Of a stretch of DNA of 64,000 nt, positions 1 to 64,000 are shown one piece after another. The notes under the pieces are model-generated. The model saw only the letters and a list, made by a program, of their open reading frames with translations, was not told the DNA's origin and did not search any database. Position numbers and translations under genes: made by a program. Numbering within the stretch: position 1 is the first letter of the stretch; every line of letters begins with the position of its first letter. The DNA lies in the NCBI GenBank assembly GCA_963836935.1, contig CAWILM010000038.1, positions 62,784 through 126,783 of the forward strand, written 5' to 3'. The DNA is from an uncultured Acidimicrobiaceae bacterium. GTDB taxonomy: Bacteria > Actinomycetota > Acidimicrobiia > Acidimicrobiales > Bog-793.

Positions 1-449
1 CCGAGGGGCGTCACGCCGCGGACGCCAAGTCGGGCTCTTGTTTGTTGCGAGGTTCCGGAGATCGGCTGACAGGGCCCAGTGAGAAAGCGCCATCCAGCCC
101 TCATTAGGGCGCGTGTCGGGGCAAGGCTTGTGCGCCACCGCGCCTCATGTCGCGCCGGCTTGCGAAGGGGCCGGTACAGGTACGCCTCTATCCAGAGGCG
201 AAGTCGGGCGCGGCTAGCGACTTTATTGCCCAAGAGGACCGCCCGAACAGCGGGACCTCAAATCGACCCCAGGCGCCATTCCCAATACGCGTCAGCCTAA
301 ACTGGCACAGCAGTGACAATGGTCGCACTTGGGGGATGTAGAAACGGGCCCAGGGGCCCATGTATGTGACCCTGTTCTTAGTAGCCAGGACCGACCTGTA
401 TCAGGTCTGTCCGGTCCAGGTGAACGCCGGGAAACAAAGCCGCGAGGAC

Positions 450-1019
450 TCACAAGCGTTCGGGAAGGTCTTGCAGCTTGGCAGCGAAAGACTCGCAACG
501 CTGGATCACGAAGCTCTGCGTGGCACCTCCGTGCAGGGTCAGCTCGAGGGAGCCGGCGACCGGGGCCGTTGGGATGGGAAGGAGCCGGATCTGAGCCATC
601 TCGCCCCAAGCGATGTCGAGCGCGGGCATATCTTGACTGCGCCGCGGCGTGAAGGAGATGCCCCTGCGGTCGAGAACGAGTTCCCCGGCCACCGGGCGGC
701 CCCCGCCGCCTCCCGGCGGGCTCTCCGCGCGGGCGGGACCCGCGTAGATGGGATGACCGGGAAGGCTCCGGAGCCGGTCCTCCTCGAGCCGACGCCAGCG
801 CCGCTTGAACAGGGGTACTTGTACCGTGGCAATCAAGATCATGAGGACGAGGAAGATGGTTGCCGCGATGACGGTCTTGGAGGAATGATTCAGTCCGACA
901 GCCATTATGAAGCCCAGCGCGGCCACCGCGAGGACTCGGGTGAGGACGAATCGCCAAAGGCCTTTCGGCAGCACCACTTCGCGAGGGGGGAGCCTGATCT
1001 CAGCCGGCTCTTTGGTCAC
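450..1019 (-). CDS. hypothetical membrane protein (two TM helices plus soluble PH-like C-terminal domain)
   Basis: 189-aa ORF. Hydrophobic segments RFVLTRVLAVAALGFIMAVGL and VIAATIFLVLMILIATV are followed by a ~100-aa soluble domain. Overlapping ORFs on the other strand are Arg/Pro-rich shadows. The bPH/YdbT-like family guess is from memory only. Confidence 0.5.
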   Translation of the reverse strand: MTKEPAEIRLPPREVVLPKGLWRFVLTRVLAVAALGFIMAVGLNHSSKTVIAATIFLVLMILIATVQVPLFKRRWRRLEEDRLRSLPGHPIYAGPARAESPPGGGGGRPVAGELVLDRRGISFTPRRSQDMPALDIAWGEMAQIRLLPIPTAPVAGSLELTLHGGATQSFVIQRCESFAAKLQDLPERL

Positions 1020-1198
1020 AGGGGCAGGCTAGTGGCGGCTGTGGTGTCGAGGGAGGGCGAGTCTCGGCTTCGCGGACCCGCGGGAACACGCGCACCGTGT
1101 CAAGCCGAAACCGGTCACTCTCGGACGCCGCCCCGTCGGCGGTCTCGGGCAGGACCCACTCGCTGTCTGAGGTTCCCAGCCCAGACCTGAAAGAGGAG

Positions 1199-1936
1199 TC
1201 AAAGCGCGCCGGGCAGGTTTCTAGGCTCGAGGCGGTCCTCCACCGCCCGGTCGCCATCTCGTCGGACCGCATAGGCCCCTTTGCCCCTCACCTCGGTGAC
1301 TGCCTCGACAAGTTCGGTGCCCCGGTAGAGGAGGCCGACCCCGTCGTCAGAGGCGTACCCGTCGGGCAAGACGCCATCGGCGATGAGCTGCTGGAACAGC
1401 GGGCGGCGTTGAGGTTCGGAGTCGTAGTGGACTCCATTCGCATACGGGAGCAGGCCGAGGCCGTTGGTCACGGGGCGCAGCTCGGGCCCGAAAGAGTCCG
1501 TGGTGCCACCGACGTGCCAGCACAGAGAGCCGGCGGACGTCCCGCCGAGGACAACGCCCGCCTGCCAAACTTCGGCAAGGATCCGGTCGAGACCGTGAAG
1601 CCGCCAGATCGCCAGCAGATTGGCGACGCTGCCACCGCCGACCCAGATCACATCCTGGTCGAGCAGGAACCCTGCCATGTCCTCGACACTTGGCATCGGG
1701 AACAGATTCAAGTGCACGACGTCTATTCCCGCCGTGTGACCGGCTTCATCCCACAGGGCATTCCACCCGCGTTGGTCGCCGCCGGCCGTTCCGACGTGAC
1801 ACAGCCGGGGGCGCCGGGCATCCACCCCCGCCAGCTCGATGGCACAAAGGACCAATGGTGCGAACGCGATGTCGGTACGCGACCCGCGGGTAATTCCACC
1901 CGAGCTAGCAAGGATGGTCGGCAGATCTGCTGGCAT
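1199..1936 (-). CDS. peptidase S51 family protein (dipeptidase E / cyanophycinase-like)
   Basis: 245-aa ORF with nucleophile-elbow motif GGTSAGS and a VIWVGGGSVANLL segment typical of peptidase-E-like proteins. Confidence 0.7.
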   Translation of the reverse strand: MPADLPTILASSGGITRGSRTDIAFAPLVLCAIELAGVDARRPRLCHVGTAGGDQRGWNALWDEAGHTAGIDVVHLNLFPMPSVEDMAGFLLDQDVIWVGGGSVANLLAIWRLHGLDRILAEVWQAGVVLGGTSAGSLCWHVGGTTDSFGPELRPVTNGLGLLPYANGVHYDSEPQRRPLFQQLIADGVLPDGYASDDGVGLLYRGTELVEAVTEVRGKGAYAVRRDGDRAVEDRLEPRNLPGAL

Positions 1937-2087
1937 GCCGTGATGGTAACGAGTCGCCGGGCGGGGAAGATTGCCTCAGGCAGCAACGGCCGGGCCGGTC
2001 ATCTCGCTAGCCGGCCGGGCACACGGTTGCGGGCAGGCACGCGGGCGAGGCTCACCGGGCCATTGTTGCCAGTCAGGTCCTGGACCC

Positions 2088-3740
2088 TCAGCCCTGTCCC
2101 GACCGGGCGGGGGCGGACTCGCGAGCTTCGTCCTGCGAGGGACGGGCGCCCCGATTCGGCAGCACGACGAGCACGACGACTCCTGCCGCGCCGACCACCA
2201 CCGCGGCGACGATGACGGCGAGGTCCATCCCACTCACGAAAGACCGCCGCGCAAAGCTGGCGAGCTCGAGACCGAGCGCACCGCCGACTTTCTGGCTGAC
2301 GGCGAGAGCTCCGCCGAGCGAACCGGTGATCAGGTGCTGGATCGACGCCGGCATTTTGTAGTGGGCGAGCACCGGTGCCAGCCTGTCCTGGTAGCGCGTG
2401 TTGAGCAGGCTGCCGAGCACGCCGACTCCGAGCGCCCCGCCCGTTTGCAACGAGGCGCCGTTGGTTGCCGAGCCCACGCCGGCTTGGTCCACAGGCAACG
2501 ACCCCATCACCGATTCGGTACAGGGGGCAAAGGCGAGGCCGGTGCCAAGACCAAGCACCAAGAACGCGGGGAGCACGTCCAGGTACGTGTCGTGGACTGT
2601 GACTCGCGTGAGCAAGCCGAAGCCCAGTGCGAGCAGAGCCATTCCTGTGAAGACGACCGGCTTGGTCCCGACGAGGTGATCGATCATGCTCGAGAGAGGA
2701 GCGACTACCAGCAGCACAGCTGCGATCGGCGCGATTCGCAGGCCGGTCTCGAAAGCGGTGTAACCGAGGGAGAACTGGAGGTACTGAGTTAGGAGGAACA
2801 GCCCTCCCATCAAAGCGAACATGACCAGGCCCATGGTTCCCACGGCTGCTGAGAAGCGCCGCGACTTGAAGAAGGAAACCTCGAGCATCGGATGGGAGGA
2901 CTGCCGTTCCCAGATCACGAACACGGCTAGCACTGCTAGCGCGGCCGCGATGGCACCGAGGATGAGGGGGGAGGTCCAGGAGCGGTTCGGGGCTTCGATG
3001 ATCCCCCACAGCAACAATCCCATGCCCACGATGGAAAGGCCGGCCCCCACCGGGTCGGGAAGCTTTGTGTCGGGGTTCTTCGAGTTGGGCACGAACCAGG
3101 CAGCTGCGAGCAGCCCCAGGAATGCGATCGGCACGTTGATGAGGAAAACCGAGCCCCACCAAAAGTGAGCGAGCAGCCACCCGCCCGCCACGGGACCCAC
3201 GGCCACACCAAGGCCCGTCGTGCCCGACCAGACTCCGATGGCGCGGGCTCGCTCCCGGGATTCGGTGAAGGTGCTTGTCAGGATCGACAGGGTCGAGGGC
3301 ATTATGCCCGCACCACCGATTCCCATGAAGGCCCTTGCCGCGATGAGCCGATCGGCCGTACCGGAGAAGGCCGACATCGCCGAACCAGCCGCGAAGATGA
3401 TCAGTCCCGCCATGAACACCCACTTGCGGCCCAAGCGGTCACCGAGGCTGCCGGCGACAAGAAGCAACCCGGCGAAAACGATCGCGTAGGAGTCGACGAT
3501 CCACTGCAGTGAGCTTGACGAGGCATGAAGCGTGCGCACGATGACTGGAAGCGCCACATTCAAGATCGTGTTGTCGAGGCTCACGATGAGGAGGCTCACA
3601 CACAGCACGGCGAGAATGAACCGACGGTCCCTGACGCGTTGACCCGGCGACGCTTCGGACATCTCAGAGCGTCCGGCCAGGTTCGCTGATTCCGGTTGTG
3701 GCGCGCCGCGGGGCTCAGGTCCGGAAACAGTGGTGCTCAT
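2088..3740 (-). CDS. MFS transporter, DHA2 (EmrB/QacA-like, 14-TMS) drug:proton antiporter family
   Basis: 550-aa ORF with many TM segments. MFS motifs LDNTILNVALP and GSLGDRLGRKWVF (motif A-like). Alternative start at 3662 (MSEASPG). Confidence 0.85.
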   Translation of the reverse strand: MSTTVSGPEPRGAPQPESANLAGRSEMSEASPGQRVRDRRFILAVLCVSLLIVSLDNTILNVALPVIVRTLHASSSSLQWIVDSYAIVFAGLLLVAGSLGDRLGRKWVFMAGLIIFAAGSAMSAFSGTADRLIAARAFMGIGGAGIMPSTLSILTSTFTESRERARAIGVWSGTTGLGVAVGPVAGGWLLAHFWWGSVFLINVPIAFLGLLAAAWFVPNSKNPDTKLPDPVGAGLSIVGMGLLLWGIIEAPNRSWTSPLILGAIAAALAVLAVFVIWERQSSHPMLEVSFFKSRRFSAAVGTMGLVMFALMGGLFLLTQYLQFSLGYTAFETGLRIAPIAAVLLVVAPLSSMIDHLVGTKPVVFTGMALLALGFGLLTRVTVHDTYLDVLPAFLVLGLGTGLAFAPCTESVMGSLPVDQAGVGSATNGASLQTGGALGVGVLGSLLNTRYQDRLAPVLAHYKMPASIQHLITGSLGGALAVSQKVGGALGLELASFARRSFVSGMDLAVIVAAVVVGAAGVVVLVVLPNRGARPSQDEARESAPARSGQG

Positions 3741-4060
3741 CGAGGGACGGACGATCCTTGCCGAAGGGCAGTTCGCTGGTCACGCCCCCGCTTCGCTGTC
3801 GCCTCGTCACGACAGTCGCTGGCGCCGGTCGTGTGTCCCAGGAGGGTGATTCCTGGCACGGTGGACGTGCTTGTCACAGTCGTCCCTTGCTTGCGGGCTG
3901 GGTACAGCGAAAAATTGGGCCAACGCCGCGCCGCGGACCCAGGCACCAACCACTCTAACCACCGTCACCCGGTCCTACGAAGCGTCGAGGCAGGCAGGTC
4001 GTCGTTGGGTCGTGGCCAGCGCGCCGTCTCGTCTCTCAGCGATTGCTTAGGCGCAACTCA

Positions 4061-4088
4061 GGAAATCCTCAGGTGGGCGCGGTCTACT
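4061..4088 (+). promoter_or_regulatory. candidate ECF (sigma-E-type envelope stress) promoter upstream of the HtrA-like gene
   Basis: GGAAAT (4061-4066), 16-nt spacer, TCTACT (4083-4088), about 50 nt upstream of ATG 4139. Resembles GGAAC-N16-TCxxA promoters that classically drive htrA/degP. Pattern match only. Confidence 0.2.
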
Positions 4089-4138
4089 GGATGCGAGCAG
4101 TTGTATGCGCGCTACCGTCCCTGCGGGAGGAAAGGGCG

Positions 4139-5815
4139 ATGGACTACGAGCACGAAAGCGACGAACCTACGGAGGCAGCGGCAGATGGTTTCGCGGCGCC
4201 GCAGCCCGTGACTCCTGGTACACCCGAATCCACGACTGCCGCGCCCGCCACGACCAACTCGGTCGCGGCTGGCTGGACGCCTCCACCACCTTTTCCTGGC
4301 GCGGCCGGCTGGACGCCTCCACCACCTCTTCCCGGCGCGGCCGGCTGGACGCCTCCACCACCTTCTCCTGGCGCGGCCGGCTGGATGTCTCCACCACCTT
4401 TTCCCGGCGCGGCCGGCTGGACGCCTCCACCGCCTTCTCCCGGTGCCGGCGGCTGGACGCCTCCTCCTCCACCACCACCTCCTTCTCCTCCTTTTCCTGG
4501 CGCGGCCGGCTGGACGCCCTCTCCTCCTCCAGCCGGCGCGCCGGGAGGAGTGAACAGTGGAGCACAATGGACGGGATTCCCAGCGGGTTACTGGGCCACG
4601 TCGCCGACACCGCCACCGCGGAGGCGTCAGGCTGCCACCGTCTGGCTGGTCGTGGGGCTGCTTGTGGTCGGTCTCGCCGCAGGATTCGGCATCGGCCGTG
4701 TCGCCTGGCAGTCGACATCGAGGTCCCCTTCGCCTCCAGCGGGCAGCTCGCCCAGCTTCCCCTTCGGCTCCGGGACGCTTCCCTTCGGCTCGGGGACCTT
4801 GCCCTTCGGTTCGGGAAGCTTCCCATTCGGTTCCGGCTCCTCGGGGTCCGCCTCGTCCGCGGCAGGAGGCCCTTCGAACCCCGCCGCGATCGCCTCGCGG
4901 GTCGACCCCGGAATCGTGGATGTAAACACCACCCTCAGCTATGCGAGCGAGGAAGCGGCCGGCACGGGGATCGTGCTCACGTCCAACGGCGAGGTGCTCA
5001 CCAACAACCACGTGATTGATGGTGCGACCAGCATCAGGGTGACCGACCTGGGAAACGGCCGCGTGTATACGGCCACGGTCCTCGGTTACGACCGCTCCCG
5101 TGACATCGCGGTACTCAAGTTGAACGGTGCGTCCGGCCTCAAGGTCGCGACGCTGGGCGACTCGTCCACGGTCCGGGTGGGCGAAGCGGTCGTGGGCATC
5201 GGCAACGTGGGGGGCGCGGACGGCAGCCCCAGCGTGGCAGGAGGATCGGTCACCGCTCTCGACCAGTCGATCACGGCCACCGAACAGGACGGTGGCAACC
5301 CGGAGAACTTGACCGGCCTCATCGAGGTCAACGCCTACATCCAGGCCGGTGACTCGGGCGGACCGCTCGTCAATACCTCGGGGAAGGTCATCGGGATGGA
5401 CACGGCAGCGTCCGTCGGGTTCTCGTTCGAGACGACCGGTAGCGAGGGCTATGCCATCCCGATCAACTCAGCGGTGGCGATCGCCAGGAAGATCGCCTCC
5501 GGTCAAGGTTCGGCGAGCGTGCACATCGGGCGTACCGGGTTCCTTGGCGTCCAGGTGTACTCGACTCAGGTTGGAGCCTCCCCGTCCGGAGCGGTGATAA
5601 ACGAAGTCGTGACGGGTTCCCCGGCTGCCGCGGTCGGCCTGGCCGTGGGCGACGTCATAACGTCACTCGGTGGCAAAGCGATCCATTCCGCGCCGGGCCT
5701 CACCACCCATATGCAGCAGTACCACCCGGGTGACCGGGTGCAGATCGGCTGGACGGACTCCACGGGCGGCACCCACAGCGGGACCTTGCAGCTGGCCGCG
5801 GGACCTGCCGCCTGA
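4139..5815 (+). CDS. HtrA/DegP-family (S1C) serine protease with PDZ domain, single TM helix and proline-rich repeat N-terminus
   Basis: In ORF 4043..5815. ATG 4139 is preceded by GGGAGGAAAGGG. TM helix VWLVVGLLVVGLAAGFGIG. Catalytic motifs TNNHVI (His), DIAVLK (Asp), GDSGGPL (Ser). PDZ-like segment GAVINEVVTGSPAAAVGLAVGDVITSLGG. Confidence 0.85.
   Translation: MDYEHESDEPTEAAADGFAAPQPVTPGTPESTTAAPATTNSVAAGWTPPPPFPGAAGWTPPPPLPGAAGWTPPPPSPGAAGWMSPPPFPGAAGWTPPPPSPGAGGWTPPPPPPPPSPPFPGAAGWTPSPPPAGAPGGVNSGAQWTGFPAGYWATSPTPPPRRRQAATVWLVVGLLVVGLAAGFGIGRVAWQSTSRSPSPPAGSSPSFPFGSGTLPFGSGTLPFGSGSFPFGSGSSGSASSAAGGPSNPAAIASRVDPGIVDVNTTLSYASEEAAGTGIVLTSNGEVLTNNHVIDGATSIRVTDLGNGRVYTATVLGYDRSRDIAVLKLNGASGLKVATLGDSSTVRVGEAVVGIGNVGGADGSPSVAGGSVTALDQSITATEQDGGNPENLTGLIEVNAYIQAGDSGGPLVNTSGKVIGMDTAASVGFSFETTGSEGYAIPINSAVAIARKIASGQGSASVHIGRTGFLGVQVYSTQVGASPSGAVINEVVTGSPAAAVGLAVGDVITSLGGKAIHSAPGLTTHMQQYHPGDRVQIGWTDSTGGTHSGTLQLAAGPAA
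4271..4545 (+). repeat. in-frame 36-bp tandem repeat array (about 7 units, one expanded) encoding (GWTPPPPxPGAA)n
   Basis: Units read directly at 4271, 4307, 4343, 4379 and 4415 (36 nt each, near-identical GGCTGGACGCCTCCACCACCTTTTCCTGGCGCGGCC). An expanded unit spans 4451-4507 and a degenerate unit starts at 4508. Confidence 0.85.
4754..4840 (+). repeat. in-frame 21-bp tandem repeat (about 4 units) encoding (F/L)PFGSG(T/S)
   Basis: Peptide SFPFGSGTLPFGSGTLPFGSGSFPFGSGS lies just after the TM helix. The DNA units are visibly repeated (CTTCCCTTCGGCTCGGGGACC-like). Confidence 0.7.
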
Positions 5816-8800
5816 GGACTGGTTCGGGTCCGCGTCCGATCTATTCGAGGATGCGAGCTCAGTCCACGTCGTGCTGATGGGGCAGTCCGGCTGCCGCGCG
5901 TCAGTCATCGTGCCCGCCCCGCGACCCGGCCGCCCCTCGCCCTGAGTCACGATCGGGTCCGGCGGCGAGGCAGATCCCGGTTCCGGAGAGCCAAGGACGG
6001 ACTTCGGCCGGCGTCTTCGCCTCGGCGGGAACAGAAGGAGAACGAGCGCGAGCACGCCCACGCCACTGGTGATGACGCCCAGCTTTGCCAGCTTGGCGGT
6101 GTAGACCCAGGTCACGGTGAACCTGCCGGCTGGGACCGGGACCGCCTGGAGTATCCCGAGCTGTCTCACCCGCACGGTCACCGACGAGCCCCCCCCGATG
6201 GGGGTGAGCCGCGCCGCCCAGCCCTTGTCGTAAGCCTCGCTTCGGACCAGCACCGCCGGGATCGGCGTCGAGACGACCGTCTCCGGGTTCTGCCACGCCT
6301 GGACGGGAGGGGTAACCGAGCGAGCGAGCGGGAGTTGCGGGGCAAGAGGTGTCGTGGATCCTGCGGGCTCGACCCACGACGCTCCCCGTATGCGCGTGTT
6401 GGTGAACACGAGGAGCCCGCCGATCTCGGTCTGGTATCGCCATTTCGGTGGTTCGAGCACCCCTTGGAGAACCTGGTTGAGAACGAGGCGGTGTGTGAGC
6501 GGACCCGCGTTGACCGCCATCGCATGCACGGTGGTCACTTCGACGGCACCTATGGCGGCCGAGGTGCTGCTCGGAGCTGCGACCCGGAGTCCGTACGCGA
6601 CCCGACCGTTCAGCATGACCTCGGCCTGGGCGTCCCTGACCGGCACACGACGGTCGCCAACAATCTGGTTGCGACCATTGAGGAGGCCGATCACGACCGT
6701 GCGCGGTGCCGCCCGTTTGTAGGGCAGGACCACGATGGTGACCGAGTGGAGAGCGAGAGGCCCCGGGAGCATCCACGTCGACGAGCGCCCCTCGGAGAGA
6801 AGGAACGGCGGAAAGTGTGGCAGCGGCTTGTCGGGCGCGATGGCGTCCAGTGCCATGGCCACCCGCTCGGTCCCGGGCGGAACCGGCGTTCCTTGCGCGA
6901 CCGGGATCGGTCCGTTGTCCGGGATCTCCGTGACCAGGTACTCGGGAAGTGTCACCAGCTCCTTCAGGTTCAAGATGTCAAGGTCAGGGTGTGTGAGCGC
7001 GACCGGCTGCAAGTTCTCGACGTCATGGGCCCCGGTGGCGAGTTGGTAGCTACCGGCGACAGCGGACGAGTACCCCTGGACGCTTTGGAGCTGGTGCAGG
7101 ATCCCGAGACTGAAAGGGCCGAGCGCGAGGATCGTCCCGCGGAGACCGGGCGGCAGGCTTTGCGCGGGGTTGAAGATCGCATAGCGGCCTTGAGGTCCGA
7201 GCAGCTTCGCCAGGGTCGTGACGGCGGTGTTGTTCTTTGTGATGGTGGCTTTGGCGGGGAATGTGTACGACCCGTTGAGGACGCACAGCAACACATCGGC
7301 GAGGACGACGGTGGTCACAAGCTTGCGGCAACCGCTCGGGCCGAGACGGGGCGCGCGCCAGACAAGCAGAGCAGCTCCGGCCGAGATGACGAGCACCGCG
7401 GCGAAGTACGGGCTCAGATGGACGGCGAGATGCGGGTGGTAGACGGAGACGCCGAAGCCGCGCTGAATCGATCGTCCCAGCACGTACGCGGCGAGTATGA
7501 GGAGGGCCACAATGCCTACTGGCACGAGCCCGGCGAGACGTTCGTCGCGCGTGAGTCCCGAGTCGGCCTTCGGTGCCGGAACGGGCCCGGCGCGACGGCT
7601 TACGGCAGGAGACCTCAGCACGTCGACGAACACGGCGAGCAGCACCGCGAGCGCGAGGTCGACGATCACGGCGTTGCGGTTCTGGAGACGCTGGCCACCG
7701 TAGAGGGGAATGTCCACGAGAATGTGGCCGAGGGGAGTGCTCGCGCCGGCCGAGAGCAGGGCGCCCTCGAGGATCAGCGCATACCAGACCCCGAGAGGCC
7801 TCTCGGTCGTGCCGCGGCGCATCGCCCGCCTGAAGAGAGCAAAGGCGGCCACGAGCGGCGCGATGCCGACGGCGTAGCTCAGCTCGGGAAGGTTGTAAGA
7901 GCCCACAAAGCCGGGCAGTCCGAACGTCCCGTTGCCGCCGACCAGGAAGGGCACGAAAAGCAGCGCCAGGTCGTGCCACGACAACGATCCGGCGGAAAAG
8001 CGGGTGAACGTGACGGCGGCCCGTTCGGACTCGTGCAGGAAACTGAGCCCCGGCAGCCACTGGGCCGTGGAGAGGATAACCGCGAGGAGAGCGGCCACCA
8101 CCACGCCGATGCCGGCGACGGTGACACGCCTGCCCGTTCGCCGCGCCCGCCAGCAAAGAGCAAGGAAGTACGTGAGCACGATGAAAGCGATGCTGGAGGC
8201 GGCGCGAGGATCTCCGGCCAGCACCACAAGACCGCCGCAGCCACCCAGCAAGGCGATCCAGCGCCGCGCCGTGCGCGGCTCGGGATGGGTTCCGAGCTCA
8301 TGGACGGCCAGCAGCATCCACGGAGTGAAGCTCATGCCCTGCACCAGGCCGAGGTGCACGGCCTGGCCGCTCATGAACCCGGTGTAGGTGAACGTCAGGG
8401 CGCCCAGCAGCGCCGCGAGCGGTGAGCAGCCGAGACGGCGCAGGAACACGTGCATCCCGATGCCGCAGACAATCGGTACCGCCGCGACATTGATCGTCCA
8501 GGCCGCGCCGGCCGGCAGGATGGCGAAGAGCCAGGTGCCCGGGTACAGCGATCCCGCGTTCCATCCCGCGAGCAAGGGCGTTCCGCTCCATATATACGGG
8601 TCCCACAGGGGCAGGTGACCGTGCCGCAACAGCTCGCCCGACAGGACTCTCAGCGGGTAGTTCTGGGTCAGGTTGTCCGCCGTGCCGCTCCCGGGGAAGA
8701 GAGGTCGGCCGACAAGTGCGGGCGGGATTCCCATCAGCAGAGGTATCGCGACGAAAAGCGCGACCGCCCACTTGTCGGCTCGTGCGACATGGGACCAGCG

Positions 8801-8878
8801 CCGGGGAATCGCCCCGGGAGTCTCCAGTCCTTCCCGGTCCCGCGGACCGAGAGTCACCGTTGCGGGAAAGTGCGCCAT
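5663..8878 (-). CDS. YfhO-family (GT-C-like) polytopic membrane protein, putative glycosyltransferase
   Basis: 1071-aa ORF. N-terminal signature NLTQNYPLRVLSGELLRHGHLPLWDPYIWSGTPLLAGWNAGSLYPGTWLF matches my memory of YfhO proteins. More than 10 TM helices and a large extracytoplasmic C-terminal domain. The last ~115 aa after the final TM (LLLFPPRRRRRPK...) are low-complexity and overlap the htrA-like 3' end by 153 nt, so the true stop may be masked. Confidence 0.6.
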   Translation of the reverse strand: MAHFPATVTLGPRDREGLETPGAIPRRWSHVARADKWAVALFVAIPLLMGIPPALVGRPLFPGSGTADNLTQNYPLRVLSGELLRHGHLPLWDPYIWSGTPLLAGWNAGSLYPGTWLFAILPAGAAWTINVAAVPIVCGIGMHVFLRRLGCSPLAALLGALTFTYTGFMSGQAVHLGLVQGMSFTPWMLLAVHELGTHPEPRTARRWIALLGGCGGLVVLAGDPRAASSIAFIVLTYFLALCWRARRTGRRVTVAGIGVVVAALLAVILSTAQWLPGLSFLHESERAAVTFTRFSAGSLSWHDLALLFVPFLVGGNGTFGLPGFVGSYNLPELSYAVGIAPLVAAFALFRRAMRRGTTERPLGVWYALILEGALLSAGASTPLGHILVDIPLYGGQRLQNRNAVIVDLALAVLLAVFVDVLRSPAVSRRAGPVPAPKADSGLTRDERLAGLVPVGIVALLILAAYVLGRSIQRGFGVSVYHPHLAVHLSPYFAAVLVISAGAALLVWRAPRLGPSGCRKLVTTVVLADVLLCVLNGSYTFPAKATITKNNTAVTTLAKLLGPQGRYAIFNPAQSLPPGLRGTILALGPFSLGILHQLQSVQGYSSAVAGSYQLATGAHDVENLQPVALTHPDLDILNLKELVTLPEYLVTEIPDNGPIPVAQGTPVPPGTERVAMALDAIAPDKPLPHFPPFLLSEGRSSTWMLPGPLALHSVTIVVLPYKRAAPRTVVIGLLNGRNQIVGDRRVPVRDAQAEVMLNGRVAYGLRVAAPSSTSAAIGAVEVTTVHAMAVNAGPLTHRLVLNQVLQGVLEPPKWRYQTEIGGLLVFTNTRIRGASWVEPAGSTTPLAPQLPLARSVTPPVQAWQNPETVVSTPIPAVLVRSEAYDKGWAARLTPIGGGSSVTVRVRQLGILQAVPVPAGRFTVTWVYTAKLAKLGVITSGVGVLALVLLLFPPRRRRRPKSVLGSPEPGSASPPDPIVTQGEGRPGRGAGTMTDARQPDCPISTTWTELASSNRSDADPNQSSGGRSRGQLQGPAVGAARGVRPADLHPVTRVVLLHMGGEARRGMDRFATE

Positions 8879-9071
8879 GGGTTCCGCTGAACGATAGACG
8901 CGGCCACCGGTGCGAAGGCCAATTCCGCCCGGGCGTCAACGCCTTTCCGGCTGACTTCTCAGTCGCCTCCGGCGAGGTCCCCGAACAGTTATCCTTCTGC
9001 ACCAGCGCATCGGTGCAACGCGCTCGTGCGCGGGTGGCGGCGAAGCCGAAGGCTCGGCCCAGAGGAACGAC

Positions 9072-10921
9072 GTGCCAATGCGGCCTTCTGGCGACATGCA
9101 GGCGGTGCGGAGACCAGCCGTCCTGGTCGCGCTCGTGCTCGGCGCCTACGCGGTTCTCGCCGTCTTGGCGTACTGGCCGGTCCTGCCCCTGAACGCGAGC
9201 AAGCTGCCCCACATCGGGGGAGCGGGCGCGGGGGACCCGGCCCAGATGTCGTGGTTCCTCGCCTGGACGCCTTTCGCGCTCAGGCACGGTCTCAACCCCC
9301 TCTTCAGCAACTACATCGACTTTCCCCTCGGCGTGAACCTCGCCTCGAACACGTCCGTTCCGTTGCTCGGGCTGGCGGCATCGCCGGTCACGCTCGCCTT
9401 GGGACCGGTCGCGTCCTTCAACCTCTTGCTGCGCCTCGCGCTCGCTGGTTCGGCCACGTCGATGTTCTTGGTCGCCCGGAGATGGGTGAGATGGTGGCCT
9501 GCCGCCTTCGCGGCCGGCCTGCTTTACGGGTTCGGGTCGTACATGACCTTCGAGGGCTCCGTCCACCTCGACCTCGCGTTCCTGGTCATACCTCCGCTCC
9601 TGCTCTGGTGTCTCGACGAGCTGTTCGTGACCCAAGAAAGATCGCCGGTCAACGTCGGCGTCGCGCTCGGGCTCTTGAGTGCCGCCCAGCTCCTCATCGA
9701 CCCGGAGGTACTTGCGGACTGCGCCCTCATGGCGGCGATCGGCCTGATTCTCCTTGGCCTGACGCACCGCCACGAGGTCCCTGCGCGGATCCCGCGGCGG
9801 CACCCGGGCTCGTCGCCGCAGGCGCTTGTTTCGCGGTGATCGGCGGCTACCCGATCGGGTACTTTCTTGCAGGCCCTCGCCGGATTGCCCACGGCATTCA
9901 GCCGGCCGGGGTGATAGCGGCGTTCCACGGCGATCTTCTCCAGCCCGTTCTGCGATCGTCGCCGCCTGAGACCAATTCGTCCGGTTACGTCGGCATTCCG
10001 CTGTTCCTAGGCCTTGTGGCACTGGCTGTGTTGTGGCGCAGGCTCGGGATTGTGCGGTTCGCGCTCGCGGGCGCGGGCGCGGCTTTCCTTGTTTCGCTCG
10101 GTCCGAGCCTTACCGTTGACGGGCACACCTTGGGGATCTGGCTCCCCGAGGCGCTTTTCGAGCACGTCCCTGTTCTCGTCGACCTCGAGCCGGTCAGGAT
10201 CACGGGCATTGAGATCCTCTTCCTGGCCGTTGTCCTGGCGGTCGGTCTCGACCGTACGAGGACCTGGCTAATCGAGAACTCTCGCAGTTCAAGCCCGGGT
10301 ACGCGACATGACGTCGAGCCTTGGATCCGGAGGGTGGCGTCCCGCGTCCGATCGGACCCGGGCTTGCCTACTGTTGGGCTGCTCATCCTGGTGGTCGTCG
10401 CCTTCGTGCCGCTCCTGGACCAGTTTCCCGTGGTCCAAGAGCAGCGGGCGATTGCGCCGCAGCTCACGGCATCGCTCGCACGTTCGGTTCCGAACGGCGG
10501 CGTGGTGCTCGCTTTTCCTTACCCGCGGGCCCACGACGACGAACCGATGCTCTGGCAAGCCGTCGACGAGATGAGCTTCCGTCTCGTCGGCGGTTACGCG
10601 CTCGTCCCCGGTACGAGGGGTCGGGGCGGTTATTACATCGCCCAAGGCGAGGAGTTGAGCGAGCTGTCGTCCCTTCTCACCGCTTCCCCCGGTGCTGCTG
10701 GCGTGCGACCGGGGAACGCCTGTCGTTCCCTGGAGGCGGTGGCGCGCGAATACGACGCCGACGCACTGGTTCTTCGCACGAGGGAAGGCGCGATGCGCAC
10801 TCGCGGGATCGAACTGCTCACAAAGTTCCTGGGACCCCCCAGCGCGAGCTTCAGAGCCGGCGCCGTCTGGTACGACCTAGGCGGCCGGACGCCCGGTTGG
10901 AGCTGTCCGCCCCTCGCTTAG
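9072..10921 (+). pseudogene. large polytopic membrane protein (GT-C-like, putative glycosyltransferase), frameshifted as assembled
   Basis: The N-terminal 240 aa are in frame 9072..9839 (DPAQMSWFLAWTPFALRHGLNPLFSNYIDFPLGVNLASNTS...). The rest is in frame 9026..10921 (APGLVAAGACFAVIGGYPIGYFLAG... to the C-terminus). The frame switch is near 9775-9800. Total length is not a multiple of 3. Confidence 0.55.
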
Positions 10922-11091
10922 ATGCACCGGTGGGCGTCGGGTCGTTTCGCACCGGGTGGCAAGGGCTCGGAACTGATTCGACACCGCCGTATTTCGACCC
11001 ATGGAGTCATCCCCCGGCTGGGAACGCGAGACGGCTTCGCTCAAGCAGTCACCGGGATAGGCCGATATAGGCAAATGAGCTAGCCAGGCGC

Positions 11092-11120
11092 GACCCCCAG
11101 CGCCCCCAGGTCTGGGGGTC
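11092..11120. terminator. GC-rich hairpin between convergent genes (possible bidirectional terminator)
   Basis: GACCCCCA (11092-11099) and TGGGGGTC (11113-11120) are perfect reverse complements with a 13-nt loop. No U-tract. Confidence 0.25.
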
Positions 11121-11328
11121 GTGCACAAGCCGATACGCAGCGAACCTCAGTACCACGCCATGGCTGGTCTGACCGGTCGGCATCGCGCGAGATCCCTGCG
11201 CTCGCATCTTTGCGTCTCCGATCCGCAACGGGTGTTCGTGCGTGCCCGATGAAGAGCACACGCAAGACCAGCTCCCCCGGCCGACGGCGGGAACCCGCCG
11301 CTGCTGAGGGAATGTGCCCCGGCGCCAG

Positions 11329-12834
11329 TTAGGAAACGGGGGCGTTCAACCTCGTCGATGAGGCTTCCGCCTCCTTGCGGACACTGGACATCGACAGGGC
11401 CCAGTACAGGACACCGGCGATGATCATCCCGAAGATCCAGCTGAAGTCGGCACCGTGGGTGCCGTTCGACAGCGGGCCGGTGTACGACGGCACGTAGTAC
11501 TGGGCATCGATCCACATCATTGCCCCGAACATGCCGGCCGCCAGAGCTACGAGTGCCTTCCAGTTGAAGCCGCCGTTACGCCAGTACAGACCGCCGCGTT
11601 TCTCGGCCAAGGAAAGGACGTCATAGCGACCACGGCGAAGCAGGTAGTCGACCAGGAGGATCCCGAACCAGGGTCCCAGCCAGACCACGATGTACTCGAG
11701 GAAGCCCGACAGGTCCGTATAGAAGTTGCCTTTGAAGATCACGAGGGCTGTTACAGCTCCTGAGATGACGGTGTCGACGAGCACGCAGCCCCACCTCTTG
11801 AGCGGGATCCCGATCGCCTGGAGCGTGACTCCGGAGGAGTACATGTCGATGGAGTTGATCGCGAAGAGCTGGGGGAGCGCAAGGATCAAGAAGGGCCAGA
11901 AGAACCAGCTCGCGAAGGCCGCCGGCACTGCGGCGGCGGCTGTGACCTTCGGGCTCACGAGGTAGGCGGCGGCTCCGAGGAGTTCGAGCAGGATCGACGG
12001 GATCGCCCCACCGAGCGTTGCGGCCCAGAAGGTCTGGGCTTTAGGCGTGTTCGCGGGCAGGTAGCGCGAGTAGTCGGCAGCGTTCTCGGTCCAACCCAGC
12101 CCACCGGCTGAGACGATGAGCAGCACGCCGGTCGTCCAGAGCCACCAAGAAGTGTGCTGGTGCAAGGCGGTTACGTGCGCGTGCGGGATGACCAGGATTG
12201 CCATCACGATGAACACGACAATGAACACGTAAGACAGGTACCGCAGAACCTTGGTTATGGTCGCGTGGCCGAGGAAGGGAGCTATGAACTGCACGGCCAC
12301 CGCGCAGATGATCACGGCGACCTTGGCGGCGTCGTTGAGGGTCGTTCCTTCGCGGCTGAACATCGCCTCGATGATGAGCACGACTATGACGAGACCCTCG
12401 ATCTCGAAACCGACCTGAGTGATCCAGTTGAATAGGGAAGGCGCGCGGTTGCCGTTGCGGCCAAAAGGAGCTCGGCTGACCATGAACGTTGTCGTGCCCG
12501 CCGGAGGTCCAGGGAGGCTCGCTATCCCAAGGAGCGAGTAGAAGACGTTGCCGATGAGGATCGCCCACACCGCTTGCCAGAACGAGAGCCCGAACGAGAC
12601 GATCAAGGCTCCATAGACGAGGAACTCGACATTCCACATCGCACCGGCCCACATCCAGAAAAGACCGGCCGGGCGCATCCGCCTGTCCGACGCAGGGATC
12701 AGCTCAATGCCACGCTGCTCCAGCTTGCCAACCTGGTAGTCCTCGGTGCTCGGGGGAGCATCGAGGGCCAGGGCACCGGAACTGCCGCCGCCCATTAGAA
12801 GACCGGCACCCTCCGCCGGAGTCGTATCGTCCAT
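11329..12834 (-). CDS. NCS1 family permease (purine-cytosine / nucleobase:cation symporter-1)
   Basis: 501-aa ORF, about 12 TM helices. N-terminal GIELIPASDRRMRPAGLFWMWAGAMWNVEFLVYG is typical of cytosine/purine permeases. RBS GGAGAGG lies before ATG 12834. Confidence 0.8.
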   Translation of the reverse strand: MDDTTPAEGAGLLMGGGSSGALALDAPPSTEDYQVGKLEQRGIELIPASDRRMRPAGLFWMWAGAMWNVEFLVYGALIVSFGLSFWQAVWAILIGNVFYSLLGIASLPGPPAGTTTFMVSRAPFGRNGNRAPSLFNWITQVGFEIEGLVIVVLIIEAMFSREGTTLNDAAKVAVIICAVAVQFIAPFLGHATITKVLRYLSYVFIVVFIVMAILVIPHAHVTALHQHTSWWLWTTGVLLIVSAGGLGWTENAADYSRYLPANTPKAQTFWAATLGGAIPSILLELLGAAAYLVSPKVTAAAAVPAAFASWFFWPFLILALPQLFAINSIDMYSSGVTLQAIGIPLKRWGCVLVDTVISGAVTALVIFKGNFYTDLSGFLEYIVVWLGPWFGILLVDYLLRRGRYDVLSLAEKRGGLYWRNGGFNWKALVALAAGMFGAMMWIDAQYYVPSYTGPLSNGTHGADFSWIFGMIIAGVLYWALSMSSVRKEAEASSTRLNAPVS

Positions 12835-13240
12835 AGCCTCTCCATTCGCTTGACGTTGCTGATAAGCCCCATTTCACAACCCCAACGTCGCTGCTTGAAC
12901 CAGCTGCGACCGAGACGATGTGCCTCGTCAAGATTGTCCCACGGGTAGTCGCGTGTCGGGAGGCTTTCTTCCGGTTCCCACCCGGACCGGTGGGCGTCGG
13001 GGCGTGTCGCTCAGCCGGATACGCCTGGTTCTGCCGCCTACCGCGTGCTCGCGTCGGGAGGGAGAAGACAGTGGGCCGGGCCATCCGGGTGCGGGAAAGG
13101 CTCCGGCTTGTCCTCCCGGCGGGGACCACGTGAGCTCGGACCGCGACCTGGGCTTGCGCCCGGCAGCAAATGTAGGCTGCAGGCGCAGCAGCAGGAGGAT
13201 GCCTGGCCGGTTAGGGCCGAACGACCCTGTACACGCGTTC

Positions 13241-13251
13241 GCAAAGTTTGC
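13241..13251. promoter_or_regulatory. small palindrome GCAAAGTTTGC in the divergent control region (candidate operator)
   Basis: Perfect 5-1-5 inverted repeat inside the locally AT-richer stretch TTCGCAAAGTTTGCATTCTAGGAAATGA, about 100 nt upstream of the BMP-protein start. No known regulator assigned. Confidence 0.15.
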
Positions 13252-13350
13252 ATTCTAGGAAATGAGCCGGTGACCCGGGCCTTCCCGGTCGGCACAACGG
13301 AAGAGATGGCCGGCGGTAGTGGACGGTCATCCCGAGAGGAGACAGAGGTC

Positions 13351-14496
13351 ATGAGCAGGATGAAGAGGTTGTTGAGCGTGTTCGTCGCGTTCACGATGGT
13401 CGGCGCGGTCGCAGTCGGCGCCGCAAGCAGTGTGTCCTCGAGCGCGAGCACGAAGACGGCGGCGGCGGCCCCGGGTAGCCAGTGGACCAAGAGCCACCCA
13501 TTCAAGGCGGCGTTCATCTACGTCGGAGCTCCGAGTGATGCTGGCTGGACTCATGCCCATGACGTCGGCCGCCTCGAAGTGCAGAAGTATTTCGGTGGGC
13601 GCGTCCAGACCATGTACAAGGAGGACGTACCCGAGGGACCACAGTGCTCACAGGTGATCACGCAACTGGTCGACGCCGGAGCGAACATCATCTTCGCCAC
13701 TTCGTACGGTTATCAGCCGGAGCTAGTCGCGGCTGCCGTGAAGTACCCGCACGTGCTCTTCGAGCAGGCGACGGGAACCACGGTGACCAAGACCCTGGCG
13801 GAGTACTACGGGGCCGGTGAGGACGGCGACTACCTGTCCGGAATGGCAGCGGGCGCCGCCTCGGTCACAGGCAAGATCGGTTTCGTCGCTCCCTATCCGA
13901 TCCCAGAGGTCATCCGCGAGATCGACGCGTTCACGATGGGCGCGCAGGTGATGAACCCGAAGGCGACGGTCAAGGTCGTCTGGACGAACACCTGGTTCGG
14001 CCCGGCGACGGAGAGGACGGCTGCTGAGGCCCTCGTCGCCGCTGGCGTGGACGTGCTCAGCGACGGCCAGGACAGCCCGACGACCGGTCAGGTGGCAGAG
14101 GCCCACGGCCTGAAGTGGACCGGGTACGACTCCAACCAGGAGAGCTTCGCCCCCAAGGCCTGGCTCACCGCGACGACTTACAACTGGGGCCCCTACTACA
14201 TCCAGGAAGTCAAAGCGGCCATGAACGGCACCTGGAAGAGCCACTTCTGGTACGGCAGCCTGGCCGACCACTTCGTGATCATGGCCCCCTTCGGGCCGTC
14301 GGTCACGGCGGCGACTCGCACGGCGATACTGGCCAAAGAGGCCGCCATCATCAAGGGCACCTTCGACCCGTTCACCGGACCGATCATTGAGCAGAACGGG
14401 TCCGTGGGCGTGAAGGCCGGCGTCACCCTCACGGTGATGCAGAAGTACTCATTGAGCTGGTTCGTGAAGGGCGTTATCGGCAACCCGAAGGGCTAA
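13351..14496 (+). CDS. BMP-family ABC transporter substrate-binding protein (PnrA/Med-like, nucleoside-type)
   Basis: In ORF 13045..14496. ATG 13351 is preceded by GAGAGGAGACAGAGG. Signal-like N-terminus MSRMKRLLSVFVAFTMVGAVAVGAASS. It heads a four-gene operon with matching ATPase and permeases. Confidence 0.8.
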   Translation: MSRMKRLLSVFVAFTMVGAVAVGAASSVSSSASTKTAAAAPGSQWTKSHPFKAAFIYVGAPSDAGWTHAHDVGRLEVQKYFGGRVQTMYKEDVPEGPQCSQVITQLVDAGANIIFATSYGYQPELVAAAVKYPHVLFEQATGTTVTKTLAEYYGAGEDGDYLSGMAAGAASVTGKIGFVAPYPIPEVIREIDAFTMGAQVMNPKATVKVVWTNTWFGPATERTAAEALVAAGVDVLSDGQDSPTTGQVAEAHGLKWTGYDSNQESFAPKAWLTATTYNWGPYYIQEVKAAMNGTWKSHFWYGSLADHFVIMAPFGPSVTAATRTAILAKEAAIIKGTFDPFTGPIIEQNGSVGVKAGVTLTVMQKYSLSWFVKGVIGNPKG

Positions 14497-14504
14497 CGGG
14501 ATCC

Positions 14505-16115
14505 ATGACCGACTCCGTGCTTGACGCTGGGAACGGACAGACGGCTCCTGTCGCAGGTCCGACCCCGGCGTCAAGCCTCTCGGCCAATGCCCCCGGCGGA
14601 ATGCCGGGGGCATTGGCCGTGGAGGCCATCGACATGACGAAGCGCTTTCCCGGCGTCGTCGCGAACGATCACGTGTCGTTCCAGGCTGCCGCTGGAGAGG
14701 TGCACGCCCTGCTCGGTGAGAACGGAGCCGGCAAGACCACGTTGTGCAATCTCCTCATGGGCTTGTACCGCCCAGACGAGGGCAAGCTGTTCATAGGCGG
14801 TCGCGCCGTGCGGTTCCACTCCCCGAAAGATGCGCAGGACGTGGGCATCTTTATGGTCCACCAGCACCTGCGTCTTGTGGAGAGCATGACGGTGGCGGAG
14901 AACGTTGTGCTCGGATGGTCAAAGCCGCGAAAGCTGCGCTTCGCCCCGCGCGCGGTCGAGAAGGCTGTCGCCGAGGCCGCCGATCGTTTCCAGATGCCCG
15001 TCGACCCGCGGGCGAGGATCTGGCAGTTGTCGCTGGGAGAACGCCAGCGGGTGGAGATCTTAAAGGCCCTCTACCGCGGTGCCAGGATCCTCATCCTCGA
15101 CGAGCCGACCACGGTGCTCACGCCCCAGGAGACCGATCAGCTCTTCTCCTCCGTGCGCGACATGGCCGCCGCCGGCAGGACCGTGATCTTCATCTCCCAC
15201 AAACTGCCCGAGGTCCTCGCGGTCGCCGACCGGGTGACGATCCTGCGCCAGGGCCGCTCGATCGCCACCGTCCCGACAGCCGGTACCGACGCCGACCAGC
15301 TGGCCGGCTTGATGGTGGGGCGCGAAGTCTCCCTCGAGGCGACTGCCAAGCTCACGGAGGAGCCTGGTCCGGTCGTGCTCGAGCTGCAGCGCGTCTCGGC
15401 ACGCGGCGACCTTGGCACCGAGGCACTGAAGGACGTCACGCTCCAGGTGAGCAGCGGGGAGATCCTCGGCATCGCCGGCGTCGCAGGCAATGGCCAACGC
15501 GAGCTTGCCGAGGTCATCACGGGGCTGCGCGCGACCACGGCGGGCAAGATCAGCATCGCCGGCACGCAACTTCCTGCGGGCGATTCCCGTGCGGCCATCG
15601 ATCTCGGGGTTGCCTATGTGCCCGAGGACCGGATGGGCACCGGTATCTCACCCAACCTCTCGATCGCCGAGAACTTGATGTTGAAGTCCTACCGGGGAAA
15701 GACGATGCGCGCGGGCCTGTTGCTTTCGAGCCGGAAGGCGAACGCCAGCGCGAAGGAGATGATCGCGCGTTTCGACGTCCGGGCCCCGGGACCACGCACG
15801 CTTGTCCGCCAGCTCTCGGGCGGCAACATCCAGAAGGTTCTCCTCGCGCGTGAGCTGTCTTCTGATCCGCGACTCCTTGTGGCCGCCTCACCCACCCGCG
15901 GCCTCGACGTCGGAGCGACCCAGTACGTGCGGCGTGTGCTCGCCGAGACGGCCCAGCACGGCGTCGCCGTCGTCATGGTGAGCGAGGACCTGGACGAGAT
16001 CCTCGAGCTTTCGGACCGCATTGCCGTGTTTTACAACGGCCGGATCGTCGGGATCATCCCCGCCGCCGGCGCGAACCGGCAACAGATCGGGCTGATGATG
16101 GCGGGCGCGGCATGA
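14505..16115 (+). CDS. ABC transporter ATP-binding protein, duplicated ATPase (sugar/nucleoside uptake type)
   Basis: 536 aa. Walker A GENGAGKTT, signature LSLGERQRV, Walker B ILILDEPT. A second half carries LSGGNIQKV. Confidence 0.9.
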   Translation: MTDSVLDAGNGQTAPVAGPTPASSLSANAPGGMPGALAVEAIDMTKRFPGVVANDHVSFQAAAGEVHALLGENGAGKTTLCNLLMGLYRPDEGKLFIGGRAVRFHSPKDAQDVGIFMVHQHLRLVESMTVAENVVLGWSKPRKLRFAPRAVEKAVAEAADRFQMPVDPRARIWQLSLGERQRVEILKALYRGARILILDEPTTVLTPQETDQLFSSVRDMAAAGRTVIFISHKLPEVLAVADRVTILRQGRSIATVPTAGTDADQLAGLMVGREVSLEATAKLTEEPGPVVLELQRVSARGDLGTEALKDVTLQVSSGEILGIAGVAGNGQRELAEVITGLRATTAGKISIAGTQLPAGDSRAAIDLGVAYVPEDRMGTGISPNLSIAENLMLKSYRGKTMRAGLLLSSRKANASAKEMIARFDVRAPGPRTLVRQLSGGNIQKVLLARELSSDPRLLVAASPTRGLDVGATQYVRRVLAETAQHGVAVVMVSEDLDEILELSDRIAVFYNGRIVGIIPAAGANRQQIGLMMAGAA

Positions 16116-17251
16116 CAGGCCCTCTGCGCGTCGAGCGCCGCCTCGACACTCCAAAGTGGCTGAAGGTTGCCGTGCCAGTCGTGTCCCTCGTGTTGGCGGC
16201 GATCATCGTCGGCATCCTCCTGGCCGCGACCGGCCATAACCCGTTCTCGACCTATCACCAGATGTACTCGGCCTCGGTCACCGCCGACGGGGCCCTCACG
16301 GCCACGTTCGTCTACGCCACGCCGATGCTTTTCACCGGGCTGTGCGCCGGCTTCGCCTTCCGGATGCGGACCTGGAACATCGGTGGTGAGGGCCAGCTGT
16401 ACATGGGTGCGGTCGGGGCCTCGGCGACTGGCCTCGTACTCGGCGACTGGCCCCGCCCGTTGCTCATCATCGCCATGGTCCTCGGCGGTGCCTTCGCTGG
16501 GATGCTCTGGGCAACGATTCCGGCGCTGCTCCGCGCGTACCTGCGCACCAACGAGATCCTCACCTCGCTCATGCTCAACTACGTCGCCGGGTTCTTGATG
16601 TACTACCTGATCTACGACAGTGACTCTTACTGGCGGGACCTCACCACACCCGGGGCGTCGGTGTTCCCGACCGGCAAGACGCTCGGCGCGAACGCATCGT
16701 GGCCGGGGGTCACGATCGGGACCTTCACGCTTCCCATGGGCTTCCTGCTCGGTGTCGGACTGGCCGTCGGCCTGCTCGTGCTCATCCGCTCGACCCGCTA
16801 CGGATTCGAGATGCGGGTCATGGGCGATTCGCCCACCGCCGCCAACTACTCCGGCATCCGCACGAAGCGGAAGATCGTCTCGGTGATGGCCATATCGGGT
16901 GGCATCGCCGGCATCGCCGGCTCGAGCCAGATCGGCGACTTCGGGCACGTGCTCGATCCCCGCGGGCTCCAACAAGCGCAGTACGGATACACCGGCATCG
17001 TCGTCGCGGCCCTTGCTTTGTACAACCCGCTCGCCGTCGTGCTCGTGTCGCTTTTGATCGGCGGCCTCACGAATGCGGGCTTCGCTCTCGAGGGTCCCTC
17101 TTTCCCGACCGGTCTCGTCGGCACCATGGAGGGGATCATCCTGTTCACCGTGCTAGGTGGCGAGATCCTCGCCCGTTACCGGATCGGGCTGCGTCGCCGC
17201 GTTGCGCCGGCAGGTGCCGGCGCGGTAGTCGAGACCGGCGTGCCGTCATGA
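16112..17251 (+). CDS. ABC transporter permease (BMP-system, first permease)
   Basis: 379-aa polytopic ORF. ATGA overlap with the ATPase stop at 16112-16115. Confidence 0.85.
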   Translation: MTGPLRVERRLDTPKWLKVAVPVVSLVLAAIIVGILLAATGHNPFSTYHQMYSASVTADGALTATFVYATPMLFTGLCAGFAFRMRTWNIGGEGQLYMGAVGASATGLVLGDWPRPLLIIAMVLGGAFAGMLWATIPALLRAYLRTNEILTSLMLNYVAGFLMYYLIYDSDSYWRDLTTPGASVFPTGKTLGANASWPGVTIGTFTLPMGFLLGVGLAVGLLVLIRSTRYGFEMRVMGDSPTAANYSGIRTKRKIVSVMAISGGIAGIAGSSQIGDFGHVLDPRGLQQAQYGYTGIVVAALALYNPLAVVLVSLLIGGLTNAGFALEGPSFPTGLVGTMEGIILFTVLGGEILARYRIGLRRRVAPAGAGAVVETGVPS

Positions 17252-18210
17252 ACTCGAACATCGTCCTGGCCGTGTTCGTCTCGGCGATCGCCTTCGGCAC
17301 GCCGCTCGTCCTTGCTGGCCTCGGCGAGCTGCTCGCGGAGCGCTCGGGCGTCCTCAACCTCGGTGTCGAGGGAATGATGCTCATGGGGGCCGTGAGCGCG
17401 TTCTGCGTCTCGCAGAAGATGCACGGGGCTACTTGGGTGATACTGCTGCTCGCGGTGCTCGCCTCCATGGCGGCGGGCGCCGCCATGGCACTCATTCACG
17501 CGTTCTTGTCGATCACGATCCGGGTGAACCAGATCGTCTCCGGCCTCGCGATCACGATCTTCTCCGGCCTGATCGGGCTGTCCTCCTACCTCGGGCAGGT
17601 CTGGAACATCGGCGGCGTGGCCGGGAAACATCAGTTCAACGGGATCGACCTGTTCGGTCTGCAGAACCTGCCGATCATCGGGCCGCTCATCTTCAACCAG
17701 GACGCCTTCGTCTACGCCTCGTGGGTGCTCGTCCTCGCCGTCTTCTACTACCTGTACCGCACCCGGCCAGGCCTTTATCTGAGGGCGGTGGGCGAGAACC
17801 CGTCGGCTGCCGATGCGATGGGCATCAACGTGACCGCCTACCGGTACACGCACACGCTCATCGGCGGAGCGCTCGCGGGACTCGGGGGCGCCTACTTCAC
17901 CCTCGCCCTCGCCCCCATCTGGACCGACGGCCTCACCGCCGGCGACGGGTGGATCGCCATCGCCCTGGTCATCTTCGCCTTCTGGCGCCCCGACCTGCTC
18001 GTGCTCGGGGCCTACCTGTTCGGTGCCTTCTCTGCTCTCGGACCGACCCTGCAGACACGGGGCATCACGGTCCTGCCGTCGGAGTTCTACTCCGCCCTGC
18101 CGTTCCTCATGACGGTCATCGCGCTGGCAGCGGCCTCGACGAGCTGGGCCAACCGCCGCGTCGGGACGCCGGCATCACTTGGCATCCCCTACACGCGTGA
18201 GGAAGGTTGA
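17248..18210 (+). CDS. ABC transporter permease (BMP-system, second permease)
   Basis: In-frame ATG 17248 (MNSNIVLAVFVSAIAFGTPLVLAGLGE) lies inside ORF 16699..18210. ATGA overlap with the upstream permease stop. Confidence 0.85.
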   Translation: MNSNIVLAVFVSAIAFGTPLVLAGLGELLAERSGVLNLGVEGMMLMGAVSAFCVSQKMHGATWVILLLAVLASMAAGAAMALIHAFLSITIRVNQIVSGLAITIFSGLIGLSSYLGQVWNIGGVAGKHQFNGIDLFGLQNLPIIGPLIFNQDAFVYASWVLVLAVFYYLYRTRPGLYLRAVGENPSAADAMGINVTAYRYTHTLIGGALAGLGGAYFTLALAPIWTDGLTAGDGWIAIALVIFAFWRPDLLVLGAYLFGAFSALGPTLQTRGITVLPSEFYSALPFLMTVIALAAASTSWANRRVGTPASLGIPYTREEG

Positions 18211-18333
18211 GCTCTTCCTCGGCCACACGCCGAACCCAGCGCGGCCTCGGCACCCGAGTCGGCAGGCGATAGCCGACGCTGCGACGCCCCACCGCCCGCC
18301 GCTTTGGGCCTGTCGACCGAGCCGCGAGCGAGC

Positions 18334-19449
18334 TCAGTCCCCGGCTCTTGTGAACGTCTCGGACTGCGTCGTGAAGCTGTCCAGGACAGGGCGCAGGACC
18401 TCGACGCCAAGGCCGGGGCCGGTGGGGACGGTGATCATGCCGTCGCGGAGCACGAAGGGGGCAGTTATGTCCTGGTGGAAGTAACGGTCGGTGGCGGAGA
18501 TGTCGCCCGGCAGCGTGAACCCGGGGAGCGAAGCCAGCGCGAGGTTGGCGGCGCGGCCGAGACCGGTCTCCAGCATGCCGCCGCACCACACGGGGACGTT
18601 CTCTGACCTGCACACGTCGTGGACGGCGCGTGCCTCGAGGTAACCCCCGACGCGTCCCGCCTTGATGCTCACGACCGAGCAGGCGCCGAGGGAGATGGCG
18701 GTGGCGGCGGTCTGGGCAGAGATGATCGACTCGTCGAGGCACACCGGCGTCGCGATCCGGTTCGCGAGCTGGGCGTGGCCGATGAGGTCGTCTTCGTCCA
18801 GGGGCTGCTCGATGAGGAGCAGGGAAAAGCGGTCGAGCTGGGCGAGGTGGCCTATGTCACTGCGCCGGTAGGCCGAGTTCGCGTCCACTTGCAGCATGAG
18901 GTCGGCTCCGAAGCGATCCCGGACCGCCTCGACCGGAACCAGGTCCCAGCCAGGCTGAATCTTGAGCTTGACCCGCCGGTAACCGGCGGCGAGATACTCG
19001 GAGACGCAGTCCAGGAGCTCGCTGACGGAGCTCATGATGCCGACTGCGACTCCCGGGGTCACCGCGTCGGTGACGCCACCAAGGAAGCTGGCGAGAGAGA
19101 TGCCTGTCACGCGCAGCTGCGCGTCGAGCACCGCCATCTCCAAGGCGGCCTTCGCCATCCGGTGGCCCTTGACCTCGCGGAGGACAGGCGGCACGTCAAC
19201 GGCGGTGAGATCAGACGCACGGAGGAGTTTCGGCCCGAGGTAGCGCCCGAGCGTGAGCCAAGCCGCGTCGAGGTACTCCGAGGAATAGAGGGGATCTGAA
19301 CCGGCGACGCACTCACCCCAACCTTCGCCGTCGTCGGACTCCACGCGGACCAGCAGCGCCTCACGGTTGGACTCGGTTCCGTGCGCGGTGCGGAAAGGTG
19401 ACACCAGCGGCAGGCAGACACGACGCAGCTCTATGGCGTGCAGGTTCAC
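18334..19449 (-). CDS. menC: o-succinylbenzoate synthase / N-succinylamino-acid racemase subfamily (enolase superfamily)
   Basis: ORF 18334..19509. Strongly resembles actinobacterial NSAR/OSBS as I remember it (IELRRVxLPLVSPFRT, GHRMAKAALEMAVLDA, RVKLKIQPGWD, QVDANSAY, LIEQPL, CLDESI, IKAGRVGG, VWCGGMLETGLGRAANLALASLP). By that alignment the start is GTG 19449 (VNLHAIELRR). The symbol is tentative because no other men genes are nearby. Confidence 0.8.
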   Translation of the reverse strand: MNLHAIELRRVCLPLVSPFRTAHGTESNREALLVRVESDDGEGWGECVAGSDPLYSSEYLDAAWLTLGRYLGPKLLRASDLTAVDVPPVLREVKGHRMAKAALEMAVLDAQLRVTGISLASFLGGVTDAVTPGVAVGIMSSVSELLDCVSEYLAAGYRRVKLKIQPGWDLVPVEAVRDRFGADLMLQVDANSAYRRSDIGHLAQLDRFSLLLIEQPLDEDDLIGHAQLANRIATPVCLDESIISAQTAATAISLGACSVVSIKAGRVGGYLEARAVHDVCRSENVPVWCGGMLETGLGRAANLALASLPGFTLPGDISATDRYFHQDITAPFVLRDGMITVPTGPGLGVEVLRPVLDSFTTQSETFTRAGD

Positions 19450-19568
19450 GGCTGCGCCATCGTGTTGCCGAGCAGCGGGTACGCGAGGAAGACGAGCGGC
19501 AGGAGGCACGCGAAGGCGACGACGGTCGCCGCGGAGAGGCCCAGCAGGCGAATTCCCGGTGATCGCAT
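19446..19568 (-). CDS. candidate 40-aa hydrophobic micro-protein translationally coupled to the NSAR/OSBS gene
   Basis: ATG 19568 gives MRSPGIRLLGLSAATVVAFACLLPLVFLAYPLLGNTMAQP. Its TGA (19448-19446) overlaps the GTG 19449 start of the downstream gene (GTGA). One predicted TM helix. No homology evidence. Confidence 0.3.
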   Translation of the reverse strand: MRSPGIRLLGLSAATVVAFACLLPLVFLAYPLLGNTMAQP

Positions 19569-19871
19569 GCTCCGCGCGGCGAAGCGGAGCGCCCCGAGAG
19601 GGCTCGCCCGCGGTTGGCGGTTGGGACCTGTGGCTCGAAGGGGATGTGGTGCGTCCCCGACGTTCACGGCGACACCGCTCCGGCAGGGGTCAAGGTCAGC
19701 TCCGTCGCCGGGCACAGCCAGATTCTGTCCCGTCGAAAGCGTTTCTGCCTGTCGCAAGCTTTGCCCAGGGCAATCCCGGATCTCGTGAGGCAAACGCCCG
19801 GTTCGGGTGACGATTCCCGACGGGCGCCGCGCCCTAGCCTGCGTGAGGTGGCCGGGTTGACGTGCCGATGG

Positions 19872-21200
19872 GTGCGCGCGCGCAAGCGCGTGGGGAGGGT
19901 CGCCCTCACCATCGTCGCCACAGGCGCGCTCGCGGGTTGCCAGGCTGTTGCGTCCCAGAACCGGCACGTGACGACGAGCACGTCCGCGACCACGACCACG
20001 CGCGCTCCGGCGACCACCACGACGAGCGAGACCCCGCCGACGACGCTGTCCGCGTCCCGACCGCGTCCCAGTCTGCGTCTCGCCGATGGGTCACTTGGCA
20101 ATCGGGCCACCCGGTCGGCGTGCTCGCTTCTGGGTCGGGCGCAGATCCGCGATGAGTTCGGCGGTCCCGTCGGTCCGGCAACGCCCACATACCCGTACTG
20201 CCAATGGCTGGTCGGCCGCGACGCTTTCCTGGCGTTGTCCGTGGAGCCACGGACCTCGTTCCAGGACGCCACCCAGTACGTGACCACTTTGGAGAGCGTG
20301 AGGGGCCTCGGCCAGCAGGCGATGATCGCCAATAACAGATACCTCTACTTCACCGCCGCGGGCACGACGTACTGGTTGCTGTGGCAACAGGTTGGCGACT
20401 TCTCGCAGCTGCACACGGCCCAGCTCGTGGCCGTGGCTCGGGACGTGCTCGCGCGCGCCTCGCGGGAGGCGGCCTGGGCCACCAGGGCGCCGGTGCCGGG
20501 TCCGCCCGGACCTGCGATCTATTTCGCCGGGGACTCGACGGCTGCCGGGCCCGAGTGGGCTTGGGACACGTACCACGCCACATCGCCGGAGTTGAGGACC
20601 CTGGCGGAGTACCAGGTCGGCTCTGGCCTTGTGAGCCCGGAGTACTTCGACTGGCAACGTCATCTGCTCGCCGTCGTCGCCGCGCGACGGCCCAAGCTTG
20701 TGATCTACATGGGAAGCGCCAACGATGGGCAGGACTTGATCGTCGACGGCGCCTTCCAGCCTGTCGGGAGCCGCTTGTGGAAGAAGGCCTACGCCGACAG
20801 GGTCGCCGGGATCATGACCTCGCTCGTCAAGGAAGGCTCCGAGGTGCTTTGGATCGGCGAGCCGGCCATGAGCGACCCCCAGTTGTCGCAGTACATGCAG
20901 GTGATCGACCAGGTCTGTGCACAGCAAGCCGCCCGGCACCACGGGGTTGCATTTGTCGATCCAGGCGCCGTTCTAAACGGTCCGAAAGCTAGCTACGAGA
21001 GTGCTGTTTTGATCCACGGTCGGCCCATCGTCGTGCGCCTTGACGGCGTGCATCTCAACATGGCGGGAAGCGTCCTTCTTGCCGACTACATAGCCGGTTA
21101 TGTGACTCGGCTCTTAAGCGCCCGCGCGGCAGAGAAGAGCCATCCTCCGAGCCCGGAGGCTCCCTCCGGTGTCCCGATTTTTCACTTGAGGCATCAGTGA
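19872..21200 (+). CDS. lipoprotein with N-terminal DUF3558-like domain and C-terminal SGNH/GDSL-type hydrolase (DUF459-like) domain
   Basis: In ORF 19614..21200. GTG 19872 or 19890 precedes the lipobox VALTIVATGALAGC. A Thr/Pro-rich linker follows, then IYFAGDSTAAG (block I-like GDS) and VHLNMAG near the C-terminus. Confidence 0.6.
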   Translation: MRARKRVGRVALTIVATGALAGCQAVASQNRHVTTSTSATTTTRAPATTTTSETPPTTLSASRPRPSLRLADGSLGNRATRSACSLLGRAQIRDEFGGPVGPATPTYPYCQWLVGRDAFLALSVEPRTSFQDATQYVTTLESVRGLGQQAMIANNRYLYFTAAGTTYWLLWQQVGDFSQLHTAQLVAVARDVLARASREAAWATRAPVPGPPGPAIYFAGDSTAAGPEWAWDTYHATSPELRTLAEYQVGSGLVSPEYFDWQRHLLAVVAARRPKLVIYMGSANDGQDLIVDGAFQPVGSRLWKKAYADRVAGIMTSLVKEGSEVLWIGEPAMSDPQLSQYMQVIDQVCAQQAARHHGVAFVDPGAVLNGPKASYESAVLIHGRPIVVRLDGVHLNMAGSVLLADYIAGYVTRLLSARAAEKSHPPSPEAPSGVPIFHLRHQ

Positions 21201-21580
21201 GACGCCCAGGCACCAGGGTTGACTGCCGTCGCCCGCCGGAGCCCGGACGTCGACCTGAGAGGTACCCGACCTGAGGCAGCGGCGGCGCGGGGAGTCATTC
21301 CCCAACCGCCGGGCAGGGGGCGGGGGCGGCGGGCGGTCGTCCTTGAACTCGACGCGGGCGTCGGGGAGACTTGGGCACCGGTCAGGATCCGTGCGGGCCT
21401 CCGGGACTTTCTGGTCCTGGGCGCCCCGACGGTGTCGTGGGCCGCACGGTTCCCGGCCGGGGGCTGGCGCGATGGTGCCGGTAGCCTCGAGGTGAGTTCT
21501 ACCGGCCCTCGGGAAGACGAGCGATTGGGGAGAGATCGTCGCCCCGGGGCGGCCTGCAGGCAGAGGGTGGGAGGTATCCA

Positions 21581-22933
21581 ATGATCACGGACAAGTTGTC
21601 GACTCCGCGAACAGATGGGACGGATCAACCCGGGCCGTTGCCCTCGCAACCCGCGCCGGCCTCGCCGGGACGTCGTCGCGCGGCCGCAGCACTCTCTCCG
21701 CTGGTCCGCAACCTGCTGGGCGATCGGATCCCCGTCCGGTTCGAGTTTTGGGACGGGAGCTCCATCGGGCCGCAAGACGGCGCCGGCACCATCCATGTCC
21801 GCTCGGCGGACGCGTTGCGGCGCATCCTCTGGGCTCCGGGCGAGCTCGGCGTCGGCCGCGCGTACGTCGCAGGCGACATCGAGGTCGAAGGTGACATCGT
21901 CGCCGTGCTCGCGGGCCTCCACGAAGTTGCCCCCCGGGACCTGCGAACGGGCTTGCGGGCCCTGCCGGTGGCCTTCGGCGCCGCTTATCACGCCGGTGCC
22001 ATAGGCCTTCCCCTGCCTCCGCCGCCCGAGGAGGCCCGCCTGGCAGGGTTCCGCCACTCCCGGCGTCGGGATGTCCAAGCGGTCACTCACCACTACGACG
22101 TCGGCAATGAGTTCTATGAGCTCGTGCTCGGGCCGTCCATGACCTACTCGTGCGCCCGTTTCGCCGAGCCGGAGATGAGCCTGGAACAGGCGCAGGAATC
22201 GAAGCACGAGCTGATCTGCCGCAAGTTGGGCTTGCGTGAGGGCAAGCCACTGCGACTGTTGGATGTCGGTTGCGGTTGGGGATCGATGGCGATGCACGCC
22301 GCCGCCAGCTGCGACGCGACCGTCGTCGGTATCACCTTGAGCGAGGAGCAAGCCGGCTACGCGAGAAAGCGCGTGGCCGAAGCGGGCCTCGGCGACCGCG
22401 TGGAGATCCGCGTGCAGGACTACCGGGCCCTGAGCGGGGAGCGTTTCGACGCCATCTCCTCGATCGGCATGTTCGAGCATGTCGGCAAGGTCCGCACGGG
22501 CGAGTACTTCGAGACCTTGCACGGTCTCCTTCAGCCCGGGGGAAGGCTGTTGAACCACGCCATCTCCGAGCAAGGGGGGTCGAAGCTCGGGTCGCGGAGC
22601 TTCTTCGGTCGCTACGTGTTCCCCGACGGCGAGCTGCTCGACGTGGGCGATGTCGTCTTGGCGATGGAACGCGCCGGGTTCGAATGTCGTGACGTGGAAT
22701 CGCTCCGCGAGCATTACGCGCTCACCTTGCGCTGTTGGGTTGCGAACCTGGAAGCGAACTGGGAGGCGGCCGTCAAAAGGGTCGGCCTCGCCCGGGCGCG
22801 GATCTGGCGGCTGTACATGGCCGGGTCAGTCATCGGCTTCGAAAGCGGCGGCGTCGCCGTGCACCAGGTTCTGGGCGTCGTGCCGAAGGACGCCAAGAGC
22901 GGGATGCCACGCACCCGTTCCGCCTGGGGCTGA
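21581..22933 (+). CDS. cyclopropane-fatty-acyl-phospholipid synthase family SAM-dependent methyltransferase
   Basis: 450 aa. RBS GGGAGG before the ATG. HYDVGNEFYELVLGPSMTYSCA and SAM motif LLDVGCGWGSMAMHAA are typical of the CFA/mycolic-acid cyclopropane synthase family. Confidence 0.85.
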   Translation: MITDKLSTPRTDGTDQPGPLPSQPAPASPGRRRAAAALSPLVRNLLGDRIPVRFEFWDGSSIGPQDGAGTIHVRSADALRRILWAPGELGVGRAYVAGDIEVEGDIVAVLAGLHEVAPRDLRTGLRALPVAFGAAYHAGAIGLPLPPPPEEARLAGFRHSRRRDVQAVTHHYDVGNEFYELVLGPSMTYSCARFAEPEMSLEQAQESKHELICRKLGLREGKPLRLLDVGCGWGSMAMHAAASCDATVVGITLSEEQAGYARKRVAEAGLGDRVEIRVQDYRALSGERFDAISSIGMFEHVGKVRTGEYFETLHGLLQPGGRLLNHAISEQGGSKLGSRSFFGRYVFPDGELLDVGDVVLAMERAGFECRDVESLREHYALTLRCWVANLEANWEAAVKRVGLARARIWRLYMAGSVIGFESGGVAVHQVLGVVPKDAKSGMPRTRSAWG

Positions 22934-23154
22934 AAGGCCTGGGACCTCTTCGCGGGCTGACTCGAGTTCCGGGAGGGGCAGACGGCGGGCGAACCGTTCT
23001 GTCCGATTTGTGACAGCATCGGCCTGCGGTCATCTTGGACTACTGACCGATGCCTTGCTGCCCAGGGTCTTTCGGCCCTGGTCCGTCTCCCCGGCGAACC
23101 GTTAGCTGGATCCATGTGTGCAGATCGAAGCGCGCGGCGAGGCGGGGAGGCCTG

Positions 23155-25650
23155 ATGTCCAAGTTCTCGAGGCGATCATTTCTCGCCGGCAGCGCCGCCG
23201 TCGCGGGCGGGTTGCTGGTGGCGGACCACCTGCGTTTCCTGGAACCGGCCCCCGGTGACCTCGTGAGCTCCGAAGAGTTCCTGACGGGCAAGGAGGTCGT
23301 CTACCGGACCGGCCACTCGAACAACTGTGACGGTGCTTGCGGGCACCTCGTCCACGTCACAGACGGGCGCGTGACGATGATCGGCCCGGCGAGCTGGGGG
23401 ACGACGACGGTCGCGGGCGAGCAGGCGCCCACGTTCCACCCGCGGATCTGTCTGCGGGGCCTCTCGCAGATCTCCAACACTTACAGCCCGGACCGCATCA
23501 AGTATCCCTACAAGCGGGTGGGGCCACGCGGATCGGGCAAGTGGCAGCGGATCAGCTGGGACGAGGCAACCACGCTCATCGCCACGAACTTCAAGCAGAT
23601 TCAAGAGAAGTACGGGAAGACATCTGTCTGGATAGCCCCTTACACGGGCTCTCTCGCCTTGATCGAGGGCGTCGTCGGGGCCGGCTTCCGTTTCGCCAGC
23701 GTCATCGGCGCCTCCGCGGGTGACTCCGAAGGAGACAACGAAGGCGACTCGGCCACACCGGCGGGCTGGAATTACGTCCTTGTCGACCCGACCAACCCCT
23801 CCAACGCCGGCGGGTTCTTCACCGGTCACGAGTCGGTCGACTTCATGAATGCCAGGACGATCGTCTTCTGGGCCAACAATGTGGCCGAGACCTCGATCCC
23901 GGACTGGCGGATCATGTGCGATGCGAGGGACCAGAACGGCACCAGGCTCATCGCCGTGGACCCGCGCTTTACGGTGACTTGTGCCCAGAGCGACGATTGG
24001 GTGCCCATCAGGCCGGGAGCCGACACCGCCCTCATCGACGGCATCATCAACCAGGTGTTCCAGAACGGCACCTACGACGCCGACTACATCCGCGCCAACA
24101 CGGTCGGGCCCTATCTCATCGACCCGCGGACCGAGAAGTGGCTCCGCGCAAAAGACGTGATACCCGGCGCGAAGGACGACTACGTGGTGTTCGACGAGTC
24201 GGACAACAGGGTCAAAGCGGCGAGCGACGCTTCGCTCAAGCTCGCGGCGGTCCTCGGGACACACGCGGTCGCCGGCCTTGAGGCGCGGACCGCTCTCCAG
24301 GCGCTCGCGGACATGGCCGCGAAGTACACACCGGAGTACACCGCGAAGCTGACCGATGTGCCGGCCGCGCAGGTCGTCGCTCTCGGCAAGGTGTGGGGGT
24401 CGAGCAAGCCCCTCGCCGTGAGAGTCGGCTTCGGGCTCTCGCACTGGTACCACGGCGACTTGCACATGCAGGCGTTGTTGACCTTGCAGGCGATCACGGG
24501 CAACATCGGGGTCCACGGCGGGGGAGTGACCACCTTCGCCGGCGGCATCGCGGCGACTTTCGCTCCCTTCGACCTGTTCGACTTCTGGGCGCCCAAGGGC
24601 ACCAGCATCTACACCCTGCTGGAGCCGATGGAGTTCTGCGACGCCGTCGAGAAGGGCAAGCCCTTCCCCGTGAAGGCTGCCTGGTTCCCGATCGACAACT
24701 TCGCCCAGCAGATGTCGGACCGGAACCGTGTCATCGCGGCCATGAAACAGCTCGAGTTCATCGTCGTCTCGGACTACTCGCTGACGGCGACCGCCGACCT
24801 CGCGGATGTCGTGCTGCCCGCCTGCACGTACTTCGAGAAGACCGACCTTCTCTCCTCCAACAACTTCTACCTGCAGTACATGCCGAAGATCATCGACCCT
24901 CTCTTCGAGTCGAAGTCCGATCTCGACGCGATCAACCTGATCGCCGAGAAGATGGGCTACGGGGAGTACTTCACCGAGACCCCCGAGGCGTACTTGAAGA
25001 AGATGATGCGCCTCGGCCAGCCGGACGCCGACGCGTCGGTGAAGGGGCTCACCTGGGAGCGGCTCACGACCGAGGCAGTTCGCCTCAACACCGATCCGAT
25101 GCCGTATGTCCCGTTCTTCAACCAGCAGTATCCGAGCAAGAGCGGGAAGATCGAGTTCTACGTCGAGATGCTCGTCCCCTACGAGCAGGCGCTCTGCGAT
25201 CACAAGGAGCCCATCGAGGCTTCACCGACCAACCCGCTCTACGAGAAGTACCCGCTCGTGTTCCTCTCGACCCATACCAAGTTCCGCACCCATTCGCAGT
25301 TCGTCAACCTGCCGTGGCTGAAGGAGCTCAACAACGGCGGTGACGGCTTCTTGGAGATCAACCCCCGCGACGCCGCGCCCCGGGGCATCGCCGATGGCGA
25401 CGTCGTGCGGATCTACAACGACCGGGGCCAGATGAAGGTGCGAGCCCGGCTCACCGAGTCGATGAAGCCCGGCGTCGTCAACTGTTACCAGGGTGGCTGG
25501 GACACGATCCGTGTCAAGCACTACCTCGAGGGTCATCCGAACAACCTGACCCATCAGATCGCCAAACCCGCCCAGTCGCTCATCCCGAACTTCCCTTCGA
25601 ACGCGGCGTACTACGACGTCCTCGTCCAGGTCGAGAAATCAGGAGCGTGA
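23155..25650 (+). CDS. molybdopterin (bis-MGD) oxidoreductase catalytic subunit, DMSO-reductase (MopB) family, TAT-exported
   Basis: In ORF 23050..25650. ATG 23155 gives the twin-arginine signal MSKFSRRSFLAGSAAVAGG. FS0-type motif HSNNCDGACGH...C (H-x3-C-x3-C-xn-C). MopB-like blocks IAVDPRFT, WVPIRPGADTAL and a C-terminal beta-barrel domain (INPRDAAPRGIADGDVVRIYNDRGQM). Substrate not assignable. Confidence 0.85.
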   Translation: MSKFSRRSFLAGSAAVAGGLLVADHLRFLEPAPGDLVSSEEFLTGKEVVYRTGHSNNCDGACGHLVHVTDGRVTMIGPASWGTTTVAGEQAPTFHPRICLRGLSQISNTYSPDRIKYPYKRVGPRGSGKWQRISWDEATTLIATNFKQIQEKYGKTSVWIAPYTGSLALIEGVVGAGFRFASVIGASAGDSEGDNEGDSATPAGWNYVLVDPTNPSNAGGFFTGHESVDFMNARTIVFWANNVAETSIPDWRIMCDARDQNGTRLIAVDPRFTVTCAQSDDWVPIRPGADTALIDGIINQVFQNGTYDADYIRANTVGPYLIDPRTEKWLRAKDVIPGAKDDYVVFDESDNRVKAASDASLKLAAVLGTHAVAGLEARTALQALADMAAKYTPEYTAKLTDVPAAQVVALGKVWGSSKPLAVRVGFGLSHWYHGDLHMQALLTLQAITGNIGVHGGGVTTFAGGIAATFAPFDLFDFWAPKGTSIYTLLEPMEFCDAVEKGKPFPVKAAWFPIDNFAQQMSDRNRVIAAMKQLEFIVVSDYSLTATADLADVVLPACTYFEKTDLLSSNNFYLQYMPKIIDPLFESKSDLDAINLIAEKMGYGEYFTETPEAYLKKMMRLGQPDADASVKGLTWERLTTEAVRLNTDPMPYVPFFNQQYPSKSGKIEFYVEMLVPYEQALCDHKEPIEASPTNPLYEKYPLVFLSTHTKFRTHSQFVNLPWLKELNNGGDGFLEINPRDAAPRGIADGDVVRIYNDRGQMKVRARLTESMKPGVVNCYQGGWDTIRVKHYLEGHPNNLTHQIAKPAQSLIPNFPSNAAYYDVLVQVEKSGA

Positions 25651-26385
25651 TCGCCATGGCTGCCAAGAAGACCTCTGTTCCGCACCACGTCATGGTGATC
25701 GACACGAACCGCTGCGTCGGCTGCTGGACGTGCGCGGTCGCCTGCAAGCAGATCAACAACGAGCCGCTCGGCTACTGGTGGAACCGGGTCCTCACGACCG
25801 CTCCCAACGAGTCGACGAGCGCGAAACCACCGGCGAGCGACAACATCGACGTGCCTTATGGCACCTATCCCGACCTCGAACTCGCGTACTTGCCTGTTGC
25901 CTGCCAACACTGCAACGACGCGCCCTGCGTGAAGGTCTGCCCGGTGCAGGCGACCTTCCGCCGCGACGACGGCACGGTGCTCGTCGACTTCAACCGGTGC
26001 ATAGGTTGCCGGTACTGCATGGCGGCGTGCCCGTATGGAGTCCGGATCTTCAACTGGGGCGACTCCACCTACGCCCCCGGCGGCGTCGTCGGCTACGGCA
26101 AGGAGTACTGGACCGGAGACCGCCTCGTGTTCACACCCGAGCGCCCGAAGGGCGTGGTCGAGAAGTGCACCTTCTGCGTCGAGCGGATCGACGTCGGAGA
26201 GCTGCCGTTCTGCGTCGAGGCCTGCCCGCTCGGCGCCCGGATCTTCGGTGATCTGAACGACCCGGACTCACAGGTGAGCAAGCTCGTCAACAACGGTGGC
26301 GGCGAGCAGCTCCACCCGGAAGCTCGGCACCGACCCGAACGTCTACTACCTCCCGGTCGCGCGGCGCGTGCCGGGCGAGAGCTGA
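25647..26385 (+). CDS. 4x[4Fe-4S] ferredoxin-type electron-transfer subunit (DmsB/PsrB-like), apparent frameshift near the 3' end
   Basis: Four Cys clusters: CVGCWTCAVACK, CQHCNDAPCVKVCP, CIGCRYCMAACP, CTFC...CVEACP. Start is GTG 25647 (GTGA overlap with the A subunit) or ATG 25656 after AGGAG. The conserved C-terminal KLGTDPNVYYLP lies in another frame, ending at TGA 26383-26385 just before RBS GAGGAGG and ATG 26396. As assembled the ORF runs on to 26660. Confidence 0.8.
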
Positions 26386-26395
26386 GGAGGCGGCC

Positions 26396-27661
26396 ATGGC
26401 CACAACAACCGCAGCGATTCCCGTCCGCTCGACACGTGCCTACCGGCCGATCTGGGGCTGGTACGCCGCCCTCGTCGTCCTCATGGCCTGGGGTCTTGCT
26501 GCCTGGATCTACGAGCTGCACTACGGGCTCGCCGCGACGGGCATGCGCGACGTCGTGTCCTGGGGGATGTACATCTTCACGTTCGCGTTCTTCATCGGCC
26601 TGTCAGCGGGCGGGCTCATCATGGCCTCGAGCGCGGAGGTGTTCGGTATCAAGGCGCTGAAGCCTCTCTCCCGCCTCGGCGTGCTGTCGGCCGCGGCGTG
26701 CGTGACGGTGGCCGCCCTCATGATCATCCCCGACCTCGGCCAGCCGTTCCGGGTCATAAACATCTTCATCCACCCGAACTGGACCTCGCCGCTCATTTGG
26801 GACATCTTGATCATCACCGTCTACTTCGTCTTCTCGGTCGTTGACCTCTACGTTCTTCAGCGTCACGCCGCCGAGCCGACCCGCTGGCGCAAGCGCATCC
26901 GGGTGCTCGCCTATGTCGGGCTGCCCACCGCCGTCCTGCTCCACTCGATAACGGCCTGGATCTTCGGGCTCCAGATCGCCCGGAGCTGGTGGAACACCTC
27001 GCTCATGGCCCCGCTCTTCGTCGTCTCGGCGGTCCTGTCCGGTACGGCGCTCGTCACACTGCTGGCGCTGTGCGCGCAGCGCTTCGGAAAGGTCGAGCTG
27101 TCCGAGGACACGAGGAGGTGGCTGCGCGGCTTCATCATCGTCAGCCTCTTCGTCGACCTGTTCTTCGTCGGTGCCGACTACATCACCGTCCTGTGGGGCA
27201 ACGTCCCGGCCGACCGCTCGGCACTCAACCTCGTGCTGCCGGGAGGACCCTGGGCCTGGCTCTTCTGGGTCGAGTGGATCGTCGGAGGCGTCGTCCCCCT
27301 GGCCTTCCTGCTCGTGCCGCGCCTCAAGAAGATGCCCGGGGCGCTCGGGCTCGCCTCGGTGCTGGTCATCATCGGCGTGTACGCCTTCCGGGTCGAGCTC
27401 GTGGTCATCGGCTTCATCAACCCCCTTACCCAGTACCCGCCCGGGAACGCCGTGGGCACCTACAACGCGCAGACGACCCCGTTCCAGCTCGTCGGTCGCT
27501 ATCACCCGACCTGGGTGGAGTACGGCATCATCATCGGCCTGGTCGCCTTGTTCGCCGCGATCGTGACGATCGGCTACCGGAGCCTGCACGTGCTGGAGCC
27601 GTCGCCGGCCGGCGGCCGACACCGTGCGACCGCGGGCCCAGAGAGGAAAGCAGGCTCGTGA
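26396..27661 (+). CDS. NrfD/PsrC-type polytopic membrane anchor subunit
   Basis: 421 aa, about 10 TM helices. The N-terminal WGWYAALVVLMAWGLAAWIYELHYGLAATGMRDVVSWGMYIFTFAFFIGLSAGG pattern is typical of NrfD-family quinol-interacting subunits. Confidence 0.85.
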   Translation: MATTTAAIPVRSTRAYRPIWGWYAALVVLMAWGLAAWIYELHYGLAATGMRDVVSWGMYIFTFAFFIGLSAGGLIMASSAEVFGIKALKPLSRLGVLSAAACVTVAALMIIPDLGQPFRVINIFIHPNWTSPLIWDILIITVYFVFSVVDLYVLQRHAAEPTRWRKRIRVLAYVGLPTAVLLHSITAWIFGLQIARSWWNTSLMAPLFVVSAVLSGTALVTLLALCAQRFGKVELSEDTRRWLRGFIIVSLFVDLFFVGADYITVLWGNVPADRSALNLVLPGGPWAWLFWVEWIVGGVVPLAFLLVPRLKKMPGALGLASVLVIIGVYAFRVELVVIGFINPLTQYPPGNAVGTYNAQTTPFQLVGRYHPTWVEYGIIIGLVALFAAIVTIGYRSLHVLEPSPAGGRHRATAGPERKAGS

Positions 27662-28335
27662 CGACCGGGACGCCCGTTTCCAACGGTGCCGCGGAGCGTC
27701 GCCGGACCGGTGAGGTCCCCTCCGGCATCGACAAGGCGGACGCGGAGACGATCGTGGTCGCCGTCGACCTTCTCTCCCACTTCTGGAGCAGGCCGGTCAC
27801 CGACGAGGTCGCGAACTGGGCGGCGGCCCGCGACCTCGAAGCCGAGACTGACAGCCGAATCTCGTCGGACCCTTTGCGCGAGCCCGTAAGAGTGCCGGAT
27901 CTCGCGGAAGTGCCCCGCTTGCTCGACGAGTACGAACGCCTTTTCGTCGGCCCCGGCCAAGTGCCGTGTCCACCCTATGAGTCGTTCTGGCGCGAGGACG
28001 TGCCCGTGGACATACGCCGGACCCTCATGGGACCGTGCACGGCCGAGCTGAAGCTGATCTACTCGGACCTCGGGCTGCAGATGTCGTCGCAATCGGTCGA
28101 GTTGCCGGATCACATCGCCATCGAGTTCGAGGCCATGGCCTACGCGTTGTCTTTCGAGGAGAGCGCGCCGCTGGCGCGCCGGATCTTCGAGGAGCACCTC
28201 GCCCGGTGGCTGCCGCGGCTGTGCCGGGCTGTCGCCCACGAGGCGGCGGAGGCCTTCTACCGAGATCTCGCGGTTCTCACGCTCGACTGGCTGGCTGCGA
28301 TCAAGCGTCACTTCGCCCTCGCCGAAACGGGCTGA
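27658..28335 (+). CDS. TorD/DmsD-family redox-enzyme maturation chaperone
   Basis: GTG 27658 overlaps the NrfD stop (GTGA). About 225 aa, soluble. LLDEYERLFVGPGQVPCPPYESFW and ELPDHIAIEFEAMAYAL match the TorD/NarJ-like family as I remember it. Confidence 0.7.
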   Translation: MTTGTPVSNGAAERRRTGEVPSGIDKADAETIVVAVDLLSHFWSRPVTDEVANWAAARDLEAETDSRISSDPLREPVRVPDLAEVPRLLDEYERLFVGPGQVPCPPYESFWREDVPVDIRRTLMGPCTAELKLIYSDLGLQMSSQSVELPDHIAIEFEAMAYALSFEESAPLARRIFEEHLARWLPRLCRAVAHEAAEAFYRDLAVLTLDWLAAIKRHFALAETG

Positions 28336-29891
28336 TGCAGTCGCGGGAGATCCCTGTCGTCGTCATCTGTGGCGACGTCGGGGCCCCGCCCGTGCCTGTT
28401 CGCCTTGGCGAGCTTGCGGCCCGGTTGCGCCGCGAGCTGCCCGGAGTGACCGTGTGGTTTCCGGGCGCGATCTGTGCAACCCCGGCGCCCCTGCTGGAGG
28501 GGCTTGCGGCCGCCGGGCCCACGCGTGTCGTCGTCGGTTGCCGGGCTGACCCGCAACGACAGGGAGAACTCCGGACCCGTTTGCGCCGTGCAGGAGCAGC
28601 CCCCGCCGGCACGGAGATCGTCGACCTCAGGACGGCGGACGGCTGCAGCGCGACGGTGGCCCTCGAGCAGTCCGTCGCCCTTGTGCGCGCCGCGGTGGCG
28701 CGTGTGGCCGTGGCCGACGTAACCGCGCCGGTGCGGGAGCGGACGAGCTTGTCGGTCGGGGGAGTGACGCGCCGGTCCCTGCTGCGCGGCGTCAACACGG
28801 CCCGCCATTACGTCGCGGTCTGGCGGCCGGAGCGGTGCACCTCCAAAGCGGGCTGTACAGCCTGTGTTCTGTCCTGCCCGCACGCGGCGCTGCGTCAACA
28901 GGGCCGTCGCCTGGTCGTCGACGGCGATCGCTGCACGGGCTGCGGCGCCTGTGTGGCCTCCTGCCGGAGGGCCGCGCTCGTGCTTGCGGGCGCCGAGCTC
29001 GAAGGACTGGGCGCCGCCGCTGCCGTTCTCGGCGCGGCCGCCCGGCGGGACGGGTCGGTCGTCGGCGTCTCGATCGTCTGCCGGCACGTTGAGCCGGTGC
29101 CCCCGATTGGGGAGCCCTGGCTCGGGCTGCGCGTGCCGTCGGTCGCGATGGTGACCGCAGGGTGGATCCTGCAGCTCGTCAGTGTCGGAGTGAACGTCCG
29201 GGTCCTCGGTTGCAAGGACCAGGACTGTGCGACCCGCGCCGGCGATCTCGGGGGTTTCGTCCGCGCCCTTCTGCAGGCGCTCGGGTTCTCGGACGGAGAG
29301 CCGGCTTTCATAAAGGCCCCCGCCAGTCGGGCGTCCGCTCCGACCGCCTCGGCACCTTGGGGCGATGGGATCGAACTGCGAGAGCCCGAAGCAACCCTGC
29401 AGGCGCTGTCGGCTCTCGGAGCACTCCGGCCGGCGCCCGCACCGTGGCGGGTGGGAGGCCCCGGATGCTCGCTCGGAGTGGTGGGGGTCGACCCGGCCGG
29501 TTGCTCGCTTTGCGAGGTCTGCGTCGGCGTCTGCCCGACAAGCGCCTTCGCGACCGAGCGCGACGGGGGAGGGGCTCTCCAGTTGCGCGTCGACTCGAGT
29601 CGCTGCCGCGGTTGCGGGGCCTGTGTCCCTTCGTGCCCGGAAGCCGCCATAACCGTGGCGAGGGCGGCCGACGCCGGATTCCTGTCGAGAAGAAGCCGAG
29701 TGGTGGCAACGGGACCGGTTGTGAGCTGCGAAGGCTGCGGCGTCCCGCTCGTCGCCGGGCCCTCGCAGGCGGCCCTGCGTCGTCGCCTCGGCGGGTCGCA
29801 CCCGAACTTGACGGCGGGCTCGGCGAGGATCTGCGCCGACTGTCGCCTCGGCGGCCGGTCAGCGACGGGGAGCCGCAGGCGCGTTACATAG
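28335..29891 (+). CDS. 518-aa signal-less poly-ferredoxin: two tandem modules (Cys-poor FlpD/MvhD-like domain plus 2x[4Fe-4S] ferredoxin domain) and a C-terminal CxxC...CxxC ribbon
   Basis: ATG 28335 overlaps the chaperone stop (TGATG). Ferredoxin motifs: CTSKAGCTACVLSCP and CTGCGACVASC, then CSLCEVCVGVCP and CRGCGACVPSCP. C-terminal CEGCG...CADC. The N-terminal halves of the two modules align with each other (VVVGCRADPQ versus RVLGCKDQDC). No signal peptide or TM helix seen. Confidence 0.7.
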   Translation: MQSREIPVVVICGDVGAPPVPVRLGELAARLRRELPGVTVWFPGAICATPAPLLEGLAAAGPTRVVVGCRADPQRQGELRTRLRRAGAAPAGTEIVDLRTADGCSATVALEQSVALVRAAVARVAVADVTAPVRERTSLSVGGVTRRSLLRGVNTARHYVAVWRPERCTSKAGCTACVLSCPHAALRQQGRRLVVDGDRCTGCGACVASCRRAALVLAGAELEGLGAAAAVLGAAARRDGSVVGVSIVCRHVEPVPPIGEPWLGLRVPSVAMVTAGWILQLVSVGVNVRVLGCKDQDCATRAGDLGGFVRALLQALGFSDGEPAFIKAPASRASAPTASAPWGDGIELREPEATLQALSALGALRPAPAPWRVGGPGCSLGVVGVDPAGCSLCEVCVGVCPTSAFATERDGGGALQLRVDSSRCRGCGACVPSCPEAAITVARAADAGFLSRRSRVVATGPVVSCEGCGVPLVAGPSQAALRRRLGGSHPNLTAGSARICADCRLGGRSATGSRRRVT

Positions 29892-29969
29892 GTGCCCGCC
29901 GTCCTTCCTTGTCCGTTGGCAATGGGGAGGCGCTTCCCATCGGCGGAGAGAGCCGACACCGGCAGGCTC

Positions 29970-30287
29970 TCACTCTGGGGTGAGGACCTCCTCGATCCAG
30001 GAATAGGCCGCCACCGCAGCGGGAAAGCCCCGCGTGGTCACCGTGAGGGCGACGACGTGGAGCAGCTCCTCAGGCGTCGCGCCCGCCTTGAGGGCCCGCC
30101 GGGCGTTGGAGCGGACAGCACCTTCGGCCATCGCCCCGATGGCGATGCCGAGCTTGACGAGGCGGCTCGTGCGTTCATCCAACGGGCCCGCGTTCGCAGA
30201 CTCCGCCAGGGCCTCGAGGTTGTGGGACAACGCGGGGAACCGGGTCCGGAATCGCGAGTAGATCTCAGGTAGGTAATGGTCTGTCAT
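29970..30287 (-). CDS. carboxymuconolactone decarboxylase (CMD/AhpD-like) family protein
   Basis: 105-aa ORF. ERTSRLVKLGIAIGAMAEGAVRSNARRALKAGATPEELLHVVALTVTTRGFPAAVAAYSW is typical of small CMD-family proteins. Confidence 0.75.
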   Translation of the reverse strand: MTDHYLPEIYSRFRTRFPALSHNLEALAESANAGPLDERTSRLVKLGIAIGAMAEGAVRSNARRALKAGATPEELLHVVALTVTTRGFPAAVAAYSWIEEVLTPE

Positions 30288-30598
30288 TGGTTCCTCCCCC
30301 TAAGCCGGTGGTCGGGCCGACTCGGCGACCGTTGGCACGAAGAGGCTACTTCACCGACCTCCCGGTCCAGCCCTCCTGGGTTCCCGGGCCGGGCCCGCCC
30401 CGCCCAGTCACGACCGGGGAGACTTGCGGGACTTACCATGACGGCTGGTCCCCCAGCATGGCGAGCGTCGTGGGCAGTCGCGACGGCGCCAGAGGATCGA
30501 GGAGATATGCCTTCGGATCTAAGGGCGTCGCCGACGGGGCGGAGAGGCTCGACTGCCCAGGACGGCGCGGTCTGCGCCGTAGGCGAGGGCCCCAGCAG

Positions 30599-31081
30599 GT
30601 GAACGCGACGCTCGCCAGCTCGCCGCTTCGGACGGCCGTCAGGGGCGCCATTGTCGTGGTGCTCGCCGGTTGCGGTTGGTTTGTCGCGGCCGTACCTCCC
30701 TTCGGCGTCGAGGCGAACGTGGTCACGTTCTCGGCGGCCGCGGCGATACTTGCCGTGAGCGCGGCGCTGGCGCGCCGGCCGGGCCCCCCTTCGGCGTCGA
30801 GGGAAGGCGAGGTGAACCAAGGCCAGCCTGGCCCGCCGACGGCGGCCGGCGATACCTCGGGGCGACTGCCCGGCCTGGTCGCTTGGGCGCTCGCGGCCCT
30901 CCTCGCCGTCGCGGTGGAGCTGTGGGAGCTCTCTCATGCTCCGAGGAGCGCCTATCCGACCCTCAGCTCGCTGGCCAACGAGGTGCTCGGACCAGGACAT
31001 CGAGTCGCTCGCGCAGCGGCGTTTGTTGGCTGGGGTGCTTGTGGCTTGGTCGTCGGGAGGCGACCTCGGCGGCGATTATGA
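30599..31081 (+). CDS. hypothetical membrane protein
   Basis: GTG 30599 lies inside ORF 30287..31081. Three hydrophobic helices (AIVVVLAGCGWFVAAV, VVTFSAAAAILAVSAAL, LPGLVAWALAALLAVAVELW). The start is uncertain. Confidence 0.4.
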   Translation: MNATLASSPLRTAVRGAIVVVLAGCGWFVAAVPPFGVEANVVTFSAAAAILAVSAALARRPGPPSASREGEVNQGQPGPPTAAGDTSGRLPGLVAWALAALLAVAVELWELSHAPRSAYPTLSSLANEVLGPGHRVARAAAFVGWGACGLVVGRRPRRRL

Positions 31082-31263
31082 ACACCGTCTTGTGGGTGGT
31101 TGGCGCGATCGCGCTCTGCACAACGGAGTTGGCGAGCCGAGTGCTCAAACGGGGGTGGCCCAGCGCGGCGGATCTGGTTCGCGGCGCGCGAGGACACTTG
31201 GCAGGCCGATTCGTTCTGGTCATCGGCTGGATCTGGCTGGGCTGGCACGTATTTGCCCGCTGA
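31078..31263 (+). CDS. hypothetical small membrane protein (61 aa)
   Basis: ATG 31078 overlaps the upstream stop (ATGA). MNTVLWVVGAIALCTTEL...RFVLVIGWIWLGWHVFAR gives two TM helices. Confidence 0.4.
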   Translation: MNTVLWVVGAIALCTTELASRVLKRGWPSAADLVRGARGHLAGRFVLVIGWIWLGWHVFAR

Positions 31264-31346
31264 GCGGGGTGGGGACCACCTTTGTCCGCGCGGCCCGAGC
31301 GCCTTGCGCCGGCGGGCGGCTCCAGGCGCGATCCCGGCGGTGGCGG

Positions 31347-32624
31347 TCAGCTGCCCAGCGACCAGAGGTCCTCGGGCTCTTTGTCGCGCGTCTCGGGCAA
31401 GAGGGCGAACAGGCCGGTGAGGGGAATCGTGGCCGCGAACACCACGATGGCCGCGAGCCCGAAGCGGTTGTCGACGTCAGCCACCGCGCCGAAGGCCAGC
31501 AATCCCGCCGTGGCGCCGAGAACGCCCACGGCGATCTCCCACCCGATGACAGAAGCCCTGACGGAGGTGGGGAAGAGCTCGTTGGTGAGAGCGCCGGCGG
31601 CGGGTGCGAAGACCGACGCGGCCAGCACGGCGAGCAGATAACCGACGATGGCGCCCAGCCTTGAGCCGCTGTAGGTCACCATGCCCAACAGCGCCATGGC
31701 GATCATGGCGCCGCCTGCGGCGAGACGGCGCCCGACCCGGTCGGCGAGGAAGCGCCCGAGCAGCAGCCCGGCGAGCCCTGTGGCGCCGGCGCAGGCGACC
31801 AGGAGCGCTGTTGTCGTGCCGGCGAAATGCAGCACGTTCTGCGCGTACAGGAAGAAGAAGCTGTTCGCCGGTCCGGTCACGACCGACAAGACGAATGTGA
31901 GGGCGGCGACGATGATCAATCGGCGCCGGAAGAGCGGGCCGACCGCCCCGAGCACGGGCAGCGGGTGCTCCTCGGCTGCCGCGGCGAGCTTGAATCGGTC
32001 GGGCTCGACGACCCATCGGGCGATGAAAGGCAGTCCCAGGAGGGGGAGGAGGGCCAGGAGCACCACACCGCGAAAGCCGAGCGTGCTTCCGCCAAGGCTG
32101 TGCACGATGGCGATCAAGCCCGACCCGATCCCATATCCGGCGGCAATCAGGGCGACGGCCTTGGCTCGTTGCGACGAGGCGGTCTGCTCGGCGGCGGTCA
32201 CCTGTGCCACTCCGGACGTGGCGCTGAGCAGCGGTCGTCCGAGCGCGAAGATGGCCACGAACCACCAGTACGTAGGGCTGACGGCGGACACCGCCGTGAG
32301 TGCCAGCCCGATGGCGCACGTTGTGAGCAGCATGCGACGGCGCCCGAACCGGTCGGCCAGCCCCGCCAGGGGCAAGCCGCCCAGGGAGGCAAGGCGGATG
32401 ACGGCCAGGCCGATCCCGAGCTTGGTCCCGGACAAGCCGGCCTGTTCGGCGATTGTCGCCCCATGGGTTATGTGACCGAAATGCTTCGCGACGTCACCGA
32501 GCGCGGCGACGGCTCCGAACTGGGCGAAACCAGCCGCCATCGCCAGCAACGCCGCGCCCAGCACTGCCGGCTCGCGCCAGCCGTGCAGGTGCAGGCGGGG
32601 ATCGAGCCGCGTGCGATCAGCCAT
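31347..32624 (-). CDS. MFS transporter
   Basis: In ORF 31347..32801. ATG 32624 (MADRTRLDPRL...) overlaps the upstream gene end by 8 nt. About 12 TM helices with a motif-A-like GLADRFGRRRML. Confidence 0.8.
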   Translation of the reverse strand: MADRTRLDPRLHLHGWREPAVLGAALLAMAAGFAQFGAVAALGDVAKHFGHITHGATIAEQAGLSGTKLGIGLAVIRLASLGGLPLAGLADRFGRRRMLLTTCAIGLALTAVSAVSPTYWWFVAIFALGRPLLSATSGVAQVTAAEQTASSQRAKAVALIAAGYGIGSGLIAIVHSLGGSTLGFRGVVLLALLPLLGLPFIARWVVEPDRFKLAAAAEEHPLPVLGAVGPLFRRRLIIVAALTFVLSVVTGPANSFFFLYAQNVLHFAGTTTALLVACAGATGLAGLLLGRFLADRVGRRLAAGGAMIAMALLGMVTYSGSRLGAIVGYLLAVLAASVFAPAAGALTNELFPTSVRASVIGWEIAVGVLGATAGLLAFGAVADVDNRFGLAAIVVFAATIPLTGLFALLPETRDKEPEDLWSLGS

Positions 32625-33300
32625 GGCGGCGCCGGCCGATCCAGAACGGCAAGTCGAGCAGCAGGAGAAGAGCGAGCGCGACACCGGCGGCACTGGCGAT
32701 GTACCAGGGCCACGGTCCGAGGACCTTGAGCAGGGTCCAGCTGCTCGGGGGGCGACGGAGGAACATGTAGTTGGCACCGCTGAGCGCGTCGATGAGACCA
32801 ACGACCGCCGTGTAGGCGAGCGTGATCGCGAAGGTGGTGAGTACAGAGCCGCGTCGAGGAGCGATTCGTAACCCTATGACGAGGTAGAGGGCCGCAAGGA
32901 CGATGCCGAGGTGGCCGGCCAGGTACTGGAAGAAGACGAGGTGGGGGAAGCCCACGTTGAGGTCGGGCGTGATGACTGCCTGGAGGGTTCCGGCCAGGCC
33001 CCAGAAGTAAGTGAGCTCGGCGAGAAGGGGCTTTCGCCACCAGCAGGCGGCGGCGGCCACCAGCACCGCGGCGTCACAGAGCGCGAAGGGCAGGTCGGTT
33101 CTCGGCGACCAGGTCTTCGCCACGATCTTGGCGACGACGAAACTGATGGCGTCGGAGACGAGCACGAGCGCGATCACGCGAGCGGCCACAACGGTCCACG
33201 GCCCCGGCCTGCGCCTGGCACCCGCGCAAAGGGCGGTCCCGACCGCAAGAGCGAGCACTACCGCCGCAAGGTAAGGCACCGGGGTGACGAGCCCCAGCAT
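32617..33300 (-). CDS. TIGR02206 (YwaF-like) family integral membrane protein
   Basis: 227 aa, polytopic. WGLAGTLQAVITPDL, FFQYLAGHLGIVLAALY, ANYMFLRRPP and LGPWPWY match my memory of the TIGR02206 family. Confidence 0.65.
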   Translation of the reverse strand: MLGLVTPVPYLAAVVLALAVGTALCAGARRRPGPWTVVAARVIALVLVSDAISFVVAKIVAKTWSPRTDLPFALCDAAVLVAAAACWWRKPLLAELTYFWGLAGTLQAVITPDLNVGFPHLVFFQYLAGHLGIVLAALYLVIGLRIAPRRGSVLTTFAITLAYTAVVGLIDALSGANYMFLRRPPSSWTLLKVLGPWPWYIASAAGVALALLLLLDLPFWIGRRRHG

Positions 33301-33465
33301 CGGGCCTCCTCTCTAGGTGCCCAGCATTGCCCAGGCCGGAGCGCAGTTGGCGTCAAAGCGAATGGTGCAGTAGCCGCGTGTGCGGTCTACGCTCGCTGGA
33401 CAAGGCGGGTGGTCGTCGTCTGGCCGCAGCGGTGCCGGCGCGCACCCACGAAGAGGTGGTCGAGC

Positions 33466-33872
33466 ATGGAGATTCTGTCCGCCGCTACCCGGGCCGGCGG
33501 GAGTGCGGTTGCCCTTGAGCTCATCTTTGTTGTTGTGGCGATCGTGGCCGCGGTCAAGATCCTCCCCAAGGCCGGCTACTCGGCCTGGTATGCCCTTCTG
33601 CTCCTGATCCCGCTGGTGGGCTTGGTGATGATCCTCGTGTTCGCTTTCGCGGACTGGCCCGTCGACAAAGAGCTCCGGCACTACCGCCAAGGCGGATCCG
33701 GGCCCGGGCCGGGCGGCTATCCCGAGCCGCCGTGGCCCGGTCAGCAGCCCCCCGTCTACGGAACCGGCGGTTCCGCGTTCCCCCGTCCGCCTGGCCACCG
33801 CCCCCGAGCGGTCCGACGCCGCCCTGGTCGGGTGGCCCCATGCCGCCGCCCCCGGAAGGTTCGCAGCGCTGA
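33466..33872 (+). CDS. small membrane protein (DUF805-like hairpin) with Pro-rich tail, apparent frameshift in a C5 run
   Basis: ATG 33466 gives MEILSAATRAGGSAVALELIFVVVAIVAAVKILPKAGYSAWYALLLLIPLVGLVMILVFAFADWP. After the C-run at 33780-33784 the plausible tail PPSAWPPPPSGPTPPWSGGPMPPPPEGSQR* is in another frame (TGA 33870-33872). As assembled the ORF runs to 34152, antisense to the response regulator. Confidence 0.45.
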
Positions 33873-34636
33873 TAAGGAGACGACGCGGCTGTCCCGGACG
33901 GCTCGCGGCCACCGGGCCCGGGTGAGCTGCCGCCCGCGGCGAGGGGGCGAGCCGGCCGCTCGTCAACGAGTTGATAGCCGACACCCGGATTGGTGCGCAG
34001 CAGGGGACCCCCCTCGACACCGAGCTTGCGACGCAAGCGGCTGGCGTAGACGCGCAGGTAGTGCGTCTCGTTTCCGTAGCCGGGGCCCCAGACCTCACGG
34101 AGGATCGTCCTGTGGGTGCATACCTTGCCGGCGTTGCGCGCCAGGTAGGTGAGCAGGTCGAACTCCCGGGCGGTCAGCTCTATCGCTGTCCCGCCCACCG
34201 TGACCGCTCGCGAGGCGACGTCAACGAGAATCGGGCCGACGCTCACCGTCGCAGTCGCCGGCGACGGATTGCGCGCCGCCGCGTGCCTGAGCGCGACCCG
34301 GAGGCGGGCCTCCAGCTCCTGCATCCCGAACGGCTTGGTGACGTAGTCGTCGGCGCCACTGTCGAGAGCGAGCACCTTGCGCTCCTCGCTGTCGAGGGCG
34401 GAAAGGACGATCACCGGCACGTCCGTCCACTGGCGCAGTCGCCGGCAGACCTCGACGCCGTCGATGTCGGGGAGGCCGAGGTCGAGCACGACGAGCTGCG
34501 GCGTCGCCTGCGCGGCGCGCGAGAGCCCTTCGGCGCCCGTGAGAGCCGCGGTCACCTCGAAGCCTCTTGCCTCGAGACCGATGCGCAGCGCCCGCAGCAG
34601 GGCCGGGTCGTCGTCGACGACAAGGACACGCGTCAT
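33554..34636 (-). CDS. OmpR/PhoB-family (KdpE-like) response regulator
   Basis: ATG 34636 gives MTRVLVVDDDPALLRAL...DLGLPDIDG...ADDYVTKPF (receiver) and a winged-helix domain ending GVGYQLVDE near 33950. The ORF then continues for about 130 low-complexity codons to 33554, so that tail is doubtful. Confidence 0.8.
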   Translation of the reverse strand: MTRVLVVDDDPALLRALRIGLEARGFEVTAALTGAEGLSRAAQATPQLVVLDLGLPDIDGVEVCRRLRQWTDVPVIVLSALDSEERKVLALDSGADDYVTKPFGMQELEARLRVALRHAAARNPSPATATVSVGPILVDVASRAVTVGGTAIELTAREFDLLTYLARNAGKVCTHRTILREVWGPGYGNETHYLRVYASRLRRKLGVEGGPLLRTNPGVGYQLVDERPARPLAAGGSSPGPGGREPSGTAASSPYQRCEPSGGGGMGPPDQGGVGPLGGGGQADGGTRNRRFRRRGAADRATAARDSRPARARIRLGGSAGALCRRASPRKRTRGSSPSPPAGSGAEGHTRPSSRPWGGS

Positions 34637-36152
34637 GAGCAGACCATGTCGCCAGGCGGCGGTTCGGCGGGGTCGTGAGACGCTGCCGGTGCCGCCAAGG
34701 TGAAGCGCGCCCCCCTCCGCGGGCTGTGCCGACTCCGATGCGCCCGCCATGGGCCTCGGTGAAGGCTTTGGCGATCGCAAGTCCCAGGCCGGCGCGCCCG
34801 CCGTCGGCCCCGCGATGGAACAGCTCGAAGATGCGCTCGCGCTGGTCGGGCGGGACTCCCGGGCCCGAATCCGAGACGGCGATCTCGACGTCGCCCGACC
34901 CGGGCCGGCGCGTCGCCTCCACCAGGATCTCGGCGCCGGGCGGGCTGTGCCGGGCGGCGTTCTCGAGCAGGTTGGCCAGGGCCTGGGCGAGCAGGGTCGG
35001 GTCCACCTCGAGTTGCGGCAGGTCCGCCGCCACGGACCTGCGCAGTCGCGAGGTGTCGAGGGAGCTCTCGACAAGCGCAGCGGCTTCGTCGATGAGGTCG
35101 TCCACCACGACCGGCTCGCGTTTCGGCTTGAGCGCACCCGCCTCGAGGCGCCACAGCTCGAGCACGGTGCTGACGAGGCGTGTCAGGCGGTCGGTCTGCT
35201 CCTCGATCGTCTCGAGCAGGTCACGGCGCGCCGAGTCGGGGAGCACGATCGCCGGTTCCCTGAGATCGGAGACGGCGACCTTTATCGAGGCGAGCGGGGT
35301 GCGCAGATCATGCGCCACGGCGCTGACGAGTGCCGCCCGCCACTCGTCGACCTTCTGGAGGAGGTTGGCCTGCAGGGCCTGGTCGCGCAGCCGCGCGCGA
35401 TCGATGGCGAGGGCAGCATGGTTGGCGTAGGTCGCGAGCAGGCCGCGGTCGTGGACGTCGAGTTCCCCTCCGCGAAGGACCAGGAGCCCGACCGGGCGCG
35501 CCGCGGCGGTGAGCGGTATCTGTCGGAGAACCGCGCCGGCGACGACGCTGCCGGTGAGCGATGCGGGACTGCCCGGGGCGGGCAGGAGGCGGTCCAGCGA
35601 CTCGGCCCCGAGCTCACCGCCGTCGGAGGCGACGACCTCGAGCTGGTCGGTGCCGACCGCGGGCAGCAAGATCGCGACGGTTTCGAAGTTGAAGGCGTTC
35701 CGGACGCTCGAGGCGACCACGGTCAGCATCTCGTTGAGCGGCTTGTCAGCGACGAGCAGCTCCGACAGCTCGAGGAGACGGCGCGAGTCGGCCGCGCGGC
35801 GCGCCGAGTCGACCCTCAGTTGTTGCAGGCGCGACAGGACGAGCGCGACCAAGAGGACGACGACGACGTAGACGACAAGGGCCAGCCAGTTCTGGGCGCT
35901 TCCTACCGCCAGGGTCCAATACGGCGGGATGAAGGCCAGGTCGAGCACGAGGAAACCAAGAACGACGCCGAGCAGTCCGACGCGCGGGCCGCCGAGCAGC
36001 ATGGCGGCGACGACCGGCAGGACGAACACGAGAGCAGCTGTGGCGAAGCTCAGACGGCTGCGGAACGGGATCATCGCTGCGGTCGCCGCTCCCATGGTCA
36101 CGCAGAGGGCGATGATGCCTGTCCTGAAACCGCGCCAGGGAGCTTGTCGCAC
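34633..36152 (-). CDS. sensor histidine kinase (DUF4118 membrane domain, GAF, HisKA, HATPase; KdpD C-terminal-half type), 1-nt frameshift near the 3' end
   Basis: ORF 34221..36152 carries TM helices, a GAF-like region, H-box SAVAHDLRTPLASI, N-box LLENAARHSP and G-boxes DSGPGVP / GLGLAIAK. After the C6 run at 34710-34715 (G6 on the coding strand) the canonical end GGARFTLAAP...MVCS* is in the frame of ORF 34633..35154. Its TGA forms an ATGA overlap with the regulator start. Confidence 0.8.
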
Positions 36153-36218
36153 GCGCGGCCAAGTCTAGGGCCTGGTCGAGGGCAGAGTCCCCGCTAACCT
36201 CCAGCAGCCGGGACAGAA

Positions 36219-37286
36219 ATGAGCTATCGGGCAGGTGACATTCGAGATGCGCTTGGCGATGACGCGCTGATGGGCCACGCGCCATCAGATCCGGGTGATC
36301 AGGCCGGGCAAGCCCAGCCGGAGGCGCCCGCGTCGCGCCGCGGGGCGGGGACAGGATCCCAAAGCGGGGCCGCCGTACGGGCCCGAAGGCTGACGAAGCG
36401 TTTCGGCGAGTTCACTGCCGTCGACGCGGTGGACTTCGACATCGCCGTCGGGGAGGCGTTCGGGTTTCTCGGCGCGAACGGCGCCGGCAAGACCTCGACG
36501 ATGCGGATGATCGCTTGCCTGTCGCCGATCTCTGGGGGGACGCTGCAGGTGCTCGGCCTGGACCCGATGCACGACGGCCCCCAGATACGGAGCCGGATCG
36601 GCCTCGTCCCTCAGGACGACACGCTCGATCTCGAGCTCACCGTGCGAGACAATCTCTATCTCTACGGGCGTTACTTCGGCCTGCCGAAGAAGCAGCTGCG
36701 CGAGCGGGTGGACCAGTTGCTCGAGTTCGCGCGCTTGACCGACAGGGCCGATGAGCGGGTGGACCCACTGTCGGGGGGCATGCGCCGCCGGCTCACGATC
36801 GCGAGGGCACTCGTGTCCTCGCCGAGCATCGTGATCCTGGACGAGCCGACCACGGGCCTCGATCCACAGGCGCGCCACCTGCTGTGGGACCGTCTCTACC
36901 GCCTGAAGCGCGAAGGCGTGACTCTGGTCGTCACCACCCACTACATGGACGAGGCCGAGCAACTGTGCGATCGGCTCGTGGTCATGGACGCCGGACGCAT
37001 CGCAGCCGCCGGCTCGCCCCGCGAGCTCATCGAGCGGTGGTCCACCCGCGAGGTCGTCGAGCTGCGTTTCGAGCCCGAGGGCCACGAGGTTCACGGCGAA
37101 AGGCTCGCCGACCTCGCCGAGCGCGTCGAGGTCCTGCCCGACCGGTTGTTGCTCTACACCGACGAGGGAGACGCGACGCTCGACGCGGTGCGGTCCCGCG
37201 GGGCGTCCCCGCTCGCGGCCCTCGTCAGGCGCTCGACTCTCGAGGACGTCTTCTTGCACCTAACCGGGCGGAGCCTGGTCGATTGA
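36219..37286 (+). CDS. ABC transporter ATP-binding protein (DrrA/NodI-like, ABC-2 exporter type)
   Basis: 355 aa. Walker A GANGAGKTST, signature LSGGMRRRL, Walker B IVILDEPTTGLD. Confidence 0.85.
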   Translation: MSYRAGDIRDALGDDALMGHAPSDPGDQAGQAQPEAPASRRGAGTGSQSGAAVRARRLTKRFGEFTAVDAVDFDIAVGEAFGFLGANGAGKTSTMRMIACLSPISGGTLQVLGLDPMHDGPQIRSRIGLVPQDDTLDLELTVRDNLYLYGRYFGLPKKQLRERVDQLLEFARLTDRADERVDPLSGGMRRRLTIARALVSSPSIVILDEPTTGLDPQARHLLWDRLYRLKREGVTLVVTTHYMDEAEQLCDRLVVMDAGRIAAAGSPRELIERWSTREVVELRFEPEGHEVHGERLADLAERVEVLPDRLLLYTDEGDATLDAVRSRGASPLAALVRRSTLEDVFLHLTGRSLVD

Positions 37287-38137
37287 CCCTCACGCCCCCG
37301 TCGAAAGCGGCCGTCACGACCGGGCCGCAGCGCGGCCCCGGCCCTTCGCGCCGCAAGCGCCTGCCGCCGCCGGTGTGGCGCGCGTACCAGTACAACCTGC
37401 TCGCCTACAAGCGAACCTGGAGGGGATCGCTCACCACGACCTTCTTGTACCCGGTGCTCTACCTCGCCGCGATGGGCGTCGGCCTCGGCCACTTGATCGC
37501 GCACGGAGCGTCCGATCGGGCGGTCGGCGGTGTGCCCTACCTGTGGTTCCTGGCGCCCGGGCTGCTCGTGGGGACGGCAATGCAGATCGCGGCGAACGAG
37601 GCGACCTACCCGGTGATGGCGGGGATCAAGTGGCTGAAGACCTATTGGGCGATGTTGGCCACGCCGCTCGAGGTGACCGATGTCCTCTACGGCCACCTGG
37701 TGTGGATCGTGACACGGGTGGCGCTTGCCTCGAGCGTCTTCCTCGCCGTGATGGCGCTGTTCCACACCGTGCCCTCCGCGTGGGCGGTGGCGGCGTTCCC
37801 GGCCGCCGTCCTGACCGGGGCCGCCTTCGCCGCTCCGATGATGGCTTTCAGCGCCACGCGGGAGACCGACCAGTCGTTCGTCGTGCTCTACCGCTTCGCC
37901 ATCGTCCCGCTCTTCCTGTTCTCCGGGACGTTCTTCCCCGTCACGCAGTTGCCGGGCTGGCTGCAGGTCGTCGCTCGTTGCACGCCGCTCTACCAGGGCG
38001 TGAGCCTGTGTCGTGGTCTCGTGCTCGGGCGCGTTCCGGGTTGGGACGCCTTCGGGCATGCCGCCTACCTGCTCGTGCTACTGGCGGGCGGCGTGGTGGC
38101 GGCGAGGATCACCTACCGCCGACGGCTGGTGCAATGA
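37283..38137 (+). CDS. ABC-2 type transporter permease
   Basis: Inside ORF 36884..38137. Candidate TTG 37283 overlaps the ATPase stop. Six TM helices. ABC-2-like FSGTFFPVTQLPGWLQVVARCTPLYQGV. Confidence 0.7.
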   Translation: MTLTPPSKAAVTTGPQRGPGPSRRKRLPPPVWRAYQYNLLAYKRTWRGSLTTTFLYPVLYLAAMGVGLGHLIAHGASDRAVGGVPYLWFLAPGLLVGTAMQIAANEATYPVMAGIKWLKTYWAMLATPLEVTDVLYGHLVWIVTRVALASSVFLAVMALFHTVPSAWAVAAFPAAVLTGAAFAAPMMAFSATRETDQSFVVLYRFAIVPLFLFSGTFFPVTQLPGWLQVVARCTPLYQGVSLCRGLVLGRVPGWDAFGHAAYLLVLLAGGVVAARITYRRRLVQ

Positions 38138-38147
38138 GGCGGTCCTC

Positions 38148-38972
38148 GTGAGCAGCTTGGGCGCGCCGGCGTTCTCGCCGCCGCTGCGGGTCCTCCCGCG
38201 GTTCGCACTCGGACGCGGACGGGCGCGCCTGCTGGTCGAGCGCAATGTCGTCGCCTACCGGCGCGGCTGGATATTCCTCGTGTCCGGCTTCTTCGAGCCG
38301 CTGTTCTACCTGCTCTCGATAGGTCTCGGGCTGAACCACCTCGTGGGCCACCTGGCCCTCGGCGGCCGGTCGATCCCGTACACGGACTACGTCGCGCCGG
38401 GCCTGTTGGCCTCCTCGGCGATGAACGGCGCCATATTCGACGCCACCTTTGGGATCTTCTTCAAGCTCAAGATCGCCAAGACCTACGACGCCGTGCTCGC
38501 GACGCCGCTCGACGTTCGCGACGTCGCGGTCGGGGAGCTCGGCTGGTCTCTTATCCGCGGCAGTGTCTACTCGGTCGCGTTCCTCATCGTGATGGCTGCG
38601 CTCGGGCTGATCGCGTCCTTCTGGGCGCTGGCCTGCTTGCCGGCCGCCCTGCTGGTGAGCTTCGCGTTCGGAGCAGTCGGGATGCTCGGCACGTGCTACA
38701 TGCGAAGCTGGCAGGACTTCGATCTCGTGTCGCTCGCGATCGTCCCGCTGTTTCTGTTCTCCGGCGTGTTCTACCCGCTGTCGTTGTACCCGGATTGGCT
38801 GCGCCTCGTCGTCACGGTGACGCCCCTGTACCAGGGGGTCGCGCTGCTGCGCGGCCTCGACACGGGGGTGCTCGGCCCAGCGTTGCTCGTGCACGCCTGC
38901 TACCTCGGGTGTCTCGGCGTGATCGGTCTTGTGGGAGCGTCCCGCCGACTCGGGCGTCTGCTGCTCCCCTGA
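38148..38972 (+). CDS. ABC-2 type transporter permease (second, paralogous)
   Basis: Inside ORF 38013..38972. GTG 38148. Paralogous C-terminal motif FSGVFYPLSLYPDWLRLVVTVTPLYQGV. Confidence 0.7.
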   Translation: MSSLGAPAFSPPLRVLPRFALGRGRARLLVERNVVAYRRGWIFLVSGFFEPLFYLLSIGLGLNHLVGHLALGGRSIPYTDYVAPGLLASSAMNGAIFDATFGIFFKLKIAKTYDAVLATPLDVRDVAVGELGWSLIRGSVYSVAFLIVMAALGLIASFWALACLPAALLVSFAFGAVGMLGTCYMRSWQDFDLVSLAIVPLFLFSGVFYPLSLYPDWLRLVVTVTPLYQGVALLRGLDTGVLGPALLVHACYLGCLGVIGLVGASRRLGRLLLP

Positions 38973-39097
38973 GAGGCGGCGGTCCGGACAGTCGGGGCAG
39001 GCGCCCGCCCTGACGGGCAAAGTCTACTAGTGTCATCGAACTAGATCTGAGGCCAGGGGGGCCGAGGACGTCTCGGAGCCAAGGGCTCGAGAAGACA

Positions 39098-39628
39098 ATG
39101 GCGCTTCAGCGCGGTGATGTCGCGCCCGACTTCTCGGCCGAGACGAAAGAGGCACGATCAGCTTCCACGAGTGGCGGGAAGGTCATCGGCCTTGCCGTCG
39201 ACTCGGTCGAGTCGCCCGCGCGGTGGGAGGGCGACATCGCCGATGCCACCGGTCACGCGCGCAACTCCGCGCTCATCGCTGACCCCGACCGGAAGGTTTG
39301 CGAGCTGTACGGGATGATCCACCACGCGAGCGCCACCTCGAGGGTTCGCTCCGGGTTGTGATCGGCCCGGACAAGATGGTGAAGCTCACGATCACGTCCG
39401 CCGCGAGCACCGGGCGCAACTTCGAGGAGATCCTGCGCGTGCTCGACTCGTTGCACCTCGCCTCCGGCTTCTCGGTCGCCACCCCGGTCAACTGGCCTGA
39501 GGGCGAGGACGCCATCATCGTGACGGCGATCAGCGACGCGGACGCGAAGGCCAAGTTCCCCGAGGGATTTCGGGCGGATTCCGGCGGTCAAGCCCTACCT
39601 GCGCTACACGCCGCAGCCCAACCGCTGA
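39098..39628 (+). pseudogene. 1-Cys peroxiredoxin (Prx6-like, AhpC/TSA family) relic: catalytic core deleted and several frame breaks
   Basis: Recognisable pieces: MALQRGDVAPDFSAETKE, out-of-frame GTISFHEW, KVIGLAVDSVES..WEGDI, IADPDRKVCELYGMIH, then in another frame VVIGPDKMVKLTITSAASTGRNFEEILRVLDSLHL...ATPVNWPEGEDAIIV, then in a third frame KPYLRYTPQPNR* (TGA 39626-39628). The block between FHEW and KVIGL that should hold the peroxidatic Cys (FTPVCTTE-type) is absent. Confidence 0.8.
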
Positions 39629-39711
39629 GAAGGGCCCGGCCCGCCCGGGTCCGCCTGGCCGGCGGGTCTGGGCTCGCCCTGGCGGGCCGCCGGGCCGATA
39701 CGCTCTGCTAG

Positions 39712-41149
39712 ATGGCCGCGCTCACGGGCAGCTTGCTTCGCTGGCGTGACCGTCTTGTCGCACTCCCGCTCCTCGACCAGGATGCCCTCCTCTATCTGCT
39801 GGCGACGATCTTCGCGGCGGGCACGATCGCCCTGGCCGTCAGCGACGACTACCGCCAGTGGGCGGAGATGGCCCTCGGCCCCTATCTCATCGCGACGGTC
39901 GCCAGCTGGTGGGTGAGCCGCCGCCGTCGACGCCGGCCCAGGGGGGAGACGAGCCGGGCGGGCGACCGATTGCGCCGTTATCTCGTGCTCGGGCTTCTCG
40001 TCACGGTCGTGCTCGTGCCGCTCGGCGTCGAGGTGGTCCTGCGGGCGCAGTCGAAGCCGGGGGCGCACGTCCAGAACGAGGTGACCGTCATCGAGGCGTG
40101 CGCCGATCGAGTCGCGCACCACAAGAACTGCTACCTGTCCAACCCGAAGACGATCGGCACGTCGGTGACGAGCCAGTCGCTGGACTCGTTCTTCCCCTAC
40201 TTGCCGGGCATGATCCCCTTCGGCTTGGTCAACGTGATCTCCGCGCCGGCCGAGCTCGAAGGACGCCCGCATCCCGCTCACCGGCTTCTCCCTCCTCGTG
40301 ATCGCCGGGGCGCTTTTCGTCGCGGACACGACCTCACGGCGGCGCTGGCGCATTCTCCAAGTAGTCGTCATCCTGCCGAGCGGGGCCCTGCCGATGGTGA
40401 CCGGGGGCGACGACCTTCCGGTGCTCGCGCTGATGCTGCTCGGGCTTGCTCTTGCGACCCGGCGAAGACCCGTCTGGTCCGGGCTGGCGATGGGTCTTGC
40501 CGGCACTCTCAAGTTCACCGCGTGGCCCTTGCTCATCCTGCTCGTTCTGGGCGTGTGGGACCGAGAGGGCCGCCGGGCTGTCTGGCGGTACGCGCTGGCG
40601 GCCGCGGCGGTCGTGGTCCCGGTCCTCGGCGTCGGCGTCGGCCTGGCGCCGCACGCGTTCATCCTGAACGCGATCCGGTTCCCGCTCGGACTCACGAAGG
40701 TGAAATCGCCGGCGGCGAGCCCCCTCCTCGGCCAGGAGCTGGTGACGCTCTTCCCGGCGGCCAAGCCGGAGCTGATTACGATGCTGACGCTCTTTGGCCT
40801 CGCGGCTGTCGGCTACGGGCTCAAGAAGTGGATGCCCACGAATCCACAGAGCGCCGCCGCCTTCTGCGGTCTCGCCATGCTGCTCGCCACCGTGCTCGCG
40901 CCGGCGACGCGGTTCGGTTACCTCATCTACCCGCTCGACCTTCTGACCTGGGCTGTCCTGCTCAGCCCCGTCGCGTCACCGACCGTCGGAAACCCGGAGG
41001 TCCTCGAGGGCCCTCAAGAGCCGCCGTCGGGGACTTCGAACAGGCGCAGCCGCAGTCCCAGGACAGGTGAGGTCTGGCCGTCACCGGCAAGCGCCGGCGA
41101 GATCGAGGGACGGACCGTCGTGACCACGACGCCGACCTCCCACTCGTAG
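39712..41149 (+). pseudogene. GT87/DUF2029-like polytopic membrane protein (putative polyprenol-phosphate-sugar-dependent glycosyltransferase), frameshifted as assembled
   Basis: The N-terminal ~180 aa are in ORF 39712..41070 (to ...LVNVISAPAEL). The continuation SKDARIPLTGFSLLVIAGALFVAD... is in ORF 40298..41149. The frame switch is near 40250-40262. The family call is tentative. The C-terminal ~45 aa overlap the convergent gene. Confidence 0.5.
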
Positions 41150-41757
41150 CCGTCGGAGCCGGTCCGCCGGGCGAGCCACTCGTCCCCACCCGCGGGCAGG
41201 CGGTAGGTTCCGAGCAGGGACCAACGGGCTCGGCGCAGCTCCGTGCGGTAGAAGCGGAGGAGCTCGGTCGAGTTGGTGTCGAGCTCGAAGGAGATGCTCC
41301 GGTCGTACTGGGCCACGCCGGCGTCCTGCGCGGTCGTGGCGACGATGCGGGCGCCGTTCGGCACGACGAGCGCCCCGAGGATGTCGGAGGGCGGGGTTCC
41401 ACCGCTCGCGATGCGTCCCAGGACCTGCGCCGCGCCGACTGCCGAGAGGTTCACGCCCGGCACGGGTGTCGCGAGGCCTGTGACGACCGATGACGTGGCC
41501 TGCCCGCTGCCGATGAGCGCGATCACGAACCCGCCGAAGGACAGGACGACCGCGCAGGCGAGCACCACGAGGGCCGGTCGGAGCGACGGCCGCTCGGTGT
41601 GGGCTCGGGGTGGTTCGAGTCTGTCCGCGAGGTCGACGCCGAGATCCCCGGTCGCGGTCACGGAGCTGTCTTTCCTGCTGGTGTCATCTCGGGCTTTGCG
41701 TTCGTCACGGTCCTCAGCTGCGAGTTTAGTTGCCAGGCGGGACCGAGCGACCGCCAA
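41014..41757 (-). CDS. hypothetical membrane-anchored protein
   Basis: 247-aa ORF. Charged N-terminus, one TM helix (ALVVLACAVVLSFGGFVIALIG), then a ~150-aa soluble domain with ordinary composition. Confidence 0.5.
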   Translation of the reverse strand: MAVARSRLATKLAAEDRDERKARDDTSRKDSSVTATGDLGVDLADRLEPPRAHTERPSLRPALVVLACAVVLSFGGFVIALIGSGQATSSVVTGLATPVPGVNLSAVGAAQVLGRIASGGTPPSDILGALVVPNGARIVATTAQDAGVAQYDRSISFELDTNSTELLRFYRTELRRARWSLLGTYRLPAGGDEWLARRTGSDGYEWEVGVVVTTVRPSISPALAGDGQTSPVLGLRLRLFEVPDGGS

Positions 41758-41807
41758 CTTGGCGCGAACAGGCTGGTCCAGTCCCTTTCACCGGGTAGAT
41801 TTATCTC

Positions 41808-44132
<2,325 letters not shown>

Positions 44133-44136
<4 letters not shown>

Positions 44137-45435
44137 CGCGCTTCCAGTCCCCCAAGGGAACCCAGGACATTCTCGGCCCGGAGAGCGCGCGCTGGTGTGA
44201 GCTCGTGGGGCGCTTTGCCGGCCTGGCGCAACGCTTCGGTTTCGGCCTTGTCGTCAGTCCCGGCTTCGAGGACGCGGAGGTGTTCCGCCGTAGTTCGGGC
44301 GACTCGTCCGACGTGGTCACAAAGGAGATGTACGAGTTCAAGGACCGGGGCGGCCGTGACATCGCGCTCCGCCCGGAAGGCACGGCCTCGGTGGTGCGTG
44401 CCTTCGTGCAGCACTCGCCCGTGCCCCCGTTCAAGGCCTGGTACGCGGCGCCCATGTTCCGTTACGAACGCCCTCAGGCCGGGCGCTTCCGCCAGCACCA
44501 CCAGCTCGGCGTCGAGATTCTCGGCACCGACGACCCGATGGCGGACGTGGAGGTGATCTCGCTTCTGGCCGCGCTTGTACGCGGACCTCGGCTTGTCGTC
44601 GCTGCGACTTCGCGTCAACTCCCTCGGGGACAAGACGTGTGCTCCGGGCTATCGCGAGCAGCTGGCCGACTACCTGGGCGCGCACGCCGCGGAGCTGTGC
44701 GACGAGCATCGCTACAAGTGGGCCGCAGAACCCGCTGCGGATCCTCGACTGCAAGCGTCCCGAGTGCCGCAGGCTCTCCGCGGGCGCACCGAGGCTGCGC
44801 GACGCTCTTGTGCGAGGACTGCCGCCGTCACTTTGCCGATGTCCTCGGCGGCCTGGATCGGCTCGCCATCGACTACGAGCAGGACGACTTCCTCGTGCGG
44901 GGCCTCGACTACTACACCCGCACCACCTTCGAGTACGGCTCGGACGTCCGTCGAGGGCGTCGGCGGCGGCGGCCGCTACGACGGGCTGGTCGCCGCGCTC
45001 GGCGGCCCGCAAGTGTCCGGCGTCGGTTTCGGCGCCGGTATCGAGCGGATCCTGCTCGCCTGCGATGCCGAAGGGCGTCTCGGCGCCGGCGACCTGCGAC
45101 TCAGCCGGGCACTCGACGCCTTCGTCGTCGACACGACCGACGACGGGCATCGCCCTCGAGCTCGCCAGGAGCTGCGCGGCGGCGGGTCTCGCCGTCGACC
45201 GTGCCTTCGACGGGCGCTCGATGAAGGCACAGCTCAGGGCCGCGGACCGCTCGGGGGCGAGGGTGGCATGCATCGTGGGTGCAGACGATCTGGCACGTCG
45301 GGTCTTGTCACCATCCGGGTGCTGCGCGGCCTGGACGCGCATTCGCAAGAGAAGGTCGCCCGTGACGAGCTGGCGGCCCGTCTCGGCCAGAGATCACGAG
45401 GTCTCCATGAGCTTGACAGCCGACGCGTCGCCTGA
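44133..45435 (+). pseudogene. hisS: histidine--tRNA ligase, at least 6 frame switches as assembled
   Basis: GTG 44133 overlaps the relA stop (GTGA). HisRS pieces alternate among all three frames: MTRFQSPKGTQDIL...MFRYERPQAGRFRQHHQLGVE | [13 protein letters not shown] | NPLRILDCK | [23 protein letters not shown] | [18 protein letters not shown] | [25 protein letters not shown] | VTIRVL. Confidence 0.85.
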
Positions 45436-47229
45436 CTCCCGCCGGGCTCCGCACCGCCTACTGCGGCGCCTTGCGGTCCGCAGATGCCGGCCGGACGGTC
45501 AGCGTCTGCGGTTGGCTGGCGCAGCCGGCGCGAGCACGGCGAACATCTCGCCTTCGTCGACCTGCGCGACCACACCGGGATCATCCAGTGCGTGGTCGAC
45601 GGGGCCCACGACCTGCGAGCAGAGCAGGTTCTCCGCGTGACGGGCACGGTGCGGCTACGCCCGGAGGGTACCGAGAACCCGGGGCTGCCGACCGGGGAGG
45701 TCGAGCTTGGCGACTGCGAGGTCGAGGTCCTCTCGAGGGCCGAGCCGCCGCCGTTCTCGCTCGACGCCCGATCTGAGACCGACGAAGCGGTCCGCCTGCG
45801 CTATCGCTACCTCGATCTGCGCACCGACCGGATGCAGCACAACCTGAGGCTGCGCGCGCAGGTGAACAGCGCGCTGCGAAGGGCCATGGAGCGGCAGGGA
45901 TTCGTGGAGGTCGAGACGCCGATGCTCTGGACGCCGACCCCGGAGGGGGCACGTGAGTTCGCCATCCCCTCCCGCCTGCAGCGCGGCTCGTTCTACGTGC
46001 TGCCGCAGAGCCCTCAGATCGCCAAGCAGCTGCTCATGGTGGGCGGGATCGACCGCTACTACCAGATCGCGCGCTGCCTGCGAGACGAGGACCTGCGGGC
46101 GGACCGCCAGTTCGAGTTCACCCAGCTCGACATCGAGGCTTCCTTCGTGAGTCAGGCCGAGGTTCTCGGCTTCGTGAGCGAGGCCGTGATCGAGGCGACG
46201 TTCGCCGTCACCGGTGAGCGGCCACCCGAGATCGCCACGCATGACCTGGAACGACGCCCTCGACCGCTTCGGGACCGACAAGCCGGACCTGCGCTTCGGG
46301 ATGGAGCTCGTCGATCTCCGCGAGCCGTCGCGGGCACGGAGTTCAAGGCCTTCCAGGCTGCCTGCGTCCGGGCGATCCGGGTCGAGGGTGCGGGCGACTG
46401 GACGCGGAGCCGTCTCGACGCGCTCGTCGCCCGGGCCGTCGAGCTCGGGGCGGCGGGCCTCGTATGGATGCGGGTGCGCGCCGACGGCGTGCTCGAGTCG
46501 CCGGTGGCGAAGTTCGTGTCCGACGGCCAGCAAGGCGCAAGATCGTGGCCGCGACCTGCGGCCGAGGCGGGCGACCTCGTGCTCATCGTCGCCGGTGCGC
46601 GGGAACCCACCTGCAAGGTGCTGGGCCAGCTGCGCCTCGATCTCGGCCAGCCGGCGATCAGCGACGCGTCCCTTCCGCTTCGTCTGGATCACCGAGTTCC
46701 CGCTCTTCGAGGGCATCGACGACGAGGGGCATCTCATCGCCGCCCACCACCCTTTCACGATGCCGCACGCCGACGACATCGACCTGCTCGAGTCCGACCC
46801 CCTGGCCGTGCGCTCCCAGAGCTACGACCTCGTCCTCAACGGCTGGGAGCTCGGATCGGGGAGCATCCGTATCCACCGGGCGGACATCCAGCGGCGGGTC
46901 TTCAAGGCACTCGGGATCTCGGACGAGGACGCCGAGTCCCGATTCGGCTTCCTGCTCGGAGCGTTCCGCTACGGTGCCCCGCCCCATGGTGGCTTCGCCG
47001 TCGGCCTGGACAGGTTCGTGGCGCTGCTCGCCGGCGAGGACAACATCCGCGAGGTGATCGCCTACCCGAAGACCCAGTCCGGCGCCGACTTGATGTCGGG
47101 CGCGCCGAAACCCCTGACGGCGAAGGTTCTGGCCGAGCTCGGCATCCGGGTCGTGTCGCCGGCGGCGGGGTTCCGGGCGGCGGGCGGGGCGGCCGCGCGG
47201 TGGGCCGGGTGCACCGCCACGAGCGGAGC

Positions 47230-47233
<4 letters not shown>
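45407..47233 (+). pseudogene. aspS: aspartate--tRNA ligase, at least 5 frame switches as assembled
   Basis: AspRS pieces: RTAYCGALRSADAGRTVSVCGWLAQ | RREHGEHLAFVDLRDHTGIIQ...FYVLPQSPQIAKQLLMVGG..YYQIARCLRDEDLRADRQFEFTQLDIE | MTWNDALDRFGTDKPDLRF | GAD-insertion domain | FRFVWITEFPLFE...GWELGSGSIRIH...PPHGGFAVGLDR. They are spread over three frames. The start ATG 45407 is tentative. Confidence 0.85.
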
Positions 47234-51327
<4,094 letters not shown>

Positions 51328-51359
51328 CCGGCGGGGCGGCGGACGGGGAGCCTCGCACG

Positions 51360-51872
51360 ATGGCGGAGGCGGCCAGAACCCGAGTCGTCGGCATAGACCT
51401 CGGCCAGCGGCGCATCGGCGTGGCGGTGAGCGATTCGCAACGCGTGCTGGCGACCCCGCACGCTGTCATCGCGCGAAGCGGCGACTTGGACGCTGACCAC
51501 CGTGCGATCGCGGCTGTCGTAGGGGAATTCGGCGCCGGTCTTGTCGTCGTGGGGCTCCCGCTCAGCCTGGCGGGTGATCGGGGCCCCGCCGCCGCGGCGG
51601 CCGCCGCGGAAGCCGCGGCGCTCGGAACCCAGCTCGGTGTCCCTGTTGTCTTGCACGATGAACGCCTGACGACGGTCGAAGCCGAGCGCAGGCGCCGTTT
51701 GCCGGCAGAACCGGGGCGGGTCCGGGCCGGGGAGCGGGCGCGCGCGCCGGCCCGTCCGCTTCGCCAGAAGCGGCCGGACGCCGCCTCTCGGGCACGTCGG
51801 GCAGGCATCGACGCCGTGGCCGCGACCGTGCTCCTGCAGTCGTGGCTCGAGGAGAATCGGGGCAAGCGATGA
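51360..51872 (+). CDS. ruvX: Holliday junction resolvase-like protein RuvX (YqgF)
   Basis: In ORF 51324..51872. ATG 51360. VVGIDLGQRRIGVAVSD, VVGLPLSL, DERLTT and AAATVLLQSWLE are typical YqgF motifs. Confidence 0.8.
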   Translation: MAEAARTRVVGIDLGQRRIGVAVSDSQRVLATPHAVIARSGDLDADHRAIAAVVGEFGAGLVVVGLPLSLAGDRGPAAAAAAAEAAALGTQLGVPVVLHDERLTTVEAERRRRLPAEPGRVRAGERARAPARPLRQKRPDAASRARRAGIDAVAATVLLQSWLEENRGKR

Positions 51873-52894
51873 GTCAGTTCGATGAGAAAGCAGTCGGTGC
51901 CCGCCCCACGGCCGCCTGGCCGCGCGTGACGACGGCCGTCGCGGGCGTGATCGGCTTTCCGGTCCGCCATTCGCTCTCGCCGTTGTTGCACAACACGGCC
52001 TTTGCCGCCCTGGGCCTCGACTGGAGCTACCTGGCTTTCGAAGTGCCGCCCGGCTCGCTCGACCGGGCGGTGGCCGGGGCGGCGGCCCTCGGCCTGCGGG
52101 GCCTGTCGGTCACGATGCCGCACAAGGATGCCGCCGCCCGACTTGCCACCCGCCGTTCCCGTCAGGTGCGGGCGCTCGGCGCCGCGAACACCCTCAGGTT
52201 CGACGAAGGCGCGATCGTGGCGGAGACCTATGACGGGGACGGCCTGTTGGACGATCTTCGCGACGGGGGCTTCGACCCGGCGGGCCGGCGCTGTGGGGTC
52301 ATCGGCGCGGGCGGGGCGGGGCGGGCGGCGGTGCTGGCCCTGGCGGAAGCGGGTGCGTACGAGGTCGTTGTGGTGAACCGCACCGTGACGGCCGCGTGGC
52401 GGGCGGCAGCGTTGGCCCCCACGGTCGTGCGGGTCGGGCGTCCGGACGACCTGCGGCGGACCGACCTCGTCATCCAGGCGACGCCCGCGGCCATGGCGGG
52501 TGGTGGTCCTCCCCGGGAAACGGCGCCCGTCGCCGAGGCCGGCCAGGCCAAGCCTGTCCACGTCGAAGGAAAGGACGAGGAGGGCCGGGACGCCGCGGTC
52601 TCGCCCATCGTCGCCGGCGTCGACCCTGCCTGGTTCGGCGCGGGCCAACTCGTTGTGGACCTCGTTTACGACCCTGCGCTGTCGCCCTTCCTGGCGGGGG
52701 CGCGGCGTGCGGGTGCCACGGTGCGCAACGGCCTCGGCCTGCTCGTCTATCAGGCCGCGCGTCAGATAACGTTGTGGACCGGGGCGGAGCCGCCCCTCGG
52801 CGCCATGTGGGCGGCCGTTGCCGGAGAGGTCCCGCCGGCGAGCCCGGAGGAAGCGGCGGGCCCCAGGATGGGCAAAGGCGCCCGCCAGGCTTGA
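51869..52894 (+). CDS. aroE: shikimate dehydrogenase
   Basis: ATG 51869 overlaps the ruvX stop (ATGA). GVIGFPVRHSLSPLLHN, GLSVTMPHK, NTL, GAGGAGRA and VVDLVYDP motifs. An extra ~30-aa acidic/Pro-rich insertion lies before the VVDLVY block. Confidence 0.8.
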   Translation: MSQFDEKAVGARPTAAWPRVTTAVAGVIGFPVRHSLSPLLHNTAFAALGLDWSYLAFEVPPGSLDRAVAGAAALGLRGLSVTMPHKDAAARLATRRSRQVRALGAANTLRFDEGAIVAETYDGDGLLDDLRDGGFDPAGRRCGVIGAGGAGRAAVLALAEAGAYEVVVVNRTVTAAWRAAALAPTVVRVGRPDDLRRTDLVIQATPAAMAGGGPPRETAPVAEAGQAKPVHVEGKDEEGRDAAVSPIVAGVDPAWFGAGQLVVDLVYDPALSPFLAGARRAGATVRNGLGLLVYQAARQITLWTGAEPPLGAMWAAVAGEVPPASPEEAAGPRMGKGARQA

Positions 52895-53035
52895 CCCAAG
52901 GACCCGGACGAGCCGTGCCTCTCCTGCCCAGAGGGCCGCTGCGCCCGGTGCGGCGGAGCGACCGACGACCTGTCGGCCGGCGGGCCTGCGTCGCCGCAGT
53001 GAGTTGAGGGGCTGGCCCCGTTATCCTTGCCGATC

Positions 53036-54202
53036 ATGGCCGCCCACTATCCGAGTGTGGCGGCACGGTGGAGCGAGCGCCGGGAGAAGAACGCGGCTTG
53101 GGAGCTTGTGAGCCGCTGTGACTTCATCCTTGTCGCCAGTGCCGTGCTGCTCGCGCTCATCGGCGCGGTCATGGTGTACTCCGCCACTCGGGTCGAGCTG
53201 GCGGCCAGCGGGGGCGATCCGAAGTTCTATCTGAAGCGCCAGCTCGTCTGGCTCGCGATCGGGCTCGTCGTAATGGTGGTGGTGGCCCTGATCGACTACC
53301 ACTGGCTCGAGCAATGGGCCTACGTGCTCTACGGCCTCATCGTCCTGTCGCTGCTGGCCGTGCTCACCCACTTCGGGCACGTCTCGCTCGGTGCGCAACG
53401 CTGGTTCGCAGTTGGGCCCCTCGAGGTGCAACCCTCGGAGTTCGCCGCCCTCGCCCTCATCGTCGTGGTTGCGGTGTACTGCAGCCGCCAAGACACCATG
53501 TTCCCGAGGAACCTTGTCGTCGTCCTGGTCCTGGCCGGGGTGCCCATCCTGCTCGTGTACAAGCAGCCGGACCTCGGGACCGCGCTCATCATGGTCGTCG
53601 TTCTCACGGCCATGATCGTGACGTCGGGGGCGCGGCTCAGGTATCTGGTCGGCTTGGCCGCGGCCGGCATCGCAGGCTTGGCGGCGGCGATCCACTTCCA
53701 TTTGATCCACGCCTACGAGCTGCAGCGCTTCACGTCCTTTCTCCACCAGAACACTGCCACGAGCGGCGCCAACTGGAACCTGGCCCAGTCGATACTGGCC
53801 ATCGCCTCCGGGGGGGCCTTCGGCACCGGGGTGTTCCACGGCGCCGCGACCAACGGCGGCTTCGTGCCCGCCCAGCAGACGGACTTCATCTTTACCGCCG
53901 TGGGCGAACAGCTCGGGTTCATCGGCGGGGTGCTGGTCGTCGCGCTGTTCGGGGTGATCGCCTTCCGGCTGTTGCGAGCCGCCCAGATCGCGAAGGATCC
54001 GCTCGGTCGGATGCTGTGCTCGGGGGCGCTCGCGTTGGTCGCGTTCTCGGTGTTCCAGAATGTCGGCATGACCGTCGGCCTCATCCCGATCGCCGGCATC
54101 CCGCTGCCGTTCGTGAGCTACGGTGGCTCCGCCATGATCGTTTTCTTCGCTACGGTCGGGCTTGTGGTCAATGTCGAAATGCGCCGGTCGAGCCGGCGAT
54201 GA
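53036..54202 (+). CDS. SEDS-family protein (FtsW/RodA/SpoVE), RodA-like
   Basis: ORF 53027..54202 (TTG 53027 or ATG 53036). About 10 TM helices. QPSEFA, KQPDLGTALI, QTDFIFTAVGEQLGFIGG and GIPLPFVSYGGSAM are SEDS hallmarks. Confidence 0.8.
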   Translation: MAAHYPSVAARWSERREKNAAWELVSRCDFILVASAVLLALIGAVMVYSATRVELAASGGDPKFYLKRQLVWLAIGLVVMVVVALIDYHWLEQWAYVLYGLIVLSLLAVLTHFGHVSLGAQRWFAVGPLEVQPSEFAALALIVVVAVYCSRQDTMFPRNLVVVLVLAGVPILLVYKQPDLGTALIMVVVLTAMIVTSGARLRYLVGLAAAGIAGLAAAIHFHLIHAYELQRFTSFLHQNTATSGANWNLAQSILAIASGGAFGTGVFHGAATNGGFVPAQQTDFIFTAVGEQLGFIGGVLVVALFGVIAFRLLRAAQIAKDPLGRMLCSGALALVAFSVFQNVGMTVGLIPIAGIPLPFVSYGGSAMIVFFATVGLVVNVEMRRSSRR

Positions 54203-54954
54203 GTCCCATGGGCACCGATGAGAACGCTGTCCGAGCCGATGCCGAGTCGGCGACGGTGACGCGCGGCAACGGGGGCGGGACGGCCTTGGGTGTCAGCGAG
54301 GCGCTTTCGACGGGGGCGACCTGGTCCGCGGACGGCCCGGAGGCCGACGAGGTGGGCGAGGCGGATATGGCGGCGGTGGGGACGGCCGACACGGCGGGCG
54401 AGACCGACGAGGCGCAGCCGGGCTCGTCGGAGTCGGGCGCGTCCGAGGCGCCTGCCGGGGAAGAGGCCCCGGCGCCTTACGAGCCTGGCGCCGATTCGGA
54501 CGAGGAGCCCGACGTGGGACCGGCGCCGGCGGCGATGTCTCAGATGGTTTTCGTCGACGTCGTGCTCCTGCTGCCGGCGACGCATCCCGTCGTCGTCCTG
54601 CAGGAGGCAGATGCGCCCTTCCGCGAGCTGCGGATCCCCGTCGGCGGGGCCGAGGGCATTGCGATCAGCTACGCGGGAAGGGGGCTCGGGACCCCGCGGC
54701 CGCTCACGCACGAGCTGTTCGCGCGCGTCCTCGAGGAGTTCGGGATGACTCTCGACGTCGTGCGGATCACCGAGGTCCAGGGGACCGCCTTCACTGCCGA
54801 ACTGGTCATCTCCGGTCGGCTGGGGACACGGGTGATCGACTGCCGCCCCTCGGATGCGATCGCCTTGGCACTGCGTCACCGGCTGCCGGTGCCCATCATG
54901 GTGGATCCGAACGTGCTGGAGGTCGCCGGCACGAGCCCCATAGGCGCCAACTAA
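54199..54954 (+). CDS. bifunctional nuclease (BFN/DUF151) domain protein with long acidic N-terminal extension
   Basis: ATG 54199 overlaps the SEDS stop (ATGA). The C-terminal ~135 aa (VVVLQEADAPFRELRIPVGGAEGIAISYAGRGLGTPRPLTHEL...DCRPSDAIALALR) match the DUF151 pattern. The N-terminal ~110 aa are Asp/Glu/Ala/Gly-rich. Confidence 0.7.
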   Translation: MSPMGTDENAVRADAESATVTRGNGGGTALGVSEALSTGATWSADGPEADEVGEADMAAVGTADTAGETDEAQPGSSESGASEAPAGEEAPAPYEPGADSDEEPDVGPAPAAMSQMVFVDVVLLLPATHPVVVLQEADAPFRELRIPVGGAEGIAISYAGRGLGTPRPLTHELFARVLEEFGMTLDVVRITEVQGTAFTAELVISGRLGTRVIDCRPSDAIALALRHRLPVPIMVDPNVLEVAGTSPIGAN

Positions 54955-55548
54955 GTACCCTGTCGCGTAAACATCGTCACACGAGTCCGCGTCACTGGGT
55001 GACGAGCGACTCCTTCGGTCGAAGCGACAGTGGTGGCCCCGGGCACGGGCAGGGACCTCCGGCCTCGGCCTCGAACACAGCTCGAAGCAGACGCGCCTTT
55101 CGTCACCCCGGGCAGGGGTGCCCACCCGACGGTGCTCGATGTGAGCTGTCACACTCGGTGCACGGCCGGCTTGCCGGACCATGTTTTGCGCGCCCGCACC
55201 ATCGCGGTGGGGCACGGTCAAACAAGCGGGGTCGGTGCAGACGAGGATCCGGCCTCCTCGAGCCGATAGCGGAGGGCTCTTGTGGGGGGGGCCACTAGCC
55301 GGCGATGCGTGCGGCGGTTGGGCACCGCGCCGGCCTGTCTCGCACCCCGGTCGGGTCGCCGATGACCACGCCCGCTGCCTCGGCCTGTTCTAGGAAGCTC
55401 GTCCCAGCCGGGCCGCCCGGCTGGCCGCCAGGGCGACGACCCTCCTGGAGCGGGACTCGGCCCACTGCTGGCGGGCATGCAGCTTGCGCCAGCCCGTGCG
55501 CCTGTTTGGCGGGGGGACCCGGGCTTTGCCCGCAGAGGGGCGCGCTCC

Positions 55549-57135
55549 TTATGGGACGTCGTACCAAGAGGGCCACCCGCCCGGCCGATCGGCCTGCCCG
55601 CCTCCGGCCGCGTCGCCATCGCGTGGAACAGGGGCGGGAGGCGCGCCCGGCTCGGGTTGCTGGCGCCCCGGGGAGCCACGGAGGGTGCCCGCTCTGATGC
55701 CGTCGGACGGCAGGGACGCGCCGGCCGGCGCCCGGGCCCCCACGAGGACCCGGCGCCGCAGCCGGGCCGTGCGATGACTCAGACCGATGGCGACTCCCGG
55801 CGGGGCGACCCCCTCGTCGGAGATGCGCATGAGCAGGGCCACCAGCACGTAGTTCGCTAGCAGGGATGAGCCGCCGTAGCCGATGAAGGGGAGCGACACC
55901 CCGGTGAGGGGAAGCAGGCGGACGACGCCCGCCATGATGAAGAAGGACTGGAAGCCGAGGATGGCGGTGAAACCGACCGCGGCGAGCTGGGAGAACTCCG
56001 AGCGGGCCCGCAGGGCGGCTCTAATTCCGGTGCCGACGACAAGGAGGAATCCCGCGACCACCGCCGTCGTGCCGAGCAGGCCGAGCTCTTCGCCTATGGC
56101 CGCGAAGATGAAGTCGCTGTAGGCGACCGGGATGTCATAAGGAGAGCCGAGACCGAGCCCCGATCCTGTGAGGCCTCCGCGGCCGAGGGCGAGCTCGCCC
56201 TGGACGGTCTGATAGCCGTAGGAGCTGTAATGGGCCCAAGGGTTGATCCAGGCCGACACGCGCTGGTCGATGAGGGATCTCGCGAAGGGCAGGTGCGCGG
56301 CCAGGTAGGTACCCGCGACGAAAGCGACGAGCCCGCCCACGACGTAGGTCCAACGTCCGGTCGCGACCCACAGCATCGTTATGAACATGATGAACAGCAA
56401 GAGGGAGAAGCCGATGTCGTGCTCGAGGAGGATGACGAGGATCGCGACCACCCACGCGACCGCGATCGGGCCGAGGGGGCGGATGTCCGGCAAGAGCCGG
56501 TTGCCCACCCTTCGCGTCGAGAGCGAGAGCATCTCGCGTTTTTCCACGAAGTAGGACGCGAAGAAGACCACGAGCATGAGCTTCGCGATCTCGACGGGCT
56601 GGAACGTGATCGGCCCGAGGTGAATCCAGAGCTTCACCCCGTTTAGTTGGGCTTCGGACGTCCGGCCCAGGTGCGGTGCCAGCGGCAGCACGAGCAGGAG
56701 CAGGGCGCCGAACACGAGCATGTAGCGGTAGCGCTCGAGATCGCGCGACCGCCGCACGACGAACAGGGTGACGACATAGGCGGCCACACCGAGCGCCGTC
56801 CAGGCCGCCTGATAGTGCCACGGCGCATCGGCGGCGATCTGGGGGGAGGCGTCGAGCCTGTAGATCATCACGAAACCGATGCCGTTCAGCATCAGCACCA
56901 CCGGCATCATGACCGGGTCGGCCTCAGGAGCGAGGAAACGATTCGCCAAGTGGACGACCAGCGCCAGGGCGACGACGACGCCGATGAAATCCAAGGCGTT
57001 GGCCGGGAGGACGTTGCGGGTGCCGAGGGCGGCGAGCAGGAACGCGAGCGTGATTACGACGACGGCGACGAGCAGCAGGCCGAGCTCGCTCCGGCGACGT
57101 TGCTTGACCCTCGGTGCGATGGCGAGGGGCTGCAC
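55549..57135 (-). CDS. SEDS-family protein (FtsW/RodA/SpoVE), second paralogue
   Basis: GTG 57135, 528 aa. QPVEIAKL, SDFIFAAIGEELGLLG and GVSLPFIGYGGSSLL. The C-terminal ~70 aa are Pro/Gly/Arg-rich low complexity. Confidence 0.8.
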   Translation of the reverse strand: MQPLAIAPRVKQRRRSELGLLLVAVVVITLAFLLAALGTRNVLPANALDFIGVVVALALVVHLANRFLAPEADPVMMPVVLMLNGIGFVMIYRLDASPQIAADAPWHYQAAWTALGVAAYVVTLFVVRRSRDLERYRYMLVFGALLLLVLPLAPHLGRTSEAQLNGVKLWIHLGPITFQPVEIAKLMLVVFFASYFVEKREMLSLSTRRVGNRLLPDIRPLGPIAVAWVVAILVILLEHDIGFSLLLFIMFITMLWVATGRWTYVVGGLVAFVAGTYLAAHLPFARSLIDQRVSAWINPWAHYSSYGYQTVQGELALGRGGLTGSGLGLGSPYDIPVAYSDFIFAAIGEELGLLGTTAVVAGFLLVVGTGIRAALRARSEFSQLAAVGFTAILGFQSFFIMAGVVRLLPLTGVSLPFIGYGGSSLLANYVLVALLMRISDEGVAPPGVAIGLSHRTARLRRRVLVGARAPAGASLPSDGIRAGTLRGSPGRQQPEPGAPPAPVPRDGDAAGGGQADRPGGWPSWYDVP

Positions 57136-57173
57136 GACTTCACGGTAGCGTCTGGGTTGTGAAAGCCGCGGTC

Positions 57174-59265
57174 ATGACACCTGGCGGCCCTGTGGCGCGC
57201 CCGGACCGGTTCCTCAACCGTGAGCTGTCCTGGCTGGATTTTGCTGACCGCCTCGTCGACCTGGCCGCAGACGAATCGCTGCCGCTGCTCGAGCGGGTGA
57301 AGTTCATCGCCATCCTCTCGTCGGGGCTCGACGAGTTCTTCCAGGTGCGGGTCGGGGGTCTCAAAGACCATGTCGCGGCGGGACTGCGGGCGCGGTCGGC
57401 CGACGGGCGCAGCGCCACCCAGCAGCTCCACGACATCCGCCTGAAGTGCATCCACCTGCTGGCGCGCAGCGATGAGGTGTTCGAGGCCTCGGTCGTGCCC
57501 AGTCTCGCCCGCGCCGGCCTCTACTTCGCGAGCATCGAGGAGCTCGACACGGCCGAAAAGGCGCGGCTCTTGAGCGTGTTCGAGAAGGAGATCTTTCCCG
57601 TCCTCACGCCGTTGGCGGTCGACCCCGGTCATCCGTTCCCCTACATCTCGAACCTGTCGCTCAACCTGGCTGTGCTCGTCGAAGACCCGGGCACGCGCGA
57701 GCAGCGCTTCGCGCGGGTGAAGGTGCCACCGCTGCTGCCCCGCTTCGTGCCGCTCGACGGCGGTGGCCGCTTCGTCGCCCTCGAGCAGTTGATCGCCGCC
57801 AACCTGTTCAGGCTCTTCCCGCACATGGAGATAGGGCGCCATCACGCCTTCCGCGTCACGCGCAACGCCGACCTCGATTTGGAGGAGAGCGAGGCCGACG
57901 ATCTCCTGGCCGCGGTCGAGACGGAACTGCGTCGGCGCCGTTTCGGGCGCGCGGTGCGCCTGGAGGTCGACCGGGATATGCCGGCGGCGGTTCGCGACCT
58001 GCTCTTGGAGGAGCTCGAGCTCGGCCCCGACGATGTCTACGAGAGCTCGGCCCCCCTCGGCCTGAGCCAGCTCTGGGCACTTCACGCCATCGACCGGCCC
58101 GACCTCCACGAGCCGACCTGGGTCCCTATGACCCAACCGCGCCTCGCGACCGCCGGGGACGGTACCGTTGACCTGTTCGCGGTGCTGCGGGAGCGCAGTG
58201 TCCTCGTCCACCACCCCTACGACTCGTTCACGACCTCGGTGGAGGCCTTCATAACCCAGGCCGCCGACGACCCGAACGTCCTTGCGATCAAGCAGACCCT
58301 CTACCGCACCTCCGACGACACCGCCATCGTCTCGGCCCTCGTGCGCGCGGCCGAGCAGGGCAAGCAGGTCGCGGCGCTCGTCGAGGTGAAGGCTCGCTTT
58401 GACGAGCAGGCGAACATCTTGTGGGCCCGTCAGCTCGAGCGGGCAGGTGTGCACGTCGTCTATGGCCTCGTGGGACTGAAGACCCACTCCAAGATCGTTC
58501 TCGTCGTGCGGCGCGAGGAGGACGGGCTGCGTCGTTACTGTCACATCGGGACGGGCAATTACAACTCGGAGACGGCGAAGGTCTACGAGGACCTCGGGCT
58601 TCTGACCGTGGACCCCGCCATCGGGGAGGACCTGACGGACCTGTTCAACCATCTCACCGGATACGGCCGGCCGGTGACGCACCGGCGCATCGTGGTGGCT
58701 CCCCAGGGCATGCGGCCGTGGGTTCTCGGCGAGATCGCCGAAGAAGCCGCGGCCGGCGAGGCGGGCCGGATCACCGTCAAGGTGAACGGGCTCACCGACC
58801 CTGGTGTCATAGACGCCCTGTACGCAGCCTCACAGGCACACGTGCGGATCGACCTGTTGGTGCGGGGCCTGTGCTGCCTCCGGCCCGGAGTGCCAGGGCT
58901 CTCCGAGACGATCACGGTGCGTTCGATAATGGGGCGCTTCCTGGAGCACTCCCGCATCTTCCGCTTCGGTGATCCCGGCGGGGAACGCCCGGTGCGCTAC
59001 ACGATCGGTTCGGGGGACCTGATGGAACGGAACCTCGATCGCAGGATCGAGGTGATGGTCCCGGTCCTCGACGCCGAGCTGCGGGCGCGGCTCGAAGAGA
59101 CCCTCCAGCTCGGTCTCGCCGACGACACGAATGCCTGGGAAGCTCGGACCGGACGGGACTTGGACAAGGGTTGTGTCAGTGCTCGGGCTCAGCGTGCAGC
59201 GGCGGCTCCAAGAGCTCGCGCTGGAGCGCGCCCGCAGGCGTCGCTCCCACGACCCGCTGGACTGA
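57174..59265 (+). CDS. ppk1: polyphosphate kinase 1, apparent frameshift ~40 codons before the stop
   Basis: ATG 57174 lies inside ORF 57114..59303. RFLNRELSWLDFADRL, two PLD-like HxK segments (THSKIVLV and EHSRIF). After about 59138-59145 the plausible C-terminus LGPDGTWTRV..SVQRRLQELALERARRRRSHDPLD* is in another frame (TGA 59263-59265), ending just before the ppx start. Confidence 0.85.
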
Positions 59266-59274
59266 GCTCCACCC

Positions 59275-60858
59275 GTGCGGATCGCCGCGCTGGACCTGGG
59301 TAGCAACTCGTTCCATCTGCTGGTGGTCGAAACTCGCCCGGACGGGAGCTTCGTCCCGCTCGCGCGGGAGAAAGTGATGCTGCGCCTCGGCGACGTCGTG
59401 GCCCGCGAGGGCGTCCTCACCGAAGCGGCGCTCGAGGCGGCGATCGACACCATCCGGCGGCTTAAGACGATCGCGGAGGTGCAGCGGGCCGACGAGATAG
59501 TGGCCATGGCGACCGCGGCGATGCGCCAGGCTGCCAACGGGCCCGAGGCGGCGGAGCGGATCGAAGAGGCGACAGGTGTCCGGATCCAGGTCGTGAGCGG
59601 TATCCGGGAAGCCCAGCTGATCTTCGAAGCCGTCCGGGCGAGCGTCCTCATCGAACCCGGCCCGGCGCTTTGTGCCGATCTCGGCGGCGGGAGCCTCGAA
59701 CTTTCCGTCGGTGACCAGTTCGGCCTCAGCTATGCGACGAGCCTGCACCTGGGTGTCGGGCGGCTCACGGCCGAGTACGTGCGTACGGACCCACCGACCA
59801 AGAAGGACCGGGCGCGGCTCAAAGAGGAGATCTCCAAGCAGCTCGACGAGGTGCTCGAGGAACTGCTCGCCTGCGGTCCCAAGCTGCTGATCGGGACCTC
59901 CGGCACGTTCTGTGCTCTGGCCAGGGGCGCGGCCGCAAGGCGGGACGGCATCGTGCCGACGTCTGTCAATCAGCTGACGGTGACGGCCCGCGAGCTCGCC
60001 GCGCTGGGCGAGATCATCTGCGAGCTGCCCAGCTGGGAGCGCGCCCGGTTGGCGGGGATCGAGGCCCGGCGCGCCGAGCTCCTCCCGGCCGGTGTCGCCG
60101 TGACCGAGGTTCTCATGGAGCGGACCGGATTGCGCGGCTGCACGGTGTCGGAGTGGGGGCTCAGGGAAGGGATCATCATCTCGACGATCGCCCAGCACGA
60201 CCGGGTGGAGTTCAGCAACGACCCGCGGGCGATCCGCCGTGCCTCCGTCCTGTCGCTGTGTGTGCGGTCGCGCTGGCCCGAGGCGCACTCGCGCCAGGTC
60301 GCGAGACTGGCGGTCGAGCTGTTCGACTCGACTGTCGCCCTGCACGGGCTCAACGGTGCGGACCGGGAACTTCTCGAGCTGGCGGCGCTGCTGCACGACA
60401 TAGGCGAGCACGTGAGCCGTGACGGCCACGCCCGCCACACCGCCTATCTCGTCGAGAACGGTGACCTGCGGGGCTTCTCGCCCACAGAGATCCAGCTGTT
60501 GTCCTGTCTCGGGCGCTATCACGTCAGGGGGCGGCCCCGGGAGTTCTTCCACGCCTGGGAGACCCTGGAGCGCAAGGACCGGGACCACGTGCTGAAGATG
60601 GTCTCCCTGCTGCGCATCGCGGACGGGCTCGACGCTGCCCATGACTCGGTCATAGGTCATGTGGGCGTCGAGCTGAGCGGCAGCCGCGTGGAGATCATCG
60701 TCAGCGCCCGAGGTGACGCGGAGCTTGAGCGTTGGATGCTCCAGCGCAAGGTGCAGTTGTTCCAGGAGCTGTTCGAGGTCCCGGTCAGCCTTGAGGTGGT
60801 GCCGACGGGGCCGGAGGAGATGCAGGCCCTGGGCTCCGAGGAGGCAGGTCTGGCTTGA
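59275..60858 (+). CDS. ppx: exopolyphosphatase / guanosine pentaphosphate phosphohydrolase (Ppx/GppA) with C-terminal HD domain
   Basis: GTG 59275 gives RIAALDLGSNSFHLLV, DLGGGSLEL and GTSGT (ASKHA fold), then LLHDIGEHV (HD). The 527-aa frame is intact. Confidence 0.8.
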   Translation: MRIAALDLGSNSFHLLVVETRPDGSFVPLAREKVMLRLGDVVAREGVLTEAALEAAIDTIRRLKTIAEVQRADEIVAMATAAMRQAANGPEAAERIEEATGVRIQVVSGIREAQLIFEAVRASVLIEPGPALCADLGGGSLELSVGDQFGLSYATSLHLGVGRLTAEYVRTDPPTKKDRARLKEEISKQLDEVLEELLACGPKLLIGTSGTFCALARGAAARRDGIVPTSVNQLTVTARELAALGEIICELPSWERARLAGIEARRAELLPAGVAVTEVLMERTGLRGCTVSEWGLREGIIISTIAQHDRVEFSNDPRAIRRASVLSLCVRSRWPEAHSRQVARLAVELFDSTVALHGLNGADRELLELAALLHDIGEHVSRDGHARHTAYLVENGDLRGFSPTEIQLLSCLGRYHVRGRPREFFHAWETLERKDRDHVLKMVSLLRIADGLDAAHDSVIGHVGVELSGSRVEIIVSARGDAELERWMLQRKVQLFQELFEVPVSLEVVPTGPEEMQALGSEEAGLA

Positions 60859-62005
60859 CGGACGGGATCTCGGCAGGCGGGGGAGTCGCCGGGTAGCTCG
60901 CCCGCGTCATGGTACCGAGGACGTCCCGACGCTCCTTGAGGCCGGCCCCGTGCTGGACGCGTAGGGACAGATAGGCACCAGCACCGACGGGGATCGGCAG
61001 CCAGAAGTTGAACAGGCGCCAGGAGATCACACCCAGCCAGGCGATGCCCGCCGGGACGCCGAAACCGATCAAGGACGTTGCCGCCACCGCCTCGACGATG
61101 CCAAGCCCGCCCGGGGTCAGCGGCACGGCCGCGAGCACGTTGGCGACCCCGTAGGCGACGAAAAGGTCGATGGGCCGGGAGACATGACCGTAGGCGGCGA
61201 CGAAGGCCCACAGCGAAGCGGCGTCGAAGAGCCAGTTCGCGGCGGCCCACAAGACCGCGTTCTTGAGCAGCTTCCGGTCCGAGCCCAGTGTCCTGAGGCG
61301 GGAGGCGAGGCGCTGGACCAGCTGTTCCATCTGCTCTTCTGTAAGCCACGGCACGCGCCTCGCCACCGAGCGCAGCGCCCGGGCCGCGTGGGCTTCGCCG
61401 CGGGTGAGGGCCAGGACGAGCGTGGCGAAGGCGACGGCCAGCACGGCGCCGACGACAGCCACCGTGACGTAGGCGCTGTTGAAGCCGTGCAGGGGGATGG
61501 AGATCACCAGAGCTACCCAGAGCATCGCGTTCAGGACGACGGCCGAACCGATGCCCTGGGTCGCGAGGGCGAAGCCGGCATCGGGCCCGCTCACCCCGCT
61601 GGCGGTGAGCAGGCGGTAGCCGAGCCCGGTGCCGCCGGCGGTGCCGCCGGGGATCACGTGGCTCACAGCCAGCGTGGACAGGTCGATGCGAAGCACTCTG
61701 GAAAGACCGGGTCCGTCTCTCGGCAACACCGACTGGGTGAGGCGGCCATAGGCGACGAGCGCTCCCGCCTCGAGCGCGAAGCCGGCGAGGAACCACAGGA
61801 GATTGACCCGCCCCAGCTGGCTCAGCGACGAGCGGGCCTTGGAGTGCAGGAAGCTCGGAATAAGGGCGTATTCGACGAAGAGAAGGAGGATGAAGACGGT
61901 GATGCCGTGGCGCAGCGGCCGCGGGATCCATCCGAGCAGTCTGGGACGACGGCGGGGCACGCTCACGTCGGCAACGGCGCCGTCGCGCCCGGGTGGTTCG
62001 CCCAT
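60785..62005 (-). CDS. flippase-like membrane protein (UPF0104 / lysyl-PG-synthase TM-domain family)
   Basis: This is the C-terminal 406 aa of the 1025-aa ORF 60785..63862, from ATG 62005 (MGEPPGRDG). About 8 TM helices. VIPGGTAGGTGLGYRLL and AAVPLTPGGLGIVEA are typical. The upstream part of the ORF is antisense shadow of the AI-2E and ppm1 genes. Confidence 0.65.
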   Translation of the reverse strand: MGEPPGRDGAVADVSVPRRRPRLLGWIPRPLRHGITVFILLLFVEYALIPSFLHSKARSSLSQLGRVNLLWFLAGFALEAGALVAYGRLTQSVLPRDGPGLSRVLRIDLSTLAVSHVIPGGTAGGTGLGYRLLTASGVSGPDAGFALATQGIGSAVVLNAMLWVALVISIPLHGFNSAYVTVAVVGAVLAVAFATLVLALTRGEAHAARALRSVARRVPWLTEEQMEQLVQRLASRLRTLGSDRKLLKNAVLWAAANWLFDAASLWAFVAAYGHVSRPIDLFVAYGVANVLAAVPLTPGGLGIVEAVAATSLIGFGVPAGIAWLGVISWRLFNFWLPIPVGAGAYLSLRVQHGAGLKERRDVLGTMTRASYPATPPPAEIPSVKPDLPPRSPGPASPPAPSAPPQG

Positions 62006-62158
62006 GTCCCCATGCTTGCAGGCGCGCACAGGTCGCGGGGAGAACCTGGTCACCGCACCGATGCCCCGCTGGGCGAGGCACGCCCCCTCCGCGGCCGGGC
62101 CCGGAGCCGGGGCCCTGGATCCCGCTTCGGCGCGCCCGCATGGAGTTGACTTGTTACG

Positions 62159-63337
62159 GTGCCGGAGCACAACGCCGACCGGGGGCTCGATCCGTCCCCG
62201 GGCCAACGCGCCCGCGATCTGCGCGTGGCGCGCACCGCGTTCATCGCCACCGGCGCCGTTGTCAGCGTCGGCATCGGGCTCGCCCTGCTCTGGCGGCTGC
62301 GGGTCGTCGTGCTCCTGATAGTCGTGTCGCTGTTCTTGGGCGCGCTCTTGCATCCGGCCGTCAGCTTCGTGGAGCGCCGCGGGGTCCGCCGGGGTATGGC
62401 GACGGCAGTCGTCTTCTTCGTCTCGGCGGCGGTCATCTTGACGCTGGGCTATGTGCTCGTCCACCCGGTCTACTCCTCCGCCAGGAGCTTCGCGAAGGAG
62501 CTGCCGAGCCTCGTGCGCCAAGCGCAGCAAGGCAAGGGGCAGATCGGGCACCTCGTCAAACGGCTCCACCTCGAGAGCTACGTGAAGAAGAACGTGCCGC
62601 GGCTCGAGACGTTGATCACCGGCCTCGGCCGCCCCGCCCTCGCCGTGGGCAAGACCGTCGTGAGCGGGGTCGTCGCCCTCGTCACGGTCGGGGTGCTGAC
62701 CTTCTTCATCCTCCTCGAGGCTCCCCGCATGATCCGCGGCGTGCTCAACTGGATGCGGCCCGAACGCTCGGCTCGGGTGCACAACATCCTCGGTGACGTC
62801 GGCCAGGCCGTGACCGGGTACATGCTCGGCAACTTCGCCACCTCGATCATCGCCGGGGTCGTCATCTTCGTGACGTTGCGGGCCACCGGGGTCCCCTACG
62901 CCGGCGTGCTCTCGATCTGGGTCGGCGTCGTCGACTTCCTGCCTCTCGTGGGCGGACTGCTCGCCGGCGTGCCCACGGTCGCCGTTGCTCTGCTGCACTC
63001 CTTGCCGGCCGGGATCGTGACCCTGGCGGTGTTCCTGATCTACCAACAGGTGGAGAACCACATCCTCAATCCGGTCGTCATGAGCCGGACCGTGCGCCTG
63101 AACCCGCTCTGGGTGCTGCTGGCGATCCTCGTGGGGGTGGAGCTGGGTGGGATCGTCGGGTCCACCTTCGGCGGCCTCGTGGGGGCCCTGTTGGCTGTGC
63201 CGGCCGCGAGCGCCCTCCAGGTGATCGCGAAGGATCTCTGGGCAGAGCACCGCCCGCCGGGGGTCGACGAGAGCCCCGCCGAGGTCGAAGCCCCCGTGCC
63301 GGCGCCGCCCGACGCCCTGACCCCTACGGTCAAGTAG
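62159..63337 (+). CDS. AI-2E family transporter (PerM/YhhT, UPF0118)
   Basis: 392 aa, polytopic. FILLEAPRM, GYMLGNFATSIIAGVV, DFLPLVGG and YQQVENHILNPVVMSRTVRLNPL match AI-2E family patterns. Confidence 0.85.
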   Translation: MPEHNADRGLDPSPGQRARDLRVARTAFIATGAVVSVGIGLALLWRLRVVVLLIVVSLFLGALLHPAVSFVERRGVRRGMATAVVFFVSAAVILTLGYVLVHPVYSSARSFAKELPSLVRQAQQGKGQIGHLVKRLHLESYVKKNVPRLETLITGLGRPALAVGKTVVSGVVALVTVGVLTFFILLEAPRMIRGVLNWMRPERSARVHNILGDVGQAVTGYMLGNFATSIIAGVVIFVTLRATGVPYAGVLSIWVGVVDFLPLVGGLLAGVPTVAVALLHSLPAGIVTLAVFLIYQQVENHILNPVVMSRTVRLNPLWVLLAILVGVELGGIVGSTFGGLVGALLAVPAASALQVIAKDLWAEHRPPGVDESPAEVEAPVPAPPDALTPTVK

Positions 63338-63409
63338 CGTCTTGATCTCCCCGCAGGCCGAGTGGGGGGCCGAATCTGCCCGGAGGCGCTTTCGCCATAG
63401 GCTGCAGCC

Positions 63410-64000
63410 GTGCGCGTTCTCGTTGTGCTGCCTACTTTCAATGAAGCTGCCACAATCGAGGACGTCCTCGGGCGTGTGCGCAAGGCGCTCCCGGAGGCGT
63501 CGGTCCTCGTCGTCGACGACAACAGCCCCGACGGCACAGCCAAGATCGCCGCCGAGTTCGGCGAGAGATGCGGCCGGGTCGAGGTACTGCCGCGGCCCGC
63601 CAAGATGGGCCTCGGCAGCGCCTATCGGGAAGGCTTCGCCTGGGGCCTCGCGCGGGGCTACGAGGCGATGGTCGAGATGGACTCGGACCTCTCGCACGAC
63701 CCGGACGCTCTTCCCGTGGTGCTGGCGCCGCTCGAGGAGGGATATGAGGTGGGCATCGGGTCCCGGTACGTTCCCGGTGGCTCGATACCGAACTGGAGCC
63801 TGCCGCGGCGACTGCTGTCGCGAGGGGGCAACATCTATGCCGATCTGTTGTTGGGCCTGCACGTGCGGGACTCGACCGCGGGCTACCGTGCCTACGCGGC
63901 GACACTTCTCCGCCGCATCGACCTCGTCTCGGTCCGGGCGGAGAGCTACGGGTTCCAGATCGAGATGACCTACCGGGCCAGGCAGCTGGGCGCCGAGGTC
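63410..64000 (+). CDS. ppm1: polyprenol monophosphomannose synthase (GT2, Ppm1/DPM1-like), 3'-truncated by the window end
   Basis: Not in the supplied ORF track because it has no stop in the window. My own translation from GTG 63410 is VRVLVVLPTFNEAATIEDVL...VLVVDDNSPDGT...MDSDLSHDP...GSRYVPGG...DSTAGYRAY...GFQIEM, the classic GT2 dolichol/polyprenol-phosphate mannosyltransferase motifs. Confidence 0.85.
   Translation, partial: MRVLVVLPTFNEAATIEDVLGRVRKALPEASVLVVDDNSPDGTAKIAAEFGERCGRVEVLPRPAKMGLGSAYREGFAWGLARGYEAMVEMDSDLSHDPDALPVVLAPLEEGYEVGIGSRYVPGGSIPNWSLPRRLLSRGGNIYADLLLGLHVRDSTAGYRAYAATLLRRIDLVSVRAESYGFQIEMTYRARQLGAEV

Follow-up and report, generated by a model that had tools for sequence, protein, structure and literature searches.

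The last gene of a five-gene molybdoenzyme locus more likely codes for an uncharacterised helper in enzyme assembly than for a trans-membrane electron device. The assembly-helper reading is favoured because the gene is found nearly always directly after that of an assembly chaperone. The locus, a respiratory-type molybdenum enzyme operon, lies in a 64,000 nt stretch of DNA (the window) from an uncultured Acidimicrobiaceae bacterium, an actinobacterium of peat bog.

The open reading frame list of the window shows five co-directional genes (g1 to g5, Table 1) at the coordinates given in the initial annotation, and their tight coupling is borne out. The g1/g2 junction reads GTGA at 25647–25650, the g3/g4 junction GTGA at 27658–27661 and the g4/g5 junction TGATG at 28333–28337; a GAGGAGG ribosome binding site precedes the ATG of g3, and g5 stops at TAG 29889–29891. 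No signal for a transcript boundary was found in the sequence between g4 and g5. Profile searches of all five proteins give family assignments for g1 to g4, with Pfam matches to the proposed MopB, four-cluster Fe-S, NrfD and TorD-family layout far beyond chance, and Fer4 families only for g5. The proposed ynfFGH-dmsD / psrABC type holds for subunit composition only, which is Psr/Dms-like; the g1 signature appears to be type II (Nar-like). The same composition of MopB, four-cluster Fe-S, NrfD and TorD-family chaperone is found in nrfD-hybA-bisC type operons with TorD/DmsD in Gram-positives, Chlorobia, and Archaea (PMC4464133).

Table 1. Predicted features of the locus, in window coordinates
Feature	Position	Strand	Remarks
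g1, Tat-exported MopB catalytic subunit	23155..25650	+	831 aa; Pfam Molybdopterin 7e-51, Molydop_binding 2e-23
g2, four-cluster [4Fe-4S] electron-transfer subunit	25647..26385	+	Fer4_11 8e-21; 245 aa after correction
g2, frameshift site	26316..26325	+	window CCGGAAGCTC, extra A at ~26320
g3, NrfD-type integral membrane anchor	26396..27661	+	421 aa; Pfam NrfD 6e-51
g4, TorD/DmsD/NarJ-family redox-enzyme maturation chaperone	27658..28335	+	225 aa; Pfam Nitrate_red_del 2.5e-21
g5, multi-cluster Fe-S protein	28335..29891	+	518 aa; Fer4 families; coupled to g4 via TGATG
g5 residues 1–140, α/β domain, HdrA N-terminal / MvhD fold	28335..28754	+	conserved C12, C47, C69
g5 residues ~160–215, first 2×[4Fe-4S] ferredoxin domain	28812..28979	+	C168/C174/C177/C181, C200/C203/C206/C210; Pfam Fer4_7 and others
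g5 residues ~240–315, second α/β domain, MvhD/FlpD-like	29052..29279	+	conserved C249, C293, C298
g5 residues ~385–440, second 2×[4Fe-4S] ferredoxin domain	29487..29654	+	C390/393/396/400, C424/427/430/434 invariant; Pfam Fer4 2.6e-15
g5 residues 465–503, C-terminal CxxC…CxxC	29727..29843	+	C465, C468, C500, C503 invariant
CMD-family neighbour (carboxymuconolactone decarboxylase/AhpD-like fold)	29970..30287	-	105 aa, no Cys; Pfam CMD 1.6e-11

The g1 N-terminus, MSKFSRRSFLAG, displays a twin-arginine motif (SRRSFL signal), which is conserved in homologues. The H-x3-C-x3-C FS0 motif noted initially is present inside RTGHSNNCDGACGH, and the g1 motifs are invariant among 15 homologues. A conserved acidic motif, GD-x2-GDN-x-GDS, is situated at the predicted Mo-ligand position, and inspection of this position shows the Asp of EGDS aligned with the Mo-ligand Asp of YGDH in perchlorate reductase PcrA, the closest PDB relative (4ydd/5e7o, 1.6e-64). 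Because of the FS0 motif and PcrA as best PDB relative, the signature points to type II (Nar-like) rather than Dms/Ynf/Psr. The Mo ligand of PsrA is Cys, in contrast to the probable Asp ligand and H-x3-C-x3-C motif of g1. However, g1 also departs from the type II DMSO-reductase family (PcrA, NarG, EbdA): its C-terminal half resembles DmsA/DorA more, and in place of a NarH-type and a haem-b subunit it has NrfD and a short PsrB/DsrO-like subunit beside it. g1 scores under every NCBIfam cut-off, e.g. dmsA_ynfE (353 vs 777.7) and DMSO_red_II_alp (TIGR03479, 341.5 vs 984.75). As stated in the initial annotation, the sequence does not reveal the substrate.

g2 itself lacks a signal peptide. By alignment the gene is interrupted in the window by a 1-nt insertion, an extra A missed in the initial annotation; four homologous loci (L008, L001, L004, L007) have one A fewer at this site (CCGG-AGCTC). 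As given, the window has a frame-0 open reading frame of 337 aa that continues to 26660, 265 nt into g3, and the conserved C-terminus LGTDPNVYYLPVARRVPGES is found in the +1 frame, ending at TGA 26383–26385. The 10-nt gap described between g2 and g3 exists once the extra A is removed, but not in the window as given. The corrected translation contains 16 Cys in four motifs. ATG 25656 is the more likely start, giving 242 aa; an AGGAG is situated ~10 nt upstream, and g2 homologues are called at 242 aa.

The closest curated models are DsrO for g2 (182 bits vs a cut-off of 200) and DsrP for g3 (140 bits vs 350), which shows roughly 10 hydrophobic segments by hydropathy. PsrABC and DsrOP-type modules are similar in that a catalytic subunit exported by Tat and a four-cluster subunit are joined to an NrfD anchor of about 8–10 TM helices that carries no cofactor, but both g2 and g3 are under the curated Dsr cut-offs, and DsrJ, DsrK and DsrM of the Dsr complex are absent here. 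g4 is under the cut-offs of the DmsD, type-II chaperone and TorD models.

g5 is outside every curated family, with no characterised homologue found, and clustering at 50% identity divides its family into at least 456 clusters. The protein is built as a tandem repeat, each unit an α/β domain and then a 2×[4Fe-4S] ferredoxin domain, with the CxxC…CxxC ribbon at the end. As noted initially, there is no signal peptide (the N-terminus MQSREIPVVVICGDVG has no twin-arginine motif) and no convincing TM helix, with two marginal hydrophobic stretches both inside confidently folded domains; the protein is probably cytoplasmic. Of the four [4Fe-4S] motifs first described, three are confirmed and one is non-canonical, C168-x5-C174-x2-C177-x3-C181, where C174 is not invariant. 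An additional 11 conserved Cys had been overlooked. g5 is predicted to bind Fe-S clusters. The AF2 model of residues 1–140 has a pLDDT of 85.6, and Foldseek matches this domain to HdrA (7bkd_A/5odc_A, TM 0.70, rmsd 3.1 Å) and more weakly to MvhD (5odc_D); HdrA is also the best structural match to the whole of g5 (6e-8). In the second α/β domain Pfam FlpD is under cut-off (E = 0.015), and an hhalign comparison of A1 with an HdrA-MvhD fusion covers residues 164–308 with a probability of 97.9% (E = 6e-13). Both α/β domains and the ferredoxin domains match HdrA, but only three of the Cys are conserved per α/β domain, the FAD/thioredoxin-reductase domain is missing, and neither HdrB nor HdrC is encoded near g5. 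The C-terminal CxxC…CxxC, read by eye as a possible zinc-ribbon or rubredoxin-like element, is common to short relatives in L020, L028, L092 and L017.

The linkage of g5 to the enzyme system, assumed from the single locus, is kept in related genomes. The 16 loci reached by way of g5 homologues all have the order MopB-FeS-NrfD-TorD-g5. In a g1-based sample of 49 informative metagenomic loci with a g1 orthologue, 45 have a g5-type gene directly 3′ of TorD; directly after TorD, the gene is full length in 37 and a shorter relative in 8, and three loci (L123, L130, L132) have no g5-type gene. TorD and g5 overlap by 1–4 nt in the window, L008, L093 and L094, and the overlap is kept across classes and phyla. 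In Brevibacillus ginsengisoli, an operon whose g1 is 63% identical closes with TorD-TatA-MoaA and lacks a g5 behind TorD.

Shorter g5 relatives accompany DmsC-anchored molybdoenzymes in Chloroflexota and other Actinomycetota. A g5-like gene directly follows TorD, with a DmsC anchor, in the DmsABC-type operon of the same MAG (L004), in Anaerolineae L020 and L060 (4-nt overlap) and in Georgenia ruanii L027. The gene also directly follows TorD in a Campylobacterales FeS-NrfD-MopB operon (L028). In Brevibacillus L092, a short relative is the first gene of an operon that encodes a MopB with neither signal nor anchor, together with its Fe-S subunit. Since relatives accompany DmsC anchors and anchor-less MopB, the constant partners of g5 are MopB and TorD, not NrfD.

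g5 is the fastest-evolving gene of the cluster, with a divergence about twice that of NrfD. Identities of L007 to the window are 77% (g1), 78% (g2), 76% (g3), 67% (CMD), 57% (g4) and 39% (g5), and the same order is found in L001, L013, L016, L093 and L094. The CMD gene, which adjoins g5 in L001–L015, is convergent to g5 in the window and co-directional in more distant loci; the Georgenia ruanii cluster carries a copy with 57% identity.

In the model that grew from the initial annotation, g5 would dock on the cytoplasmic face of NrfD, and the complex would connect a redox couple in the cytoplasm with the Mo site in the periplasm, in the manner of Dsr/Hmc/Qmo-type complexes. The HdrA-N/MvhD and ferredoxin domains of g5 are indeed cytoplasmic electron-transfer modules, employed also by QmoB and HdrA-type proteins; g2 and g3 resemble DsrO and DsrP most, and g5 is present in nearly all of the orthologous operons (45 of 49) and co-translated with the operon here. 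However, known trans-membrane relatives rely on a di-haem cytochrome b and a CCG-domain protein, and in DsrMKJOP the cytoplasmic DsrK partners the di-haem DsrM, not DsrP. Neither a cytochrome-b / haem-b subunit gene nor a CCG-domain (HdrD/DsrK-type) protein is encoded at the locus, and g5 displays no membrane-binding element. Docking as such is not absurd, since membrane attachment of NapF requires NapH, as cited in PMC10609526 (ref. 135 therein). NrfD-like subunits carry no redox cofactors and have their quinone site on the outer (P) side (PMC8076601); because of this, and with no haem-b subunit encoded, no electron path leads through the membrane. Together with the other anchors among relatives, the fast divergence of g5 and the orthologous operons that do without it, this leaves the trans-membrane module unsupported and improbable.

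Clusters of relatives contain further biogenesis genes (moaA, tatA, DUF6457), and in L093 an Mrp/ApbC Fe-S carrier gene overlaps the MopB start. g5 might be a dedicated low-potential donor for cofactor synthesis, e.g. for MoaA or for a different reduction on the way to Mo-bisPGD, and its electron-wire architecture is consistent with this. The 703-aa alphaproteobacterial relatives (L017) are found directly upstream of moaA and less than 7 kb from TorD and Tat MopB genes, a radical-SAM gene is situated 3′ of the Anaerolineae relative in L020, and moaA is near the cluster in nine loci (L006, L007, L092, L122, L128, L138, L152, L156, L168). However, no moaA is near the operon within the window, TorD adjacency is far more constant than moaA adjacency, and MoaA is normally reduced by housekeeping flavodoxin or ferredoxin. 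Such a donor role is unlikely.

The absence of a curated family or characterised homologue would also fit a redox-sensing or unrelated cytoplasmic Fe-S protein that is only co-regulated, and the short relative beside a cytoplasmic MopB in Brevibacillus would fit an electron partner of an enzyme fraction that is never exported. Against these stand the translational coupling to TorD in several phyla, the canonical and conserved twin-arginine signal of g1, and a Pfam search of g5 showing no DNA-binding or signalling domain; both appear very unlikely.

It was not right to claim that a subunit of this kind is unheard of. A survey of redox enzyme maturation protein operons describes "hypothetical ferredoxins" beside TorD genes, in TorD-containing fdh operons (PMC4464133), but leaves undefined the ferredoxin family, its architecture and the near-constant position after TorD. 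NapF, which is cytoplasmic and carries four [4Fe-4S] motifs, binds NapA, is required to reconstitute the NapA cluster in vitro and is implicated in Fe-S loading before export; it is missing from some nap operons (PMC10609526). Like g5, NapF has among its operon partners a MopB enzyme exported by Tat and a signal-peptide-binding chaperone, although that chaperone, NapD, is not TorD-family. With a TIGR00402 profile of 149 positions, NapF reaches roughly a third of the size of g5 and has neither HdrA-N/MvhD-like domains nor a Cys4 ribbon. The analogy is functional only, because g5 is far under the NapF model cut-off (34.9 vs 102.2 bits). In the sreABCDE sulfur reductase operon (Acidianus ambivalens, Thermoproteus tenax), SreD, a polyferredoxin of unknown function, is encoded beside the chaperone SreE (PMC3189178); SreD is likened here by description only, and this operon is archaeal with the polyferredoxin before the chaperone. 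The literature yielded no experimental work on a member of the g5 family.

The pairing with TorD, also beyond this enzyme, the biogenesis neighbours, fast divergence, dispensability, these precedents and the lack of a membrane electron path suggest, at somewhat under even confidence, that g5 is a NapF/SreD-like cytoplasmic accessory protein acting before export. The fast evolution and TorD adjacency are circumstantial. The architecture of g5 looks like an Hdr/Mvh-type electron wire rather than a scaffold, the Brevibacillus relative could simply be an electron-transfer partner of its MopB, and a true subunit would also show a presence as high as 45 of 49 loci.

As an accessory protein, g5 would be a second cytoplasmic biogenesis factor rather than part of the mature complex. 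g1 to g3 would form a quinone-linked complex iron-sulfur molybdoenzyme. The MopB subunit would gain Mo-bisPGD and the FS0 cluster in the cytoplasm, while g4, a system-specific TorD-family chaperone, holds the precursor until loaded. Tat would then export MopB along with the four-cluster subunit, which lacks a signal, and the dimer would dock on the outside of the NrfD anchor, which would trade electrons with the quinone pool. Synthesised alongside the chaperone, g5 would string together up to six Fe-S centres, housed in the two HdrA-N/MvhD-like domains, the two 2×[4Fe-4S] ferredoxin domains and the Cys4 ribbon. It may interact with TorD or the precursor in a maturation role, acting on the precursor before export by Fe-S cluster delivery or repair, as reported for NapF, or alternatively by supplying reducing equivalents for cofactor loading.

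The 518-aa Fe-S protein encoded by the fifth gene of the operon (g5) belongs to a large family whose specific parts have no Pfam or NCBIfam model. A word-indexed search with g5 gives only about 40 clusters; an exhaustive profile search shows at least 456 representatives (clusters at 50% identity) at E ≤ 1e-30, and among the 150 family matches listed most cover nearly the full profile length. An exact-sequence look-up of the window's g5 protein shows no entry in the public collection. The gene order MopB, Fe-S subunit, NrfD, TorD and g5 is kept in all 16 loci fetched via g5, and the linkage of gene-5 homologues to MopB/NrfD genes proposed in the initial annotation is thus borne out. Two named MAGs found via the catalytic subunit gene (g1), one from the Solirubrobacteraceae (L093) and one from the Acidothermaceae (L094), have the five genes as in the window, with full-length g5 homologues (E-values = 5e-69 and 2.5e-60). 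Another 80 metagenomic loci were fetched via g1, and 49 contain enough sequence after TorD to judge. The gene after TorD is a full-length g5 in 37 of the 49 and a shorter or more divergent g5-like gene in eight; one locus is ambiguous and three (L123, L130, L132) show none. In Brevibacillus ginsengisoli, where the g1 homologue is 63% identical, the operon ends with TorD-TatA-MoaA and g5 is missing after TorD. In the public contigs L003, L006, L011 and L015 numerous genes are broken up, MopB or NrfD among them. An apparent TorD-ferredoxin fusion in the protein database, P0040, was rejected as an artefact because most genes of its contig L011 are split in the assembly, MopB and NrfD included.

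The five genes (g1 to g5) are co-directional and coupled as first described, and the junctions GTGA at 25647, GTGA at 27658 and TGATG at 28333–28337 are confirmed. The four-cluster subunit, NrfD anchor and TorD-family chaperone are encoded together, as seen from the Fer4_11, NrfD and Nitrate_red_del matches. The G+C content of the window is about 68%, and the nearest relatives of its genes are in Acidimicrobiaceae/Acidimicrobiales MAGs from bogs and peat. A scan of the + strand from 22700 to 30500 shows no promoter- or terminator-like sites, such a scan being uninformative for a high-GC actinobacterium. Neither the window nor the region upstream of g1 shows an Rfam family, the Moco riboswitch included. 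A literature search gave no paper on this Acidimicrobiia cluster.

Features of the operon, its surroundings and related loci (positions are those of the window or of the fetched locus named)
Feature	Locus	Position	Strand	Description	Matches and remarks
Upstream genes	window	19614-22933		DUF459/GDSL-lipase-like; cyclopropane-fatty-acid-synthase-like methyltransferase	syntenic with the operon in closer Acidimicrobiaceae loci (L001-L008)
g1	window	23155-25650	+	MopB catalytic subunit, 831 aa	Pfam Molybdopterin 7e-51; Molydop_binding 2e-23
g2	window	25647-26385 (corrected)	+	four-cluster Fe-S subunit	Pfam Fer4_11 8e-21
Extra A in g2	window	~26320 (26316-26325)		single nt, shifts the g2 frame	alignment with four homologous loci
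g3	window	26396-27661	+	NrfD anchor, 421 aa, ~10 hydrophobic segments	Pfam NrfD 6e-51
g4	window	27658-28335	+	TorD/DmsD/NarJ chaperone, 225 aa	Pfam Nitrate_red_del 2.5e-21
g5	window	28335-29891	+	518-aa Fe-S protein	Pfam generic Fer4 families only
CMD gene	window	29970-30287	-	carboxymuconolactone decarboxylase family, 105 aa, no Cys	convergent in the window, co-directional in more distant loci
CMD copy	L027 (Georgenia ruanii)	7186-7602		57% identical	within a Dms-type cluster
Second operon	L004/L005	12100-17872		Tat MopB, DmsB, DmsC, TorD, 346-aa ferredoxin-like protein	just downstream, in the MAG of L004
703-aa g5 relative	L017/L018 (Alphaproteobacteria MAGs)	9104-12411		added N-terminal region	directly upstream of moaA
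Two operons	L092 (Brevibacillus ginsengisoli)	2988-6600, 8001-14345		orthologous MopB-FeS-NrfD-TorD operon followed by tatA and moaA; adjacent operon headed by a 308-aa g5 relative	no g5 after TorD
DUF6457 gene	L093	14336-14587		small gene	directly after the g5 homologue
Mrp/ApbC-type gene	L093	6847-8004		Fe-S cluster carrier	overlaps the MopB start

Several neighbours recur around the cluster. The CMD gene is detected beside it in 15 of the 16 loci fetched via g5 (not L016); in L006 it is co-directional, with an overlap. In the window, no divergent regulator is present in the 221 nt that precede g1, where L001, L006 and L007 carry a divergent gene of some 220–250 aa. The DUF6457 gene also directly follows the g5 homologue elsewhere in the Solirubrobacter-like group (L135, L138, L141, L148, L153) and is near the cluster in L006, L007 and L094; the window does not have it. 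Mrp-like matches are near the cluster in L125, L127, L129, L136 and L144.

The g2 sequence as given is frameshifted. Its frame-0 open reading frame continues as far as 26660 and gains an out-of-frame tail of 115 aa, which overlaps the NrfD gene. The conserved C-terminus LGTDPNVYYLPVARRVPGES, followed by the stop at 26385, is read in frame +1. With the extra A removed, g2 is 245 aa and carries sixteen Cys in four motifs. The 10-nt gap first described before the ATG at 26396 holds only for this corrected sequence. The extra A reflects either a mistake in the assembly or a real, recent mutation. A programmed frameshift was ruled out, as the four homologous loci simply do not have the extra A. The more likely g2 start is the ATG at 25656, about 10 nt after an AGGAG, over the GTG at 25647 that overlaps the g1 stop; homologues are called as 242 aa.

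An alignment of 32 homologues shows 24 invariant Cys in g5 and one that is nearly invariant, and gave a confident AlphaFold2 model (pLDDT 80.5, pTM 0.82). Six parts are distinguished. An α/β HdrA-N/MvhD-like domain with C12, C47 and C69 is followed by a 2×[4Fe-4S] ferredoxin domain with unusual spacing in one motif, a second α/β domain that is MvhD-like (C249, C293, C298), a disordered linker, a second 2×[4Fe-4S] ferredoxin domain, and a CxxC…CxxC motif (C465, C468, C500, C503) that by eye is zinc-ribbon or rubredoxin-like. The N-terminus has no twin-arginine motif and the whole protein no credible transmembrane helix. In the PDB, the whole model matches HdrA chains of heterodisulfide reductase complexes best (6e-8). 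A separate model of the N-terminal 140 residues (pLDDT 85.6) superposes on HdrA with a TM-score of 0.70 and an rmsd of 3.1 Å, and more weakly on MvhD 5odc_D (TM 0.45). Residues 164–308 align with an HdrA-MvhD fusion over its ferredoxin and MvhD parts (hhalign, 97.9% probability). Similarity to MvhD/FlpD is thus found both at the fold level, by structural superposition, and at the profile level, by hhalign. The Pfam FlpD model (PF02662) gives 15.8 for the middle domain (gathering score 22.3, E = 0.015) and no match for the N-terminal domain. No FAD (Pyr_redox) or CCG domain is among the Pfam matches, and the FAD-binding thioredoxin-reductase-like core of HdrA has no counterpart in g5; with the HdrA NCBIfam models the ferredoxin stretch alone aligns, at 51 bits vs 1300.

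The core of the g5 family may be a ferredoxin, an MvhD-like domain, a second ferredoxin and a Cys4 ribbon, to which Actinomycetota would add a second, HdrA-N-like domain. Shorter relatives made up of these four parts are positioned after TorD in four settings: the second operon of L004, where the 346-aa protein has 30% identity to g5 residues 342–497 (8e-12); two Anaerolineae (L020, L060) with a DmsC anchor and cytochromes c; Georgenia ruanii, with its own CMD gene; and a Campylobacterales FeS-NrfD-MopB operon (L028). Family members are thus found directly after TorD-family genes in Actinomycetota, Chloroflexota and Campylobacterota. Genes for TorD and for a MopB with a Tat signal lie within 7 kb of the 703-aa alphaproteobacterial relative. 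The Brevibacillus operon headed by the 308-aa relative encodes a 691-aa MopB that has no signal, together with an Fe-S subunit of 201 aa and no anchor; there the relative could be a plain electron-transfer partner. The constant partners of the family are a MopB enzyme and, nearly always, a TorD-family chaperone, not an NrfD subunit. The recurrent moaA and radical-SAM neighbours are consistent with g5 supplying reductant for Moco synthesis, an explanation that we consider unlikely.

According to a review (PMC8076601), NrfD-like subunits lack redox cofactors and interact with quinones at a site on the outer side, and the cytoplasmic partner of the di-haem DsrM in DsrMKJOP is DsrK. The locus differs from DsrMKJOP/Hmc in that g2 scores 182 with the DsrO equivalog (cut-off 200) and g3 140 with DsrP (cut-off 350), and the di-haem cytochrome b and CCG-domain subunit of those complexes are not found among g1 to g5. 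The locus encodes no cytochrome b and no CCG-domain (HdrD/DsrK-like) protein, and no further membrane protein gene is found in the cluster or in the conserved synteny. Without these proteins, and with an NrfD subunit that has no cofactors, there is therefore no evident electron route across the membrane to g5. The trans-membrane redox module first suggested for the five genes is unsupported by this parts list and by the wider distribution of g5 relatives, and appears improbable.

The reading favoured here, with slightly less than even confidence, is that g5 would work before export, jointly with the TorD-type chaperone, as a biogenesis factor that may deliver or repair Fe-S clusters or provide reducing equivalents during cofactor loading. 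It is favoured because there is no evident membrane electron route and because of three parallels. The cytoplasmic NapF carries four [4Fe-4S] motifs, binds its Tat substrate NapA, was needed for in-vitro reconstitution of the NapA cluster, and is missing from some nap operons (PMC10609526); g5 likewise has four such motifs and is predicted to be cytoplasmic, and it would be a helper of a Tat-exported molybdoenzyme, although it scores 34.9 bits with the NapF model (TIGR00402, cut-off 102.2). All five parts, polyferredoxin included, recur in the archaeal sreABCDE operon (PMC3189178; PMC8551704), the likeness of g5 to SreD being one of operon composition only. A survey of maturation chaperones displays hypothetical ferredoxins beside TorD genes (PMC4464133). 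Our literature search on MvhD-like proteins paired with TorD gave no paper. The main weakness of the biogenesis reading is that the architecture of g5 looks like an electron wire.

The conservation order is the same in every comparison with the window, g1 ≈ g2 > g3 > CMD > g4 > g5. For L007 the identities are 77% (g1), 78% (g2), 76% (g3), 67% (CMD), 57% (g4) and 39% (g5), and for L093 65%, 67%, 55%, 42% and 31% for g1 to g5. Such a pattern is usual for accessory factors and atypical of a core electron-transfer subunit. It is very unlikely that g5 is co-regulated with the enzyme genes and functionally separate from them.

The g1 sequence starts with MSKFSRRSFLAG, a twin-arginine signal with a motif conserved in homologues and a weak Pfam TAT_signal score (17.6 vs 22.7). 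The H-x3-C-x3-C motif of the N-terminal Fe-S cluster (FS0), noted earlier, is present within RTGHSNNCDGACGH; neither it nor a GASAGDxxGDNxGDS motif varies among 15 homologues with identities as low as 63%. With both Pfam domains, the FS0 motif and the twin-arginine signal, g1 shows the features of a complex iron-sulfur molybdoenzyme. Its class was judged by curated HMM cut-offs and a PDB search. None of g1 to g4 reaches the curated cut-off of a named NCBIfam model; g1 gives 353 bits with dmsA_ynfE (TIGR02166, cut-off 777.7), 267 and 241 with the DmsA and YnfE exception models (1600 and 1675), 341.5 with DMSO_red_II_alp (TIGR03479, residues 49–463 only, cut-off 984.75), 236.9 with PhsA (694), 103.5 with TtrA (1750) and 78.7 with ArrA (1600), and no curated PsrA model is among the matches. 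The best solved relative is perchlorate reductase PcrA (1.6e-64). The Asp of the PcrA YGDH motif, which we take to be its Mo ligand, aligns with an Asp of g1 GDxxGDNxGDS, where three candidate Asp are close together and the match is one of alignment only. Because PcrA is the best relative, this Asp aligns and the FS0 motif is invariant, g1 appears to carry a type-II (Nar-like) signature, with g2 and g3 partners of the Psr/Dsr kind. The earlier assignment to a ynfFGH-dmsD / psrABC type thus holds for subunit composition and not for the catalytic subunit.

The window operon is a new member of the known complex iron-sulfur molybdoenzymes and joins a type-II-like catalytic signature to Psr/Dsr-like partners. 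The g1 family has at least 360 clusters at E ≤ 1e-50, with named sources in Acidimicrobiales, Acidothermaceae, Jatrophihabitans, Solirubrobacteraceae, Gaiellaceae, Thermoleophilia and the cultured Brevibacillus ginsengisoli. Actinomycetota of peat and soil commonly have the g1-type enzyme, which may represent an unrecognised respiratory activity in these habitats.

An extra cytoplasmic polyferredoxin in a molybdoenzyme operon is not unprecedented, as SreD and NapF show. New here are the definition of the g5 family, with a distinct architecture, at least 456 clusters at 50% identity and fast evolution, and its place after TorD, which is translationally coupled and nearly constant across several phyla. 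It is possible, if rather doubtful, that these proteins form a large family, so far without a name, of cytoplasmic redox proteins coupled to chaperones, and are an overlooked general component of molybdoenzyme biogenesis across phyla, an electron wire that might reductively load TorD-held Tat substrates or check their redox competence. Even less expected is the alternative that the family is a cytoplasmic electron entry into NrfD/DmsC-anchored enzymes. The g5 family gives a concrete, testable candidate for a missing biogenesis step in the supply of Fe-S clusters and Mo-bisPGD to molybdoenzymes ahead of their Tat export.
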